A DNA stretch of 64,000 bases from an uncultured Chloroflexia bacterium (GTDB taxonomy: Bacteria; Chloroflexota; Chloroflexia; DTKN01). Both the position numbers and the translations under genes were made by a program. The first letter of the stretch is position 1; the number at the start of each line of letters is the position of its first letter. The notes beneath the pieces were generated by a model. The model did no database searches. It was given only the letters and a program-made list of their open reading frames with translations, and had not been told where the DNA came from. Shown in pieces: positions 1-64,000 of this stretch. Location: NCBI GenBank assembly GCA_964613665.1, contig CAZTIG010000003.1, forward strand, positions 78,565 through 142,564, written 5' to 3'.

Positions 1-738
1 CAGCGTGCCGTCGGTGAGAGCCAGGTAGATCGTCCCGGCAGCGCAGAGAGGCGCGGCACGGATGCCGGCGGCACAGTCGCGCCGCCAGGCCAGCTTGCCA
101 CTGCCTCGCTCGAAAGCCAGGAGCTCTCCGCCTTCCCACGGAGCGGCCAGAGTGCCGACGAGGACGTGCCTGGGGGTCAGGACGGGCGGCGTGGAGAAAC
201 GCGGGGAGTCGCCGCTGCGCCGGGTCCTCCAGACCGGCCGGCCCGTGCGGGCATCCAGGCAGGCCAACATGCCGTTGGTGGTGGCGAAATAGGCCTGCAC
301 CTGGTCAGCGGGATCGACGGCAGCAGCCGCGCGGACGGCCCCCTCCAGGTTGCTGTTCCAGGCGGGCCGGCCGGCCGGGTCGAGGGCATAGAGATGGCCC
401 TCCTCGTCGCCGCAGAGGAAGAGGGAACCAGCCCGGGCGGCGCCGCCCTCGACGGCAGCGGGAGTCTGGTGGAGCCAGCGCTGCTCTCCACTGCTGGGAT
501 CGAGCGCCAGCAGCCCGCCACCGGCCTCGCCGCGGGCGCCCAGGCTGGCCAGGAGGAGCGGTCCGGCCTGGGGCAGGTCGGCGACGGCCAGCGCCAGGAC
601 GGGGCGTGGCGCCGCGGCCGACCAGAGCGGCCGGCCGGGCTCCGGCAGGGCCTGCGGGCGGGTCCAGCCACAGCGGCAGTCTCGGCGGGAGCCGAGGTAG
701 GAGCTGCAGGTGGGGCAGAAGATGGCGGGGTGGGGCAT
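1..738 (-). CDS. Zinc-ribbon + PQQ-like beta-propeller repeat protein (3' end runs off window; N-terminal 246 aa present)
   Basis: Hand-translated minus frame (not in ORF track because there is no stop in the window): MPHPAIFCPTCSSYLGSRRDCRCGW... followed by repeated G.LYALD..G...W motifs typical of PQQ/BamB-like propellers. ATG at 738 preceded by an AGGAA-type RBS. Paralog of the N-terminus of 34573..37599. Confidence 0.55.
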   Translation of the reverse strand, partial: MPHPAIFCPTCSSYLGSRRDCRCGWTRPQALPEPGRPLWSAAAPRPVLALAVADLPQAGPLLLASLGARGEAGGGLLALDPSSGEQRWLHQTPAAVEGGAARAGSLFLCGDEEGHLYALDPAGRPAWNSNLEGAVRAAAAVDPADQVQAYFATTNGMLACLDARTGRPVWRTRRSGDSPRFSTPPVLTPRHVLVGTLAAPWEGGELLAFERGSGKLAWRRDCAAGIRAAPLCAAGTIYLALTDGTL

Positions 739-754
739 TGCCTTTTCCTTTCGG

Positions 755-1297
755 CTACGGCTCCTGGGGTCCCAGCTCCTCCAGCACCCGGCCCAACTCG
801 CCCAGGTCCTGGCCAATAGGCAGCTCATTCAGATCCACGGTCAGCGGCACACTCACGCTGATGGGCAGGTTCATGGAGATGGGCACGGTGGTGCTGACCT
901 GGACCGGGACGATGGTCCTGACGGGGATGTCCAGGTGGATAGGAAAGGTCTGGGAGATCAGCCCGATGGCCGGCACGTCTATGTTGATGCGAAAGGCGGT
1001 ATCCACCGGGACAACCTCGTCCACGCTCACCTCCACCGTACGGCGGAGGGGGAAGTCGACGCGCAGCGGCCAATCCTGGCGGATAGTGACGTTCAGCGTG
1101 AGCGGCTCCTCGCTGGCCTGCCGCAGGGAGGAGCCCAGGCCGGCGGCGGCCTCGACGACGGGCGTGGCCTGGCTGTAGATACGCCAGCCGGCGTAGAGCA
1201 TGACCCCGTTGACGACCAGGGAGAGCAGGGTAAGCACCAGCAGCACGGTGAAGGCGGCCCAGGAAGGGCCGGGGCGGGAGCGCTGCGGATAGGTCAA
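755..1297 (-). CDS. Hypothetical membrane-anchored protein (N-terminal TM helix, beta-rich V/P/I repetitive body)
   Basis: 180-codon ORF. TTG start with AGGAGG RBS 5 nt upstream. Hydrophobic segment AAFTVLLVLTLLSLVVNGVMLYAGW. Its stop lies 17 nt upstream of the start of the downstream ZnR-PQQ gene (operon-like). Confidence 0.45.
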   Translation of the reverse strand: MTYPQRSRPGPSWAAFTVLLVLTLLSLVVNGVMLYAGWRIYSQATPVVEAAAGLGSSLRQASEEPLTLNVTIRQDWPLRVDFPLRRTVEVSVDEVVPVDTAFRINIDVPAIGLISQTFPIHLDIPVRTIVPVQVSTTVPISMNLPISVSVPLTVDLNELPIGQDLGELGRVLEELGPQEP

Positions 1298-1312
1298 GGG
1301 TACCTCCTAGAG

Positions 1313-1364
1313 TGGTTGCAGGTTACAGGTTACAAGTCACAGGTTGCAGGTCACGGGTTACAGA
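1313..1364. repeat. Array of ~7 degenerate heptamer repeats (GGTTACA / GGTTGCA / GGTCACG) in the upstream region of the 755..1297 gene
   Basis: Sequence tggttgcaggttacaggttacaagtcacaggttgcaggtcacgggttacag, read directly. Confidence 0.6.
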
Positions 1365-1485
1365 TCTCTTGGCAAGTTGGCCCGCACTTGGCTCTTCAAG
1401 CAGTCCTCAGGCAACGGCCCAGCAGGCGCGGGATCATAACAATGAGTTTTAGACCACGCCGAAGATATCCTGTACCCTCGGGTCA

Positions 1486-3273
<1,788 letters not shown>

Positions 3274-3359
3274 CTGGCGAGGCTGATCGGACACCGGACC
3301 TCCTTGTCCAGCCGCAGTTCGTGTTACACCATCCATCTCCCCCCCTTCCTTGAAGTGTC

Positions 3360-3445
3360 TCCTTGCTTCCTGCTTCCTGCTTCCTGCTTCTTGCTTCTTG
3401 CTTCTTGCTTCCTGCCTCTTGCTTCCTGCCTCTTGCCTCTTGCTA
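3360..3445. repeat. Pyrimidine-rich microsatellite (CTTGCTTC / CTTCCTG units, ~10 copies) in the divergent intergenic region between the kinase and the Vps4-like ATPase
   Basis: ccttgcttcctgcttcctgcttcctgcttcttgcttcttgcttcttgcttcctgcctcttgcttcctgcctcttgcctcttgc, read directly. Confidence 0.8.
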
Positions 3446-3552
3446 TTATACCGCCGCCGGGCCGAGAGTTCAAGCCGGCATTGCCTCCCCGCCCAAGATA
3501 TGGTATGATACCCCCGGCGGCGCACGGCGGCACCGAGAAAAGGAGGGAACCC

Positions 3553-4635
3553 ATGGACTTTTTCCGCACCCAGGCCGGCCGGCACATGACCCAGGCGATG
3601 GCCCAGGAGCGCGGCGGCAACATGCAAAAGGCCCACTACCACTACCTCAAGGCCGCCGAGTACCTCTACAAGGCCGCCCGCCAGGTGCCGGCCGAGGAGC
3701 AGGAGCGCATCGTCGTCCAGGCCGAGGCACTGCTGCAGCGCGCCCAGGCCGTGGAAAAGGCCGGCCTGGCCCCGCCCGAGGCCGCCGCGGCCGGCGAGGC
3801 CCCCGCCTGGCTGGTCGCCGAGCGGCCCTCCATCCGTTTCGCCGATGTGGCCGGCCTGGACGAGGTCAAGGAGCAGATCCGCCTGCGCCTGGTCTACCCC
3901 TTTACCCACCCGGAGAAGGCCCGCCACTACGGCATCAAGCAGGGCGGCGGCCTGCTCCTCTACGGCCCCCCCGGCACCGGCAAGACCATGCTCGCCCGCG
4001 CCGTGGCCGGCGAGATCGACGCCCCTTTCTACACGGTCAAGCCCTCCGACATCATGAGCAAATGGGTCGGCGAGGCCGAGCAGAACATCGCCCGCCTCTT
4101 CCAGGCCGCCCGCAGCACCGCCCGCGCCGTGATCTTCATCGACGAGGTCGAGTCGCTCATGCCGCGCCGGCGCGACAGCGCTTCCACGGTGATGCAACGG
4201 GTCGTCCCGCAGATCCTGACCGAGATGCAGGGCTTTGAGGAGCACGCCGGCGCTCTCCTCTTTGTCGGTGCCACCAACGAGCCCTGGTCGCTGGACACGG
4301 CTGCGCTGCGCCCAGGCCGCTTCGACGAAAAGGTCTATATTCCCCTGCCCGACCTGCCGGCCCGGCTGCGCATACTCGAGCTGCACACCCGCAAGCGACC
4401 GCTGGACCAGGACGTGGACCTGGAAGAGCTGGCCCATCTCGCCGAGGGCTACAGCGGCGCCGACCTCGTCCATATGTGCGAGAAGGTCGCCGACCTGGCC
4501 TTTCTCGAGGCCGTCCAGACCGGCGAGGACCGGCCCATCGCCATGGCCGACTTCCTCTCTGCCTTCCAGGAAGTGCAGCCCTCGGTCACGGCCAAGGACC
4601 TGGCCAGGTTCGAGAAGTTCGAGCAGAACGCGTAA
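3553..4635 (+). CDS. MIT-domain AAA+ ATPase, Vps4/katanin-like (meiotic-clade AAA)
   Basis: N-terminal three-helix MIT-like region (KAHYHYLKAAEYLYKAARQ...QAEALLQRAQAVEKA). Walker A GPPGTGKT, Walker B IFIDEV, second region of homology with arginine fingers. AGGAGGG RBS 6 nt upstream of the ATG. Confidence 0.85.
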   Translation: MDFFRTQAGRHMTQAMAQERGGNMQKAHYHYLKAAEYLYKAARQVPAEEQERIVVQAEALLQRAQAVEKAGLAPPEAAAAGEAPAWLVAERPSIRFADVAGLDEVKEQIRLRLVYPFTHPEKARHYGIKQGGGLLLYGPPGTGKTMLARAVAGEIDAPFYTVKPSDIMSKWVGEAEQNIARLFQAARSTARAVIFIDEVESLMPRRRDSASTVMQRVVPQILTEMQGFEEHAGALLFVGATNEPWSLDTAALRPGRFDEKVYIPLPDLPARLRILELHTRKRPLDQDVDLEELAHLAEGYSGADLVHMCEKVADLAFLEAVQTGEDRPIAMADFLSAFQEVQPSVTAKDLARFEKFEQNA

Positions 4636-4647
4636 GGAGACCGCCCC

Positions 4648-6012
4648 ATGCCCGATCCCCAGGATATCCAGCGCGAGTTTGAGGCCCGCCTGGAGCAGCG
4701 CATGCTGCGCCACGGGCGCGGGCAGCTCCTCCAGGACCTCCGCCGCAGCCTGGAGGAGTACGAGCAGCAGCTGCAGTCGCGCCTGCAGGCCTGGGAAGAG
4801 GGCAGCCGCGGCGCTGCCAGCCGCAGCGTGGGCGCGGTCGCTCCCTGGCCGGCCGTCAGCCGCCGCGTGGACCTGCAGGGCGCCGCCGCGCTCCAGGAGA
4901 TGGACCGGCTGATGTGGGATTCCTTTGGCCTGGCCGGCCTCTTCCCCTACCGCGCCTTTGCCGACTACCCGCTGGTCTATTGCGAGACGCTGGAAGAGTA
5001 CCTCGTCCCGCTGCTCGAGACGCTCGACGCCTCCGAGAGCACCCGCCAGGAGTGGCTGGAGACCCTGAAACGCCAAGCCGAGGAGGGAGCCCGCCAGGGC
5101 AGCGGCGAGATGGGCTACAACCTGCCCGGGAGGGGCTGCTTCCTCAACGGCTGGTTCCTGGCCTACGGCCGGGCGGCCAGCGCCCGCGCCGCCCTGGCCG
5201 ACCCCACGGTCTTCCCCAGCATCCTGGCCACCGTGGCCCACGAACGCCAGGGACACGGTTTCCTGGTGATCTACACCCAGTTGGGCGCGGAAAAGGCCCG
5301 CCTGGGCCTGCAGCGCTACGAGATCGCCCGACGCTTCAACCTGCGGCGCAGCGATACCCCCGAGAGCGCCCTGCTGGGGGAGAAGGAGGGCATTGTCTTC
5401 TACTCCTCGCTGCTGCTGGAGGAGGGCTGGGCCACCTGGATCGAGCAGCAGATGTCCAGCCTGGCCCACCAAGCCGGCCTGACGGTGCAGGAGCCGCGCT
5501 TGCCCTCGCGGGGCTACACCGTCGCGCGGGTGGGTGACCTCCTGCAGCGGCTGCAGGCCGGCCGCAGCGACCAGGCGGAGGCTGCCCGGGCAGCGCTCGA
5601 CGCGCTGGCCGCCCTCTTCATCCGGGAGAGCCCCAGCGACGTGCTGATCCACCAGGCCGTGCGCATCCTGCAGCAGGCCGGGCCCGCCCTGGACGAGGCC
5701 TTTGGCCGCGAGTTCGGCCAGCCCTCGCCCTACGTGCTGGGTTACCTGCTGCTGCAGCGGCTGGCCGGTGCCGTGGGCCCGCGCTGCGTGCCCCATGCGG
5801 TGGGCTTGGCGGGCAACTTGAGCTACGGTCTGCAGAGCATCTCTGTGAGTGACCTGGAGTCGGTGGTGGCGGAGAACCCTCGCCTGAACGCCGACAGCCG
5901 GTTGGCCCTGCTGGGCAGCCTGCAGCTGCAGCGCCCCGGCGACGTGGCCGAACTGGCCCGCCTGGCACGAGAGGAGCTGAACCTGGCCGTGCCCGAGGGG
6001 TGGCCGTGCTAG
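4648..6012 (+). CDS. Hypothetical soluble protein, translationally coupled partner of the Vps4-like ATPase
   Basis: 454-codon ORF with GC3-rich codon usage. AAGGAG RBS overlaps the upstream stop. No recognisable domain except an HERQGH (HExxxH-like) motif. Confidence 0.6.
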   Translation: MPDPQDIQREFEARLEQRMLRHGRGQLLQDLRRSLEEYEQQLQSRLQAWEEGSRGAASRSVGAVAPWPAVSRRVDLQGAAALQEMDRLMWDSFGLAGLFPYRAFADYPLVYCETLEEYLVPLLETLDASESTRQEWLETLKRQAEEGARQGSGEMGYNLPGRGCFLNGWFLAYGRAASARAALADPTVFPSILATVAHERQGHGFLVIYTQLGAEKARLGLQRYEIARRFNLRRSDTPESALLGEKEGIVFYSSLLLEEGWATWIEQQMSSLAHQAGLTVQEPRLPSRGYTVARVGDLLQRLQAGRSDQAEAARAALDALAALFIRESPSDVLIHQAVRILQQAGPALDEAFGREFGQPSPYVLGYLLLQRLAGAVGPRCVPHAVGLAGNLSYGLQSISVSDLESVVAENPRLNADSRLALLGSLQLQRPGDVAELARLAREELNLAVPEGWPC

Positions 6013-6073
6013 CCAGGAGGAGGAAAGGGGAGCCCAGGGGATACGACAGAGGCAAGATCAAGAGGAGATCACC

Positions 6074-8035
6074 ATGGCCGGCCAGGAGTCGAAGAAGACA
6101 CTGGGGAGGTATGAGATTCAGGAAGAACTGGGGAAGGGGGCCTTTGCTACCGTCTATCGGGCGCGGGACACGGTCCTGAACCGCGAGGTCGCGCTCAAGG
6201 TGCTGCACCCGCAGTTACTGGTGGATCCGGACTGGGTAGCGCGCTTCAGCCGCGAGGCCCAGGTGATGGCCAACCTGCGCCATCCCCACATCGTCGCCAT
6301 ATACGACGTGGTCGAGGGGGAGGGCCGGCTCTACATCGTCATGGAGCTGGCCCGCGGCCCGCACCTGGGGCGGCGCATCGCCGAGCGGGGCCGGTTGAGC
6401 TGGGCCGAGATGCTGGCCGTTCTGGGGCCGGTCGCGGCGGCGCTAGACCATGCCCATGGGCAGGGGGTGGTGCACCGCGATCTCAAGCCGGCTAACATTC
6501 TACTGGACAGCGAACGAGGGCCGCTGGTGAGCGATTTTGGCTTTGCCCGGCTGGTGGGGGAGTCGTCGCTCAGCGGCTCTTACAGCGGCGGTGTGGTGGG
6601 CACCCCGGCCTACATCGCCCCCGAGGTGTGGCGGGGAGAGAAGGCCGGCCCCGCCGCCGACATCTACGCCCTGGGCTGCATCGTCTGGGAGATGCTGCGC
6701 GGGGCGGCCCTTTTCCAGGGCGACTCCCCGGCCGTGGTGATGCAGAAGCACCTGCTGGAGGGTCCGCAGTTCCCGCAGGTGCGGCCGGCGGGGTCGCCGC
6801 CGTGGCTGGAGGAGGTGCTGCGCCAGGCCCTGGCCCAGGAGCCGGGGCAGCGCTGGAGCAGCGCGGGCGAGCTGGCGCGGGCGCTGGAGGCGGCCCTGGG
6901 CGGTCTTTCGGGCGGGGGGAGAAAGGAGGGCGGGGAGGCCGCCTACCGGGCCGCCCTGCGCCAGGCCTGGCTGGCCGACAGGCTCGAACAGGCCGAGGCG
7001 GCGCTGCGCCCGCTGCGCCAGCGCCTGCGGCCGGCCGAGGCGCGGCGGGTCGAGGAGGAGGTCCGCGGCGAAGTGGCCCAGGCCCTGCTGGAGCAGGGCC
7101 GCAGAGAGGAGGCCGCCGGCCAGGCCGAGGAGGCCGCGGTCACCTACCGCCGGGTGCTGCAGGCCGCGCCAGAGGGGCCCGCGGCGGCGCAGGTGCAGGA
7201 GGCACGGCGGCGCTGGCTGGACATGGCCCAGGAGTGGCAGGAGGCCGGCGGGACCGCGGAGGCGCGCTGGTGGGCCGGCCTGGCGGAGGCCGTGGCAGGC
7301 ACGACGATTCCGAACAGACAGCCTTTCGAGCCCGAGCTGGTGCGCATCCCGGCCGGCGAGTTCCTCATGGGCAGCGACAAGAAGAAGGATCCCAAGGCCT
7401 TTGATGACGAACTCCCGCAGCACCGCCTCTACCTGCCCGAGTACCACATCGCCCGCACGCCGGTGACCAACGCCCAGTACGCCGCCTTCGTGCGGGCGGC
7501 CGGCTACCAGGCGCCGGAGCACTGGCAGGGCGGCCGGCCGCCGGCGGGGGAGGAGGAGCACCCGGTGGTGTACGTCTCCTGGGAGGACGCCCTGGCCTAC
7601 TGCCACTGGCTGGCCGAGGCCACCGGCCGGCCGTACACCCTGCCCAGCGAGGCCGAGTGGGAAAAGGCCGCCCGCGGGCCCGATGGGCGCGTCTACCCCT
7701 GGGGGGACGAGTGGGACGCCCGGCGCTGCAACAGCTCAGAAGGGGGCAAGGGCGGGACCACCCCGGTGGGGGCCTACCCGGCCGGGGCCAGCCCCTACGG
7801 CCTGCTGGACATGGCCGGCAACGTCTGGGAGTGGACCAGGAGCCTGTACCAGCCCTACCCCTACGACCCCGGCGACGGTCGGGAGGATCTGGGCCCGTCG
7901 GGGCCGCGGGTGCTGCGCGGGGGCTCCTGGGTCAGCGACGAATGGAATTCGCGCGCGGCCTACCGCAACGGCATCATCCCGGACTTCCACGACGTCTACA
8001 TCTGTTTTCGGTGCGTCGTGTTGCCAGGACACTGA
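6074..8035 (+). CDS. Ser/Thr protein kinase fused to a C-terminal FGE-sulfatase (formylglycine-generating enzyme/SUMF1-like) domain
   Basis: Kinase motifs GKGAFATVYRA, HRDLKPANILL, DFGFA. C-terminal RIPAGEFLMGS...HPVVYVSWEDALAYCHWL...GNVWEWT...RGGSW FGE-sulfatase signature. Confidence 0.85.
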   Translation: MAGQESKKTLGRYEIQEELGKGAFATVYRARDTVLNREVALKVLHPQLLVDPDWVARFSREAQVMANLRHPHIVAIYDVVEGEGRLYIVMELARGPHLGRRIAERGRLSWAEMLAVLGPVAAALDHAHGQGVVHRDLKPANILLDSERGPLVSDFGFARLVGESSLSGSYSGGVVGTPAYIAPEVWRGEKAGPAADIYALGCIVWEMLRGAALFQGDSPAVVMQKHLLEGPQFPQVRPAGSPPWLEEVLRQALAQEPGQRWSSAGELARALEAALGGLSGGGRKEGGEAAYRAALRQAWLADRLEQAEAALRPLRQRLRPAEARRVEEEVRGEVAQALLEQGRREEAAGQAEEAAVTYRRVLQAAPEGPAAAQVQEARRRWLDMAQEWQEAGGTAEARWWAGLAEAVAGTTIPNRQPFEPELVRIPAGEFLMGSDKKKDPKAFDDELPQHRLYLPEYHIARTPVTNAQYAAFVRAAGYQAPEHWQGGRPPAGEEEHPVVYVSWEDALAYCHWLAEATGRPYTLPSEAEWEKAARGPDGRVYPWGDEWDARRCNSSEGGKGGTTPVGAYPAGASPYGLLDMAGNVWEWTRSLYQPYPYDPGDGREDLGPSGPRVLRGGSWVSDEWNSRAAYRNGIIPDFHDVYICFRCVVLPGH

Positions 8036-8261
8036 GTTTCTGGATTGCTGGGTACTGGATTTCTGCGGGGGAGTTTGAGGGGGCGGGCCCCCTCAAACCG
8101 TGGGGGAGTCCAGAGGGGGCTTTGCCCCCTCTGGACGCGCGCAGCGCGGCGCGGCGTATCCTGTGGGAGCGCCTGCGCCGCCAGGGGGCAATCGCGCTGG
8201 CGCCATTGCGGACAGCAGGACTACTGCTCTGCTGCATCACCGGAGAACCCACGGCTGAGCG

Positions 8262-9974
8262 CTACAGGTCCTGTCCCTCGCCCTCCTCCTCGAACTCCTG
8301 CCCCAGATCATGAAGTCCCACTTGAGGAGACCCGAGGCCGGCTGCCTCGAACTGGTCGGAGATCGTCTGCTTGTGCTTGCGCAGCTGCGCGCGCAGCGCC
8401 CGCAACATGGTTTCCAGAACGTCCCGCGCTCCATGTAGCAGCACAAGGTCTTCCTCGGCAGTTGGAAGATGCCCCAGGCCGGTGGCCTCCTCTTCGGCTG
8501 TGTCGGCGGCGCTCTTGAGCCAGTCCATGTCCCCCAGCCGGCTGACATAGTTCCAGTAGTAGCGCTTGGAGCTCACGTTCTCCATCGTGATCTCGAATTT
8601 CTCCCCACTGGTCAGCGACATCGTGAAGGTCGGGGCGTTCTCGATAAACTCCTGCAGCTGTTGCGTCCCCTGCTCGGCCACAGCTTCGAAGAAGCCTGCT
8701 GGCAGGTCCATCTCGCGAAAGTCGCTGCGGATGCCGATCGAAACCACGTCGGCATAGTACTGCTCGGATGTCCGCTCGCCGGCGCGCAGCCCGGAGATGA
8801 AATCGAAGAAGCAGGCATACATGCCCACCATATCCTTGCCGATGAGCAGAAACTGGATGTAGTACACGCCATGGAGGATCTCCTTGCCGCCGCTCACCAG
8901 CCGGATGGGACGGCGGGCCCACAGATGCTTCTCACGATCCCCCCGATGGAAGATCGGTGGGCAGTCCTGCTGCAGGTCGGCCGGGGCGACAAAGAGCAGG
9001 GGGTTCGGGATCGCCCGTCGCTGCAGGATGCCCGCGGGCAGCGCCTCTTGTCCGCTCAGATCCTGGATGGGTACCAGCTCCGGCTCAAACGACATGCGCT
9101 CGATGGCCTCCCTACGCAGGCGGATCAGGTCATCCTTCCACCAGCCATACAGCTCCTCACCCCATTCCCAGATCTCCGCATACTTCGCCTGATACGCCCG
9201 GCGCGTCGCCCCAAAGAGCTCCTCGAGCCTTCTCAGCTCCCCGTCCCTGGCCGTAGTCATTTCCTGTTGCAGCCGCCGGAGGCGCTCGAGAAACTCGGCG
9301 ATGGTGCGGGACTCCTCCTCATCCAGCTCCTTGGAGGATCGGGCCACGCCGAGGGCGATCAAGGCCACCAGGCCGACGAGAGCGAGCGCCCCTCCCACGA
9401 ACAGCAGCCATTCGTCCTTCTTGGTGCCAAGGGCCAGGCCGACAGTGCTCATGATGATGCCGGCGACCAGCGCCACGACCGACCAGCCGGTGCCCCTCCC
9501 CAGCGCCGCCAGCCGGTCTTGTTTCCTCTCCCTGATGTCGCCGAGCTGGCGGTCCCGCTCCTGGGCCAGCCGTCTCTCCTGATCCTCCTGCCTCTTCCTG
9601 AACACATTGCCGACCCGGTTGGCGACATCCACGCGGGTCTCGTACGGAGTCGGCGGCGGCACGCCCAACGCCCTCGGCGGCTCCTCAAAGAGGCGCTGGA
9701 TCTGCTGCCCATCGGGCGTGAAGAAGAACCTCCAGATGCGCAGACGGCGCTCCGCGTCCGCACGTTCCGCCCCGGAGGCCAGGCGCGCTTGCTGCTCGAG
9801 CTTCTGGCCTTCCTCCAGCGAGGGGAATCTGGGAAAGCAGTGCCACCAGTAGCCCAGGTCGAGTTTCGCCAGCGAATCGAGCGCCTGGCGGATATTGGTC
9901 TTGGCAGGTTCCTCGTAGTAGTCCGCATAGCGCCGCAGCTCGTCGCTCATGCGAGGGTCTAGCTGCTCCGGCAT
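8262..9974 (-). CDS. Hypothetical two-TM coiled-coil membrane protein (last gene of the ESCRT-like operon)
   Basis: Start at MPEQLDP (ATG 9972-9974) with AAGGAGG RBS; the upstream part of the track ORF is low-complexity. Two hydrophobic helices (WSVVALVAGIIMSTVGLALG, LLFVGGALALVGLVALIALGV) flanked by charged coiled-coil segments. Large C-terminal domain of unknown function. Confidence 0.6.
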   Translation of the reverse strand: MPEQLDPRMSDELRRYADYYEEPAKTNIRQALDSLAKLDLGYWWHCFPRFPSLEEGQKLEQQARLASGAERADAERRLRIWRFFFTPDGQQIQRLFEEPPRALGVPPPTPYETRVDVANRVGNVFRKRQEDQERRLAQERDRQLGDIRERKQDRLAALGRGTGWSVVALVAGIIMSTVGLALGTKKDEWLLFVGGALALVGLVALIALGVARSSKELDEEESRTIAEFLERLRRLQQEMTTARDGELRRLEELFGATRRAYQAKYAEIWEWGEELYGWWKDDLIRLRREAIERMSFEPELVPIQDLSGQEALPAGILQRRAIPNPLLFVAPADLQQDCPPIFHRGDREKHLWARRPIRLVSGGKEILHGVYYIQFLLIGKDMVGMYACFFDFISGLRAGERTSEQYYADVVSIGIRSDFREMDLPAGFFEAVAEQGTQQLQEFIENAPTFTMSLTSGEKFEITMENVSSKRYYWNYVSRLGDMDWLKSAADTAEEEATGLGHLPTAEEDLVLLHGARDVLETMLRALRAQLRKHKQTISDQFEAAGLGSPQVGLHDLGQEFEEEGEGQDL

Positions 9975-10056
9975 GGTAGGCCTCCTTACCCTGGAACCTT
10001 CGCGCCGCGCCGCCGGCAACCGGCAATCCCGGCAGTCAGCCTGCCGCCAGCGCAGG

Positions 10057-10800
10057 TCACCAGCGCATCCCGACCCGGCGCTGGACTGTGGTTGTGGACT
10101 GGACATGCTGCAGCAGGGCCCGTTCGCGGCTTCCGGGGCGCTGCAGCCCCGCCTCGCGGGCCAGCCATTCGAAGCAGGGCTCGCCCTCGTCCAGCTGCTG
10201 CAGGACAAAGTGGTCATGTTTGACGACTGCCCAGGCGATCACCGCAAAGCCATGCCATTCAGGGCTGTTCATGGCCATGCGCAGGCACTCCTCGACCTGG
10301 GCAATCCTCTGGCCAGAGACATGGGTGGGACTGCGGCCGCGCAGCAGGGCGACCGCCAGCAGCGCGTACACCTCGCCGTCTCTGGCCCCCGCAGCCACGG
10401 CCTGGTTCAACAGGCTCTCGACCTGCACATAGGCCCGCTGATCGAGCAGCTCCCAGCTGCGCCTGACCACCTTGGACAGGCTGAGCCGGGGCCGCTCCGG
10501 GCTCGCCTGGACGATCACGTTGCCGTGGATGTTGGTCTGTGCACCAATCCGCACCGAGGAGTCGATCTCCTGCCGGCCGACGACGACGTCACCCTGGGTG
10601 GAAATGGCGGCGCTGCCCGCGGGCGCGGCAGCCTCCTCCCCTGGCAAGGGCACCGCGAAGGGCGTCCCGCAGTTGGCACAGAAGCGGATCCCTGCCGGAG
10701 CAGTCTCGTGGCAGACCGGGCAGCTCTGCACCAGGGGTGTCCCGCACTCGCTGCAGAACCGGCCGCTCGCCTCCGCACCGCATTTCGGACACCTGGCCAT
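10057..10800 (-). CDS. Double zinc-ribbon protein with a C-terminal alpha-helical domain
   Basis: MARCPKCGAEASGRFCSECGTP...CPVCHETAPAGIRFCANCGTP: two CxxC...CxxC ribbons. ATG 10798-10800 with GGAGA upstream. Confidence 0.65.
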   Translation of the reverse strand: MARCPKCGAEASGRFCSECGTPLVQSCPVCHETAPAGIRFCANCGTPFAVPLPGEEAAAPAGSAAISTQGDVVVGRQEIDSSVRIGAQTNIHGNVIVQASPERPRLSLSKVVRRSWELLDQRAYVQVESLLNQAVAAGARDGEVYALLAVALLRGRSPTHVSGQRIAQVEECLRMAMNSPEWHGFAVIAWAVVKHDHFVLQQLDEGEPCFEWLAREAGLQRPGSRERALLQHVQSTTTVQRRVGMRW

Positions 10801-10904
10801 CGCCGTCTCCCACACGCGCTCTTGCCCAGCGCCGGCCACAAGCACGCCGCTGCGACGCCCATTCCCGCAGGCAGCGACAAGTACCCTCTGGACCCGGCCG
10901 CGGG

Positions 10905-11552
10905 TCACTTGCCCTTGCGCATCTCCTCCTCGATGCGCTTGAGCCCCTCCTCGATACGCCGGTCCATCTCCGTGGAGCCGCTCGGGGCCGCCGGCTCGCC
11001 GGAGGGCTCGGGCACGGGCCCCAGCCCCTCCTCGCTCAGCTGCTTCTCCAACGATTTCACGGCCGCGCTCATGCTCTCCCCGCCCACCTCCTCCACGGAC
11101 AGGATCGTCTCCTCGATCCCCTCCAGCATGCCGTCCATCTCGCCCTCGAGGGCTTCGGCCTGGGCCAGGGCCTCGGCCAACTCCTGCTGCATACGGGCCA
11201 TCGCGGCGGGGTCCTTCTCCAGGATCGATTCGCTCATCGCGCTGACGGAGCGGGCAAACTCGACGAAGCAGCGGGCCTGGTCGCGCTGCGTCTCGACGAA
11301 CTCAAAGTTGAGCAGGCTGCGCTCCCACTTCTGGATCGCCTGCAGCGTCATCAGGTAGCGCCGGCCGATCAGATCGAACTGCCTGTCGCTGCCCAGGGCC
11401 TTGGCCTTCTTGGCCTGGTCCAGCAGCCTCTCGGCCAGACGCTTCTGGTTGGCGATGTGTCGGCGCAGGGCAATCTTGCCCTGGCGGGCCTTGACACTGC
11501 GCTCAAACTCCCTGCGCTGCTGTCGCTTCTCCTGCCATCCGCGAAGGACCAT
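10905..11552 (-). CDS. ESCRT-III/Snf7-superfamily-like coiled-coil protein (Snf7/PspA/Vipp1-type), copy 2
   Basis: 215 aa, basic N-terminus, long alpha1/alpha2 hairpin-type heptad region, acidic segment EGEMDGMLEGIEETI and a C-terminal amphipathic helix MDRRIEEGLKRIEEEMR. GGAGGAG RBS. Its start lies 12 nt below the AAA ATPase stop. Confidence 0.6.
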   Translation of the reverse strand: MVLRGWQEKRQQRREFERSVKARQGKIALRRHIANQKRLAERLLDQAKKAKALGSDRQFDLIGRRYLMTLQAIQKWERSLLNFEFVETQRDQARCFVEFARSVSAMSESILEKDPAAMARMQQELAEALAQAEALEGEMDGMLEGIEETILSVEEVGGESMSAAVKSLEKQLSEEGLGPVPEPSGEPAAPSGSTEMDRRIEEGLKRIEEEMRKGK

Positions 11553-11564
11553 CGTCTCCTCCGT

Positions 11565-12737
11565 TCAATCCAGAGCCCTGCGCCACTGCTCGAAGCGGCG
11601 CAGGTGTTCCGCGCTGGTCTCGGGCACCACATGGGCCAGGGCCGCCTCCCACTCCTGGCGGGAGATGGTCCCCACCTGCAACATGGCGCTGCTCAGCTCC
11701 TCCGGGCTCTTGCTGGCCAGGTCGCCCACGCCAGGGTTCATCCGCTGGACCATCTCCTTGATCGCTTCCTTGCACAGCCGGCTGATCTGCCGACCATTGC
11801 AGCCCGCGGTGCGCTCGGCCAGCTCCGCAGCAGGCACGGCACTGCGGTGCCCTTTTCCGGGGATCTCTAGCTCGAACAGCCGCTGGCGAGCGGCCTTGTC
11901 AGGCAGCGGGACATAGATCTTTTTCTCGAAGCGGCTGAGGATGGCCGGGTCCATTGCCCAAGGGATGTTGGTGGCGGCGATGGTCAGCACCAGGCGGGGG
12001 TCCTTTTTCTGGGCCAGCCCATCGAGCTCGGCCAGGAAGGTGCTGATGATGCGCGTCTCGGCTCCGCTCTGGGCCGCGTCGCGCGGGGGGGTCAGCGACT
12101 CGATCTCGTCCAGGAAGACCACCGCGGGGGCGTTCTCCCGGGCCGCCGTGTAGAGCGCGCTGACCAGCTTGGCCGACTCGCCAAAGTACTTGGAGAGGAG
12201 GTCGCTGACCCTGACGTTGAAAAAGGTCGCCTCCAGGCTGCTGGAGGTGGCCGCGGCCAGCATGGTCTTGCCCGTGCCCGGCGGCCCGTAGAAGAGGATG
12301 TTGCGCCAGCCCTCCACGACGACCCCCGCGGGCTTCTGGATGATGGCCATCACATAGGCCGTGCGGATCTCGTCCTTGGTATCCTCCAGGCCGGCGATGT
12401 CGGCCCACGTCACGGTGGACTTGTGGACCAGGTTGCTGACCGCGTCCTCGTACGCCTCGGGAGCAGTCTCACCACCCTCCTCGGGCGTCGGAGGAGCGAA
12501 CTTGCCGCTCTCCAGCTTCTCCGCCAGCTGGCGGTACTCCTGAGCCTTGGCCTGCCACGTCTTGACCAGCGCGGGCGACGACAAGTAGCGGACGTAGCGA
12601 TCGAGGTGGCTGGCGCACTCGCGGTAGGAAGCGGCCGCGTCGGCGTAGCGGCCCTTTTGCCGGCGCGAGCGGGCGCGCGCCAGGGCTTTCTGGTAGGCCG
12701 CATAGACCTGCCCGCTCAGATCGACTCCCATTGGCAT
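11565..12737 (-). CDS. MIT-domain AAA+ ATPase, Vps4-like
   Basis: N-terminal MIT-like helices (QVYAAYQKALARARS...YADAAASYRECASHLDRYV...KAQEYRQLAEKLESGK, cf. Vps4 ...KCTEYLDRAEKLKEYLK). Walker A GPPGTGKT, Walker B VFLDEIE, sensor-1/arginine-finger region. Lies between two ESCRT-III-like genes. Confidence 0.85.
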   Translation of the reverse strand: MPMGVDLSGQVYAAYQKALARARSRRQKGRYADAAASYRECASHLDRYVRYLSSPALVKTWQAKAQEYRQLAEKLESGKFAPPTPEEGGETAPEAYEDAVSNLVHKSTVTWADIAGLEDTKDEIRTAYVMAIIQKPAGVVVEGWRNILFYGPPGTGKTMLAAATSSSLEATFFNVRVSDLLSKYFGESAKLVSALYTAARENAPAVVFLDEIESLTPPRDAAQSGAETRIISTFLAELDGLAQKKDPRLVLTIAATNIPWAMDPAILSRFEKKIYVPLPDKAARQRLFELEIPGKGHRSAVPAAELAERTAGCNGRQISRLCKEAIKEMVQRMNPGVGDLASKSPEELSSAMLQVGTISRQEWEAALAHVVPETSAEHLRRFEQWRRALD

Positions 12738-12839
12738 GCTCGCTCACCTCGTGTCAGTCTGCGGAGCGTTGCATATTCAAAGTGACATCGCCCTGGGTGT
12801 TTCTTTCGTGCTGCTGTGACTTTGAATATGCGAAAGTCA

Positions 12840-13478
12840 CTAGATCTCCGCTTCCGGCTCTTCCGTCTTGGCCCGCAATGCCTCGTTCAATCGCTGCAGC
12901 CCGACCTGCTCGGCCGTCTCCGGGCTCTCCATCTCGGCCGCCTTGGCCTCCTCCATGGCCCGCATGATCTCGGTAATGTCCTTTTCCTCCTCGGGCGGGC
13001 CGACGAGCTTCTCGGTGTCCTCCAGCGTGCTCAGGACCTGCTGGAACTTTTCCATGTGGAACTGCCCCTCGACGGAGGCGCTCTCCACGTAGCGCTGCAG
13101 GGTAGCGATGTCCATGCGGCTGATGATGCTGGAGATGCCCAGCTGCTGCAGCAGCCGCTCGTTCTCCTTGATCTGGGTAAAGCCATTGACGATACGCAGC
13201 TGCTTGGAGACGAACTCGAGCTGGCGGTCCATGTTGTGGGCCTGGACGTCCAACTCCTTGATCTTGGTCGCCAGGATGCGCCGCTGCCGCTCCGAGGGCT
13301 CGTCCTTCCCGCGCAGGAACAGGGACTGCTTCTGTCGCTCCAGCTCCTCCACCTTGCGCGACATCTTGGCCTGCTCCTGCTCCAGGCGGATCTTTTCCAT
13401 GCGCAACTCGTCCGTGGTGATGCTGCCGAGGTTGCGCTTGCGCTGGAACAGCCCCTTGATGACGTCGAGCGTTCCCAT
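12840..13478 (-). CDS. ESCRT-III/Snf7-like protein, copy 1
   Basis: 212 aa. N-terminal GLFQRKRN (cf. CHMP LFGRRK) and an ITTDELRMEKIRLEQEQAKMSRKVEELERQKQ helical hairpin. Acidic C-terminus ending in LQRLNEALRAK, which matches the MIM1-type LxxRLxxL(K/R) MIT-interaction motif. AAGGAGG RBS. Confidence 0.7.
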   Translation of the reverse strand: MGTLDVIKGLFQRKRNLGSITTDELRMEKIRLEQEQAKMSRKVEELERQKQSLFLRGKDEPSERQRRILATKIKELDVQAHNMDRQLEFVSKQLRIVNGFTQIKENERLLQQLGISSIISRMDIATLQRYVESASVEGQFHMEKFQQVLSTLEDTEKLVGPPEEEKDITEIMRAMEEAKAAEMESPETAEQVGLQRLNEALRAKTEEPEAEI

Positions 13479-13507
13479 GGTTCAGCCTCCTTCTTGTCTT
13501 TGCTCAC

Positions 13508-14344
13508 CTACTGCAACGAGATCGTCCATCCGAGACCGGGTATGTCCTGCAGAACGTAGCGGCGCTGCTTGTCCTGGGACATTGTGCGAAGAGCCAGCAG
13601 GGCGGTCTCCTCAGAGACCTCCAGGGCCTCGCAGACCTGCTCCAGGGTCAGATGGCCCTGAAGCGAATCGCCAAGCATCGCCTTCACCCGCTCCCGTACC
13701 CAGGCGGCTTCCTCTGCCGGCAGCCGCGGGGCAAAGAGCGCCGCCAGGCGCGGCATGCGCGGATCCAGCGGATGGTAGTGGAAGGTAAGGTCGTGCAGGT
13801 CCACCAGGTACGGCAGGAGCAGCGGGTGGGTGAAGGCATCGCCGCCGGCCGCGGCGATGTAGGCCACGGCCCCCCTGTCCCAGCCGCTGGTCGAGGCCAG
13901 TCCCGCGGCCAAGGCGAACTCGGCCTGCTCGGCCTCCTGGGCGCGCTCCTGGATCAGCGGCAAGAGGTCGGCCACGGTGGCCGGCCGGCTGTCGCTGCCC
14001 TGGCGCAGGTGCGGCTCGAGATGGGAGAAGACGGTCGCCTCCAGGCAGAGCCCCTTCTCCCCGCGGCCGGCGGGGGGTATGATGTAGCGAGAGCTGGCGT
14101 TGAGGGGAATACGGCCGCGCTGCTCCGGCTCCAGGAAGCTGACGGAGAGGATCTCCATACAACGGCCGGCCTGGTCGCGCTGGAAATGACAGGTGTCCAG
14201 GGGAGGCAGTCGTACCGGGCGTCCGCTCAGGGGATGGGTCAAGGAAGCCGCCTGGCCCATCCGCTGGTCAAACCGGCCCAGGTAGGCCAGTTCGCGCTGA
14301 CGGGCTTCCAGAGCGGCGACGGTCCGCGCCGGGATCTTGGGCAT
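13508..14344 (-). CDS. Hypothetical protein, first gene of the operon; possible C-terminal winged-helix
   Basis: 278 aa with GC3-rich codon usage. AAGGAGG RBS 8 nt upstream. Consensus sigma70 promoter upstream. C-terminal LTLEQVCEALEVSEETALLALRTMSQDKQRRYVLQDIPGLGWTI resembles an HTH/winged-helix fold. Confidence 0.55.
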   Translation of the reverse strand: MPKIPARTVAALEARQRELAYLGRFDQRMGQAASLTHPLSGRPVRLPPLDTCHFQRDQAGRCMEILSVSFLEPEQRGRIPLNASSRYIIPPAGRGEKGLCLEATVFSHLEPHLRQGSDSRPATVADLLPLIQERAQEAEQAEFALAAGLASTSGWDRGAVAYIAAAGGDAFTHPLLLPYLVDLHDLTFHYHPLDPRMPRLAALFAPRLPAEEAAWVRERVKAMLGDSLQGHLTLEQVCEALEVSEETALLALRTMSQDKQRRYVLQDIPGLGWTISLQ

Positions 14345-14413
14345 ACCTCTGGCCTCCTTCGGTCCCTCCCAGGCCGGACCTGTCCGCAGGTGATCCGGCT
14401 CCAGTTCGCCTTG

Positions 14414-14442
14414 AGTATAGCATGAAAAGGGGGGAATTGCAA
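14414..14442 (-). promoter_or_regulatory. sigma70-type promoter for the minus-strand ESCRT-like operon (-35 TTGCAA, 17-bp spacer, -10 TATACT)
   Basis: Plus-strand ttgcaa at 14437-14442 and agtata at 14414-14419 (reverse complement TATACT), with 17 bp between them. Confidence 0.5.
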
Positions 14443-14462
14443 GGTGGTGTGGGGAATGGATG

Positions 14463-14491
14463 TTGCTTCCGATCAGGGCCCGTAGTATAAT
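14463..14491 (+). promoter_or_regulatory. sigma70-type promoter for the ECF sigma gene (-35 TTGCTT, 17-bp spacer, -10 TATAAT)
   Basis: ttgctt 14463-14468, tataat 14486-14491. Confidence 0.55.
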
Positions 14492-14621
14492 CCTGGTCAG
14501 AGGGAGGAGTGTGGAACATGTGCTTCCCTCCGCTATGGTGGCGGACGAAAGAACCGTGAGGAAGACCAGGGCAACTCGCTCTTGGTGAAGATGGGCCAGC
14601 CCAAACCGAAAGGAGCACGCG

Positions 14622-15320
14622 ATGCATTCCTCCTCTATCGCCGAGTTGGCTCGGCGCTGTGCGGAGGAAATGGCCCGCTATCAGCGCGAGCGCCACGGCG
14701 ATTCCTCCTCATGCTTCGAGCTATTCCGCCGGGCACTGGAGCAGGGAGATGACGAGGCCTGGGCCTCGATCTACAGCCAATATCATCGCCTGGTGCGTGG
14801 ATGGCTGGGCAAGGCTCTCGGCAAGTCGGACTTTCTGGTCAACAGGGTCTTTGAGCGCTTCTGGCGCGCGACGAGCCCGCAGGGGTTGGCCAGGTTCGCC
14901 AGCCTGGGCTCAATCCTCGAGTACCTGAAACGGTGTGCGATCAGCGAAGCGGGGGACGAAGGGCGCCGCCTGAAAAGGAGACAGCAGGAGGAGCAAGCCC
15001 TCCACCATGTCCACGCCGTCATGTGCCAGCTTGGAACAGAGTTCTCCCCAGAGCAGGTCGTCGACAGAGTCGCTCAGGAGGAGCTATTCACATGCGTTAC
15101 CCAAGCCCTGCACAGCGTGGAGGAGCGTCTTGTCTTTCGCGCCATGTTCGAGTGGGGTCTGAAGCCCCGGATGCTCGTCGAACGCTGGCCGGACACCTTT
15201 GAATCCCCTCCGCAGGTAAGCCGGATCAAGGCACGCATCCTCCGGCGTCTCGCACGTGACAAGGTGCTGCGCGATCTCCTGGGCTGGGGTGGACAGAATG
15301 GCGATATCGGGGTCGACTAG
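14622..15320 (+). CDS. ECF-type sigma-70 family RNA polymerase sigma factor
   Basis: Region-2-like FELFRRALEQGDDEAWASIYSQYHRLVRGW and region-4-like HTH (RLVFRAMFEWGLKPRMLVERW). AAGGAG RBS. Confidence 0.7.
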   Translation: MHSSSIAELARRCAEEMARYQRERHGDSSSCFELFRRALEQGDDEAWASIYSQYHRLVRGWLGKALGKSDFLVNRVFERFWRATSPQGLARFASLGSILEYLKRCAISEAGDEGRRLKRRQQEEQALHHVHAVMCQLGTEFSPEQVVDRVAQEELFTCVTQALHSVEERLVFRAMFEWGLKPRMLVERWPDTFESPPQVSRIKARILRRLARDKVLRDLLGWGGQNGDIGVD

Positions 15321-15345
15321 TCGTTCTATAGACTGCGAGGAGTGA

Positions 15346-16125
15346 ATGGTGAGCAGGGTCGCTGCTGGCGAGGTGCCAGAGGACGCAGAAGTCATGGACG
15401 ATGCGTGTGATAGACCAGGGCACATCCGGGCGGAAGATCTCATGGCCTTTGTCGACGGCACTGCCGACGAGGTGACCAGGGAACACATCCGCCACTGTCA
15501 CGCCTGCGCCCGCGAGGCGCAGGAAATGGCCACTCTCGAGGCCATCCTGTCGGCGGGACTGTACCGCTATTCCTGTCCCTCATTTGAGCAGCTGTATGCC
15601 TATCAGCAGGGCGAACTCGTCGACAGCGACTACCTGATCGTGAGTCGCCACGTGCGGCAATGCCCACACTGTGCCCAGGAGTTGGCCGCCCTGGCGCGAG
15701 AAGAGCGGAGGAGCCTTGGCGAACGTCTCCACGCGACGCTCCAGGTCATCAGTGCCAGGCCGATGGGCCTCCAGATACAGCCCGCCGGCGCCCGGGGTCA
15801 AGGCGCGGAAGACAGCCCCCGGCCGGAAATCTACGGGGCAGGCGAAGTGGAGCTCCTCGTGACACTGCGTCCGGCTGTGTTCCAGCCAGGAGAATATGAT
15901 CTCGCGGGGCTGGTCCACACAGGGGGCCAGGTCCCGCAGGCAGTTGGCACGGCGAAGGTTGAGCTCTATCGAGGCCAGGACCTGGTCGCCATCACCAGTG
16001 TCAGCCCCCGCGGCCAGTTCACCATCCTCGCGGTGGAGCCGGGCTGCTACGAACTCGTCCTTCTCTGGGAGCACCGCGAGATCCACCTCGAGGGGGTGCA
16101 AGTTGGACCCCAGAGATCTGGCTAG
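15346..16125 (+). CDS. Anti-sigma factor, zinc-binding (ZAS-type HxxxCxxC) with a C-terminal domain
   Basis: REHIRHCHACAREAQEM and HVRQCPHCAQE motifs. Immediately downstream of the sigma gene. GAGGA RBS. Confidence 0.6.
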   Translation: MVSRVAAGEVPEDAEVMDDACDRPGHIRAEDLMAFVDGTADEVTREHIRHCHACAREAQEMATLEAILSAGLYRYSCPSFEQLYAYQQGELVDSDYLIVSRHVRQCPHCAQELAALAREERRSLGERLHATLQVISARPMGLQIQPAGARGQGAEDSPRPEIYGAGEVELLVTLRPAVFQPGEYDLAGLVHTGGQVPQAVGTAKVELYRGQDLVAITSVSPRGQFTILAVEPGCYELVLLWEHREIHLEGVQVGPQRSG

Positions 16126-19006
16126 GGCCCTCCTGCGCGCGGAAAGCGCCCAGGACCGCCAGGCCCTGTTGTCGCCCCAGGAAGAGGACTTTTACGTCCA
16201 GGTTGTAGGCATGCTCAAGGACGAAGTCGATCGGGAGCGGTTGCGTGACTCCCGGGCAGCGTGCAGAGCCGCTGACATTGCCGCTGAGGTGGCCGACTTC
16301 GCCGCTACGCAGCGTTGCCAGGCGCTTGCCGCGTGGGCACGGGGGAATGCCCTGTTCCACCTCGGCGACTTTGCTGAGAGCCTGCAGCTCTACCGGCAGG
16401 CGGCTGTGGCCTGTGAAGCCGAGGGGATGGAGGTCGAGGCAGCCCGCCTGGCCACCAACCAGGCCTACGCCCTGAAGAACCTGGGGCAGTACGACCAGGG
16501 CTTGCAAGCGGTCGAGACTGCCCTGGCCATCCTTCGCCGACACCCTGGATCACCCTTTCTGCCCAGCGTCCTGATGTGCAAGGGCACGCTCTGCCGCCTG
16601 GCCCGCCGCTTGGAGCCGGGCCTGGCTGCCCTTCTCGAGAGCGAACAGCTCTACGCCAGCATGGGCCAGGAGCTTGAGTGGGCCCGGGCAAGGATCAACC
16701 GGGCGAACGTCCTGGAGAACCTCGACCGCTTCGCCGAGGCCATCGCGCTACTGGAAGAGGCGCGGGCGGTCCTGCTCGCCCAGGAGTGCGCTCTGGAAGT
16801 GGCGCGGGCTGACCTGAACCTGGGGATCACCCTGGCGCGGCTCGATCGCTACGATGAGGCGATCGCAGCTTTCGGCCGGGCAGAGGATGGCTTCCGCCGG
16901 CTTGGCAATGATATGGAGGTAGCCGTGGTCGAGCTGTACCGGGCCGACCTCTATGCGCACTTCCACCTGGATGAAGCCCTGCTGCAGACTCTGGACCGCG
17001 ACTATCGGACCTTCGATGAGCGACAGATGCAGGCGCAGGCAGCCCGCACGCTGTTGTACAGGGCGGCAGCCTACCGCCGTCTCGGCGACCTGGTCCAGGC
17101 GGAACCACTGCTGGTCCGCGCGCAGGAATCGTACAGACGGATGGGCGATGCAGTTGGGGTGCAGTGGGCCGCGCTTGAGCGGGCGACACTGTGGCACAAA
17201 GTGGGAGAATCGGCCCGGGCCTTGCCCGCGGCGATGGAAGCGGCGGCCCTGTTACGCGATCGCGGCATGCCCGTGCGGTCGGCAGCGGCATCTCTCCTGG
17301 CTGCTCACTGCCAACTGGCGCTGGGGCAGCCCACCGCGGCCGCCGGACAATACGAGGCGGTCCTGCGGCTGGCAGACATGCTCGAGGTCCCCTCTCTGCG
17401 CTACCAGGCGCAGCATGGCCTGGGGCGCGTGGCCACGCAGCAGGGCCGGCTGGAAGAAGCCGCCGGGCACTTGCGCCTGGCAATCGGGGCAATCCAGGAC
17501 CTGCGACAGCGACTGCCGGTGGAGGAATTCCGCACCGGCTTCCTGGAAGACAAACTGCAGGTCTATCAGGATGCCGTCCTTCTCTGCCTGCAGTTGAACC
17601 ACCTGGAAGAAGCCTTCGGGTACGTCGAGCAGGCCAAGTCAAGCACTCTCGTGGACCTGATGATCAGCAGGCTGGCCCGCCAGGACCCGGGCACGGCTTC
17701 GCCCAGCGGTGACCTGGCCGTCCGCCTCCGGACACTTGAAGAGAAGCTCACGTGGCACTATCGAAAGCTGGAGACGCCCGATGAGGAAGGTCGCGGCGGA
17801 GAGGCGGGCGCCCGAACGGAATCTACTACATGGTCAGATATCCGGGCAGTCGAGCAGGAGATCATACAGACCTGGCAGCGGATGCAGGAGACCCAGCCCC
17901 TTTTTGCGGCGCCCGGCCATCCCGAACCCTCTACCTTCGCTGCGACGCAGGCCCAGCTGGAGCCGCAGCAGGTCCTGGTGCAGTACTATATAGCGGGGGA
18001 TTCGCTGCACGCATTTGTCGTCGGTCCGGAAGGATTTCGCGGCCACGGACGGCTCACCGCTACCCCCGCCCAGGTCGACGACGCGCTGGCAGCGCTGGCC
18101 ACAGTCCTGAGCAGTGTTCCCCACGCCAGCCCCGCCTATGTCGGCAGCAGTCTCGAAGGGCTGGCCCGGCAGCAGCTGGGCTGGCTATACGACGACCTGC
18201 TCCGCCCCCTCGAGCGCTATCTGGCTGGGGCGGCCCGCCTGCTCATCATCCCCGACGGAGCACTCTTCGCGGTACCCTTCCACGCGCTATACGATGGTCA
18301 ACAACACCTTCTGGAGCGCTGCGAAAGCACCTACGCGCCGAGCATCCAGGCATTGCGCCTGTGCCAGGATGCCTATCGCCGCCGCGCTGGCGCACCGGAG
18401 CGGAGCCTGGCCATCGGGTACAGCTGCGCCGGCGCACTGCCCCATGTCCACCGCGAGACCGCCGCTTTCATCCGTGCCTTCCCTGAAGCGGCTGTCCTGA
18501 CCGACGATCAGGCCACCCTTGCCAACTTCCACCAGCATGCGAGCCGCAGCACCCTGCTGCACATCGCGACCCACGCGGTCTTCCGCCGCGACAATCCCCT
18601 GTTCTCTGCCCTGCAGATGGCCGGCCCAGACTGGTTGCGGGTCTGGGATCTTGCGGGCATGCAGCTCAACAGCCCACTGGTCATACTGAGCGCCTGCGAG
18701 ACAGGCCGCCACCACCTGCGCGGGGGCGACCTCCTCGGTCTGACGAGGGCCTTTATCTGTGCGGGAGCCGCTGCGGTGCTGGGCAGCCTGTGGACCGCCG
18801 ACGATGAATCGACGGCGATGCTGATGGAGCACTTTTACCATCATCTGGCCGGCGGGGAGAATGCACCAGCCGCACTACGAGAGGCCCAGCTCGCTGTGCG
18901 TGCATGGGAACAGCCGGGGGCAGAGGAAACCACGCATCCCTACGCGCACCCCTTCTACTGGGCTCCCTTCTACCTCCTGGGCTCCCCATCGATCCGGTGG
19001 GGCTAG
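16103..19006 (+). CDS. TPR-repeat protein with a C-terminal CHAT (caspase-like) protease domain
   Basis: Multiple TPR-like repeats in the first ~500 aa. C-terminal CHAT signature (LLHIATHAVF...LVILSACETG...GAAAVLGSLW). Start uncertain: TTG 16103 (overlaps the anti-sigma stop by 23 nt) or ATG 16211. The track ORF start at 15896 is rejected. Confidence 0.7.
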   Translation: MDPRDLARALLRAESAQDRQALLSPQEEDFYVQVVGMLKDEVDRERLRDSRAACRAADIAAEVADFAATQRCQALAAWARGNALFHLGDFAESLQLYRQAAVACEAEGMEVEAARLATNQAYALKNLGQYDQGLQAVETALAILRRHPGSPFLPSVLMCKGTLCRLARRLEPGLAALLESEQLYASMGQELEWARARINRANVLENLDRFAEAIALLEEARAVLLAQECALEVARADLNLGITLARLDRYDEAIAAFGRAEDGFRRLGNDMEVAVVELYRADLYAHFHLDEALLQTLDRDYRTFDERQMQAQAARTLLYRAAAYRRLGDLVQAEPLLVRAQESYRRMGDAVGVQWAALERATLWHKVGESARALPAAMEAAALLRDRGMPVRSAAASLLAAHCQLALGQPTAAAGQYEAVLRLADMLEVPSLRYQAQHGLGRVATQQGRLEEAAGHLRLAIGAIQDLRQRLPVEEFRTGFLEDKLQVYQDAVLLCLQLNHLEEAFGYVEQAKSSTLVDLMISRLARQDPGTASPSGDLAVRLRTLEEKLTWHYRKLETPDEEGRGGEAGARTESTTWSDIRAVEQEIIQTWQRMQETQPLFAAPGHPEPSTFAATQAQLEPQQVLVQYYIAGDSLHAFVVGPEGFRGHGRLTATPAQVDDALAALATVLSSVPHASPAYVGSSLEGLARQQLGWLYDDLLRPLERYLAGAARLLIIPDGALFAVPFHALYDGQQHLLERCESTYAPSIQALRLCQDAYRRRAGAPERSLAIGYSCAGALPHVHRETAAFIRAFPEAAVLTDDQATLANFHQHASRSTLLHIATHAVFRRDNPLFSALQMAGPDWLRVWDLAGMQLNSPLVILSACETGRHHLRGGDLLGLTRAFICAGAAAVLGSLWTADDESTAMLMEHFYHHLAGGENAPAALREAQLAVRAWEQPGAEETTHPYAHPFYWAPFYLLGSPSIRWG

Positions 19007-19182
19007 CTGCCTTGTGCTCTGACCAGGACATCGTCTGCCCTGGCAAGGGTGTGTCTCTTCCATTCAACTGATGATCCCAGCGAGCCGAACTCAGCACGTC
19101 CCCCGGCAGGCGTGAAAACACGACAGCGCACGTTCTATAGGATGACACGCCGAGCATGCAGGTTCTGAAAGGAGCAGATACC

Positions 19183-22100
19183 ATGGCAAAACGAAATCAG
19201 TTGACGGCCTATGTGTCGATCCTGCTCCTGGTATGTACGCTGGCAACCGCGGGCGCGACCGGGGCCGCCCCTCCAAGCCACCATCCGCCTGGCGGCGAGA
19301 CTAGGCCCCGGCCAGAAGCGGCAGACCGGAGTCCGGTCGAACCGGAAGACTTGCCGGCGCCACTCCCCCGCGACTGTGATGGCATCACGCCTGTCCCGCC
19401 GGCGTGCTGTGTCTACGGGTACGTCTACGAAGGCAGCCTGCCCGTCGGTGCCGCCAACGTGCACATCGCGAGCCCTTACGGCAGCCTCGACACCACAACC
19501 GCCAGCGGTCCGTTCAGTGACCAGCCCTACTATCAGGTCGATCTCAGCTCGCCACCCCTCAGCACCACCGTGGGCACCCCCATTACCTTCACCGTCTCCT
19601 ACGGCGGCATGACCGCCAGCCGGTCGTGGACCGTACAGAGCGATGGCCAGCAGGTCGACCTGGGCCTCGCTCTCCTGGGAGGACAGCTCCCCGTGACGCC
19701 CACTGCGTGGACCCGCCTGACGACCAATCCCTACGACGACCTGTATCCCGATTGGTCACCCGGGGGGAGTCAGATTGCCTGGACCCACTTCGGCGACAGC
19801 TGGTATCGGGACGTCTGGCAGATGGCGGCCGACGGAACGGGCGCCACTCCCCTCACCGATGGGGAAGTAGACGAAGCCGCGGACTATGCACCTGCCGGCC
19901 AGCAGATCGTCTTTGTCCGCTACCACGACGACACCTGGACCGACATCGTGGTCAAGGACCTGGAGCTGGGAGGCGAAACCGTCATCCGCGGGAGTGGCTA
20001 CAATGGGCACCCCCGCTGGTCACCCGATGGCGCTCGGATCGTCTTCCAGAGCGCCGACCACATGAACGGCACCTACCATCTCTATACCATGAATCCCGAT
20101 GGCACAGACGTGTCCCAGCTCACCAACGCAGGTTGGATCAACTCGTCTCCTGAATGGTCGCCGGACGGTTCGCGTATCCTGTTCGTCTCCGATCGCGCTG
20201 GTGGCTACAGGGACGAGGTGGCGTACCTGTACGTCATGGACGCCGACGGCAGCAACGTCCGCCAACTGACCAGCGGCGCGGTTCGTGAGGGCCTGGCCAG
20301 CTGGTCGCCCGACGGCCGGCACATCGCCGTGACCCGCTCCCTGGGTACTCCTTCCAGCCACATCTATGTGCTGCTCGAGGACGGGACAAGCGTGGTCCAG
20401 TTCACAGACTCTCCGGGGACCGAAGGATACCCCGCATGGTCGCCCGCTGGCGACACGCTGGCCTTTGCCGCGGAGGTCACTGGAACCTGGGACATCTACG
20501 TGGTAGACTTTCCCCTGGCCCAGGATCGGATCTACTTCAGCTCCAACCGGAGCGGACACCACCAGCTCTACTCGGTGAACCCGAACGGCAAGGATCTTCT
20601 GCGCCTTACCGACCACGCCTCCGACGACCGCTGGCCGGATCTGTCCGACGACGGCCGCACGCTGGTGTTTGCCTCCACGCGCACAGGGGACTGGGAGGTA
20701 TTCAAGGCCAATGCCGCCGCAGGCGATCCGCAGAACCTCACCAACGATCCAGGCCTGGATCGGGTGCCCCGTATCTCGCCCGACAGCAGCCGGATCGCCT
20801 ATCAGCACTGGACCCCGACCACGGAAGACGACCTGTATCGCATGGCCAGCGACGGCAGCGAAATCGTGTGCTTGACAGGTGAGCCCAGTGATGACGAGAA
20901 CCCCTCCTGGTCCCTGGACGGCACGCTGGTGTACTACGACTCCGATCGCCTGGCCGGCGGCTACGTGGACGATATCTGTCGCATCACCGCGGATGGGACT
21001 GACCCCACTTGCCTAACCAACCACCCTAGCGACGACACCTGGCCGGCCGTCTCTCCCGATGGCACCCGGATCGTGTTCTCCTCGGCGCGCTCTGGAAACT
21101 ATGAGCTGTATGTCATGGATGCCGCCGATGGCGGCAACGTCCAGCAGCTCACCAACCATCCCGCGGGCGATACCCAGCCGGCCTGGTCGCCCGACGGATC
21201 GAGAATCGCTTTCGTGTCCGACCGCGACGGAAACCAGGAGATCTACACGATGGCGGCCGACGGCACGGATCTGGTCCGGGTGACCCAGGATCCCGCCGAC
21301 GACATCGATCCGGACTGGGAGTGGGCCGCCACCCCGACGGGGTGGACTCGGCTCCGGCGGATACAGATTACCAGTGAGCCTACATGGCAGGGGCAGCCCA
21401 CCGTGCTCCCGGCCAATGGCCACTACTACGTGGCCCATACCAACATCGTGTCGGGAGACTGGTGTGACGGCAACTGGGATGTTTTTGTCCGCGAGTTCGA
21501 CGCCGACTGGAATTATGTGCGGGAGATCCGCATCACCGAGGCCCCCACCGCGGAGCAGCATGCCGCCATCGGCTTCGCGGATGGCAAGTTCAGCGTGGTC
21601 TACTCCTCGCGCGATACGGCCTGCGCAGGCAGCGGCCATGTCTTTGTGCAGGAGTACGACGCCGGCTGGAACTACCTGCGTACCATCCAGCTGACCGCCG
21701 AAGGATGGCTGGAGGAGTACCCCTCCTTGCTGCTGCTGAACGACAACTACTACGTGGGGTACAACTCCTACGAGACGGGGGACTCGGAGATCTACTTCAA
21801 GCGCTACGACACCAATTGGAACTTTATGGAGAAAATCTCCGGGCTTACCGACAGCGAGCCCGGCCTGCAGGAGCAGCCCAACCTGGCTTCCAACGGCACA
21901 GAGTGGGCCGTCTCGTACATCTCATACCAGGGCGGAGACTGGCACGTCTACGTGCGCACCTTTGACCTGGACTGGGCTCCCCTGCGCTGGTTTCGGATCG
22001 ATACCGCCCCGGCCGCCGACAAGCAGTACCTGATCTATGCCGACGGTCAGTACCACATCTCGTACGCCTCACAGGAATCTTCCCCTCCGGGGGTCTTTGT

Positions 22101-24816
22101 CAACCACTATACCGCGGATTGGACCCTGATCCGCAAGGAGTGGATGACCGAGGGGATGTACGCGAGCGACTCGTTTCTGGCCGACCTGGGGGAACAGTAC
22201 CTCCTGGCGTTCGACTCCGGCGGCGACGCCTACGTGGACCTGTATGTCGCAGGGCCGCAGGCGGTGCGAGCAGCCTTCGCTGCTGTCCCCCTGGTTGGAC
22301 CAGCCCCCCTGGAGGTGCATTTCGCCGACCGTTCCAGTGGCGACGTCAGCGCCTGGACCTGGGAGTTTGGCGATGGGGCCAGCGGCGGAGCCCGTTATCC
22401 GGTCCACACCTATGAAGTGACTGGCACCTATACCGTCTCCTTGACCGTGGTCGGCTGGGGAGGGACGGACAGGGCGGTCGCTACCGACTACATTCACGTA
22501 CCGGCGGGCCCCATCTCCCCGCCGCTGGCCACCATCACCGCGATCACACCCAGCCTGGCCATGCAGGGGCGCGACATAGTCCATTTCGACGGGTGTCCCT
22601 GCCAGGATCAGGAGGAGGGAGGGGAGAGCATTGTCGCCTACAACTGGCGCTCCGACCAGGATGGCTGGTTGAGCGACCAGGAGGATTTTGCCCTGCAGGC
22701 CTCCGCGCTCTCTACGGGCACCCATGTTATCTTCTTCCAGGTTCAGGATGACGAGGGGGAGTGGTCTGCCGAGGTGAGCCGGACCCTGAACATACTGCCC
22801 TGGCCGGCCGGGGCGCGCACACTCATCCTGGCAAACCGCAGCAAGCTGGAGGCGCTGTACAGCGGGGCCGACGCTGACCAGGTGCTGAGCCGTCTCAGCA
22901 GCCTGGCGGCCCACGATCGCGTACGCGGGATTGTAGTGCTCGTGGAGGCTGATCCGGCTGTGGCTGCCGCCTATGCCGCCTGGGAGGCAGATCCCACCAG
23001 CACCGCCCAGGCCAACGCCGTGACGGCGAGCATCAAGGCCGTGATCACCAACTACTGGTCAACCTTCCCAGGGCTGGAATACCTCGTGATCGTCGGTGAC
23101 GACCGCGTCATTCCCTTTCGCCGGGTGCCCGACCAGACCGCCTATCCAGAGAGCCACTATCAAGACGTCTCCTGCACGAGCACGGTCGGCGCTGCGCTGT
23201 GCGACGACATGACCCTGACCGACGACTACTACGCCGACGCCGTCCCCACGGTGCCGGACGACCCAGGTTGGGACGGGCATGATCTATACATACCGGATCT
23301 CGGCGTGGGCCGGCTCGTCGAAACGCCGGCTGAGATCAACGCCCAGGTCGATACCTTTCTGGCGGGGAACGAAGTGGGGGTGGATGGGGCCATCGTCACC
23401 GGATACGACTTTGTGCGAGACAGTGCCCAGGCCATGTGCGCCGCATTGAGGGACGACGGCATCACTACCGACTGCACCCTGGTCGGCAACTCCTGGGATC
23501 GCGACCTCTTCGTCGGCCGCGTGCTGAACACCCGTCACGTCGCAGCTGCGGTCAACAGCCATGCCAACCACTACACCATCGGCACGCCCTCGGGCGACGT
23601 CTATTCCAGCGATGTAGTCGGGGCCCTGGCAGACCTGGCCCGCGCGCTCTTCTACAGTCTCGGCTGCCACGCGGGCCTGAATGTGCCGCCAGACAACCCT
23701 GTCGAGCCACTGGACCTACCCGAGGCGCTGGTCCAGCAGCGCGCCAACCTGGTCGCCAACACCGGCTATGGCTGGGCCTATATCACCTCCATCGGCCTGT
23801 CGGAGCAACTGATGCTCGACCTGACCGAGCGCCTTACCTATGGCCAGTCCGCGACCGTAGGGCAGGCACTATCCGCCGCCAAGCACGAGTACTACCTGAA
23901 CGAAGGCAGTTTCGATTACTACGATGAAAAGATCATGATCGAGAGTCAGCTCTGTGGCCTGCCGATGTACCGGTATCAGACACCCGGCGGAGCCATGGCG
24001 CGGTCGGGCGCTGGCGCGGAGCCACCCGTGCGCCAGCAGTTCCATAGTACCTCGCTGGGGGATGGGCTGACCGTCAACAGCATCTCCTATCAGTTCCCGG
24101 CCGTGACACCACAATGGACCGAGCTGGGGATGTACTACACATTCGGGGGCAAGGTTCACAACGGACCGGGGCAACCGCTCCAACCCAAGTACGTCGCCGA
24201 CGTGTCGTTCCCGCAGACCAAGGCGCACGGGGTGGTCTTCCGCGGCGGCACCTACACGGACGTGGCCGTCTTTGACCCGGTGGTGGAGCAGGCCATCACG
24301 ACCACGGACATGCTCCCTGAGCCGGCCTTTGACGCGCCGTACTGGTACCCGGCGGTGTTCTATCGCCTCAATCGCCTCGAGCCGGCAGCCTCGCTGGTCA
24401 CCTTGCTGGGTCAGTTCAATGCGCCTGGCATGACGGAGCGTCTCTATGATCGCCTGGGCTTCGACATTTACTACCACACGACCTCCAGCGATTGGCAGGC
24501 CCCCGTGCTCAGCGGCATGCGCAGTTGGCTGGTGACCGGCACAGCCGCCGTCGTCGTCCAGGTTGGCGATGCGTCGGGAATCGCGGCCGTTGTCGTCGCG
24601 TACGACCAGGGACAGGGTTCCTGGTCCAGCGTCGCCCTGCAGGCGGATGCGGGGAGCTGGCAGGGCAGCTTCCCGGCACAGGCCGGCACGAGCTTCGTCG
24701 TGCAGGTGGTGGACGGGGCCGGGAATGTGCTGGTCCAGGATAACGGCGGCGCCTACTTCCACCCTGGCGACGGGCTGAACCAGATCTACCTGCCGCTGGT
24801 AGTGCGAGGCCAGTGA
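19183..24816 (+). CDS. Giant secreted multidomain protein: signal peptide, CarbopepD-reg-like domain, many PD40/TolB-type propeller repeats, BNR/Asp-box-like repeats, PKD domain, C-terminal clan-CD (C25/C11-like) cysteine peptidase-like domain
   Basis: N-terminus MAKRNQLTAYVSILLLVCTLATAGATGAA. WSPDGSRIAF...DIY PD40 repeats. PKD: VHFADRSSGDVSAWTWEFGDGASG...YTVSLTVV. Putative catalytic dyad context VNSHANHYTIG and ALFYSLGCHAG. AAAGGAG RBS. Confidence 0.75.
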   Translation: MAKRNQLTAYVSILLLVCTLATAGATGAAPPSHHPPGGETRPRPEAADRSPVEPEDLPAPLPRDCDGITPVPPACCVYGYVYEGSLPVGAANVHIASPYGSLDTTTASGPFSDQPYYQVDLSSPPLSTTVGTPITFTVSYGGMTASRSWTVQSDGQQVDLGLALLGGQLPVTPTAWTRLTTNPYDDLYPDWSPGGSQIAWTHFGDSWYRDVWQMAADGTGATPLTDGEVDEAADYAPAGQQIVFVRYHDDTWTDIVVKDLELGGETVIRGSGYNGHPRWSPDGARIVFQSADHMNGTYHLYTMNPDGTDVSQLTNAGWINSSPEWSPDGSRILFVSDRAGGYRDEVAYLYVMDADGSNVRQLTSGAVREGLASWSPDGRHIAVTRSLGTPSSHIYVLLEDGTSVVQFTDSPGTEGYPAWSPAGDTLAFAAEVTGTWDIYVVDFPLAQDRIYFSSNRSGHHQLYSVNPNGKDLLRLTDHASDDRWPDLSDDGRTLVFASTRTGDWEVFKANAAAGDPQNLTNDPGLDRVPRISPDSSRIAYQHWTPTTEDDLYRMASDGSEIVCLTGEPSDDENPSWSLDGTLVYYDSDRLAGGYVDDICRITADGTDPTCLTNHPSDDTWPAVSPDGTRIVFSSARSGNYELYVMDAADGGNVQQLTNHPAGDTQPAWSPDGSRIAFVSDRDGNQEIYTMAADGTDLVRVTQDPADDIDPDWEWAATPTGWTRLRRIQITSEPTWQGQPTVLPANGHYYVAHTNIVSGDWCDGNWDVFVREFDADWNYVREIRITEAPTAEQHAAIGFADGKFSVVYSSRDTACAGSGHVFVQEYDAGWNYLRTIQLTAEGWLEEYPSLLLLNDNYYVGYNSYETGDSEIYFKRYDTNWNFMEKISGLTDSEPGLQEQPNLASNGTEWAVSYISYQGGDWHVYVRTFDLDWAPLRWFRIDTAPAADKQYLIYADGQYHISYASQESSPPGVFVNHYTADWTLIRKEWMTEGMYASDSFLADLGEQYLLAFDSGGDAYVDLYVAGPQAVRAAFAAVPLVGPAPLEVHFADRSSGDVSAWTWEFGDGASGGARYPVHTYEVTGTYTVSLTVVGWGGTDRAVATDYIHVPAGPISPPLATITAITPSLAMQGRDIVHFDGCPCQDQEEGGESIVAYNWRSDQDGWLSDQEDFALQASALSTGTHVIFFQVQDDEGEWSAEVSRTLNILPWPAGARTLILANRSKLEALYSGADADQVLSRLSSLAAHDRVRGIVVLVEADPAVAAAYAAWEADPTSTAQANAVTASIKAVITNYWSTFPGLEYLVIVGDDRVIPFRRVPDQTAYPESHYQDVSCTSTVGAALCDDMTLTDDYYADAVPTVPDDPGWDGHDLYIPDLGVGRLVETPAEINAQVDTFLAGNEVGVDGAIVTGYDFVRDSAQAMCAALRDDGITTDCTLVGNSWDRDLFVGRVLNTRHVAAAVNSHANHYTIGTPSGDVYSSDVVGALADLARALFYSLGCHAGLNVPPDNPVEPLDLPEALVQQRANLVANTGYGWAYITSIGLSEQLMLDLTERLTYGQSATVGQALSAAKHEYYLNEGSFDYYDEKIMIESQLCGLPMYRYQTPGGAMARSGAGAEPPVRQQFHSTSLGDGLTVNSISYQFPAVTPQWTELGMYYTFGGKVHNGPGQPLQPKYVADVSFPQTKAHGVVFRGGTYTDVAVFDPVVEQAITTTDMLPEPAFDAPYWYPAVFYRLNRLEPAASLVTLLGQFNAPGMTERLYDRLGFDIYYHTTSSDWQAPVLSGMRSWLVTGTAAVVVQVGDASGIAAVVVAYDQGQGSWSSVALQADAGSWQGSFPAQAGTSFVVQVVDGAGNVLVQDNGGAYFHPGDGLNQIYLPLVVRGQ

Positions 24817-24970
24817 GGCACAGAGGAGCATTGTTTCGCGCGCGGCCTCCTCGAGCAGTGGCAACCTGATGCCGTACCGCCGAACGACGCGGCCCAAGGC
24901 GTTCTGGAAAGGGGCATGTGACGAGTGGCAGGTGCGCTGCACCGTTTTCCCCATACCGTGGAGGTGGGCC

Positions 24971-27100
24971 ATGGAGACAGAATACACGCTCCGCCAGGCG
25001 CGTTTGCCGGCCCGGTCAATCGAGATCATGATCACGGTCCTGGGCCTCATGGGTGCTGTGTTCGGGCTTCTCTTCTACGAGCGGGCCTTCCCGTTGGCCG
25101 CGTTGGACATCGACCTCACGCGCGCCGAGATCAGCCAGCGGGCTTGGCAGTACATGCAAGCCCAGGGCTACGGGCTCGAGGACTACCAGTTCGCCCAGAC
25201 ATTCGGGTACGACTGGTGGGCACTGAACTATGTACAGAGCGTATTGGGGGTTTCGGCAGCGAACCAACGGGTCCGCGAAGATGCCCTGCCTCTCTGGTAT
25301 TGGCATGCCCGCTGGTTCCGCCCTTCCCAGGAGGAGGAGTTCTCCCTCTATCTGGCCCCCGATGGCGAAGTGGTGGCCCTTTTCCATAACCTGGCCGAGG
25401 ATACGCCAGGGGCAAGCCTATCCCAGGAGGAAGCCCGGGCCCTGGCCGAGACCTATCTGACCCAGGACCGTGGATGGAATCTCGCCGATTGGGAGTTGAG
25501 CTCGAGCTCGAGCCAGGAGCAGCCCCGTGGGCGAGTCGACCACGGCTTCGAGTGGAAGCGGCGGGGCTTCACCCTGGGGGAAAGCGAACTGCGCCTGCGC
25601 GTCGGTGTGCAAGGGGACCGGGTGAGCGCCTACGACTACTGGTTGAAGATACCCGACTCGTTCTGGCGGGGCTTTGTGGGCGAACACGACCTGGGGTTCT
25701 TCCTTGATGATCTCTGCTACTGGATCGGTTTTGCCGGCTTGGGCGTCGCAGTCGTCGTCGCCTACATATGTGCCATTCGGCGAGGCGCCCTTTCCTGGCG
25801 GGCGGGCCTGTGGCCGGCCGTGGTGGTGGGCGGGGTTGCCCTGCTGGTCAGCGCGAACAACCTGTCGCTGGCACAGGCGTGGTATTGTACGTCGGGCAAC
25901 TACACCCTGTTCTGGCTGGAACAGATTCTCTACATGCTGCTCGACGCTGCGACTCTTGCCATCACCATCGCCGTCTTGTGGACAGGCGCCAGATACCTGG
26001 GAAAACTGGTCTGGCCGCGCCAGGACAAGATCCTGCCGCGCGGCGGCGATCCATGGAGTATGCTGGCCCGCTCCACATGGCGTGGACTGATGCTTAGCGG
26101 CGTTATGTCGGCCTATACGGTCCTCTTCTACATAGTGGCGCAGGCGCTGGGAGCGCGGGTCCCGCTGTCTGTCGGGTACGGCAATCTGCTCTCGACGCCA
26201 TTCCCTTTCCTCGGACCCATAGCGGATGGCCTGTTCCCGGCGATAACCGAGGAGTTCCTCTTTCGCCTGGCAGGCATTGCGCTCATCCTGTGGTGGACCC
26301 GCAGGTCAAGACTGCCGCAGGGTGTTCGCTACGCGTTGGCCCTCTTGGTTCCCGGCTTGTTGTGGGCGTGTGCTCACCTGAGCTACGTACGGGAACCCTA
26401 CTACCTGAGGGGAATCGAGCTGCTGATCTCGGCCGTATTCCTGGAAGGATTGGCCTTCCTCTACTTTGACCTGACTACGGTGTTCGTCGCCCACTTCGCC
26501 TTTAACGCCCTGGGGTCGACCTGGCTGTTGCTCCGCTCTGGCGAGCCGTATCCCACCTTCTCTGGGCTGCTTGCCGTTGCCATCCTGCTCGCTCCAATCA
26601 TGCCCGGGCTAGTACGGGCGCTGCGGCGACGGCTCCGTGGCGAGCAGCAGGAACCGCCTCCGGTGCGGATTAGAGAGGCGGGGGAGGGCGATCTGGCCGG
26701 CCTGGCAGCTCTGCCCCTGGATATTCCCGATTGGGCCGGCCTGATATCCGATCCCGCCGTAGTGGTGCTGATGCTGCGGGTGGGGGAGCAGCTTGCCGGC
26801 GCGGCGATCGGCCGAATACGCGCAGATGGCTGTGGCCAAGTTGAGGTGGTGTATGTGGCATCTCGCTGGCGCCGGCGCTACTGGGGCAGCGCGTTGGCCG
26901 AGCAGCTGCAGGCCCGTCTGCAGAGACTCGGTGCCCAGGAGATCGGAGCGTCGGTGGAGAAAGGTGACCGCGTGTCCACGGCCTTCTGGGCCAACCTGGG
27001 ATGGGAGCTGGCGCGGCAGGTCTTTGCGTCGCGTGCGAGGGCAAGAGCCAGTACGGGGCAACGCGACGGCCCAGCGCCAGCCACATTGAGGGCCAGGTAG
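24971..27100 (+). CDS. Polytopic membrane protein with a CPBP (CAAX-protease family) intramembrane metalloprotease domain and a C-terminal GNAT acetyltransferase domain
   Basis: CPBP motifs EEFLFR, HLSYV, FAHFAFN. C-terminal GNAT-like RADGCGQVEVVYVASRWRRRYWGSALAEQL. GGAGGTGG RBS. Confidence 0.65.
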   Translation: METEYTLRQARLPARSIEIMITVLGLMGAVFGLLFYERAFPLAALDIDLTRAEISQRAWQYMQAQGYGLEDYQFAQTFGYDWWALNYVQSVLGVSAANQRVREDALPLWYWHARWFRPSQEEEFSLYLAPDGEVVALFHNLAEDTPGASLSQEEARALAETYLTQDRGWNLADWELSSSSSQEQPRGRVDHGFEWKRRGFTLGESELRLRVGVQGDRVSAYDYWLKIPDSFWRGFVGEHDLGFFLDDLCYWIGFAGLGVAVVVAYICAIRRGALSWRAGLWPAVVVGGVALLVSANNLSLAQAWYCTSGNYTLFWLEQILYMLLDAATLAITIAVLWTGARYLGKLVWPRQDKILPRGGDPWSMLARSTWRGLMLSGVMSAYTVLFYIVAQALGARVPLSVGYGNLLSTPFPFLGPIADGLFPAITEEFLFRLAGIALILWWTRRSRLPQGVRYALALLVPGLLWACAHLSYVREPYYLRGIELLISAVFLEGLAFLYFDLTTVFVAHFAFNALGSTWLLLRSGEPYPTFSGLLAVAILLAPIMPGLVRALRRRLRGEQQEPPPVRIREAGEGDLAGLAALPLDIPDWAGLISDPAVVVLMLRVGEQLAGAAIGRIRADGCGQVEVVYVASRWRRRYWGSALAEQLQARLQRLGAQEIGASVEKGDRVSTAFWANLGWELARQVFASRARARASTGQRDGPAPATLRAR

Positions 27101-27552
27101 TCCGCAGGACATCGGCCCGCTGGCGTGCCACCTCTGCCAGCAGTGCCCGGCAGCCAGAAACAAGGAGGGCACCGCTGGCGTGGCCGGCGCACGCGCACCA
27201 AACCGCCGCTCCGCGGGGCTGGTCCGTGCGTAGCGTCTTCGCATCATCGGCAGTTACTTGTGCCGCCCGTCGATGTTCGTAGTTTCCTCGGCTGGCATGG
27301 TCGCCTCCGGTGACTGCTCTCCGTTGATGGAACGGACCAGGCACGTGAGGCAGCCTTGGGCCTCCTCTTCGCTCTCCTGAAGGGACGCGGGTGAGATCAC
27401 CCCTGGATACCGCCGCGGATGGACCCAGCCCCGGAGGTAGCATGAGTCCATCCTGAATGGATCACGACTACATATGCAGGGATGCTTTGCGTCTTTGTCA
27501 CACATGTGCTATCATAGGATCAGTCTGCATGCACACCGTGAAAGGAGTCCGG

Positions 27553-29277
27553 ATGGATCCAACGGGGCAGACGCTAGGGAAGTACCGACTGCTGGAGCAG
27601 CTGGGCCGCGGCGGCTTCGCCACGGTCCACCGCGCCCTGGACACCTCCCTGGACCGCGAGGTCGCCTTGAAGATCCTCGACCCGCTCCTCATGCGCGACC
27701 AGGCCTGGACCAACCGCTTCCGCCGCGAGGCCCGCGCCGTGGCCCGCCTCAGCCATCCCTACATCGTCACCATCTTCGAGGTCGGCGAGGCCGAGGGCCG
27801 CCTCTTCCTGGCCATGCAGCTCATCCCTGGCGGCAGCCTGGAGGACCGCATCGCCCAGCACGGCGCCCTGCCCTGGAAGGAGATCCCCCCCATCTTCGCC
27901 CAGGTCAGTGATGCCCTGGACTATGCCCACGGCCAGGGCGTGCTGCACCGCGACCTCAAACCCTCCAACATCCTCCTGGGTGAGCGCGGGGCCATGCTCA
28001 GCGACTTTGGCTTTGCCCGCCTGGTGGGCGAGAGCAGCGTCAGCGTCTCCTTGAGCGGCGGCGTCGTCGGTACGCCGAACTACATTGCCCCGGAGGTCTG
28101 GGAGAACAGGCCTGCCGGGCCGTACACGGACATCTACGCCCTGGGGTGCGTGCTCTACGAGATAGTCGCTGGCAAGCAGCTTTTCACGGGCGACAGTGTG
28201 GCCGCGGTGATGCGCGCCCACTTCAGGCCACTGCAGCTTCCCACGGAATGGCCTGCCGGCGTTCCGGTCCGCCTGGCGGAGGTGCTGCAGGCGGCCCTGG
28301 CCAAAGAGCCGGGAGATCGCTACGCCCACGCCGCGGAGATGTTGGCCGAACTGACTGCCCTCGCCGAGGAGAGCCTGGCGGTGCCGTACCACGCCCTGGA
28401 GCAGGCCCTGGCAGCGCAGCGCTGGGATGAAGCGCTGGCCCTGGCCGGGCAGGTCCGCGCCGAGTCGCCGTCCTACCGCAACGTGGTAGCGCTGGAGAGA
28501 GCCGCGCTGGCCGGCCGCGAGGCCGCGGCGCGCACCGCCCAGGCCCAGGTATGGCGCAAAGAGGCCAAAGCCGCCCTGGCCGAGCGCGACCGGGAGGGCG
28601 CCGAGCTGGCCGGCCGCAAGTGGCTGGAGCTGGCCCCGCAGGACCCGGCGGCACAGGAGTTCCTCGCGCGGGTGCGGGCAGCACCGACTACTCCACCGGC
28701 ACCGGCCCGTGGCATACCGACGACGGCAGCGCCACCAGCCACGCACGTCCGCTGTCCCTACTGCGGGGCCATCAACCAGCCCTCTGCCCTGTTCTGCTGC
28801 GGGTGTGGCAGGGCCCTGGCCGACACAGCGGCGGCACTGGCACAGGCCGCACCCCCAACACGCGTGCCCGGCTATTGTCCCAGTTGTGGTGCTTCGAACA
28901 AGGCCACGGCGCGCTTCTGCAGCCGCTGTGGTCGGGTCTTGGCCGCTTCCGCATCCCGTCCGCCCACTGCAAGCGCCGGGGTTGGCGGACTGACCAAGCG
29001 ACCGATCCTCTGGCCCTGTGTCGTCCTCGCGATGACGGGCAGTCTCTTCGGCATAGTCGCGGCGGTCGGACTGCTGTCGTGGCGGAACTGGGGCCGCGTG
29101 ATGACGATGGTCATCTTCTTGGTATTCGGCGTGCTACTCCTCCTTGCGAGTATAGCAGCTTTAGCTGAGGGAGAGCAGCTGGTTACAGCGCTGGTCGCCA
29201 TGATCGGTGGGGCCGTCTACTTGGGCGCCTACTTCTACCTGTCCTCCGCCCGCGTGCGGGCCTGGTTTCGCAAGTAG
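27553..29277 (+). CDS. Ser/Thr protein kinase with two zinc ribbons and a C-terminal TM helix
   Basis: GRGGFATVHRA, HRDLKPSNILL, DFGFA. RCPYCGAINQPSALFCCGCG and YCPSCGASNKATARFCSRCG. C-terminal hydrophobic segment. AAAGGAG RBS. Confidence 0.85.
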   Translation: MDPTGQTLGKYRLLEQLGRGGFATVHRALDTSLDREVALKILDPLLMRDQAWTNRFRREARAVARLSHPYIVTIFEVGEAEGRLFLAMQLIPGGSLEDRIAQHGALPWKEIPPIFAQVSDALDYAHGQGVLHRDLKPSNILLGERGAMLSDFGFARLVGESSVSVSLSGGVVGTPNYIAPEVWENRPAGPYTDIYALGCVLYEIVAGKQLFTGDSVAAVMRAHFRPLQLPTEWPAGVPVRLAEVLQAALAKEPGDRYAHAAEMLAELTALAEESLAVPYHALEQALAAQRWDEALALAGQVRAESPSYRNVVALERAALAGREAAARTAQAQVWRKEAKAALAERDREGAELAGRKWLELAPQDPAAQEFLARVRAAPTTPPAPARGIPTTAAPPATHVRCPYCGAINQPSALFCCGCGRALADTAAALAQAAPPTRVPGYCPSCGASNKATARFCSRCGRVLAASASRPPTASAGVGGLTKRPILWPCVVLAMTGSLFGIVAAVGLLSWRNWGRVMTMVIFLVFGVLLLLASIAALAEGEQLVTALVAMIGGAVYLGAYFYLSSARVRAWFRK

Positions 29278-29297
29278 GGACCGATGACGGTGCAGCG

Positions 29298-30911
29298 ATG
29301 ACCGAGCCACCGCAGCAGTTGGGCAAGTACCAGATCCTCTCCGAGCTCGGCCGCGGCGGCTTTGCCACCGTCTTCCGGGCCATCGACAACACCCTCGACC
29401 GTGAGGTCGCCCTGAAGGTCCTCGACCCGCTGCTGCTGCGCGACCCGGCCTGGACCAGCCGCTTCCGCCGCGAGGCCCGCGCCGTCGCCCGCCTCAGCCA
29501 TCCGCACATCGTCACCATCTTCGAGGTCGGTGAAGCCGAGGGCCGCCTCTTCCTGGCCATGCAGCTGGTGGAGGGCGGCGGACTGGACAGCCTCCTCCAG
29601 CGCCGCGGGGTACTGCCATGGGCAGAGGTACAGCAGCACCTCTCCCAGATCGCGGACGCCCTGGACTATGCCCACAAGCAAGGCGTGCTGCACCGCGACC
29701 TGAAGCCCTCCAACATCCTCCTGGGCGAGCGCGGGGCCATGCTCAGCGACTTTGGCTTTGCCCGCCTGGTCGGCGAGAGCAGCGTCAGTGTCTCCTCGAG
29801 CGGGGGGGTCGTCGGCACCCCCAACTACATCGCCCCGGAGGTCTGGGAAGGGCAGCCCGCCGTGCCCCAGACTGACCTCTATGCCCTCGGCTGCATCCTC
29901 TACGAGATGGTCACCGGCCAGCAGCTCTTCCAGGGCGACAGCGTCGCCGCCGTGATGCGCGCCCACTTCAAGCCCCTTCAACTCCCCCAGACGTGGCCAG
30001 AGGGCGTGCCCCCCGGCCTCGCCGACGTGCTGCGCGCGGCTCTCACCCAGGATCCACGCAGCCGCGCCACCTGCGCTGAGGACATTGCCGGAGCGCTGTC
30101 GGATCTCCCGCCGGTCGCCACGGCTCCCCAGACGGCCGCGCCGGTGCGCTGCGCTGCCTGCCACACCTTGAACAATCCCGGGGCGGCCTTCTGCGAAAAG
30201 TGCGGCCGGCCGCTGCGCGCCCCGCACACCCCAACACCGATGCCCACCCCGATCCCGCAGGCCGAGGCGGACGCCACCAGGGGAGGGCCACCTGCCCCCC
30301 AGCAGGGTCCCGCCCCGCAGGCGCTCGTGGTCTACTGCCCCAAGTGCAGCAAAGCCAACGAGGCCACGGCCAGGTTCTGCGAGAAGTGCGGCCACCCGCT
30401 GGCCGCGATCACCCCGACGCCGTTACGCGGGCAGGCAGTATCGGCGACTCCAACCAGCACGCGCACGTCCTCGCCGGCCTCCGCACCCACCCCGCAGCCC
30501 TCATCCCGGCCAACAAGCCCGCCAGCGACAGCGCCTGCCACAGCGGCGGAGCGACGGCGCCGTGCCCTGGCTGCACGGATCGCCGACGTCCGCCGGTTGG
30601 AGCAGCTGGAGGTGTGGGATCGGGCCGCCCAGGTCTATGGGGAGATGGCTGCCGCGGACGAGAAGGAACGAGCCAGCTGGTCCGCCGAGCAGGCTCGCTG
30701 CCAGGAGGAAGCCGAGTTGGCTGCCCTGTTCGACAGAGGCGCCGCAGCCGTGCGTGCAAGGCAGTGGGTGGAGGCCAACCGATTGCTCAGTGAGTTGGTG
30801 CGGCGGCGGCCGCGTTACGCGCGGCACGGCCAACTCGTCTCCGAGCTGATGACCCGTGTCGCCGTGGCCATCCACCGCGGACAAGGAGGCAAGTTGCCGT
30901 ACAGAGGCTGA
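29298..30911 (+). CDS. Ser/Thr protein kinase with zinc ribbons and a C-terminal coiled-coil (paralog of 27553..29277)
   Basis: Kinase catalytic domain nearly identical to the upstream paralog. CAACHTLNNPGAAFCEKCG and YCPKCSKANEATARFCEKCG ribbons. Confidence 0.85.
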   Translation: MTEPPQQLGKYQILSELGRGGFATVFRAIDNTLDREVALKVLDPLLLRDPAWTSRFRREARAVARLSHPHIVTIFEVGEAEGRLFLAMQLVEGGGLDSLLQRRGVLPWAEVQQHLSQIADALDYAHKQGVLHRDLKPSNILLGERGAMLSDFGFARLVGESSVSVSSSGGVVGTPNYIAPEVWEGQPAVPQTDLYALGCILYEMVTGQQLFQGDSVAAVMRAHFKPLQLPQTWPEGVPPGLADVLRAALTQDPRSRATCAEDIAGALSDLPPVATAPQTAAPVRCAACHTLNNPGAAFCEKCGRPLRAPHTPTPMPTPIPQAEADATRGGPPAPQQGPAPQALVVYCPKCSKANEATARFCEKCGHPLAAITPTPLRGQAVSATPTSTRTSSPASAPTPQPSSRPTSPPATAPATAAERRRRALAARIADVRRLEQLEVWDRAAQVYGEMAAADEKERASWSAEQARCQEEAELAALFDRGAAAVRARQWVEANRLLSELVRRRPRYARHGQLVSELMTRVAVAIHRGQGGKLPYRG

Positions 30912-30933
30912 GTCCGTGCCCTCTGTTCGCCAA

Positions 30934-30963
30934 TTGCTTTTCTCCCCGCACTTGTGGTATGAT
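30934..30963 (+). promoter_or_regulatory. sigma70-type promoter with extended -10 (TTGCTT ...18 bp... TGgTATGAT) upstream of the SPFH gene
   Basis: ttgctt 30934-30939, tatgat 30958-30963, TG at 30955-30956. Confidence 0.45.
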
Positions 30964-31013
30964 AGCAGCGGAGGCTTTTCGATTGAGCTCAGAGCCAGGA
31001 AGGAGGCTACCCA

Positions 31014-32987
31014 ATGGGTCTGTTCAGCCCCAGACAGAGCAAATGCCAGTTCTGCGGCGGCATCCTCCCCGCAGAGAACGCCAACTTTTGCCCACACTGC
31101 GGCAAGCCACAGGGCAGGGGAAGGGTGACCTGCCCACACTGCCACGCGGTAGTGCCGGCCGACAGCAGCTTCTGCCCGGCGTGCGGCAAGCAGCTGCGCA
31201 GCGACGTCCCCCCGACGATGCAGGGCAATGTCTGGCGCAAGTCGCCGGACGACTTTGCCGCCCGCGTCGAGGTCGGTGACGTCCCCGGCTACTTCCGCAA
31301 GGAGCTCGTCGTCGATGCCGGCAACCGCGCCCTGATCATGGTCAACGGCCGGCACGAGGGCGAGCTGGGCCCGGGCCGCTACACCATGGACGACATCTTC
31401 CACCGCATCCTGGCGCTGGGCAAGGCCCGCGTCGCCACAGCCATCGTCGTCGACGCCGGCGACGTGTCCATGGACTTTACCATCCCTGGCGTATCGACCT
31501 CCGACCCGGTCAAGATCGCCGTGGACTGCCGGCTGCGGCTGCAGTTGCAGGACCCCGTCCGCTTCCTGACCAACTGGATGAAGGGCCAGCGCACCGTCGC
31601 CGTGGCCCAGCTGCGCCAGGACCTCTTCGACGAGGTCAAGAATGCGTTAGCCGACGTGCTGCGCGGCTACCCGGTCCGCGACCTGCACACCAACCTGGCC
31701 CTCAAGGAGAGCATTGCCACCGCCGTCGAGGCCCACCTGAACGAGACTTTCAAGCAGATGGGGCTGCACTTTGCCGGTGTGCGTGCCTTTAACTTCCGCC
31801 AGGAGCGCTGGGACGCTGTCCAGCAGAAGCGCGAGGACCTCTACCTGCAGGTCTCGGCCGAGGAAGCCGAGGTGGAGGGCAAGCGCCGCCTGCTCGACGT
31901 CATCAGCGAGAAGGACCTTGTCGAGCTGGCCGACGAGACCCGCCAGGTGGATACGTACGAGAAGCGTGCCCAAATATGGGCGCGCATGCGCCAGGCGGCC
32001 GCCTCCGACAAGATGAGCCAGGCCATGTCTGAGGAGGAGTTCGAGGCCTTCCTGACCGGCCTGGACCGCGGCCGGCTGTTGCGCGATGAGGAGATGGACA
32101 CGCTGCGGCGGGAGGTGGGGGCGCGCAAGGACGACTGGGAGCGCGCCCGCCACTACCTGCTGACCAAGGCCGGGCTGGAGCAGGAGCGCGAGCTGCGCAT
32201 GTATGAGCTGGCCACCCGGCGCGATCTGGAAGTCGGCGGCCTGGAACTTCAGCAGGAGATTGAACGGCGCAAGGTGGACGAGCAGCTAGCTGCTGACGAG
32301 AAGCGCTTCACTGCCGGGCTGGAGCGCCAGCGGCGAGCGCAGCAGCTCGAGCAGGAATCGCTCAGCGGCGACCTGACCATCGCCATGCAGGCCATGCGCG
32401 AGCTGAAACAGGTCAAGGCTGACGAGGCCCGCGCCGCCCAGGAGTTGGTCCTGGAGGGCGAGGCCCGGCGGCACGAACTGGAAATGCAGCGCCTGCAGCA
32501 GCTCAGCCAGGCCTCCATGGAGGCACTCATCGCCACCAGCGGGCCGGAGCAGGCCCGCGTCCTGGCCGACCTCAGACGCACCGACATGCTCAAAGGCCTG
32601 AGCGAGGAGCAGATCCTGGCCCTGGCGGCGGAGAGGTCGCCGGAGGTGGCCCGCGCCCTGCAGGAAAAGTTCCGCGGCCTGCCCGCCGAGGAGCAAAAGG
32701 CCATGTACGAGCGGCTGGTCCAGGCCGAGAAGGGCTCGCGCGAGGAGCAGGCCCAGCTCACGCGCGACACGATGGCGACCATGGAGCGCCTCTTTGGCCG
32801 GGCCGCCGACGCCATCGCCCAGCGCCCCGCCGGCCCGCCAACAGTGGTCATGGGCGGGGCTGGTCCCACGCCCATGGTCGTGGGCTCGCAGGCCCAGGGC
32901 GAGGTCTGGGTATGCCGGCGCTGCCACGCCAGCTCCCCTGTGGGAACCAAGTTCTGCCCCAACTGCGGCGAGCCGTTCTTTTCCTAG
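31014..32987 (+). CDS. Zinc-ribbon + SPFH/band-7 (flotillin-like) domain protein with a long coiled-coil and a C-terminal zinc ribbon
   Basis: N-terminal CQFCGG...FCPHCGK...CPHCHAV...FCPACGK. SPFH-like core (LVVDAGNRALIMVNGRHEGELGPGRY...IAVDCRLRLQLQDPVRFLTNW). ~300-aa EEA/Q-rich coiled-coil. C-terminal CRRCHASSPVGTKFCPNCG. Confidence 0.65.
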   Translation: MGLFSPRQSKCQFCGGILPAENANFCPHCGKPQGRGRVTCPHCHAVVPADSSFCPACGKQLRSDVPPTMQGNVWRKSPDDFAARVEVGDVPGYFRKELVVDAGNRALIMVNGRHEGELGPGRYTMDDIFHRILALGKARVATAIVVDAGDVSMDFTIPGVSTSDPVKIAVDCRLRLQLQDPVRFLTNWMKGQRTVAVAQLRQDLFDEVKNALADVLRGYPVRDLHTNLALKESIATAVEAHLNETFKQMGLHFAGVRAFNFRQERWDAVQQKREDLYLQVSAEEAEVEGKRRLLDVISEKDLVELADETRQVDTYEKRAQIWARMRQAAASDKMSQAMSEEEFEAFLTGLDRGRLLRDEEMDTLRREVGARKDDWERARHYLLTKAGLEQERELRMYELATRRDLEVGGLELQQEIERRKVDEQLAADEKRFTAGLERQRRAQQLEQESLSGDLTIAMQAMRELKQVKADEARAAQELVLEGEARRHELEMQRLQQLSQASMEALIATSGPEQARVLADLRRTDMLKGLSEEQILALAAERSPEVARALQEKFRGLPAEEQKAMYERLVQAEKGSREEQAQLTRDTMATMERLFGRAADAIAQRPAGPPTVVMGGAGPTPMVVGSQAQGEVWVCRRCHASSPVGTKFCPNCGEPFFS

Positions 32988-33011
32988 CGCGCGCTGGACA
33001 GGAGGCCCGCG

Positions 33012-34556
33012 ATGACTGCTGTTGAGCCGTCCCTCGCCCCACCGACTGCCGGGGCCGGCCTGTTGCGCCGGGTCTATGTGGAGCAGCTCCCCGGCCTGTG
33101 GGGGCGGCGATTGGAGGTACCGCTGGGCCAGCAGGCCGTGGGCTGGAAGCCCAGTCAGGTGACTCTGTTGCGCGGCGGCCAGCGCTATCGTCTGGGCGGC
33201 CCAGGGGGCCTGCCGCGGCCCGAGCAGGTCCTCTTTTTCCCGCTTGGCCCCCTCATCCTGCACCCGCACGTGGATGGGCTGCTCGCCCGGGATGGCACGG
33301 CCCTGCAGGCCAGCTTCCTGCTCACCCTGCGCGTCGCCGATGCCCGCCGCCTGGCCCCGGTCCTGGGGCCAGTCGCGGAACTGCCCGAGGTGGCCGTGGA
33401 GAGCCGCGCCCGGCAGGCCGCTCTCCCCTTCCTCCAGGCCCGCGCCCGCGAGCACGCCTCCGCCGACCTGTGCGGCGATGGCGCGCTCAGCAGCGCCATC
33501 GCCAGCGACCTGCGCGGCCTGCTGGCTGCCGCCCTGGAGCCACTTGGGCTGGAGCTGCAGGGCGTCCGTTTCCTCTGCTTCATCCACCTGGAGGATGCCC
33601 TGCGCCTGGCGCAGGCCCGCCAGGAGGCCCTGAGGCAAGCCCGTGGCGCGGTGGACGACGAGGATCCAGCCGGCGCCGTGAAGGAGGCCCTGGCGCAGAT
33701 CGAGTCACGCTACCAACTCTCCCCGGGCGAGAAGGAGGCCCTGGCTCAGGAGGCTGTGGCCGAGGCGGCGGGGCGCGGGCCGCTCCGCCCCAGCGAAGCC
33801 CGGGCAGCCGCGCTGATCGATGTCCGCCTGCGCGAGCTGGACTATCGCGAGGAGGCTCCGCCCAAGGAACCGAACGGCCTGCGCGCGCTGGTGATCATCC
33901 TGCGCGTCCTGGGCTACAGCGCCCTGGCGGCCATCGCCGCGCTGGGCATCTTTCGCCGCGACCTGCTGCCGGACGAGGTGACGGTCGAGCGCATCTCCTA
34001 CCTGGTGAGCTTCCTGCTGGCCATCACCGCGCTGATCTCCTCGGTCTGGCTGGACCGCAAGCTGCAGGTGCGGCGCGCGGAGGCGCGCGTGGAGCGCCAG
34101 AAAGCCGGCCTCAGTGCCGAGCGCCGCCAGGCCGCCGAGCGGCTGATGCGGGCGCAGATGGCCGGAGCCCTGGAAGAGACCCGCCGACACCTGGACGAGG
34201 CCTGGAACCGGGCCTACCGGGCCGGCCAGCAGGAGCTGGCCACCCGCGTGCGGCTCCTGGCCAAGCAGGTCCCCGACCTGCAGGCGGAGCTGGACGGGAC
34301 GGCGACCGGCCCGGCGCCGCTGCTGGTTCGGCCGGACCCGGCAGTACCACTCCTGGAGGCGTGGGTCCACGGGGACAAGGGACTGCTGCTGCAGCTGCAG
34401 GAGCGAGCCGGCCTGGTCCAGCAGCTCTTTTCCGCCGTCGTGGACGGGCGCTGGGCCGAGGTCGAGGAAAAGGCCCGCCTCGTGGAAAAGGCCTTCCAGG
34501 AGACGCGCGCCGGGCTGGTCCAGCGGGAGACCCTGCTGCAGCGGGCGGGAGGGTAG
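33012..34556 (+). CDS. Hypothetical coiled-coil membrane protein (two central TM helices)
   Basis: 514 aa with GC3-rich codon usage. Hydrophobic segments ALVIILRVLGYSALAAIAALGIF and ISYLVSFLLAITALISSVWL. No recognisable catalytic domain. Confidence 0.55.
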   Translation: MTAVEPSLAPPTAGAGLLRRVYVEQLPGLWGRRLEVPLGQQAVGWKPSQVTLLRGGQRYRLGGPGGLPRPEQVLFFPLGPLILHPHVDGLLARDGTALQASFLLTLRVADARRLAPVLGPVAELPEVAVESRARQAALPFLQARAREHASADLCGDGALSSAIASDLRGLLAAALEPLGLELQGVRFLCFIHLEDALRLAQARQEALRQARGAVDDEDPAGAVKEALAQIESRYQLSPGEKEALAQEAVAEAAGRGPLRPSEARAAALIDVRLRELDYREEAPPKEPNGLRALVIILRVLGYSALAAIAALGIFRRDLLPDEVTVERISYLVSFLLAITALISSVWLDRKLQVRRAEARVERQKAGLSAERRQAAERLMRAQMAGALEETRRHLDEAWNRAYRAGQQELATRVRLLAKQVPDLQAELDGTATGPAPLLVRPDPAVPLLEAWVHGDKGLLLQLQERAGLVQQLFSAVVDGRWAEVEEKARLVEKAFQETRAGLVQRETLLQRAGG

Positions 34557-34572
34557 GCGATGGAGGTCCATC

Positions 34573-37500
34573 TTGCTACCTGATATCTTCTGCCCGAAGT
34601 GCGGCCTCCTGGTGCTCGACCGCCCCGAGTGCACCTGCGGCTGGCGGCGGCCCTCGCGCGGGCTGGGCAGCCGTCTCTGGCAGGTGGAGCTGCCCCACCG
34701 CCTGCACCGCGCGCCCTGCTACCTGGTGCCGGCCGGCAGCGTGCTGGTCATCCCCACCGAGGACGGGCATATCTTTGCCCTGGAGCGCGAGAGTGGCCGC
34801 CTGGCCTGGGAACATGCCCTGCCGGAGGGCTGGGGCACGCACGGCTTGGCCACCGACGGCACCTGCCTGTTCATCGCCCCGGAAGACGTCCGCCCCCTGC
34901 CGGCAGCAGGCAAGACACTGCTGGCCCTCGACGCGGCAAGCGGGGAGGAGCGCTGGCGGCTGGATCTGCCGGCGCACAGCCTCTCCATCCCGGCCTATGC
35001 CAATGGAGCGCTCTACTTCAGCGATGCCCAGGGGCTCATCCACGCCGTCTCCGCCGAGGATGGCCGGCCGCTCTGGGAGCACGCCCACCCCAACTGGGGG
35101 CCGGCTGCGCCGGTCGCCGGTCAGGGCTGGATCGCCGCGGGGGGCCAGGGCCGCATTCTGGCCGCCTACAACGCCGCCAATGGCCGCGAGCTCTGGCGTT
35201 TCGCCGCCCCCGGCATGGTCGTCTCGCCGCTGGCTGCTACGGGGCACATGGTCTTCCTGCGCTGCTGGGACAATATCCTCTACGCTCTTGACGGGGCCAG
35301 CGGCGCGGTGCGCTGGTCCATTCCTCCCGAGCGCGGCCAGGGGCCGACCACGCCCCCTACCACCGACGGCGCCAGCGTGTACATCGGCACGCGCACGCTC
35401 CCTCGCCCTGCCCCTGCAGCCGGTGAGGGGGAGGGACGGTATGCCCTCCTCTCGCTGCGGGTCGAGGACGGGCAGGAGCGCTGGCGCTTCCCCACCGCCA
35501 GCCACATCCAGACGCCCCCGGCCGCCGGCGGGGACATTGTCCTCTTCGGCTCGCGCGCCGGCGAGGCCTATGCCGTGGAGACGGGGGCGGGCCGTTCGCT
35601 CTGGGAGATGGCCCTCGAGCGGCAGCTCGTGGCCGGGCCGGCTACCGACGAGCGCCGCGCCTACTTCGCCAGCCGCGACGGCACCGTCTGGGCCTTGCTG
35701 CGGCAGGCAGAGACCCCGGTCCTGGCTCCCGAGCTCTACCTGCGGCAGGAAAACCCCCTCGGAGCGGCCGTGGCCTATGCCCTGCGGGGCCAGTATGCCC
35801 AGGCCGCAGCGCTGTACGAGAGCATGGGCAGGCGCAGCGAGGCAGCCCAGCTGTACGACGCCGGCGAGCGCCCCAGCGAGGCTGCCCACCTCTACGAGGA
35901 TCTGGACAAGCTGGACCGGGCCCGCGCCCTCTACCAGCGGGCCGGCGACACCCTCGGGATGGCCCGCATCACCGCCCGGTTGGGCGACTCCCTGGGCGCG
36001 GCCGGCCTCTACGAGCAGGCCGGGGAGCTGGCCGAGGCCGCGCACCTCTACGAGGAAGGCGGCGACCGGGGCCACGCGGCGGAGCTGTACCAGCATCTGG
36101 GTGATGTAGACAAGGCTGTCCGCCTGCGGCAGTCCATGGGCGAGGACGAGCTGGCCATCGAGATACTGGTCCAGGAGGGCCGGGTGCGCGAGGCTGCCCA
36201 GATGTTGCAGGAGAAGGGCCGCCTGGAGCGCGCCGCCAACCTCTACCGCCAGGCCGGCGAGCTGGTCCAGGCGGTGACGCTCTTCGAACGGCTGGAGCGC
36301 TGGGAACAGGTGGCTGAGCTAGCCCTGGAGACCAAGGACTACCGCCGCGAGGGCGAGGCCCGCATGCGCCTGCACCAGCCGGAGAGGGCCGCGGCACCCC
36401 TGCTGCAGGCAGCGAAGCAGCTGGCCAGCGAGCGCGGCGTCCCCGACGAGGAGGTCGCTGGGCTCTACGAGCAGGTCGCCCGGCTCTACAGCGACGTGCT
36501 CTACGAGGAGGACAAGGCCGCCCGCTGCCGGCGGGAGGTGCGTCGCTACCGCTCCCTGCCCGAGGTGCTGGTCCAGGGCGGCTCGGAGAAACCGCTGCGC
36601 GAAAAGGCCTACGGTACCCTGGAGCTCATAGCAAAGAACACCGGCTTCGGCGTGGCCCGCAACATCCGCGTGGACCTGGCCGGCCCCTTTGACGTCAGCG
36701 GCGAACACGAGATCCCTGCACTGCGCGAGAAAGGCGAGAAGGTCCTCACCATCCGCATCCGCCCCCACGAGGGCCACTTTGGCTCCGAGGTCCCGCTCAC
36801 CGTCACCGTGACTTACCAGGATGCCCACGGCGGCGACTATACGCTGCAGCAGGAGATCGGCGTGCACGTGGAGAAAGATGCCTGGCTCGTCCCGATGGGC
36901 ACGCCGGTGGCCTTTAATATCCAGGGAGACTTTGTCGGGCCGGGCGCGCAGAAGAAAGAGGAGATCGGTGACCGGGTCGAGATCCATCGCCAGGGGGTCA
37001 GTGTCAGGGCCGGCGAGGAAGAGATCCAGATTCAGCGGCCGGGACCGCCCGTGCGTCGCTGCCCACGCTGCAATGTGCCGATCAAGGAAGAGGGCTATAC
37101 CTTCTGTCCAGAGTGCGGCAGTCCGATAGTGCCGGCCTACAGCCGGCCGGAGGAACCCACCCCACCCCCCATGCGCCGACCAACCCCCAGCGAGCTCTAC
37201 CGCGAGCGGCTGCAGAGGATGCTGATCGAGGGGCGCACGGAGGAAAGCGAAAGTGAACTCAGCCACTTGCGCTTCCGTATTCCTCCGGACCAGGCCCAGG
37301 CGATCGAGCGCGAGGTACAGGCAGCGCTGCCGCAGGTGCTGCTGGAACGCTGCCGCGACCTGGAGCAGGCCGGGGACATCGAGGCGGCGGCGGAGCACTA
37401 CCGGCGCCTCCTGGCCGAGCACGTTGAGGGAGTCGCAGCTGCCGAGGTGCAGGCTGCATTGGAGCGCTGGCTGGCCCAGGCGCGCAAGTGGGAGGATTGC

Positions 37501-37599
37501 GGCGGCCGGGCCGAGGGCCGGGAATGGTACCGGCTGGTGCTGAAGGTGCAGCCGGACCACCCCGAGGCCCGGGCCGGGCTGGATAGGTTGGGGGGATAG
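34573..37599 (+). CDS. Zinc-ribbon + PQQ-like beta-propeller + TPR-like repeat protein with a C-terminal zinc ribbon
   Basis: N-terminal FCPKCGLLVLDRPECTCGW. PQQ-type repeats (GHIFALERESGRLAWEH, GLIHAVSAEDGRPLWEH, ILAAYNAANGRELWRF, LYALDGASGAVRWS). Degenerate 12-residue repeats (AAQLYDAGE / AAHLYEDLD / AAELYQHLG). CPRCNVPIKEEGYTFCPECG. Confidence 0.7.
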   Translation: MLPDIFCPKCGLLVLDRPECTCGWRRPSRGLGSRLWQVELPHRLHRAPCYLVPAGSVLVIPTEDGHIFALERESGRLAWEHALPEGWGTHGLATDGTCLFIAPEDVRPLPAAGKTLLALDAASGEERWRLDLPAHSLSIPAYANGALYFSDAQGLIHAVSAEDGRPLWEHAHPNWGPAAPVAGQGWIAAGGQGRILAAYNAANGRELWRFAAPGMVVSPLAATGHMVFLRCWDNILYALDGASGAVRWSIPPERGQGPTTPPTTDGASVYIGTRTLPRPAPAAGEGEGRYALLSLRVEDGQERWRFPTASHIQTPPAAGGDIVLFGSRAGEAYAVETGAGRSLWEMALERQLVAGPATDERRAYFASRDGTVWALLRQAETPVLAPELYLRQENPLGAAVAYALRGQYAQAAALYESMGRRSEAAQLYDAGERPSEAAHLYEDLDKLDRARALYQRAGDTLGMARITARLGDSLGAAGLYEQAGELAEAAHLYEEGGDRGHAAELYQHLGDVDKAVRLRQSMGEDELAIEILVQEGRVREAAQMLQEKGRLERAANLYRQAGELVQAVTLFERLERWEQVAELALETKDYRREGEARMRLHQPERAAAPLLQAAKQLASERGVPDEEVAGLYEQVARLYSDVLYEEDKAARCRREVRRYRSLPEVLVQGGSEKPLREKAYGTLELIAKNTGFGVARNIRVDLAGPFDVSGEHEIPALREKGEKVLTIRIRPHEGHFGSEVPLTVTVTYQDAHGGDYTLQQEIGVHVEKDAWLVPMGTPVAFNIQGDFVGPGAQKKEEIGDRVEIHRQGVSVRAGEEEIQIQRPGPPVRRCPRCNVPIKEEGYTFCPECGSPIVPAYSRPEEPTPPPMRRPTPSELYRERLQRMLIEGRTEESESELSHLRFRIPPDQAQAIEREVQAALPQVLLERCRDLEQAGDIEAAAEHYRRLLAEHVEGVAAAEVQAALERWLAQARKWEDCGGRAEGREWYRLVLKVQPDHPEARAGLDRLGG

Positions 37600-38414
37600 T
37601 GAAAGAACTCGACTTGCACGGAATCCGGCAGCGCCTCTCCGAGCGACGCGGCCAAATCGGCACCGAGATCGCCGCCATCGAGGAGCAGAAGACGGCGCTC
37701 TTCCAACAGGGCATGGGCGAGGGCTCGGCCCGGCTCAAGACGATCCTGGCCCGGCGTATCCGCGACCTGGAGCGTCAGGCGGCGGTCTGGGAACGCCTCC
37801 TGCAGATCGTCCACAAGCAGAGCCTGCTCGTGGCCCACCTGGTATATGCCCGCGAGAATGCCGACCTGCTCAACCAGGGTCTGCTGGCCGGCGTGGACTG
37901 GGAGCGCCTGCTGGAGACCGTCGGGCCGGCTGCCACCCTGCAGGCGGCCCTGCTCCAGCGCATCGAGGCCGTCCTGGCCACACTGAGCAGGCCTGCCCCC
38001 GGTGCGCGGCCCGCCAGACCGCGCGCAGCGGAGAGCCTCCTGGTCAAACACGTGCCCGATGGCGACGGCCTGGAGTTGGCCGACGGCCGGCGGGTGCGCT
38101 ACATCGGCATCGACGCCCCCGAGGTATCCGGAGACCAGGGCCGGCCGCAGCCGTTTGCCGAGGAGGCGCGGGAGCTGAACCGCCGGCTGGTACTCGGGAA
38201 GCAGGTGCGCCTGGAGCGTGACACCTCCGACACCGACCGCTACGGCCGGCTGCTGCGCTACGTCTATGTCGGTGACCTCTTTGTCAACGCTGAGCTGGTG
38301 CGGGCCGGCCTGGCCGTCGCCCTGGAGCTGTGGCCCGACGTCCAGCGCGCCGATGAGCTGGCCCGACTGGAGCAAGAGGCGATCCGCAAACGCCGGGGGA
38401 TGTGGGCCAGGTAG
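37599..38414 (+). CDS. Coiled-coil + thermonuclease (SNase/micrococcal nuclease-like) domain protein
   Basis: C-terminal VKHVPDGDGLELADGRRVRYIGIDAPE...RYGRLLRYVYVGDLFVNAELVRAGLA SNase signature. GTG start overlaps the upstream stop (alternative ATG downstream). Confidence 0.6.
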   Translation: MKELDLHGIRQRLSERRGQIGTEIAAIEEQKTALFQQGMGEGSARLKTILARRIRDLERQAAVWERLLQIVHKQSLLVAHLVYARENADLLNQGLLAGVDWERLLETVGPAATLQAALLQRIEAVLATLSRPAPGARPARPRAAESLLVKHVPDGDGLELADGRRVRYIGIDAPEVSGDQGRPQPFAEEARELNRRLVLGKQVRLERDTSDTDRYGRLLRYVYVGDLFVNAELVRAGLAVALELWPDVQRADELARLEQEAIRKRRGMWAR

Positions 38415-38463
38415 AACCACTATTGACAACCGATGGCAACCATGGTACACTTTTGCCGGGAGG

Positions 38464-39354
38464 ATGGGAGTGAATACCCTCAAGGCCCTCTGGCAAAAGG
38501 TGCCTCTTTTCTGGCGGCTGGCCGGCCCGGCGCTGCTGCTGGCCCTGGCGGTGATCGCCTTTGTCCAAAGCCGGCCCGACGGCCGCCTGCACCTCCACTT
38601 CCTCCCGGTCGGCCAGGGCAACGCCATCCTGGTGGTCTCGCCCGCGGGCCAGACGGTGCTGATCGACGGCGGCCCCGATGCCACCGCCCTCCTGAGCGCC
38701 CTGGGCCACCACCTGCCCTTCTGGAAGCCGGCGCTGGACATGGTGATCGTGACCGAGACCGACCCGGCCCGGCTGGCCGGCCCGCTCGCCGCCCTGGAGC
38801 GCTACCGGACGCAGGCGGCCGGCCGGCCCGGCCGCGTGCAGCGGAGCACGGGCTGGGAGCGCTGGCAAGAGCTCCTCGCCCGCCAGGGGGTCGCCGCCGC
38901 GGAACTGCAGCGCGGCAGCCGCGTGGAGCTGGGCGATGGGGTGGTGATCGAGATCGTCCACCCGGCCGCGGCGCTGCCGACCGGGGTAGCACCGGCCGGC
39001 CGCGACGACGCCCTGGTGCTGCGCGTGACCTATGGGCACTTCTCCGCCATGCTCCCGACCGCGGCCGGGCCGGCCGGCCAACAGGCCCTGCTGCAGGCCG
39101 GCGCCGTGCCCCCGAGCAGCGTTCTCCTCATCCCCCGCCAGGCCGAGCACCAGGCACTCGACCCGGCCTTTCTCCAGGCCGCGCGGCCGGCCGTGGCCGT
39201 CGTCTCGGCCGGCAGCGGCTACCACCAGGGCCCCGACGCGCGTACGCTGGCCCTGGTCCAGGCGGCCGGCAGCGCCCTCTACCGCACCGATCGACAGGGG
39301 ACGGTGGAGGTGGTGACCGATGGGACGGCGATCTGGGTGTGGACGGAACGGTGA
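38464..39354 (+). CDS. Metallo-beta-lactamase-fold hydrolase with N-terminal TM helix (ComEC C-terminal-domain-like)
   Basis: LHLHFLPVGQGNAILVVSPAGQTVLIDGG and downstream MBL-like segments. GGGAGG RBS. Confidence 0.6.
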   Translation: MGVNTLKALWQKVPLFWRLAGPALLLALAVIAFVQSRPDGRLHLHFLPVGQGNAILVVSPAGQTVLIDGGPDATALLSALGHHLPFWKPALDMVIVTETDPARLAGPLAALERYRTQAAGRPGRVQRSTGWERWQELLARQGVAAAELQRGSRVELGDGVVIEIVHPAAALPTGVAPAGRDDALVLRVTYGHFSAMLPTAAGPAGQQALLQAGAVPPSSVLLIPRQAEHQALDPAFLQAARPAVAVVSAGSGYHQGPDARTLALVQAAGSALYRTDRQGTVEVVTDGTAIWVWTER

Positions 39355-39442
39355 GAGCTCTTCAAGTATGCGCCAGCTCCTTGACGCCAGGACGGCCCTG
39401 TGGTACGATGCGCTTGCCGACAGACCCCGCCCGGAGGCAGCG

Positions 39443-40516
39443 ATGAAAGGCATTGCCCACTTTGTCAGCGGCGTGGCCATCGCCACCTTCTTCCCCCAGG
39501 TCGTCCAGCAAGCCGCCGCAGGAGGCCTGCTCCCCGTCCTGGGGGGAGTGGGCGGCATCCTTCCCGACACGCTCGATTTCAAGTTCGCCCGCTACTTTGA
39601 GCGCTACGACGACGAGATCGACCCCGGCCCCAGCCCCGACGCGCAGCAGATCGCCGAGCGGGTCGCCGCGGCCATGCGCGCGGCCTACGAGAGCGGCCGG
39701 CCGCGCAACATCATGCTGCACACCATCCGCATGGGCCCCGACCTCTGGCGGCAGTACACCGTGCGCTTCGACCCGCCCGCCGGCCAGGTCATCGTGCGCA
39801 TCGGCCCCCTGGTCAACACCGGCCAGGTGCCCTACCCCGGCTCGGAGCCGAAGGGGCAGACCGAGGCCTGCGTCCAGGTCGGCGTGCCCATGGTCCACAC
39901 CTACGACGCCGAGAACAAGGTCGACATCTTCAGCGGCCCCTCGTTCCTCTTTGCCCGCGAGGGCGACCACGTCCACATCCACTTCCTCGACTGGCACCGC
40001 CGCTGGTCGCATTCCTTCCCCTGCGGCCTGCTCGGCGGCTTGGCCGTCGGCCTCCTCGTCTGGCTGGCGGCGGGCATCGCCAGCGCGGCCGCTCCCGGCG
40101 GCTGGCCGGGCGGTTTCGCCGCCGCCCTGCCCATCGCCCTCTGGTCCGGCGCTGTCTTCACCCTTGGCTTCTTCGGCCACATCCTCGAGGATCAGCTCGG
40201 CCACATGGGCAGCAACCTCTTCTGGCCGTTCACCAGGAAACGCATGCCCGGCCTGCACCTGCTGCGTTCCGGCGACGCCATCCCCAACTTCCTGACCGTC
40301 TGGACCGCCCTGGCGCTGACCCTCTTCAACCTGGATCGTTTCTCGGCCCAGCCGCGCCTGCCGGCCGCGCTCTACCTGACAATCGCCCTGGGACTGCCCT
40401 GGGCACTCCTGCTCGGCCTGTACCTGCGGCAGCGCCTGCGCCGCCGGCCCGAAGCGCTGGAGAAGCTGCGCCAGGGGGACATTGTCGCCGAGAGCGAGGA
40501 GGTGGAGGTAGCCTGA
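39443..40516 (+). CDS. Membrane-bound metal-dependent hydrolase-like protein
   Basis: Start at MKGIAHFVSG with GGAGG RBS. Multiple TM helices. His-rich motifs (HVHIHFLDWHRRWSHS, GHILEDQLGHMGSN). Confidence 0.5.
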   Translation: MKGIAHFVSGVAIATFFPQVVQQAAAGGLLPVLGGVGGILPDTLDFKFARYFERYDDEIDPGPSPDAQQIAERVAAAMRAAYESGRPRNIMLHTIRMGPDLWRQYTVRFDPPAGQVIVRIGPLVNTGQVPYPGSEPKGQTEACVQVGVPMVHTYDAENKVDIFSGPSFLFAREGDHVHIHFLDWHRRWSHSFPCGLLGGLAVGLLVWLAAGIASAAAPGGWPGGFAAALPIALWSGAVFTLGFFGHILEDQLGHMGSNLFWPFTRKRMPGLHLLRSGDAIPNFLTVWTALALTLFNLDRFSAQPRLPAALYLTIALGLPWALLLGLYLRQRLRRRPEALEKLRQGDIVAESEEVEVA

Positions 40517-40651
40517 GGGTCGCCCCGGCATCGTGTCGGCGTGCAGGCGTCTGGGTGATCAAAGGGGCGGGAGTGAGGGCCCAGAACCGCCGTGCCGCGT
40601 CCCCGGTCACGTGGCCACCGCCTCGCCGGGACCTATCTGCGGAGGTCTGCC

Positions 40652-43600
40652 ATGAGATCTCTCTTGCACCGGCTGGCCATGCTACTCTCGCTCCTCGCGC
40701 TGCTCGCGCCCGGGCCGGCCCTGCTGGCCGCGCCCTTCCCTATCGCCCTGCCCCAGGGCGGCCAGGCCGCCGCGCCCCTCGACGTGGTCATCAACGAGGT
40801 GGCATGGATGGGGACGGCGTTCAACACAGCCGATGAGTGGATGGAGCTGTATAACAACACCGCCAGCGCCGTCGACCTGACGGGCTGGCACCTCCGGGAC
40901 GACGATGCGCTGGACATCGCCCTGACCGGGTCGATCCCTGCCCACGGTCACTATCTGCTGGAGCGCACCGACGACAACACGATCCCGGACATCCCGGCCG
41001 ACTGGTACGGCAGCTTTGGCACCGGCGGTCTGTCCGACGCTGGCGAGGTCCTGACCCTCACCGACAGCCTTGGCAACGTGATCGACACCGCCAACGCCGA
41101 GAATGGAGCGGGTTGGCCGGCCGGCACGACCTCCGGCCGCCGCAGCATGGAGAGGATCAACCCGCTATTGGCGGATATCGACTCCAACTGGGGCACAAAC
41201 ACCACCTGGATCCGCAACGGCTACGACGGCGGAGGCGCACCCATCAACGGAACCCCCAGGCAGCGGAACTCCCTATCGTGGCCTGACCTGGTCGTAGCCA
41301 AGCAGGCACCGCCCGCCGCCCCCGTCGGCGCGCCCATCTCCTACCAGATCACCGTCGTCAACCAGGGGCCGCTGGCCGCGCCGGGCGTCCTGATCAGCGA
41401 CACCCTGCCGGCAGGCTTCCTCTATTCGGCCCACGACGGCCCCTACCCCTGCAGCCTGTCCGGCGGCTACCTCTTCTCCTGCCAGGCCGGCACGATCGAC
41501 CCGGCCGGCCAGGGCCAGGTCACGATCACCGGCAGCCTCGCCCTGACCGCCTCCGGAACGCTCCTCAACCTGGTCTATGCTACGGCCGCCATCACCGAGA
41601 TCACCGGCACCAACAATCTGGCCCAGGCCGCCACCCTGGTCCAGGAGGCCCACGCCGACCTGGCCGTGGCCAAGACCGGCCCGGCCACCGTCGAGCCCGG
41701 CGACGCGCTCACCTACACCCTGGCCATCAGCAACATCGGCCAGCTGGCCGCGCCAGGCCTCCTCATCACCGACACCCTACCGACCGGCCTGGCCTTTGTC
41801 TCGCAGGACAGCCCCTACACCTTCACCCAGTTGGCCCCCCAGACCCTCTTCTGGGAGGCGGGCACGCTGGACAGCGGGGCAAGCAGCCGGATTACCGTGT
41901 CCGCTGAAGTGCTGCCCACCGCCACGGGGACGCTCGCCAACCAGGTCTGGGCCACCACCGCCATCACCGAGGTCACCAGCACCAACAACCTGGCCTGGGC
42001 CTACACCCTGGTCGAGGCCATCGAGCCCGACCTGGCCGTGGCCAAGGCCGGGCCGGCCAGCGCTCACCCCGGCGACCCGCTCACCTACACCCTGGCTATC
42101 AGCAGCATCGGCGCGCTGACCGCCCCGGGGGTACGCCTGACCGACACCCTGCCGGCCGGCCTGGCCTTTAGCGATTCCACCCCCTACCCCGACCTCCAGC
42201 CGGCCCCCGGCGTCCTCGTCTGGACCCTGGGCGACCTGCCCCCTTCCACCTCCCAGACAGTCCTGGTCTATGGCACCGTGGTCCCCACGGCCGGCGGCAC
42301 GCTCGTCAACACCATTGTGGCGACCACCCCGCTCACCGAGACCGACCCGGGCAACAACAGCGCCACCTGGACCACCACCGTCCTGCCTCCCGGCGAGGGG
42401 CTGGTGGTCATCAACGAGGTGGCCTGGGGCGGGACTGCGGACTCGGCCGCCGACGAGTGGATGGAGCTCTACAACGCCGCCCCCGGCGCCGTCGACCTGG
42501 CCGGCTGGACCCTGCGCTCCAGCGACGGCACCCCCACCATCCCCCTCACCGGCACCATCCCCCCCGGCGGCTACTTCCTCCTGGAGCGCGACGACGACAG
42601 CACCGTCAGCGACATCCCCGCCGACCTGATCTACCAAGGGGGCCTGAACAACGGCCCTCCCGGCGAGGTCCTCACCCTGACCAACGCCCTCAGCCAGGTC
42701 GTCAGCACGGCCAACGCCAATGGTGGGGCCTGGCCGGCCGGCTCCGGCTCGCCGAGCTACCTCTCCATGGAGCGCGTCGACCCGCTGGCTCCCGACACCG
42801 ATGCCGGCTGGGTCAGCAACGACACGGTCCATCGCAACGGCCTGGCCGCCAACGGAGCCGCCATCAACGGCACGCCCAAGTACCCGAACTCCCCTCTGCA
42901 GCGCCCCGACCTGGCCGTGACCAAAACCGGGCCGGAGAGTGCGGCCATCGGACTGCCGATCACCTACACATTGCTCATAGGTAATGTCGGACTGGAGGAC
43001 GCCGCCGACGTGCGCATCACCGACACCCTGCCTATCGGCATCTCCTTCGTCTCCCAGACCAGCAGCTACCCCTTCAGCTTCGAGCAGGCGGGAAACTTGC
43101 TCGTCTGGACGGCAGACCTCCTGCCCACCGCCACCACCGCCGCGATTACCCTGCACGCACTGGTGGCCAGCGGCGCGCCCGCGCAGGTGCAGAACTGCCT
43201 GGCCGCCACGACCGCCGGCGCCGAGACGGTCCTGGACAACAACAGCGCCTGCTGGCAGACGACCGTCGCCGGCGGAACCGTGCCGGTCTACCTGCCCCTG
43301 GTCTTTCGGGACTATTGCCTGCAGCTCCAGATCGGGGCCGTTTTCTTCAAGGGCTACCTGACCGGCCAGCCCGACGAAGCCGTCCAGCTCTACAACGCCG
43401 GCACTGTCCCGATCGACCTGAGCGGATGGAGTCTCTGCAAGTTCACCACCAGCCTGCGATGCTGGGCGCTGCCGCCGCTCTCCATCGCCCCCGCCCAGCC
43501 ACTCTGGCTGAGCCACGACGCTGCTGCCTTTGCCCTGACCTTTGGCTTCCCCCCGGACTATGAGGCCGCTTCGTGGTTCTCGGGAGGCAACCTGAGCGAC

Positions 43601-45667
43601 GACGGCGACGAGGTCGTCCTGCTCGACCCGGCCGGCCGGACCGCCGACGCCCTAGTCTACGGCACCGGGGTGTACACGGCGGTGGCCGGCTGGCAGGGGC
43701 CGCCGGTCGCCCCCTACTACGCCAGCGGCCAGGTCCTCCAGCGCGTCCTCGACGAGCAGACCGGCCGGCCCCTCCCCGACAGCGATAGTGCCGCCGACTG
43801 GCAGCAGGACAGCGCCGATCCCTGGCGCGGCCGGCGGTCCGTGCGGCCGGGCTGGGACCTGGAGGCCTTTTTCCGGCCGCTGTCGACGACCGCCGCGGCC
43901 TCGATCACCGTGGCCATAGCTCCCGACAACGCCGCCGCGGTGCTGCTTTCCGCCATTGCCCGGGCTCAACAGACGATCGAGATGGAACTCTATCAGCTAG
44001 AGCTGGCCAGCGTCGTCGACGCGCTCGTGGCGGCGCAGCAGCGCGGGGTCAGCGTGACCGTGCTGCTGGAAGGCGGCCCGGTCGGCGGCATCTCCGACCA
44101 GGAGCGCTGGGCCTGCCAGCAGATCGAAGGACACGGCGGGCAGTGCTGGTTCATGTTCCAGGATCCCGGCGCTGTCACCTCCACCGTCCCCATCCACGAC
44201 CGCTACGACTACCTGCATAGCAAGGTTGCCCTGTTCGACCGGGAGTGGGTTGTCGTCTCCTCCCAGAACCCCACCCCCAGCGGCCTGCCCGACGACGACA
44301 AGGGCGACGGCACATGGGGCTCGCGCGGCGTGCTCGTGCTGACCGACGCCCCGGCGGTGGTGCAGCGGGCCGCCGCCATCTTCGACGCCGACCTGGACCC
44401 GCTCCACCACCTGGACCTGATCCGCTGGGCTCCGGACAACCCCTACGGCTACGACGAGCCGCCGGCCGGCTTCCAGCCGATCACCGCTACGGGCGGGACC
44501 ACCTACACGGTCCAGTTTCCCGCCCCCCTGAGCATCTGGGGCACCCTTGGCTTTGAGCTGTTCTCGGCCCCCGAAGCCGCCCTGCGCCGGAGCGACGCCC
44601 TGCTGGGGCTTCTCGGGCAGGCCGGCCCGGGCGACCAGATCGACCTGCAGCAGGCGTACGAGCACAGCGTCTGGGGCAGTGACGGCCCCAACCTGCGCCT
44701 GGAGACGGCCATCGGCGCCGCCCAGCGGGGAGCCCGCGTGCGGCTGCTGCTCAGCGCACGGGCCTTTGGCCCGGATGCTTCCGACCTGGACAAGAACCGG
44801 GTCACGCTGGCCTACCTGGACAAGGTGGCCTGCGAACAGGGCCTCGACCTGGAGGCCCGCTGGGCCGACCCCACCGACGCCGGCATCCACAACAAGATGG
44901 CCCTGGTCCGCCTGGGCGGCCAGGGCTACGCTCACATCGGCAGCATCAACGGCAGCGAGAGCTCCAGCAAGCTCAACCGCGAGTTGGCGCTGCAGATCGC
45001 CTCCAACGACGTCTATGCCTACCTGGTGGCCATGTTCGACTCCGACTGGGCCACGGCGACCCCCGATCACGTCGTGGTCAGCGAGGTCCTCTACGACCCC
45101 GCCGACCCTCTGGACGCCGGCACGGAGTGGGTCGAGCTGTACAACCCCACCGCCCAAGGCATGACCCTGGCTGGCTGGCGGGTGGGCGACGCCATGGCCG
45201 GCGACGAATACGGCAGCGGCCGCTATACCTTCCCGGCCGGCACGGCCATCCCGGCACACGGCTTCCTGGTGCTCGCCGCCCAGGCCCTGGACTTTCGCGC
45301 CGCCTACGGGTTCGCCCCCGATTACGAGTTCCGCGTCGACCCGGCGCGCGATGACCCCAGCGTGCCCAACCTGACCCTGATCCCGGGCTCCGGCTCCGGC
45401 CTTGCCCTGGGCAACGACGGCGACGAGGTGGCCCTGTGGGACGCGAGCGGAGCTTTGGTCGACGTGCTGGTTTACTGCGGCGGCTCGGACCCCTGCGGCG
45501 GATCGTACCCCGGCGTGACCCCCTACTGGCCGGACGTAGCGCAGCCGGACCACTCCCTGGAGCGCCGACCGCCGGACATGGACACCGAAAACTGCCAGGT
45601 CGACTTCGTGGACAACTCCCTGCCCACGCCGCGGCAGCTGCCGGCCGGTTACTACGACTGCCGGTAG
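40652..45667 (+). CDS. Giant secreted protein: signal peptide, four lamin-tail domains (LTD), DUF11-type repeats, and a phospholipase D/nuclease-family domain with two HKD motifs
   Basis: Signal peptide MRSLLHRLAMLLSLLALLAPGPALLAA. LTD signatures (VVINEVAWMGT...DEWMELYN...LTGWHLRD) near 40790, 42410, 43340 and 45075. DUF11-like LTYTLAISNIGQLAAPG repeats. HKD motifs HSKVALFD (44212-44238) and HNKMALV (44884-44907). Confidence 0.75.
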   Translation: MRSLLHRLAMLLSLLALLAPGPALLAAPFPIALPQGGQAAAPLDVVINEVAWMGTAFNTADEWMELYNNTASAVDLTGWHLRDDDALDIALTGSIPAHGHYLLERTDDNTIPDIPADWYGSFGTGGLSDAGEVLTLTDSLGNVIDTANAENGAGWPAGTTSGRRSMERINPLLADIDSNWGTNTTWIRNGYDGGGAPINGTPRQRNSLSWPDLVVAKQAPPAAPVGAPISYQITVVNQGPLAAPGVLISDTLPAGFLYSAHDGPYPCSLSGGYLFSCQAGTIDPAGQGQVTITGSLALTASGTLLNLVYATAAITEITGTNNLAQAATLVQEAHADLAVAKTGPATVEPGDALTYTLAISNIGQLAAPGLLITDTLPTGLAFVSQDSPYTFTQLAPQTLFWEAGTLDSGASSRITVSAEVLPTATGTLANQVWATTAITEVTSTNNLAWAYTLVEAIEPDLAVAKAGPASAHPGDPLTYTLAISSIGALTAPGVRLTDTLPAGLAFSDSTPYPDLQPAPGVLVWTLGDLPPSTSQTVLVYGTVVPTAGGTLVNTIVATTPLTETDPGNNSATWTTTVLPPGEGLVVINEVAWGGTADSAADEWMELYNAAPGAVDLAGWTLRSSDGTPTIPLTGTIPPGGYFLLERDDDSTVSDIPADLIYQGGLNNGPPGEVLTLTNALSQVVSTANANGGAWPAGSGSPSYLSMERVDPLAPDTDAGWVSNDTVHRNGLAANGAAINGTPKYPNSPLQRPDLAVTKTGPESAAIGLPITYTLLIGNVGLEDAADVRITDTLPIGISFVSQTSSYPFSFEQAGNLLVWTADLLPTATTAAITLHALVASGAPAQVQNCLAATTAGAETVLDNNSACWQTTVAGGTVPVYLPLVFRDYCLQLQIGAVFFKGYLTGQPDEAVQLYNAGTVPIDLSGWSLCKFTTSLRCWALPPLSIAPAQPLWLSHDAAAFALTFGFPPDYEAASWFSGGNLSDDGDEVVLLDPAGRTADALVYGTGVYTAVAGWQGPPVAPYYASGQVLQRVLDEQTGRPLPDSDSAADWQQDSADPWRGRRSVRPGWDLEAFFRPLSTTAAASITVAIAPDNAAAVLLSAIARAQQTIEMELYQLELASVVDALVAAQQRGVSVTVLLEGGPVGGISDQERWACQQIEGHGGQCWFMFQDPGAVTSTVPIHDRYDYLHSKVALFDREWVVVSSQNPTPSGLPDDDKGDGTWGSRGVLVLTDAPAVVQRAAAIFDADLDPLHHLDLIRWAPDNPYGYDEPPAGFQPITATGGTTYTVQFPAPLSIWGTLGFELFSAPEAALRRSDALLGLLGQAGPGDQIDLQQAYEHSVWGSDGPNLRLETAIGAAQRGARVRLLLSARAFGPDASDLDKNRVTLAYLDKVACEQGLDLEARWADPTDAGIHNKMALVRLGGQGYAHIGSINGSESSSKLNRELALQIASNDVYAYLVAMFDSDWATATPDHVVVSEVLYDPADPLDAGTEWVELYNPTAQGMTLAGWRVGDAMAGDEYGSGRYTFPAGTAIPAHGFLVLAAQALDFRAAYGFAPDYEFRVDPARDDPSVPNLTLIPGSGSGLALGNDGDEVALWDASGALVDVLVYCGGSDPCGGSYPGVTPYWPDVAQPDHSLERRPPDMDTENCQVDFVDNSLPTPRQLPAGYYDCR

Positions 45668-45695
45668 CTGCTCCCACCGCGGCACAGCGATCCCT

Positions 45696-46000
45696 TTGGC
45701 CTGGGTCTTTCTGCCCGCCAACCGCAAGAAGGCCTGGCCGCCGGTGATCCTGGAGCTCCTCAAGAGCGTGGCCGTGTTGATCCCCGCCCGCTACGAGGTA
45801 TTGTTGCTGACCGACCGCGGCTTGTATTCGCCCCGCCTGTATCGTTCCCTGCGCCACCGGCCCTGGCATCTCCTCTTGCGGGTCAACGCCCAGGCCTCGT
45901 CTCGGCGGCGGCGGGAAGCCTGGCGGCCCGTCGCGGCTCTCTTGCCTGGACCGGGACACCACTGGCGTGGGGCGCGAGATATGCCCGGATCTCTGATAGT
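45696..46000 (+). pseudogene. Remnant of a DDE transposase (IS4/IS701-like internal fragment)
   Basis: Translated fragment ...VLLLTDRGLYSPRLYRSLRHRPWHLLLRVNAQA matches the DDE transposase core pattern (vvlaDRGF.s..l...l...g..fviRlk.n). No intact ORF, no inverted repeats seen. Confidence 0.35.
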
Positions 46001-46152
46001 ATCCTTGACTCAGTCCGCGGATTGTGCTATGCTGTCGCCCGGCCCCCCCGGGCCGGATAGCCCTTGGGAGAAGCGGAGCGCTCCGCTGGACATGTAGACA
46101 ATAGGCAGCTCTCCCCCGCGATCGCGGCAGCACCGCCGGCAAGGAGCCGTTC

Positions 46153-47166
46153 ATGCAAGCCGTCGTCTTCCCCGCTCCCAACACAGTGATCCTGGACCAG
46201 GTCGCCGATCCGCGCTGCGCGGCCGACGAGGTCGTCGTGCAGGTCGCGCAGGTGGGGATCTGCGGCACGGACCTGCATCTCTACCGCAACGAATACCCCG
46301 CCAGCTTCCCGCTGATCGCCGGCCATGAGTTCGCGGGGCAGATCGTCCAGGTAGGGCCAGGCGTCACCCGGTTCCACCGCGGCCAACGGGTCGCGGTCGA
46401 CCCGAATCTCTCCTGCGGCGCGTGCCACTTCTGCCGGCGGCAGCAGACCAACCACTGCCTCAACTGGCAGGGGATCGGCATTACCCGCCCGGGCGCGTTC
46501 GCCGAATACGTGGCCGTGCCGGCCCGCGCCTGTTACCCCCTGCCGGACACCCTGACCGATACGCAGGCCGCCTTTATCGAACCCCTCTCCTGCGTCGTCC
46601 ACGCCCTGAACCGCCTGCGCGTCTGGCCGGGCGACGAGGTGTTGATCTTTGGCGCCGGGCCGATGGGCCTGCTGCTGCTCCAGGCTCTGCAGCGCAGCGG
46701 GGCGGCGCAGGTCGCGGTGGTGGAGAAACAAGCCCACCGGCGCAGCCTGGCCCGGGACATGGGCGCCGGCACTGCCGTGGATGCCGCCGCGGACCAGATG
46801 GAGGTGCTGCGGGAATTGGCTCCCCACGGGTTTGCCATCGTCGTCGACGCCACGGGGTCGCCCGCCGTCATCGAGCGGGCTCTCGACTTCCTAAAGCCGC
46901 GCGGACAGTACTTGCAGTTCGGCGTGGCGCCGCAGGGAGCGCGCGTCCCCTGGTCGCCCTACGAGATCTTTCGCCGGGATTGGACCATCATCGGCAGCTT
47001 CGCGCTTTGTTACGACTTTGAGCCGGCGATCACCTGGCTGGCCAACCGCGTCGTGGACATCGCGCCCCTGTTCAGCCACACGCTGCCGCTGGCGGACTTT
47101 GCGCACGCCTTCCAGGAGTTTGCCGCCGGCCGAACGCTCAAGGTACACCTGCGGCCGCGAGCGTGA
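46153..47166 (+). CDS. Zinc-dependent medium-chain alcohol dehydrogenase (threonine/sorbitol dehydrogenase-like)
   Basis: GICGTDLH, structural-zinc cysteines [15 protein letters not shown], Rossmann GAGPMG. AAGGAG RBS. Confidence 0.85.
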
Positions 47167-47558
47167 CCTGCCGGGGCCGCTCGAAAGCCGCTCAGTTGGG
47201 GGCAAGTACCCGTGGCGCTAACGGGCGGTACCGTATCACGAACAGGACAGGCCAGGACCTTTCACGATCAGGAGGGGCGCGAAGAGTGGAGATCACGCCC
47301 ACAGACACCTTCTGCAGGAACCTGCATGGGGATTGTCCCGTGCCCACCTTGATGCCGGGAGAAGTCCGGCCGACGGACTCCTTCTGCGATGTTGAGCCAA
47401 GAGGGCCGGAAGCTCAAACCCGGACGACTACCGTGGTAAGCGTGGCTGCTGATCAGATTCGCCCTGGCAGTGCAGAAGACAGCCTCCGGTTGCGCCAGTA
47501 CCAAAGAGGAGGGAGATGGGCAACCACCTGATTGGCGCGATGCCCCAGCGCAGCAAGC

Positions 47559-47587
47559 TTGACCTGTATGCACGGCTATGCTAGAAT
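47559..47587 (+). promoter_or_regulatory. Near-consensus sigma70 promoter (TTGACC, 17-bp spacer, TAGAAT) ~330 nt upstream of pgk
   Basis: ttgacc 47559-47564, tagaat 47582-47587. Confidence 0.5.
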
Positions 47588-47920
47588 GCACCACAGGAGG
47601 CCGCCGGCCTCCGAGCAGTCGATTTGCCACATCGGCAGGCTGCCCCCGGGCGCAGTTGTGCTGCGCGGGCCCTCCGCAGGAGCAGCCATGGCCTCTTTGA
47701 AATCCAGGCGCAAGAGGAAACGGCAGCGCTACGAGCCGCGGAGGCACAGAATGGAGGAGGGACCCTGCGGGGAAGCAAGGTCGCTGTTGAGCCGCGGGGC
47801 TACAACCAGATGTCCGCTGTGCTGGCGGATTTCGTCGTTGATCTTTCGTCATCGGTCACCCACATCGCCTTGCCGTCCGTGATCAGCAGATACGGGCAAG
47901 CCGCAAACACGGAGGTTCCC

Positions 47921-49099
47921 ATGAACAAGAAGACCGTGCGTGACATCGAGGTCCAGGGCAAGCGTGTGCTCATGCGCGTCGACTTTAACGTGCCGCTCAA
48001 GGACGGCCAGGTCGGCGACGACACCCGCATCCAGGCGGCGCTGCCCACGATCCGCTACCTCCTGGAGCACGGTGCCGCCGTGGTGCTGATGTCCCACCTG
48101 GGCCGGCCCAAGGGTGTGGACGACAAGCTGCGCCTGGCCCCGGTGGGCGCGCGGCTGACCGAGCTGCTCGGCCGGCCGGTGCGCGCCCTGGCCGACTGCG
48201 TCGGCCCCGAGGTGGAGGCGGCAGTCCAGGCCATGCACCCGGGCGACTTGGTTCTGTTGGAGAACCTCCGCTTCCACGCCGAGGAAGAGAAGAACGATCA
48301 CGCCTTTGCCGGGCAACTGGCGCGGCTCGGCGATATCTATGTCAATGATGCCTTCGGCACCGCGCACCGCGCCCATGCCTCCACCGAGGGAGTGGCCCAC
48401 TACCTGCCGGCCGTGGCCGGTTTCCTGATGGAAAAGGAGCTACAGGCACTGGGAAGGGCCCTGGAGAACCCCGAGCGCCCCTTCGTGGCCATCCTCGGCG
48501 GGGCCAAGATCTCGGACAAGATCGGCGTCATCCGCAACCTGCTGGGCACCGCCGACGCGCTGCTGGTCGGCGGTGGCATGGCCAATACCTTCCTGAAGGC
48601 CCAGGGGCACGACGTCGCCGCCTCGCTGGTGGAGGAGGAGGCCCTGGCCACGGCCAGGGAGATCCTCACCGAGACCTGCGACTGCGGCAAGGAGTTCCTC
48701 CTGCCGGTGGACGCGGTCGTGGCCGACCGCTTTGCCGCCGATGCCGCCCACCAGACGGTGCCGGTGGACCAGGTACCGGCCGGCTGGCGCATCCTGGACA
48801 TCGGCCCACGCACGGTGGCCTCCTTCCGCGAGGCGTTGCAGGGCGCCAGGCTGGTCGTGTGGAACGGCCCGATGGGCGTCTTTGAGTTCCCGGCCTTTGC
48901 CACCGGCACCCGCGCCGTGGCCCAGGCCGTGGCCGAGAGCGGGGCCTACAGCGTGGTCGGCGGCGGCGACTCGGTGGCCGCGCTGCAGGAGCTCGGCCTG
49001 GCCGATCGGATCGGCCACCTCTCCACCGGTGGCGGTGCCAGCCTGGAGTTCCTGGAGGGCAGGCCGCTGCCGGGGGTGGAGATCCTGCTGGACCGGTAG
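47921..49099 (+). CDS. pgk: Phosphoglycerate kinase
   Basis: [26 protein letters not shown]...: canonical PGK N-terminus and domains. GGAGG RBS. Confidence 0.95.
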
Positions 49100-49160
49100 C
49101 TCCGCCGAGGCGAGATCATCCGCCGGCGTCGATTCCATGAGTGAACAGGAGGCGTGGGCC

Positions 49161-49934
49161 ATGGCTCGCCGTACCCCCATCATTGCCGGAAACTGGAAGT
49201 GCCACCGGACTCTGGAGGAAGCCGCTGCCCTGGCCGACGGGATCGTCCAGGCCGTGGCCGACGTACAGGGTGTCGAGGTGGTGCTCTGCCCACCCTTCGT
49301 GGCCCTGGCGGCGGTGCGCGAGCGGCTGGCCGGCAGCGCCGTGCGCCTGGGAGCGCAGAATGCCTATACCCAGGAGGGCGCCTACACCGGCGAAGTGGCC
49401 CCGCGCATGCTGGCCGGCCTGTGCCGGTACGTCATCCTGGGGCACTCGGAACGGCGACGCATCTTTGGCGAGGGGGACGACCTCGTCAACGCCAAGGTGC
49501 AGGCAGTGCTGGGGGCCGGCATGGCGCCGATCCTCTGCGTCGGGGAGAGCCTGGAGGAGAACGAGCGCGGCGAGACAGAGGCGGTCGTCTCGCAGCAGGT
49601 ACGGACCGCACTGGCCGGCGTGGACGGCCGGCAGCTCGCCGAGGCGGGCAGCGTCATCGCCTACGAGCCGGTCTGGGCTATCGGCACGGGCAGGTCGTGC
49701 CCCGGCCTGGTCGCCGGGGCCATCTGCGGCACGATCCGCCGCGTGCTGGCCGCCATGGGCGACGACCAGTTGGCCGCGGCGATACGCATACAGTACGGCG
49801 GCAGTGCCAACGCCGGCAACATCGCCGAGTACATGGAACAACCCGACATCGACGGGGCCCTGGTGGGTGGGGCCAGTCTCAAGGTGGAGGAGTTTGCAGC
49901 GATGGTGCGGCGAACCGCCCACCTGCGCGTCTAG
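49161..49934 (+). CDS. tpiA: Triosephosphate isomerase
   Basis: IIAGNWKCH, ILGHSERR, AYEPVWAIGTG, QYGGS motifs. AGGAGG RBS. Confidence 0.95.
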   Translation: MARRTPIIAGNWKCHRTLEEAAALADGIVQAVADVQGVEVVLCPPFVALAAVRERLAGSAVRLGAQNAYTQEGAYTGEVAPRMLAGLCRYVILGHSERRRIFGEGDDLVNAKVQAVLGAGMAPILCVGESLEENERGETEAVVSQQVRTALAGVDGRQLAEAGSVIAYEPVWAIGTGRSCPGLVAGAICGTIRRVLAAMGDDQLAAAIRIQYGGSANAGNIAEYMEQPDIDGALVGGASLKVEEFAAMVRRTAHLRV

Positions 49935-49981
49935 ACGATTCCCAGGCCGCTGCGGCCTACTCCCTGCACTGGAGGAAGAAG

Positions 49982-50248
49982 ATGTCCGAGCGAGAGGAGA
50001 TCGTTGCCCGGCTGCGCCGCATCGAGGGCCAGGTGCGCGGCCTGGCGCGCATGGTGGAGGGCGGAGAACCGTGCCAGGACATCATGACCCAAGTGCTGGC
50101 CGCCCGCGCAGCCCTGGACCAGGCCGCGCTGAAGATCGTCTCCGACTACCTCGAGCACTGCCTGCCGGAGGAGCCATCGCCGGAGCAGGTTCGGCAGGCC
50201 CGCCGGAACATGCAGCGCCTGCTGGACCTGGTACTGCGGCTGGAGTAG
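49982..50248 (+). CDS. Metal-sensing transcriptional repressor, CsoR/RcnR/FrmR family
   Basis: 88 aa. RLRRIEGQVRGLARMVEGGEPCQDIMTQVLA...YLEHC (W-X-Y-Z Cys/His pattern). Confidence 0.8.
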   Translation: MSEREEIVARLRRIEGQVRGLARMVEGGEPCQDIMTQVLAARAALDQAALKIVSDYLEHCLPEEPSPEQVRQARRNMQRLLDLVLRLE

Positions 50249-50584
50249 GTGCGGACGATGCAACCACTGGCCGACGTTAGCGACGCCACCTTCGAGCAGG
50301 AGGTTCTCCAGTCGCCATTGCCCGTCCTGGTGGACTTCTGGGCAGCGTCGTGCGGCCCCTGCCGGCGGATGCACGCCGCACTGGAGGCGTTGGCCCCGGA
50401 GCTGGCCGACCAGGTGCGCATCGTGCGGCTGGATGTCGCCGCCAACCCCCAGACACCGGCTGCGGAGGGCGTCCTGAACCTGCCCACGGTGATCCTCTAC
50501 CGCGACGGCCGGCCACTGGGGCGCTGGGGCAGCCTGTCGAGGGAAGGGCTGCGGCGGCGTTTGCAGCAGGCCCTGGCGAGGTGA
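50249..50584 (+). CDS. Thioredoxin
   Basis: WAASCGPCR active site (CGPC). GTG start adjacent to the csoR-like stop (alternative ATG 50258). Confidence 0.8.
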   Translation: MRTMQPLADVSDATFEQEVLQSPLPVLVDFWAASCGPCRRMHAALEALAPELADQVRIVRLDVAANPQTPAAEGVLNLPTVILYRDGRPLGRWGSLSREGLRRRLQQALAR

Positions 50585-50904
50585 CCAGCACCGGGCCGCA
50601 GATCCGCGTGTCCGCACCGGGCACCCTGCTGCGTGCGGCCAGGCTGACTGCCGCACGGCGCCATCCGGCCTGGCCGGCCTAGCGGACGAGGACCTCCTTG
50701 GGGCCGCAAGCCCGTGGGTCGTCCCGCTGCATCGAGCTTTACAAACCTTACCCACCGCGCTATAATACGTGTGCGATGCAGGCAGACTGCCGGCCGCATC
50801 GCCCGCCTTGGCGCGCCATAGAGCGCCGCACGAGGCGTGCGGGCCAGGGTCCGAGACTGGGCGGCAGCGCGGCCAGTGGCCAGACTCTGCTGCGGGAGCC
50901 AGCG

Positions 50905-52170
50905 ATGCAGCGTGACATCCATATGCAGTGCACCGCCAGCCGTCAGCAGATACCTGTCCTGCAGGAGGAGCAGGTCCTCTACCTCCTGGTGGAGATCTTC
51001 CCGGCTGCCGAGGGGATCGGGCAGTCGCGACTGCCCCTGGACATCTGCCTCCTCCTCGACTGCAGCAGCTCGATGCGCGGCGACCGCCTCTTCGAGGCCA
51101 AGGAGGCCGGCCGCTACATCGTCAGCCAACTGACCCCCGACGACTACTTCTGCCTGGTGGCATTCAACGACGCGGCCACTGTCATCGTGCCCCGCCAGCC
51201 GGTGCAGACCCCCGTCTCGCTCCGCGAGCATATCACCGACGTGCAGGCCTCTGGCGGCACGGAGATGGCCCGCGGACTGGAGCAGGCCCTGGAGCAGATG
51301 TCCCGGGCCGTTGCCTTCTCCGGCGTGCGCCGCATCATCCTCCTGACCGACGGCCAGACGTACGGAGACGAGAACCGCTGCGTCGAGCTGGCCCGCCGGG
51401 CCCAGCAGTCCGGGATCGGCATCACCGCCCTGGGCGTGGGCGACGAGTGGAACGAGGATCTCCTGTCCACCGTGGCCGCGCACGGGAATAGCCGCAGCGA
51501 GTACATCGCCAGTGCCGAGGCGATCATCCCGCTATTCCGCGAGGAGATGCGCCTGCTGCAGGGGATCGTGGCCCAGGAAATGGCCCTGACGGTGCGCCCG
51601 GCGGCCGGCCTGGCCATACAGAGCTTCTTTCGCGTCTCCCCGGAGATCGCCCCACTGTCCCTACAGGAGCGGGAGCGCGGCCGGCTGGTCCCGCTGGGGG
51701 AGTGGCTGGGCACGGACCCCCAGGCCTTTCTCGCAGAGATGGTGATCACCCCGCTGCCGCCGGGCAACCACCGCGTCCTGCAGGTCAACTTCTCCTATCG
51801 CCTGCCGCGGGAGCACTCTCGCCGCGAGACCTCCTACGACCTGTATCTCGCCTGCATCCCCGCGGCCCCGCCCCAGGCCGAGATTCCGGAAAGGGTCCGC
51901 CAGGGCCTGGAGAGGCTGACGGCCTATCGCCTGCAAGAATCGGCCTGGCAGGACGCCCGCCGCGGAGACATCGACCAGGCCACGCGGCGGCTGGAGGCCG
52001 CGGCGACCCGCCTGGTGCAGCTAGGCGAAGACCGCCTGGCTAGGGTTGTAGAGGAAGAAGCCCTGCGGCTTCAGCGGACCGGGCGTGCCTCGGCATCGGC
52101 AAAAAAGACCATTCTCTACGGAACGCAGCGCCTGGGCCGGCACCGGCACGAACAAGAGCGCATGGAGTGA
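50905..52170 (+). CDS. von Willebrand factor type A (VWA) domain protein
   Basis: DICLLLDCSSSM MIDAS start (DxSxS), ILLTDGQ. C-terminal alpha-helical region. Confidence 0.75.
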   Translation: MQRDIHMQCTASRQQIPVLQEEQVLYLLVEIFPAAEGIGQSRLPLDICLLLDCSSSMRGDRLFEAKEAGRYIVSQLTPDDYFCLVAFNDAATVIVPRQPVQTPVSLREHITDVQASGGTEMARGLEQALEQMSRAVAFSGVRRIILLTDGQTYGDENRCVELARRAQQSGIGITALGVGDEWNEDLLSTVAAHGNSRSEYIASAEAIIPLFREEMRLLQGIVAQEMALTVRPAAGLAIQSFFRVSPEIAPLSLQERERGRLVPLGEWLGTDPQAFLAEMVITPLPPGNHRVLQVNFSYRLPREHSRRETSYDLYLACIPAAPPQAEIPERVRQGLERLTAYRLQESAWQDARRGDIDQATRRLEAAATRLVQLGEDRLARVVEEEALRLQRTGRASASAKKTILYGTQRLGRHRHEQERME

Positions 52171-52173
52171 GCA

Positions 52174-52701
52174 ATGATCGTCTGCCCGTACTGCCAGCAC
52201 GAATCGTTGGAGGGCACGATTTTCTGCCCCGAGTGCGGGGCTAGCCTGGTCGCGGCCGGGGAACCTGCTCCCGTCGTGCAGAAGGAACAGCCTCCGGCGG
52301 CACCAGCGCCTGAGCGAAGGGCTCCTGCCGAGAGCGGTGCCAGGACCACGGCGCACATCTCGCCCACGCAGCTGCGCCTCCTGGTGCTGAACAGCGGCCG
52401 GACGATCCCCTGCCCGATGGGCGAGGTCATTCTGATCGGGCGATCCGACGCCAGTGCCGGCGTCTTTCCCGAGGTCGATCTCAACCAGGACAACGGCTAC
52501 ATGGCCGGGGTTTCGCGACGGCACGCCCGCATCATCCGCCGGGGCGACGACTTCTACCTGGAAGACCTGAGCAGCATGAACGGGACCTTTTTGAACCGCA
52601 ACCGGCTGCCGGCGCATACGCCGACGCTGTTCCAGGACGGTGACGAGATTCGCCTGGGCAACCTGGTCGTGCGCGTGATCGTCGAGGAAGATCAGCCCTG
52701 A
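52174..52701 (+). CDS. Zinc-ribbon + FHA domain protein
   Basis: CPYCQHESLEGTIFCPECG. FHA core: GR...D..L.....VSRRHARI..RGDDFYLEDLSSMNGTFLNRNRL. Start 4 nt after the VWA stop. Confidence 0.8.
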   Translation: MIVCPYCQHESLEGTIFCPECGASLVAAGEPAPVVQKEQPPAAPAPERRAPAESGARTTAHISPTQLRLLVLNSGRTIPCPMGEVILIGRSDASAGVFPEVDLNQDNGYMAGVSRRHARIIRRGDDFYLEDLSSMNGTFLNRNRLPAHTPTLFQDGDEIRLGNLVVRVIVEEDQP

Positions 52702-52761
52702 GCCGCCACGGCCCGGAGCCCGCCTGCCCGCGCGGATCCGCTGCCATACAGGAGGGAAAAG

Positions 52762-53007
52762 GTGCCCAACACGCTTCTGATCCACGTGATCGGCGAGGAA
52801 CCGATGCTGGCCGACGCCGACGAGCTGCCCAACCCCCAGGACCAATTCCTCCACTTCGCCAACCCCCGCAAGCGGGATGGCAAGGCCATCTCCTACGTTA
52901 CCCACGGGGCGACCGACTTTTACCTGCCTTGGCACCGCATCAGCATCGTCGAGGTCCTGCGGGGAGAGGCCGAAGAGGTCGAGGTCGTCGAGTTCTTCCG
53001 CGAGTAG
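52762..53007 (+). CDS. Small hypothetical protein (81 aa)
   Basis: GTG start with GGAGGG RBS. Strongly GC3-biased codon usage consistent with real coding. Confidence 0.5.
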   Translation: MPNTLLIHVIGEEPMLADADELPNPQDQFLHFANPRKRDGKAISYVTHGATDFYLPWHRISIVEVLRGEAEEVEVVEFFRE

Positions 53008-53094
53008 AGGACGCAGAGAGAGCGGGAGGCGCAGAGGCATGTGCAGGTCCCTGCGCTCGCGCCCTCTTCCGCGTCCTCTGCATGGGAGGCACGG

Positions 53095-55017
53095 GTGCCG
53101 TCGACCGAGCCGCAGGCAGAGGACAGACTGCTGGCAGACCGCCTGGAGTGGCTTCTGCCCACCGTGAGCCGGCCGGCCCGCTACACCGGCGGCGAGTGGA
53201 ACGCCTGGCCGGTGGACTGGGCAGGGGCGCGGCTGCGCGTGGCCCTGGCCTACCCCGACCTCTACGAGGTCGGCATGGCCCATCACGGTCTGGCGATCCT
53301 CTACGACCGCCTCAACCGCATCCCCGGCGTGCTGGCCGAGCGGGTCTATGCGCCTTGGGGCGACATGGCCGCGGCCCTGCGCCGCGAGAGCCTGCCTCTC
53401 TACAGCCTGGAGAGCTTTCACCCCCTGGCCGCCTTCGACATCGTCGGCTTCAGCTTGCCCTACGAGCTCACCTGCAGCAACGTGCTGAGCATGCTCGACC
53501 TGGCCGGCCTGCCCCTCCGTGCAGCCGAGCGGGACGGGCGGCATCCCATCGTCATCGCCGGCGGCTCCGGTGCCTACAACCCCGAGCCGATGGCCGCTTT
53601 CTGCGACCTCTTTGTCATCGGCGAGGGTGAGGAGGCCATGGACGACCTGGCGGCGCTGTGGCAGGCGGTGCGCGCCCGCGGCGGCGACAGGGAGGACTTT
53701 CTGCGCCGGGCAGCGGCCGTTCCAGGTATCTACGTGCCCCGTTTCTACGACGTGGAGTACGGCGAGGACGGCACCGTCGCCGCCGTCCTACCCCAGCAGG
53801 GCCTGCCGCGCCGGGTGCAGAAACGCGTCCTGGCTGACCTGTCCGCCTCTCCTCCCGTCACCCGGCCTGTGGTGCCCTACCTGGACTCGGTGCACGACCG
53901 GGCGGTGATCGAGATTCAGCGTGGCTGCACCCGCGGCTGCCGCTTCTGCCAAGCCGGGATGATCTACCGACCGGTGCGCGAGCGTTCTCCCGAGGATGTC
54001 CGCGCCGCCGCCCGCGAGCTCCTGGCCAGCACCGGCTACGAGGAGCTGGCCCTGCTCTCCTTCAGCTCCAGCGACTACAGCCGCATCGAAGAGCTCGTGG
54101 TCGGGCTCGTCGAAGACCACCGCGAGGCCGGCCTGACCATCTCCCTGCCCTCGCTGCGCCTCGATTCGTTCTCGGTCGGGCTGGCCGAGCTGATCGGCCA
54201 GCGGCGGCGCACCGGGCTGACCTTTGCCCCGGAGGCCGGCACGCAGCGCCTGCGCGAGGTGATCAACAAGGGCCTGACTGCCGAGGACTTCTATGGCACC
54301 CTGGAGACGGCCTTTGCCCACGGCTGGCAGCGGGTCAAGCTCTACTTCGTGATCGGCCTGCCGACGGAGACGGAGGCCGACCTGGCCGGGATCGGCGAGA
54401 TGGTCCACGGGGCGCTGCGCCTGGGGCGCAGGTACGCCGGCCGGCGGACGACCATCAGCGTCAGCGTGGCCCCGCTGGTGCCCAAGGCGCAGACGCCCTT
54501 CCAGTGGGCCGGGCAGGACGCCCCGGAGGTCCTGCAGGAGAAAGTGCACTTCCTGCAGCGGGCCCTGCGCGGCAAGGGCATCGATCTCTCCTGGCACGAC
54601 ATCGCCGCCAGCCGGCTGGAGGCGGCACTGGCCCGCGGCGACCGCCGGCTGGGCACGGTGATCGAGCAAGCATGGCGCGCCGGGGCACGCTTCGACGCCT
54701 GGGAGGAGGAGTTCCGGCCGGAGCTGTGGTGGGAGGCCTTTGCCGCGGCCGGCCTGGACCCGGCCTTTTACGCCAACCGGCTCCGGCGGCGTGACGAGAT
54801 CCTGCCCTGGGAGCACATCTCCTGCGGGGTAAGCAAGCGCTTCCTCTGGCAGGAGTACCGCCGCGCGCTGAGGGGCGAGGCGACACCCGACTGCCGCCAG
54901 CACCCCTGTGCCGGCTGCGGCGTACAGCGGCTGGTGCAGTGCGGCCGGCAAGGCATGGTGCTGCGAGAGGACCACCAATCCACAGCAGGGACAGGGGATG
55001 GCTGCCAAACGGCATGA
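53095..55017 (+). CDS. B12-binding-domain radical SAM protein (TIGR03960-like)
   Basis: CTRGCRFC (CxxxCxxC) cluster. N-terminal B12-binding-like region. GTG start chosen after GGGAGG (the track ORF begins 54 nt upstream at 53041). Confidence 0.75.
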   Translation: MPSTEPQAEDRLLADRLEWLLPTVSRPARYTGGEWNAWPVDWAGARLRVALAYPDLYEVGMAHHGLAILYDRLNRIPGVLAERVYAPWGDMAAALRRESLPLYSLESFHPLAAFDIVGFSLPYELTCSNVLSMLDLAGLPLRAAERDGRHPIVIAGGSGAYNPEPMAAFCDLFVIGEGEEAMDDLAALWQAVRARGGDREDFLRRAAAVPGIYVPRFYDVEYGEDGTVAAVLPQQGLPRRVQKRVLADLSASPPVTRPVVPYLDSVHDRAVIEIQRGCTRGCRFCQAGMIYRPVRERSPEDVRAAARELLASTGYEELALLSFSSSDYSRIEELVVGLVEDHREAGLTISLPSLRLDSFSVGLAELIGQRRRTGLTFAPEAGTQRLREVINKGLTAEDFYGTLETAFAHGWQRVKLYFVIGLPTETEADLAGIGEMVHGALRLGRRYAGRRTTISVSVAPLVPKAQTPFQWAGQDAPEVLQEKVHFLQRALRGKGIDLSWHDIAASRLEAALARGDRRLGTVIEQAWRAGARFDAWEEEFRPELWWEAFAAAGLDPAFYANRLRRRDEILPWEHISCGVSKRFLWQEYRRALRGEATPDCRQHPCAGCGVQRLVQCGRQGMVLREDHQSTAGTGDGCQTA

Positions 55018-56125
55018 TGAGGCCGCTCTCCAGGAAGATCGCACCTGGCTCGTGCTTCACAAGGGCCGGTTCGTGCAGCTTCTCGATGGGTGTATCCAGG
55101 AGTCCACCATCGAGGGCCTGCGCCGCCGGGCCGAGCAGATGCGGGACATCCTCCTCGGCCAGTCTCCTGACGACACCGGCGTCCTGGATTCCGCCGCCTG
55201 CCCACTGGCCCTGCGCCAGGACATCCTCCTGTCCGAGCTGGACCAAGTCCTGTCCGCCAGGACCATGGGGCGCGCACGCCACTACCTGGGCCGGCTCAAG
55301 GCCGGAGCCGAACAGCCGCGCACTGCCCCGGGCAGCGACATCAACGTGCTCCGCTGGAAGGAATACGACGATGTCCTCACCGACAGCCTGTGGATCATAC
55401 CGCGGCGCGACAGCTCCGGCGCCCACCTGTCCTCGTACTGGGGCAACTTTGTCCCACAGATCCCGCGCCAACTCCTGCTGCGCTTCACCAGGCGCGGCGA
55501 GTGGGTGCTGGACCCGTTCTCAGGCAGCGGAACCACCCTGATCGAGTGCCGCCGGCTGGGCCGCAACGGGATCGGCGTGGAGTTGAACGTGGAGGTCGCC
55601 GGCCAGGCCTGCCAGCTCGTTGCCAGCGAGCCAAACCGGTTCGGCGTCGTCTCTGACACCATCGTGGGAGACAGCACCAGTCTTGACTTTGCTGCGCTGC
55701 TGCGGGAACGCGGCGTCAGCCGGGTCCAGCTGCTCATCATGCATCCTCCCTACCACGACATCATCCGCTTCAGCGCCGACCCCCGCGACCTCTCCAACGC
55801 GGCCTCGGTCGAGCAGTTCCTGGCGATGCTCGGCCAGGTAGTGGAACGCACCTTCCCCCTCCTGGACGACGGCCGCCACCTGGCCGTGGTCATCGGCGAC
55901 AAGTACCTGCGCGGCGAATGGGTGCCGTTGGGATTCTATGTCATGGAGGAAGTGCGGCGGCAGGGCTATCGTCTGAAGAGCATCGTGGTCAAGAACTTCC
56001 AGGAGACCCGCGGCAAGCGCGGGCAGCAGGAGCTGTGGCGCTACCGCGCACTGGCCGGCGGCTTTTACGTCTTCCGGCACGAGTACATCCTGCTGTTCCA
56101 GAAGCGGGCTGCCCGCAAGCTATAG
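54998..56125 (+). CDS. SAM-dependent DNA methyltransferase (N6-adenine/N4-cytosine type), apparently orphan
   Basis: DPFSGSGTT (motif I) and HPPY (motif IV variant). Overlaps the radical SAM gene end by 20 nt. No restriction endonuclease recognisable nearby. Confidence 0.65.
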   Translation: MAAKRHDEAALQEDRTWLVLHKGRFVQLLDGCIQESTIEGLRRRAEQMRDILLGQSPDDTGVLDSAACPLALRQDILLSELDQVLSARTMGRARHYLGRLKAGAEQPRTAPGSDINVLRWKEYDDVLTDSLWIIPRRDSSGAHLSSYWGNFVPQIPRQLLLRFTRRGEWVLDPFSGSGTTLIECRRLGRNGIGVELNVEVAGQACQLVASEPNRFGVVSDTIVGDSTSLDFAALLRERGVSRVQLLIMHPPYHDIIRFSADPRDLSNAASVEQFLAMLGQVVERTFPLLDDGRHLAVVIGDKYLRGEWVPLGFYVMEEVRRQGYRLKSIVVKNFQETRGKRGQQELWRYRALAGGFYVFRHEYILLFQKRAARKL

Positions 56126-57214
56126 CACCAGCAGCTCCCGCGCCATCGTCGTCAGGCTCTCGCCTCCGTCCGCTGTGACCACGACATCGTCCTCGATGCG
56201 CACCCCGCCCAGGCCCTCGACGTAGATGCCCGGCTCCACCGTAAAGGTCATACCCATGCGCAGAAGCTGGCCGTTCCCCTGCACGATGTAGGGCGGCTCG
56301 TGCACCTCCAGCCCCAGGCCGTGCCCGGTGCGGTGGATAAAGGCCGGACCGTAGCCTCCGGCGTCGATGACTGCCCGGGCCGCCCGGTCCACCGCCTCGC
56401 AGGGCACGCCCGGCCGCACGGCAGCCCGGCCGGCCTCGTTGGCCCCCAGCACCAGCTCGTAGATGCGCCGGCGCTCGGGCCCGGGCTCACCCAACGCCAC
56501 CGTACGCGTGAGGTCGGCATAGTAGCCGTCCACACCCACCGCCCAGTCGAGCGTCACCAGCTCGCCGCGCTGCATCGGCCGATCCGTGGGCACGTTGTGC
56601 GGCGAAGCCCCCCGCGGGCCGGCCACGACGATCGGCGCCTCGCCCCAGCCCTCGGCTCCGGTCTCGGCCACGGCCCACTGCCAGGCCCGCGCTGCCTCGC
56701 GCTCGGTCATGCCCGGGCGCAACTTTTCCAGGGCCGCCTGCAGACCCTGCTCCAGCGCCACCGCCGCCCGGCGCATACAGCCCACCTCGGCGGCATCCTT
56801 GGCCCCGCGCATCTCCCCGAGCAGCTCGTCTGCCGGGTCGGGCTGGCAGATGGGAAAGGCCCGCTGCAGCGCGTGGTACTCCAGCAAGCGCATGGCCCGC
56901 TCCTCGACGCCGATGCGCTCACCGGCCAGCGGCATGTACTGCCGCAGCCGTTGCAGGGCCTTCTCGGGGCCATCCTCGTCGCTCCACGGGAAGAGCTCCA
57001 CCTCCACGGCAAGCTGCTCGCGGGCCCGCGCGACCTCCAGGGCCGGCAGGACCAGCGCGCCCGGGCCCTCTCGAGGAAAGACGGCCAGCGTCAGCCGCTC
57101 GCTGGGGTGCATCGCCAGGCCGGCCAGATAGCGCAGGTTCGGACTGGGCCCGACGGCCAGCGCGGCCAGGCCGGCCTCCGCCAGGGCACTGGACAGGCGG
57201 GTCAATCGCGACAT
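56120..57214 (-). CDS. M24-family Xaa-Pro peptidase
   Basis: Pita-bread fold metal ligands (D..D..H..E..E pattern: VTLDWAVGVDGYYADLTRT...HGLGLEVHE...VEPGIY...VRIED). AGGAGG RBS. Confidence 0.85.
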   Translation of the reverse strand: MSRLTRLSSALAEAGLAALAVGPSPNLRYLAGLAMHPSERLTLAVFPREGPGALVLPALEVARAREQLAVEVELFPWSDEDGPEKALQRLRQYMPLAGERIGVEERAMRLLEYHALQRAFPICQPDPADELLGEMRGAKDAAEVGCMRRAAVALEQGLQAALEKLRPGMTEREAARAWQWAVAETGAEGWGEAPIVVAGPRGASPHNVPTDRPMQRGELVTLDWAVGVDGYYADLTRTVALGEPGPERRRIYELVLGANEAGRAAVRPGVPCEAVDRAARAVIDAGGYGPAFIHRTGHGLGLEVHEPPYIVQGNGQLLRMGMTFTVEPGIYVEGLGGVRIEDDVVVTADGGESLTTMARELLVL

Positions 57215-57256
57215 CGGTTCCTCCTGTGAGCAGCGTTCTGACGGGAGCCCGCGGCG

Positions 57257-57958
57257 CTAGCCACCGTGCGGGCCGACCTGGTCCCGTCGCCGCGCGGACT
57301 GCGCCCAGCTGTCGCGCCGCAGCTCCATGTCGTAGAAGAGCGCCTCCGTCCGCCCCCAGCGCCACCGGAAGAGCTCACGCAGCGGTGCGTACTCGGGACG
57401 GCTAAACAGCTCCTGGTCCAACGGGCCGTCCAGCACCTGCCAATGGCTGGCGACCTGGCGAAAGCCGGCCCGGAGGTAGCAGCGCACGGCCCGCGTGTTG
57501 GCCGCGGCGACGTCCAGGACCAGCAGGCGGAACTCTAAGGTGTAGAAGTAGTAGGGCAGGAACAGCTCCAGGGCCTCGCTGCCGTAGCCCCGGCCCACGT
57601 GCTGCGAGCTGAAGGAAATCCCCAGCCGGCCGGACTGCCCCCAGGAAAGCTCGCGCAGTGTGATCATGCCAACCAACTGGCCGCGCCAGTCGTCCACACC
57701 GTAGGCCAGGCGGTGGCGGCCGTCCGTCATCTGGGCGAACCAGCTGTCGTTCTCCCGCGCGCTGCACGGGGGCATGTCCCAGATCAGGTGCAGCGGGTCG
57801 TCGAAAGGAGGCCACTGCTGCCGGAGGTCCAAGTCGCCGCGCTGCAGGGCACGGATGCGCAGGCGGGGCCCATCGAGCGGCAGAGAAGGCTCGGCCGCAG
57901 GCACGTGGAGCCGATAGTCCTGCCGGTTCGGGGGCAGTTGCAGGCGAGCCACGGACAT
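57257..57958 (-). CDS. GNAT family N-acetyltransferase (RimJ/RimL-like)
   Basis: QHVGRGYGSEAL and VAAANTRAVRCYLRAGF motifs. Confidence 0.75.
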   Translation of the reverse strand: MSVARLQLPPNRQDYRLHVPAAEPSLPLDGPRLRIRALQRGDLDLRQQWPPFDDPLHLIWDMPPCSARENDSWFAQMTDGRHRLAYGVDDWRGQLVGMITLRELSWGQSGRLGISFSSQHVGRGYGSEALELFLPYYFYTLEFRLLVLDVAAANTRAVRCYLRAGFRQVASHWQVLDGPLDQELFSRPEYAPLRELFRWRWGRTEALFYDMELRRDSWAQSARRRDQVGPHGG

Positions 57959-57967
57959 CTCCGCAGG

Positions 57968-58528
57968 TTATGTCGGCAACACCAGGCCGGCCTCGGCCAG
58001 GAGGCCGCGCGTGCGCTCGTCTGCCTGGCACAGGCCCAGACGCAGCGCCAGGTACGCCAGGTCCAGGCGGGCCCCCTGGACGCGGGCGATCGCCTCCACG
58101 TCCTGGCGATGCGGTCTCCCCAGGGAGTTTTCGAGCTGGGACAGGAGGGCCTTTTGCACGAGGATATCCTCGGGGGCCAGCACCTGAACCCGCGAGCCCA
58201 GCAGCGGCAGTCGGCGCAGGTGTTCCTGCATGGCCGAGTCCAACGAAAAGGGCTGCCGCCGGCCGGCAATGGTCACAGCCAAGTCGTCGAACAGCTTGAT
58301 GCCCCGCCAGAGCAGAATGCGGCCGTCGTACTGCGCAACATAGTTCTGGCGCGCCAGCAGGTCGCGGACCTGCCGCAGGTAACCGGGAGGCATCAGGATG
58401 TCCACATTCTCGATCGGCCGGCGCACGCCGTAGAGATGGGCAGCCGCTCCCGAGCAGACACCCCAGGGCAGGCCGGCCTCGTCCAGCAGGCGCTGCACTG
58501 CCCCCAGGTTCCCAGCAATCAACGACAT
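57968..58528 (-). CDS. Hypothetical protein (186 aa)
   Basis: Start MSLIAGNLG with GAGGAG RBS. The upstream part of the track ORF is low-complexity and rejected. Confidence 0.5.
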   Translation of the reverse strand: MSLIAGNLGAVQRLLDEAGLPWGVCSGAAAHLYGVRRPIENVDILMPPGYLRQVRDLLARQNYVAQYDGRILLWRGIKLFDDLAVTIAGRRQPFSLDSAMQEHLRRLPLLGSRVQVLAPEDILVQKALLSQLENSLGRPHRQDVEAIARVQGARLDLAYLALRLGLCQADERTRGLLAEAGLVLPT

Positions 58529-58548
58529 CGACCGACTCCTCGCTCTCT

Positions 58549-61204
<2,656 letters not shown>

Positions 61205-61271
61205 AGCGCTCCTCCAGCAGAGCCAACCGCGCCCCCGCTGAACGACGGGCCACGGGACGGGCGCCAGCTAG

Positions 61272-61961
61272 CTAGTAGCGCGGCGGAGGCGGGGGGTTGA
61301 CCACCACCACCTGCTGTGGCGCGGCCGGCGGCTGCGGCTTCTTCTTCCCGGTGAACAGGAACTGCACGAGCATGCCGATGATGCCGAGGACGACGGCCAG
61401 TGCCACCATCACGTAGTAGGTCGTGGTGGCCAGGCGGGGGGACTGCAGGAATCCCAGCGTGCCCACCGGGGCTCCCGCCAGGGTAAAGATGCCTGTGACC
61501 ACACTCCAGGCACCGCTGAAGCTGGTGATGATGATGATGACCACGCGCTGCAGGATCACCGCCACCACGCCACCGATGACCGCCAGCACCGCGCCGATGA
61601 TGCGCACGGTGCCGGCATCGCTCACCCCCAGCAGGGTGGCCAGGGCGGCCCCCAAGGCAAAGCCCATCAGCGCTCCCAAGACAAAGACCCCCAGGAAATA
61701 GGCCACGGTGAGCAGGACGGCACCGATGATGCCGCCGACCAGCCCGCCGACGACCAGGGAAAGCGTGCCGGCGTTCCAGATCAGCGGCACGAGCGCCAGG
61801 CCGGCAAGCCCGCCCAGGATGAACCCCAGGATGGCCAGGATCACCCGGAACAGGCGGTAGCCGAAGAAGCACCACAACAGGCCGATGAGGATAGAGACGA
61901 TCACGGCGACCGTCGAGATCCCTGAGAGCGAGCCCAACAGGTCTTCCAGCCATTCGAACAT
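61272..61961 (-). CDS. Polytopic membrane protein, hypothetical, with a proline-rich C-terminus
   Basis: Start MFEWLEDLL with AGGAGG RBS. Five or more hydrophobic helices. Ends NPPPPPRY. Confidence 0.6.
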   Translation of the reverse strand: MFEWLEDLLGSLSGISTVAVIVSILIGLLWCFFGYRLFRVILAILGFILGGLAGLALVPLIWNAGTLSLVVGGLVGGIIGAVLLTVAYFLGVFVLGALMGFALGAALATLLGVSDAGTVRIIGAVLAVIGGVVAVILQRVVIIIITSFSGAWSVVTGIFTLAGAPVGTLGFLQSPRLATTTYYVMVALAVVLGIIGMLVQFLFTGKKKPQPPAAPQQVVVVNPPPPPRY

Positions 61962-62020
61962 CGCTTCCTCCTTGTGCACTACTGCCGGCCTTTGCAGGTT
62001 CTCGCTGGCCGGCATATGGG

Positions 62021-63064
62021 CTACAGGCCGTGTACTTCGCGAACCGCACGGATGACCCCCGACAGCGCCGCGTCGTCGGCCGGCCGCTCCCGCGGAGCCG
62101 GCCCCAGGGGGTCGTCCACCTCACTCGGGTCTTGCCCCTGCCAGACGCGGAAGGTGGCCAGGACGCCGAAGGCTAGGGCCTCGGGGTGGTACCCACCCTC
62201 CAGGGTCAGCACCAGGCGGCCCGGGCAGAACTCGTCGGCCACCTGGCGAACGGCCAGGGCCATGCCGGCAAAGCCGCGCACCGAGACGGCCATGCCGGCC
62301 AGCGGATCGGCCCAGTGCGGATCGTAGCCCGCCGAGACCAGCACGAGCTGCGGGCGAAAGCGCCGCCCCGCCGGCAAGAGGACCTCCTCGAACACACGCG
62401 CGTAGGCAGCGTCGCCCATCCCGCCCGGCATGGGCACATTGACCATGCAGCCGTGGCCGGCTCCCGTCCCCACCTCCTGCACCGATCCGCTGCCGGGGTA
62501 GTGCGGGAACTGGTGCGTGGAAAAGTACAGCACCCGGCCGTCGTGGTAAAAGACCTCCTGGGTGCCGTTGCCGTGGTGCACGTCCCAGTCCACAATCAGC
62601 ACGCGCTCCAGCCCCTCCTCCTCCAGCGCATACCGTGCCGCCAGGGCGACGTTGTTAAAGAGGCAGAAGCCCATCTCGCGCTGCGGCCGGGCGTGGTGGC
62701 CGGGCGGGCGCACCAGCGCCAGCGCTGCGGCCACCCGACCGGCAAGGACCGCCCGCACCGCCTCGATCACACCGCCGGCGGCCAGCAGCGCCGCGCGGTA
62801 GGAGGCCGGACCCATGTAGGTGTCCAAGTCCAGCCAGACGCTGCCGCGCTCGGCTGCCTGGCGGATCTTCTCGACGTAGGCAGGGCTATGCAAGGAGGTC
62901 AAGCGCTCCCACGAGACGGGCTGTGGCTCGAGCGGCACGGCCTCGTCCCAGGCGCCGCTCTCACGCAGCGCGGCGATGATCGCCAGCAGCCGACCGGCGT
63001 TCTCGGGGTGGGAAGGATCGTTGTGCTCCAGGTAGACAGGCGAGTAGACCAGGCCGACCGCCAC
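62021..63064 (-). CDS. Histone deacetylase-family protein (acetoin utilisation AcuC/HDAC-like)
   Basis: PPGHHA, DWDVHHGNGT, GGYH motifs. GTG start. Confidence 0.85.
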   Translation of the reverse strand: MAVGLVYSPVYLEHNDPSHPENAGRLLAIIAALRESGAWDEAVPLEPQPVSWERLTSLHSPAYVEKIRQAAERGSVWLDLDTYMGPASYRAALLAAGGVIEAVRAVLAGRVAAALALVRPPGHHARPQREMGFCLFNNVALAARYALEEEGLERVLIVDWDVHHGNGTQEVFYHDGRVLYFSTHQFPHYPGSGSVQEVGTGAGHGCMVNVPMPGGMGDAAYARVFEEVLLPAGRRFRPQLVLVSAGYDPHWADPLAGMAVSVRGFAGMALAVRQVADEFCPGRLVLTLEGGYHPEALAFGVLATFRVWQGQDPSEVDDPLGPAPRERPADDAALSGVIRAVREVHGL

Positions 63065-63065
63065 G

Positions 63066-63635
63066 TCAGTGTCCCCGATCCGCCCGTACTAGGGCGATGA
63101 ACTCCTCGCGCGTGGCCAGACGGGTGCGGAAAATCCCCCGGTTGGCCGAGGTGATGACCAGCGACCCCGGCTTTCTCACCCCGCGCATGATCATGCACAG
63201 GTGGGCTGCCTCCAGGACCACGCCGACCCCGGCCGGCTCCAGCACCTCGCTCATCACGTCGGCGATCTGGCTGGTCAGGCGCTCCTGCAGCTGTGGCCGG
63301 CGGGCCAGCGCCTCCACCACCCGGGCGATCTTGCTGATCCCGACTACTCGCCCCTGGGGGATATAGCCGACGTGCGCCACCCCGTAAAAGGGCAGAAAGT
63401 GATGCTCGCACATCGAGTGAAAGGGGATATCGCGCAGGATGACCATCTCGCGGTGTCGTTCCTCGAAACCGATCTGCAGAAACTCGCGGGGGTCCTGATC
63501 GAGGCCGGCAAAGACCTCCTCGTACATCTCGGCGATGCGGCGGGGGGTACCGACGAGCCCCTCGCGCTGCGGGTCCTCGCCCACCGCTTCGATGATCATG
63601 CGGACGGCTTGCTCGATCTTGGTCTTGTCCACCAC
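63066..63635 (-). CDS. folE: GTP cyclohydrolase I
   Basis: [11 protein letters not shown] and HVGYIPQ..VVGISK signature. GTG start with AAGGAGG RBS 6 nt upstream. Confidence 0.9.
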
Positions 63636-64000
63636 AACCGACCTCCTTTGGCTGCGCTGATTATACCGCACCTCGCCCAACGGCGCAATACGGGACGTGG
63701 CGGCGTTCGGGGAGGCAATTTGACTTGGCGGCCTTCCTGTGCTATACTGCACACCATCAGAACAGAGGCGTCGAACGGGAAGAGTAGGCGCCAGAGCGGG
63801 ATCCAGAGAGCCGGGGACAGGTGCGAGCCCGGCATCAGCGCAGGCGCTGAATGGGCCCGGGAGCCGCGGCCCGAACGCAAGCAGTTGCCAGTAGGCGTCG
63901 CCGGCAGCCGCCACCGTTATCCGGCGGAGGGCATCGGAAGGCAGCTTCCCGTGCCCGTGCGAGTGAGGCTGGCAACCACGCCCCGTGGTGTATCACCGCG

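Follow-up and report, generated by a model that had tools for sequence, protein, structure and literature searches.

A heptanucleotide tandem repeat in the predicted leader of a protein kinase gene from an uncultured Chloroflexota-like bacterium

What does a twelve-unit tandem repeat do between two divergent genes, and does it do anything at all? The repeat in question lies at 3360-3443 of a 64-kb stretch of DNA (hereafter, the window) from an uncultured, Chloroflexota-like host. To its left, on the minus strand, is the gene of a Ser/Thr protein kinase (1486-3294; 602 aa), with an N-terminal Pkinase domain (E = 7e-47) and a hydrophobic C-terminal half. The gene starts at a GTG preceded by AAGGAGG, and the protein is 100% identical over its 602 aa to a protein (P0001) from one NCBI contig. 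To the right, on the plus strand, is the gene of a Vps4-like AAA+ ATPase (3553-4635; 360 aa) with AAA, AAA_lid_3 and Vps4_C domains. An initial annotation of the window had described just such a divergent kinase/ATPase setting, and the Pfam domains found in both genes bear it out.

The surroundings have repeats of their own. Beyond the ATPase come a protein of 454 aa, of unknown family, and a second kinase, which has an FGE-sulfatase domain at its C-terminal end. The two kinase domains are paralogous: they appear as an inverted repeat (2812-3272 and 6102-6562; 461 nt, 74% complementary), and the kinases flank the ATPase and its unknown neighbor. At the other end of the first kinase gene, a 46-nt direct duplication (1446-1491 and 1519-1564; 89% identical) straddles the stop codon, with an exact core of 33 nt (1450-1482, equal to 1523-1555). 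Its downstream copy would encode the same ending, PRVQDIFGVV followed by a stop, in another frame, which suggests that a 73-nt duplication replaced the original C-terminal tail of the kinase.

The repeat itself is not in doubt. Direct reading, TRF and a register parse agree on twelve head-to-tail units of 7 nt that fill 3360-3443 (84 bp) with exact 7-nt spacing, so the tandem repeat that had been reported at 3360-3445 does exist. TRF placed it at 3362-3444 (period 7, 11.9 copies, 86% matches, 0% indels, score 110) and scored a period of 14 too. The order of the units on the plus strand is TCCTTGC, three copies of TTCCTGC, three of TTCTTGC, and then TTCCTGC, CTCTTGC, TTCCTGC, CTCTTGC and CTCTTGC. 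The unit can be summarized as TTCYTGC/CTCTTGC on this strand; on the minus strand, in the sense of the kinase, it is (GCARGAR)12, free of T/U. Four unit variants are present, distinguished by C/T transitions alone, and the longest perfect run is three units (register parse). The repeat had been called perfect or near-perfect, but its units are imperfect. Of the two units that had been named for it, CTTCCTG is a correct rotation, but CTTGCTTC is 8 nt long and is no unit of the array. The strong strand asymmetry that had also been noticed is real: in 3362-3444 the plus strand has 39 T, 32 C, 12 G and no A, and is thus 86% pyrimidine. The tract is 53% GC as against 68.4% in the whole window, a measured value that comes near the 70% that had been quoted for the genome without reaching it.

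Two further analyses set the tract apart from the rest of the window. A pattern of two units, one mismatch allowed, has 12 matches in the window, 11 of them overlapping in the tract and one elsewhere; in 100 dinucleotide-preserving shuffles the expectation was 0.65, and none reached 12. When all 64 kb were scanned for short-period self-similarity by autocorrelation (lags 4-16, at least 80% over 35 nt), two stretches only were returned, the tract and another at 1314-1363. The array is non-coding, as it lies between the start codons of the kinase (3294) and the ATPase (3553). It was considered as coding sequence and rejected, being 84 nt long, imperfect and of a period that 3 does not divide; long ORFs do run across it, but as spurious open frames of the kind usual in a high-GC genome. 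The common description of a heptanucleotide SSR (a tandem 7-nt unit in at least 3-4 copies, without spacers) fits the array. In sum, 3360-3443 is a real but ordinary bacterial heptanucleotide SSR (microsatellite/VNTR). Heptameric SSRs are over-represented in many bacterial genomes, possibly owing to the geometry of polymerase slippage, as summarized from a 2007 survey in a later paper (PMC4692102).

The second stretch, found by TRF as well as by autocorrelation, is a heptamer array too, with a unit unrelated to that of the first: (GGTYACA)7 on the plus strand and (TGTRACC)7 on the minus strand, at 1314-1363. It is 2 kb away from the first and more degenerate. Its end lies directly ahead of the SD (AGGAGG) of a minus-strand gene (755-1297), 16 nt short of the TTG with which that gene starts, and the array is identical in all seven Logan samples. 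In its sense strand TAA and TGA fall in all three frames.

Where are the promoters of the two divergent genes? The initial annotation held that the tract is exactly where both must sit. A scan of 1000-4000 for a sigma-70-like consensus, whose rules this uncultured Chloroflexota-like host may not follow, places them elsewhere. The predicted kinase promoter (minus strand, 3445-3473) has a -35 TTGAAC (3473-3468), a 17-nt spacer and a -10 TATAAT (3450-3445), and agrees with the consensus at 10 of 12 positions. The predicted ATPase promoter (plus strand, 3481-3509) has a -35 TTGCCT (3481-3486), a 17-nt spacer and an extended -10 TGgTATGAT (TATGAT at 3504-3509), and agrees at 9 of 12. These two are the best sigma-70-like matches that the scan found in the intergenic region. 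They stand back-to-back in a less GC-rich core of 65 bp (3445-3509), the plus-strand promoter 31 bp further right than the minus-strand one. The minus-strand match is non-trivial, since both strands of the whole window have only five sites with at least 10 of 12 positions, this one among them, against 0.4 in shuffles. Its -10 ends 1 nt from the array, and the implied kinase start site (about 3438) is within the first repeat unit as read in the kinase sense. The implied ATPase start site is at about 3516, which leaves the array some 70-155 bp upstream of it. A plus-strand promoter that would use a TTGC of the array as its -35 was also considered: the nearest, TTGCTT, is 19 nt from a TATTAT, outside the usual 16-18 nt, and it was rejected on reading the sequence. 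Neither promoter, then, is predicted to be carried by the array; both are predicted to lie directly to its right.

Since the array is downstream of the predicted kinase -10, it is predicted to be transcribed leader. To go by the sequence, the array is most likely the first ~80 nt of a kinase 5′-UTR of about 144 nt, and not part of either promoter. The predicted UTR (minus strand, 3295-3438), which combines the promoter prediction with the sequence, would have in order the array (the first ~79 nt, to 3360), a purine-rich stretch with a G7 run, an alternative ATG, the SD AAGGAGG and the GTG at 3294; the array ends 65 nt before this start codon. The G7 run (C7 on the plus strand, 3339-3345) is a potential slippage site in its own right, just upstream of the alternative ATG (3336-3334), which is in frame with the kinase. 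As RNA the array would be 86% purine and U-free, and because it is U-free it has no start or stop codons. Folding gave no significant structure in the leader: the MFE of 175 nt was -37.6 kcal/mol as compared to -36.7 ± 3.1 kcal/mol in dinucleotide shuffles (z = -0.28), and the array was unpaired in the centroid structure. A search of 1-8000 against Rfam stayed empty at E ≤ 1, as did one of the whole window at gathering score, and no tRNAs were found in the window.

The explanation we prefer, and hold with moderate confidence, is that the array is a heptamer SSR made by slippage and transcribed in the kinase leader, where its effect would be graded or near-neutral; the start site, the length variation and the effect on expression are what we infer in it. 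Replication slippage would have built the array and would occasionally resize it, in steps of 7 or 14 nt. The -10 of the kinase promoter would abut the array, and the kinase mRNA would open with ~80 nt of it. Any effect would then be post-transcriptional and graded, at most that of a rheostat and not that of an on/off switch. It could come from the length of the leader, from an entry region that is purine-rich, unstructured and dotted with weak Shine-Dalgarno-like motifs, or possibly from transcription that is prone to R-loops, and it may be near neutral. Several points weigh against this explanation. The promoter is a predicted one, a consensus match in a Chloroflexota-like genome. Imperfection of the array, with a longest perfect run of three units, lowers slippage rates, and the neighboring heptamer array is the same in seven samples. 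Relatives, the nearest of which have ATPases only 58-64% identical, show no array at the orthologous place. Finally, the unit is no commoner than control heptamers, which argues against a sequence-specific function.

Is there any sign that the array has slipped? To judge from the order of the units, the blocks of identical ones (AAA, BBB, ACAC, C) are records of past slippage. To this extent the earlier suggestion of slipped-strand mispairing holds; the phase switch that was to follow from it is not supported, as no -35/-10 spacing or reading frame would be altered. Assembly breaks bear on more recent changes. Looking up the exact protein brought out the identical ATPase in four independent short-read assemblies (Logan, k=31), one contig for each of four sequencing runs. 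Every one of these contigs starts within the array, at 3406 in three cases and at 3407 in the fourth, while the other ends differ. In the allele of the window no 30-mer occurs twice (exact repeats reach 20 nt at most), and a k=31 de Bruijn simulation of this allele gave no break. Because this allele by itself gives no break at k=31, the contig starts at 3406 and 3407 mean that the array may vary or may have a near-copy elsewhere. In the simulations, a start at 3407 arose when the 14-mer TTCCTGC-CTCTTGC was present three or more times, whether in the allele itself or in an admixed one, and a start at 3406 from an admixed allele that has TTCCTGC for TTCTTGC before unit 8, as a three-unit deletion would produce. 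The 33-nt duplication at the end of the kinase gene served as a control: by the same k-mer logic it predicts a break at 1479, and six of the seven Logan contigs with the neighboring gene begin there. The breaks may thus reflect heterogeneity of the array in natural samples, or a different allele there. A paralogous array elsewhere in the genome or the community that shares a 30-mer (TGCTTCCTGCCTCTTGCTTCCTGCCTCTTG) may be the source instead, as it would produce identical breaks. It should be noted that the ends of Logan k=31 contigs (L001-L004, L165-L171) match repeated k-mers or arrays to the base, which makes them usable as an indirect detector of repeat alleles unlike those of a reference.

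It is possible, if on balance doubtful, that the array is a neutral by-product, slippage junk that is tolerated in a long intergenic spacer and affects neither gene, whether it is transcribed or not. Relatives of the locus speak for this view. Among 185,579 species genomes and JGI metagenomes, the nearest relatives of the ATPase are 58-64% identical, the best from Chloroflexota MAGs and the next from Planctomycetota. Even the closest of them reach only 60-64% identity, and none has an array at the orthologous position; the lack of such an array, of an Rfam match and of a leader structure favors neutrality. Arrays of 7- or 8-mers of many unrelated units are common in the intergenic DNA of these genomes: in 1.2 Mb of loci around the ATPase relatives of Chloroflexota and Planctomycetota, among arrays of at least three copies, and leaving aside periods divisible by 3, 51 had period 8 and 31 had period 7, with three or fewer for each of the other periods. 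Many of them are within a few nt of gene boundaries, as far as crude gene calls can place these. Nor is the unit special in IMG/VR: (GCARGAR)4 occurs in 42 stretches, and the composition-matched control heptamers GACRGAR, GCARAGR and CGARGAR in 51, 28 and 13, respectively. The idea of a special GCARGAR family was rejected on these counts. On the other side, the array tightly abuts a strong -10 match, so that transcription is likely, and a change of 80 nt in a 5′-UTR is seldom without any effect. There is also a hint of constraint in orientation. When purine-rich heptamer arrays of the IMG/VR loci stand no more than 200 nt ahead of an ORF (by crude ORF calls), 24 have their purines on the sense strand and 6 on the other strand. 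By this count, the orientation of the 3360-3443 array to the kinase is the common one.

The surveys turned up other arrays that deserve a record. An octamer family, GTGAGAAY/GTGGGAAY, forms tandem arrays in intercistronic gaps around the ATPase orthologue in Planctomycetota loci (L063: 3361-3417, 4029-4092 and 4206-4244; L065: 5845-5897 and 5924-5962; L076: 3351-3388). These are often paired with an inverted (TTCTCAC)n array 15-110 nt away, and could form long hairpins of tandem octamers. Other arrays are paired with their own reverse complement at 15-80 nt, again able to form hairpins: heptamers in L050 (1697-1747 and 1827-1872) and L032 (3430-3461 and 3486-3519), and octamers in L055 (8310-8343 and 8358-8384). 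Two large IMG/VR contigs of low GC (32-38%) have many dispersed inverted pairs made of (CTCCTGC)3-6, 8 nt and (GCAGGAG)3-6, which amount to stems of about 20-35 bp of tandem perfect Shine-Dalgarno/anti-SD-like heptamers (IMGVR_UViG_3300023029_000004: L174, L176, L179, L193 and L212; IMGVR_UViG_3300023035_000005: L178, L180, L191 and L199). The dominance of 7-8 nt arrays across the Chloroflexota and Planctomycetota loci, sometimes as inverted pairs, could justify a genome-wide survey.

Could the array act as a platform in RNA? The (GCARGAR)n leader would then recruit the 30S subunit through weak SD-like motifs, or titrate a GGA-binding protein of the CsrA type. Weak anti-SD complementarity is indeed enriched: 44% of the 10-mers of the array reach -5 kcal/mol or below with a generic 16S 3′ tail, as against 21% in the kinase coding sequence. 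Six of the twelve units have a GGA, and MacGregor proposed binding of S1, Csp or CsrA for heptamer arrays upstream of start codons (PMC4679880). However, the energies are -5 to -8.6 kcal/mol, well below the strength of the true SD (-12.4 kcal/mol), the GGA motifs are not in hairpin loops, none of the five genes scanned near the array is a csrA, and the array stops 65 nt short of the start codon. We consider such a platform very unlikely.

Less credible still would be a platform in DNA, another idea of the initial annotation, where a regulator bound to the heptamers controls one or both of the divergent promoters, by analogy with ToxT and H-NS at the TTTTGAT heptads of ctxAB. Twelve regularly spaced motifs beside two predicted promoters would suit such a role, and heptad arrays are known as regulator platforms (ctxAB; the recO heptamers of Nostoc). 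But a period of 7 bp turns successive sites to different faces of the helix, and the predicted position, past the -10 of the kinase promoter and over 70 bp ahead of where ATPase transcription would start, is not favorable to it. Furthermore, no candidate regulator gene is adjacent, and the motif does not recur as an array elsewhere in the window or in related loci. We regard this role as improbable.

Finally, H-DNA (an intramolecular triplex), which the initial annotation had also proposed, requires a long mirror-symmetric homopurine/homopyrimidine tract, and in spite of its 86% pyrimidine on the plus strand the array, with a G every 7 nt, has no pyrimidine run longer than 6 nt and no perfect mirror arm longer than 2 nt; the companion idea of an on/off phase switch through promoter geometry, to which a tandem repeat adjoining promoters lends itself, is likewise barely tenable, since the array is outside both predicted -35/-10 spacers and the coding sequence and a change in units cannot toggle spacing or frame. 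For the same reasons, and with its four unit variants and perfect runs of three units at most, the array does not qualify as a classical phase-variation (contingency) locus, where the repeat is perfect and its unit changes alter frame or -35/-10 spacing.

What does it all mean? As one more example of the long-described heptamer microsatellites in bacterial intergenic DNA, the array matters little alone. The main use of the analysis is in the corrections: the tract is no promoter region but most likely forms the start of the kinase mRNA, it is no H-DNA, and it is no switch of spacing or frame. If reads confirm the length variation, it would become a convenient VNTR strain marker and a candidate for graded tuning of a signaling kinase in an uncultured lineage.

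How does the array compare with known systems? The GGGAATC repeats of Xanthomonas are, like it, an intergenic heptamer SSR in a high-GC genome, and both their length and sequence differ between close relatives (PMC4692102). In contrast, GGGAATC is a G-tract unit able to form G-quadruplexes, and the unit here is without a G3 run. The ctxAB promoter of Vibrio cholerae also has heptad tandem repeats (TTTTGAT) beside it, and their copy number varies between strains (10.1101/2021.05.14.444153). Known transcriptional regulators are recruited to those heptads, which are rich in AT and precede the -35, whereas the array here is moderate in GC and downstream of a predicted -10.

A further parallel is offered by the STRR heptamers of Nostoc and the TAACTGA arrays, which lie just upstream of start codons in Beggiatoaceae and cyanobacteria (PMC4679880). 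These are intergenic heptamer arrays near promoters or start codons, as is ours, and transcriptional or translational roles have been proposed for them (PMC4679880; PMC4692102; 10.1101/2022.06.06.494920); the Nostoc heptamers in such places affect reporter expression (10.1101/2022.06.06.494920). The array at 1314-1363, with its end so near a start codon, closely fits this geometry. Unlike the 3360-3443 array, however, STRR and TAACTGA each repeat a conserved unit at sites throughout the genome, mostly in 2-6 copies at a time and in up to 43 at some; what we have is one array, twelve copies of a private unit that end 65 nt short of the start codon. No dispersed heptamer family was seen: within the 64-kb window GCARGAR forms an array only at 3360-3443, and the unit is absent from 160 related loci. 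Probably of the same phylum is Chloroflexus aurantiacus, with 22 satellites from purine-rich (GATAGRA)n, the main members of the largest bacterial satellite family (PMC6749651). There, too, the heptamers are purine at six of seven positions, have R-degenerate positions and form short tandem arrays. The difference is again in number, 22 satellites genome-wide there versus one array of GCARGAR in 64 kb here, with a neighbor array that is unrelated.

Another comparison is with the (ATCTTTC)n repeats of Haemophilus influenzae hmw1A/hmw2A, which are transcribed in the 5′-UTR and tune expression via a hairpin and RNase III (PMC12721329). In both cases more than ten units of 7 nt lie between promoter and start codon, in a 5′-UTR that is predicted here; both repeats are pyrimidine-rich on one strand; and in both a change in units would act gradedly and not by frameshift. 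The hmw repeats are perfect, and by pairing with a G-rich segment they form a long hairpin, which is cut by RNase III. By contrast, the 3360-3443 array has imperfect units, would appear in the RNA as its purine-rich strand, varies in unit number only putatively, and belongs to a free-living, Chloroflexota-like bacterium and not to a host-adapted pathogen. No partner for an hmw-type hairpin was found in the leader, where the part downstream of the array is also purine-rich. We think it clearly unlikely, but worth stating, that the array still slips actively and, transcribed as a purine leader without U, tunes the expression of a membrane Ser/Thr kinase as a heritable rheostat, and that the gene-proximal 7-/8-nt arrays of Chloroflexota and Planctomycetota could be a general form of evolvable post-transcriptional control. 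If so, tuning by SSRs in the manner of hmw would extend beyond host-associated pathogens, and would do so without the hairpin/RNase III mechanism.

Follow-up and report, generated by a model that had tools for sequence, protein, structure and literature searches.

A conserved sigma factor, anti-sigma factor and TPR-CHAT protease unit in Chloroflexota that may control a secreted C25 protease

Do consecutive genes on one strand make up a single regulatory system, and which of them belong to it? The window studied here, the whole 64-kb stretch of DNA that was analysed, raises this question with five genes encoding a sigma factor, an anti-sigma factor, a TPR-CHAT protease, a giant secreted protease and a CPBP-GNAT protein. 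An initial annotation had seen in all five what looked like a regulated proteolysis or envelope-stress cascade, with a possible link to a divergently transcribed operon. The five genes do lie consecutively on the plus strand where it placed them, with two starts amended (Table 1).

Results

Table 1. Coordinates and domain boundaries of features in and around the five genes.
Feature	Position	Strand	Basis
Sigma-70-type promoter facing the divergent 278-aa gene	14414..14442	-	consensus scan
Sigma-70-type promoter of the sigma/anti-sigma/CHAT operon	14463..14491	+	read from sequence
Divergent ECF-type sigma factor, 232 aa	14622..15320	+	profile hits, AlphaFold model
Sigma: N-terminal helix, then sigma-2; sigma-4	~aa 29-137; ~aa 143-220		
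Soluble anti-sigma factor, 259 aa	15346..16125	+	Pfam zf-HC2, conserved columns, structure model
Anti-sigma: ZAS domain 1	C21/H47/C51/C54		
Anti-sigma: ZAS domain 2	C77/H102/C106/C109		
Anti-sigma: flexible loop; conserved Arg150-Gly151 within it	aa 141-160; nt 15793-15798	+	
Anti-sigma: C-terminal beta-sandwich	aa 161-253		
Cytoplasmic TPR-CHAT caspase-like protease, 967 aa	16103..19006	+	Pfam CHAT, TPR families
TPR-CHAT: TPR array; CHAT domain	~aa 40-560; aa 691-961		
TPR-CHAT: catalytic dyad His824; Cys865	nt 18572-18574; nt 18695-18697		
Candidate promoter for the sigma factor, ahead of the giant protease gene	19109..19144	+	motif search
Secreted protein with C25 (gingipain-family) peptidase, 1877 aa	19183..24816	+	Pfam, NF053834
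Giant: signal peptide (Sec); Cys-rich N-terminal domain	aa 1 to ~27; ~aa 64-175		
Giant: PD40 propellers, then repeat region; PKD	~aa 214-708; ~aa 1032-1106		
Giant: C25 peptidase, beta domains after; His1460; Cys1495	~aa 1233-1576; nt 23560; nt 23665		
Giant: C-terminal YLP-box tag IYLPLVVRGQ	nt 24784-24813	+	NF053834
CPBP (Rce1-like) intramembrane protease fused to GNAT acetyltransferase, 709 aa	24971..27100	+	Pfam, motifs

The first gene encodes a very divergent sigma factor of ECF type. Its product has no sigma match in Pfam, and the NCBIfam ECF models give weak hits that fall short of their cut-offs: PRK12519 has E 2.8e-6, and TIGR02937 has E 2.9e-4 with 20.5 bits where the cut-off is 42.9. 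We base the assignment on profile, PDB and structural matches taken together: the sigma family profile finds SigW and sigma-E in the PDB (E ~1e-3), and the top structural matches of the AlphaFold model (pLDDT 90) are all sigma factors, mainly ECF. Three cysteines (Cys13, Cys31 and Cys105) are invariant or almost so across the family.

The region between the sigma gene and its divergent neighbour (14345-14621) holds two sigma-70-type promoters, back to back. The one that faces the sigma gene consists of TTGCTT, a 17-nt spacer and TATAAT, leaves a leader of ~125 nt, and was overlooked by the consensus scan because its -35 hexamer fits at just 3 of 6 positions. TAnAnT-type -10 boxes also precede the sigma genes of close relatives, and across 71 loci no ECF-type bipartite motif is common to the regions upstream of the sigma genes. 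The promoter on the minus strand reads TTGCAA, a 17-nt spacer and TG-TATACT.

The anti-sigma factor has no predicted transmembrane segment. Pfam zf-HC2 matches two stretches of it (E 1.3e-6), corresponding to two tandem HxxxCxxC (ZAS, CHCC) domains in which all eight zinc-ligand positions are conserved; RsrA and ChrR models hit it weakly (E 3e-6 and 5e-6), and its homologues carry precomputed CarboxypepD_reg hits. The structure model (pLDDT 84) is of low confidence in the loop alone. The Arg-Gly pair in this loop occurs at 35 of the 37 loci that have CHAT and at 3 of the 6 that lack it (Fisher p = 0.014, with a CHAT-less group of six loci).

The third gene starts at TTG 16103, with GAGGGGG ahead of it and an overlap of 23 nt with the anti-sigma gene; gene callers likewise give 967 residues. 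Its product matches Pfam CHAT (E 2e-64) as well as TPR families, and has no signal peptide. Aligning the CHAT dyad, as the initial annotation had proposed, shows H824 and C865 in 100% of 44 module-linked homologues.

These three genes form a conserved unit whose order is beyond chance. We compared 54 Chloroflexota genome loci that extend 4.5 kb or more beyond a sigma homologue on its downstream side: 36 have sigma, anti-sigma and CHAT genes in identical order on the same strand, and CHAT is adjacent in 5 more. Clustering places sigma in 72 loci, anti-sigma in 64 and CHAT in 50, and start and stop codons of module genes overlap in several relatives. The proposal of a dedicated sigma/anti-sigma pair with a TPR-CHAT partner is thus borne out as a tightly packed unit across Chloroflexota. 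In 13 of the 54 loci the pair has no CHAT gene within 10 kb, and one CHAT-less lineage (L078) keeps both the promoter motif described below and a target gene; the pair can therefore function without an adjacent CHAT.

The type of gene in the fourth slot, after CHAT, is also beyond chance; that of the fifth is not. Nearly always the gene after CHAT encodes a protease or a secreted protein: usually an S8 subtilase, or a YLP-box secreted protein, often with a clan-CD peptidase. CHAT and S8 genes form a tight pair in 31 loci, mostly with gaps of 12-50 nt, and this pair shifts as one relative to sigma/anti-sigma and can stand apart from it, so that CHAT may serve the S8 protein and not the anti-sigma factor. 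A signal peptide is missing from about 19 of the 27 S8 partners, which we therefore take to be cytoplasmic like CHAT. The 64-kb window has no S8 gene.

In the window the fourth slot is filled by the giant protein. It reaches 15.4 bits on the YLP-box model NF053834 (cut-off 10), and Peptidase_C25 gives E 2.7e-12 and 47 bits (cut-off 23) when the C-terminal 738 residues are scanned alone. Among 143 family representatives, H1460 is present in 93% and C1495 in 91%. The locus does encode two caspase-fold (clan-CD) proteases, as had been suggested, each with a conserved His/Cys dyad.

A distinct motif precedes the giant gene. The element reads GGCG-TGAAAAC, 11 nt, CGTT-C-TATAGG; its core at 19114-19141, GAAAAC-N16-TATAGG, has a -10-like hexamer that ends 41 nt ahead of ATG 19183. 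Even with two mismatches allowed, the 64-kb window holds this one match and no other; 0.04 would be expected. In six or more other lineages the motif recurs beside the sigma/anti-sigma genes. It adjoins sigma/anti-sigma(/CHAT) genes in L008/L077, L078, L079, L021, L017, L013, L046, L004 and L136, and wherever the contig includes a sigma gene, motif and gene share a strand. Mostly it lies upstream of non-homologous genes whose products have signal peptides; the motif-linked genes in relatives encode a C25 giant, a DUF7948/SBBP protein, a C11-like protein and others. A scan of 1.2 Mb with a position weight matrix yielded 13 hits (8 training instances, 2 duplicates from the identical L008 copy and 3 new sites), every one on the sigma-gene strand beside the module. 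In L021, L013 and L046 a copy directly precedes the anti-sigma gene, and in two of these three lineages it overlaps with the 3' end of the sigma gene; anti-sigma and CHAT could therefore be sigma-dependent there. From this co-location we infer that GAAAAC-N16-TATAGG is the promoter used by this sigma factor. Its spacing, with CGTT just 11 nt past AAC, is unlike that of a textbook ECF promoter.

The same search bears on how far the regulon extends. The initial annotation had looked to a motif search for the sigma regulon at both neighbouring promoters: the giant protease gene has the motif, and 14345-14621 has no copy, even at two mismatches or by the matrix scan. In relatives, other and unrelated genes precede the sigma gene. 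The ESCRT-like label finds no support: the nearest match of the AAA ATPase in the divergent operon is Cdc48/VAT, and no known protein matches either of its two partners. This operon and its promoter are neighbours, outside the module.

Is the fifth gene part of the system? Its likelier start is ATG 24971, with GGAGGTG ahead, rather than 24869. The protein matches Rce1-like (26.1 bits, cut-off 22.4) and GNAT (E 2.4e-8), contains EExxxR/HxxxN motifs, and belongs to a family conserved across Chloroflexota with 43-58% identity along the full length. The sigma gene has no CPBP gene within 10 kb at any of 70 other genome loci, the homologues on three other contigs have unrelated neighbours, and no motif copy occurs in 24817-24970. 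No terminator is predicted on the plus strand between the giant gene and this one, and on one other contig (L081) the gene for a YLP-box protein stands two genes ahead of that for a CPBP-GNAT homologue. We conclude that the CPBP-GNAT gene, for all its adjacency and shared strand, is probably unrelated to the system, a neighbour rather than the component it had been taken for.

Discussion

How might these parts work together? We propose a sigma switch that operates in the cytoplasm, is gated by proteolysis and governs a secreted protease, a reading that we find plausible while stopping short of calling it probable. The housekeeping-type promoter at 14463-14491 would transcribe the sigma, anti-sigma and TPR-CHAT genes together, and the anti-sigma factor, with its two zinc-binding ZAS domains, would keep the sigma factor inactive. 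The TPR array would sense an intracellular cue, upon which CHAT would cleave the anti-sigma factor, most likely in its flexible loop at the conserved Arg150-Gly151. The released sigma factor would then use the promoter at 19114-19141 to express the 1877-residue secreted C25 protease with its YLP-box tag. The gene identities, the synteny and packing, the dyads, the lack of membrane segments and the motif before the output gene are results of the analysis; the action of CHAT on the anti-sigma factor and the position of the cut are what we infer. The regulators stand behind a sigma-70-type promoter and the output gene behind a distinct motif unique in the window, an arrangement that speaks for such a switch.

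The ZAS domains could also answer thiol oxidation with the protease uninvolved, which speaks against it. Indeed, they might free the sigma factor, in the manner of RsrA/SigR, once their thiols are oxidized or zinc is lost, with no regulatory proteolysis and with CHAT and the downstream protease as co-located outputs or unrelated partners. The weak RsrA and ChrR matches, the eight conserved zinc ligands and the three conserved cysteines of the sigma family itself fit this idea, as do the 13 of 54 loci that lack CHAT, including the lineage that keeps motif and target. We consider it unlikely, however: CHAT in the window is co-transcribed with the regulators from the sigma-70-type rather than the output promoter, 41 of 54 loci keep it, dyad intact, beside the pair, the loop Arg-Gly tends to vanish where CHAT is missing, and the majority of ZAS anti-sigma factors are, as is generally known and also discussed in PMC11506125, no redox sensors. 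CHAT could instead be output rather than input, forming with an S8 or clan-CD protease a self-contained two-protease effector, for example in programmed cell death, conflict or development in filamentous bacteria, whose transcription the sigma/anti-sigma pair just regulates. Conflict systems of multicellular bacteria have been predicted to couple caspase-type proteases with ECF sigma factors (PMC8195603), CHAT and S8 are inseparable in 31 loci and move as a unit relative to the pair, most S8 partners appear to be cytoplasmic, and in three lineages the motif stands ahead of the anti-sigma gene. We doubt that this holds here, where PADLOC yields merely weak generic domain hits, S8 is absent, CHAT lies upstream and the secreted protease downstream of the motif-bearing promoter, and the exported giant is out of reach for a cytoplasmic CHAT.

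The five-gene envelope-stress cascade, in which the CPBP intramembrane protease takes part and the divergent operon is fed, is largely contradicted by our analysis, and we regard it as highly improbable. It draws on the adjacency of five genes on one strand, the lack of a predicted terminator before CPBP-GNAT and the L081 arrangement. Against these stand regulators that are all predicted to be cytoplasmic, with no transmembrane anti-sigma factor and no membrane or periplasmic part; a CPBP gene near the module in 0 of 70 loci; the missing motif in both 14345-14621 and 24817-24970; differing upstream neighbours in relatives; and an ESCRT identity that finds no support.

The proteolysis-gated switch that we prefer has partial precedents. 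In Myxococcus xanthus, DdvA is a ZAS anti-sigma factor fused to a TPR-CHAT domain, and proteolytic release of the sigma factor has been proposed for DdvA-DdvS (PMC11506125). There too a CHCC-type zinc anti-sigma factor is paired with an ECF sigma factor and tied to a TPR-CHAT with a His-Cys dyad. DdvA, however, is one transmembrane polypeptide whose TPR-CHAT is periplasmic and dimeric with an incomplete active site, whereas anti-sigma and CHAT are here separate soluble proteins, the former with two ZAS domains and a beta-sandwich; the output of DdvA-DdvS is a CBASS/CRISPR island, here a secreted protease. In craspase (Cas7-11, Csx29, Csx30 and CASP-sigma/RpoE; type III-E), a cytoplasmic TPR-CHAT likewise lies beside an ECF-type sigma factor and a soluble inhibitor. 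The TPR-CHAT protease Csx29 cleaves Csx30, which inhibits the ECF sigma factor, and relief of this inhibition through cleavage has been proposed (PMC10028731). By contrast, our CHAT scores 38 bits on the Csx29 model (cut-off 300), the inhibitor is a tandem ZAS protein and not Csx30, and the 64-kb window has no Cas7-11, crRNA or CRISPR array; among the loci only L077 has Cas7-11i/Cas10i, a type III-I pair at a distance of 5-9 kb.

Actinobacterial ECF54 is, according to a review, encoded near proteins with carboxypeptidase(-regulatory), subtilase and CHAT domains, and protease control has been proposed (PMC8999054); it has been described without an anti-sigma factor (PMC7826278). Judged by these published descriptions of context, our relatives are alike in having a CarboxypepD_reg-like anti-sigma factor, CHAT and S8, and differ in phylum and in a beta-sandwich protein that clearly bears ZAS motifs; in the window the C25 giant replaces the subtilase. 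The giant itself resembles gingipains (C25, clan CD) in its above-cut-off Pfam C25 match, its conserved His and Gly-Cys with gingipain-like spacing, and its secreted, multidomain build with Ig-like and PKD modules. No sequence similarity to solved structures is detectable. Unlike gingipains, it has large PD40 propellers at its N-terminus, and the type IX secretion C-terminal domain is missing, with a 10-residue YLP-box tag at the end instead.

The locus is thus a variation on the theme of DdvA, craspase and ECF54. It offers a candidate, open to testing, for a gene switch that proteolysis would trigger and that does without CRISPR.

Results

The interval 14622-27100, in a window of about 68% G+C, carries the five consecutive same-strand genes described in the initial annotation. 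Their coordinates, and those of the other features discussed, are collected in the table. An Rfam scan of 13000-28000 gave no match, and PADLOC returned generic domain matches only.

Table. Features of the sigma/anti-sigma/TPR-CHAT region and its surroundings
Feature	Position	Strand	Length	Description
Short tandem repeats	1314-1362 and 3345-3456			7-nt period (GGTTACA-like) and CTTCCTG-type at 14-nt spacing
Direct repeat pair	1446-1564		46 nt	Copies spaced 73 nt apart
Divergent operon	8262-14344	-		Labelled ESCRT-like in the initial annotation
Promoter facing sigma gene	14463-14491	+		TTGCTT-N17-TATAAT
Gene 1	14622-15320	+	232 aa	Predicted divergent ECF-type sigma factor
Gene 2	15346-16125	+	259 aa	Predicted anti-sigma factor; two tandem HxxxCxxC (ZAS) motifs and a C-terminal beta-sandwich
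Gene 3	16103 (TTG start; 23-nt overlap with gene 2)	+	967 aa	TPR-CHAT
Candidate sigma-dependent promoter of giant gene	19109-19144	+		GGCG-TGAAAAC-N11-CGTT-C-TATAGG, between CHAT and giant gene
Gene 4	19183-24816	+	1877 aa	Giant protein: Sec signal peptide, PD40 propellers, PKD, Peptidase_C25
Cys-rich domain of gene 4	19372-19707	+	aa ~64-175	After the signal peptide; C-D-G-x-T-P ... C-C-x-x-G-Y-V-Y
C-terminal tag of gene 4	24784-24813	+	10 aa	Hydrophobic-YLP-hydrophobic-hydrophobic-x-R/K
Gene 5	24971 (most likely start)	+		CPBP-GNAT fusion
Ser/Thr protein kinase genes	27457-30911	+		Two in succession after gene 5; C-terminal zinc-ribbon domains

The first gene encodes a protein that is hard to recognize by sequence. 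A Pfam scan gave no match, the scores against NCBIfam ECF models are all sub-threshold (TIGR02937, 20.5 bits for a cut-off of 42.9; PRK12519, 27 for a cut-off of 222), and a precomputed PF04542 match exists for only 3 of 70 homologues. Searched against the PDB, the family profile matched SigW (E 9e-4) and sigma-E. The AlphaFold model (pLDDT 90) has a two-domain sigma-2/sigma-4 fold with neither sigma-1.1 nor sigma-3, and its sigma-2 domain superposes on region 2 of sigma-E, SigC and SigW (TM 0.6-0.7, rmsd ~3 Å). All 50 PDB matches listed for this model are sigma factors or sigma-containing complexes, and most of the best-ranked are ECF sigmas. On sequence and model, we accept the product as a divergent ECF-type sigma. 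Three cysteines, two in an N-terminal extension and one in sigma-2 (C13, C31 and C105), are invariant or nearly so across the family; the sigma factor itself may hold a metal or redox site. Homologues occur only in records labelled Chloroflexota.

The second gene product matches PF13490 (zf-HC2; 28.9 bits; cut-off 22.2) with two copies of the HxxxCxxC domain. H47/C51/C54 and H102/C106/C109 are invariant and are predicted zinc ligands; C21 and C77 would complete the two sets. We looked for a hydrophobic or transmembrane segment in this protein and found none. The model places two helical ZAS domains first, then a strand, a low-confidence loop (aa 141-160) and the beta-sandwich, which is scored as CarboxypepD_reg in some homologues. 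An Arg-Gly pair within the loop is kept in 35 of 37 loci with CHAT versus 3 of 6 without it (p = 0.014). Variants of the architecture exist (metagenomic homologues P0123 and P0126; L046:4064-5248): in two, ~150 aa of TPR sequence separate the ZAS domains, and one is fused to BNR-like repeats.

The third protein, a predicted protease, has a clear CHAT domain (PF12770, clan CD, E 2e-64). Alignment of its His/Cys dyad, a check proposed in the initial annotation, shows H824 and C865 conserved in 100% of 44 module-linked sequences. It has no signal peptide, and a search of its sequence against the PDB gave nothing useful. All three proteins (sigma, anti-sigma and CHAT) are predicted to be cytoplasmic.

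We compared 70 genome loci around homologues of the sigma factor, assessing gene content by tblastn and all-against-all clustering. By tblastn, 48 of 67 loci have the anti-sigma gene directly downstream of the sigma gene; clustering gives 64 of 72. Of the 54 loci that have enough flank, 36 have TPR-CHAT next after the anti-sigma gene on the same strand and 5 more have it adjacent but differently oriented; genes of this module often abut or overlap. Directly downstream of CHAT, and on its strand, 31 loci have an S8 subtilase, usually after a gap of 12-50 nt. About one third of these S8 proteins have lipoprotein-like signal peptides; the rest have none. In loci that lack S8, its place is mostly taken by large secreted proteins ending in a YLP-type tail. 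Several of these have clan-CD peptidase domains, of the C25 type in the window and L008/L077 and C11-like in L013 and L021.

Other parts of the cascade envisaged in the initial annotation do not travel with these genes. In none of the 70 other genome loci is a CPBP gene present within 10 kb of the sigma gene. The CPBP-GNAT protein, a predicted intramembrane protease with a CPBP/Rce1-like match (26.1 bits; cut-off 22.4), EExxxR and HxxxN motifs and ~8 hydrophobic segments, belongs to a family that is well conserved in Chloroflexota; in three other contigs, genes of this family have neighbours unrelated to the module. We had considered it as a module component or a processor of the YLP tag, and rejected it as a component. 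The suggested link to the divergent operon is not supported either: its 278-aa and 212-aa proteins, which have no Pfam or PDB match, and its AAA ATPase are not found beside the sigma gene in relatives. The ESCRT-like label, which would call for a Vps4-type ATPase with an MIT domain and for Snf7/ESCRT-III-fold partners, stays tentative. The ATPase is of the classic clade, with Cdc48/VAT as its nearest match (E 1e-77) and Vps4 further off (E 6e-51); its MIT match is weak and below cut-off (E 0.005), and PADLOC IetA matches it. A 215-aa protein of no matching family, a double-zinc-ribbon protein and a 651-aa protein are also encoded there.

Scanning the C-terminal part of the giant protein alone reveals Peptidase_C25 at 47 bits (cut-off 23). 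H1460 and C1495 are present in 93% and 91%, respectively, of 143 aligned family representatives. An above-cut-off match and a conserved His and Cys place the protein in the C25 (gingipain) family, and it is a predicted peptidase. A PDB sequence search with the C25 region gave nothing useful. The C25-like region belongs to a large family (4110 cluster representatives); among its best 150 members, at least 54 have the YLP tag.

The tail itself scores 15.4 bits against the YLP-box model NF053834 (cut-off 10) and 14.9, just under the cut-off of 15, against NF050076. We had considered it as a new sorting signal, an idea dropped on finding that NCBIfam already lists a "YLP-box putative sorting motif"; our literature search found no paper that mentions the YLP-box. 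Within the ORF set, 13 of 21 occurrences of the pattern fall in the last 16 residues, where 0.9 would be expected. Secreted proteins of other loci (L008, L013, L021, L044, L045, L050, L051, L067, L069, L078, L081 and L136) also end in the tag, and many of the tagged proteins are encoded next to the sigma module. The Cys-rich N-terminal domain, for which Pfam has no model, is likewise common to otherwise different YLP-box proteins (L013, L021, L077 and L136). L078 and L079 carry sortase genes, three genes upstream of the gene for sigma.

Two sigma-70-type promoters stand back to back in the spacer 14345-14621. One faces the sigma gene. The other is the 14414-14442 element that the initial annotation had proposed to test as a target of the sigma factor: a promoter is present there, and it is sigma-70-type and faces the minus-strand operon. 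In close relatives, too, the sigma genes are preceded by sigma-70-type -10 boxes. When the upstream regions of the sigma genes of 71 loci were searched for an autoregulatory ECF promoter, no bipartite motif stood out above shuffled controls.

The promoter-like motif upstream of the giant gene is of another kind. It is the sole match in the window even when two mismatches are allowed (0.04 expected), and it recurs in L008/L077, L078, L079, L021 and L017, where it precedes the first gene that follows the regulators. In L136, on a contig with no regulator genes, it lies just downstream of a YLP-box C11-like gene. The genes downstream of the motif are mutually non-homologous, but each of their products has a signal peptide. 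We built a PWM from eight instances; over 1.2 Mb it returned 13 sites: the eight training sites, two duplicates of them in L008, whose sequence is that of L077, and three new ones (L046, L013 and L004) directly adjacent to sigma/anti-sigma genes. All 13 lie beside the module and share the strand of the sigma gene. We infer that the motif is the promoter recognized by the sigma factor. In L021 the motif falls between the sigma gene and the anti-sigma gene, and in L013 and L046 it overlaps the 3' end of the sigma gene; these positions suggest feedback on the anti-sigma factor in those lineages.

A scan of metagenomes added little independent support, because only 4 of its 70 matches are genuine module sites. 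Six are a hairpin, and ~45 are a single antisense site in a soil DEAD-box helicase gene. We rejected this conserved 32-nt site (L084-L152, ~45 soil contigs) as a promoter; it is a chance match inflated by the abundance of those soil organisms.

Discussion

Two known systems invite comparison. In craspase, Csx29 cleaves Csx30 and so relieves inhibition of an ECF sigma (PMC10028731); DdvA is a ZAS anti-sigma factor fused to a TPR-CHAT domain (PMC11506125). We likened the module to craspase/Csx30/CASP-sigma and to DdvA/DdvS. However, judged by genes and models it is a member of neither, because its CHAT protein falls far below the threshold of the Csx29 model (NF041237, 38 bits; cut-off 300), the window has no Cas7-11 and no CRISPR array, and there is neither a fusion nor a transmembrane helix. 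Whereas DdvA is one polypeptide of ZAS, transmembrane helix and periplasmic TPR-CHAT, here the ZAS protein and TPR-CHAT are encoded by two separate genes, and neither product has a transmembrane helix.

A CRISPR link was also considered and rejected. None of the window repeats listed in the table, the 46-nt pair included, is a CRISPR array. Cas7-11i and Cas10i are found only in L077, the closest relative having CHAT, and in neither the window nor any other locus. There, Cas10i and a full-length type III-I gRAMP effector (Cas7-11i, 1829 bits) are encoded at L077:610-4570 on the minus strand, 5-9 kb upstream of the sigma/anti-sigma/TPR-CHAT operon, with PBP and PRK genes in between.

The gene layout separates regulators from output. 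Sigma, anti-sigma and CHAT would be expressed together from a housekeeping-type promoter, and the secreted protease separately, from the family-specific motif. We consider it most likely that, on a cytoplasmic cue, CHAT cleaves the anti-sigma factor and that the sigma factor would then drive the YLP-box protease. This reading draws on the regulator/output layout, the Arg-Gly loop and the precedents of Csx29 and DdvA taken together. Two observations speak against it: some lineages that have the sigma/anti-sigma pair together with the motif and a target gene lack CHAT, and in many genomes CHAT is tightly paired with S8. A thiol- or zinc-based mechanism of the ZAS domains could act in place of CHAT cleavage or in addition to it.

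Cleavage by CHAT can be put in a fuller and more specific form, which we offer as a tentative, rather doubtful proposal. The module would be a CRISPR-independent, craspase-like switch in which a stand-alone cytoplasmic TPR-CHAT protein senses an intracellular cue, cuts the soluble double-ZAS anti-sigma factor at the Arg-Gly loop and frees the sigma factor to act at GAAAAC-N16-TAtaGG, upstream of genes for secreted YLP-box proteases. The switch would be widespread in Chloroflexota, its output slot would be interchangeable (S8, C25, C11), and it would possibly be the same as the ECF54 context of Actinobacteria. According to a review, that context includes carboxypeptidase(-regulatory), CHAT and subtilase proteins (PMC8999054), and no anti-sigma factor has been recognized for ECF54 (PMC7826278). 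The gene set of our relatives (a CarboxypepD_reg-like protein, CHAT and subtilase) matches it in a comparison of genomic context only.

The module is well defined and testable. It may explain the ECF54 group, reportedly devoid of an anti-sigma factor.

Most known cases of regulated anti-sigma cleavage are membrane-spanning systems (DegS/RseP), joined recently by the CRISPR-guided craspase. If the proposal is true, a free-standing, soluble TPR-CHAT/anti-sigma/sigma operon would make caspase-like proteases general triggers of transcription in bacteria. Its three proteins, candidate promoter and candidate cleavage loop would also form a minimal, defined system fit for biochemistry or for the engineering of protease-gated switches. 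Moreover, a regulator would be assigned to a large, uncharacterized family of secreted gingipain-like proteins (>4000 cluster representatives) and tied to a sorting tag, the YLP-box, that is catalogued but unstudied.
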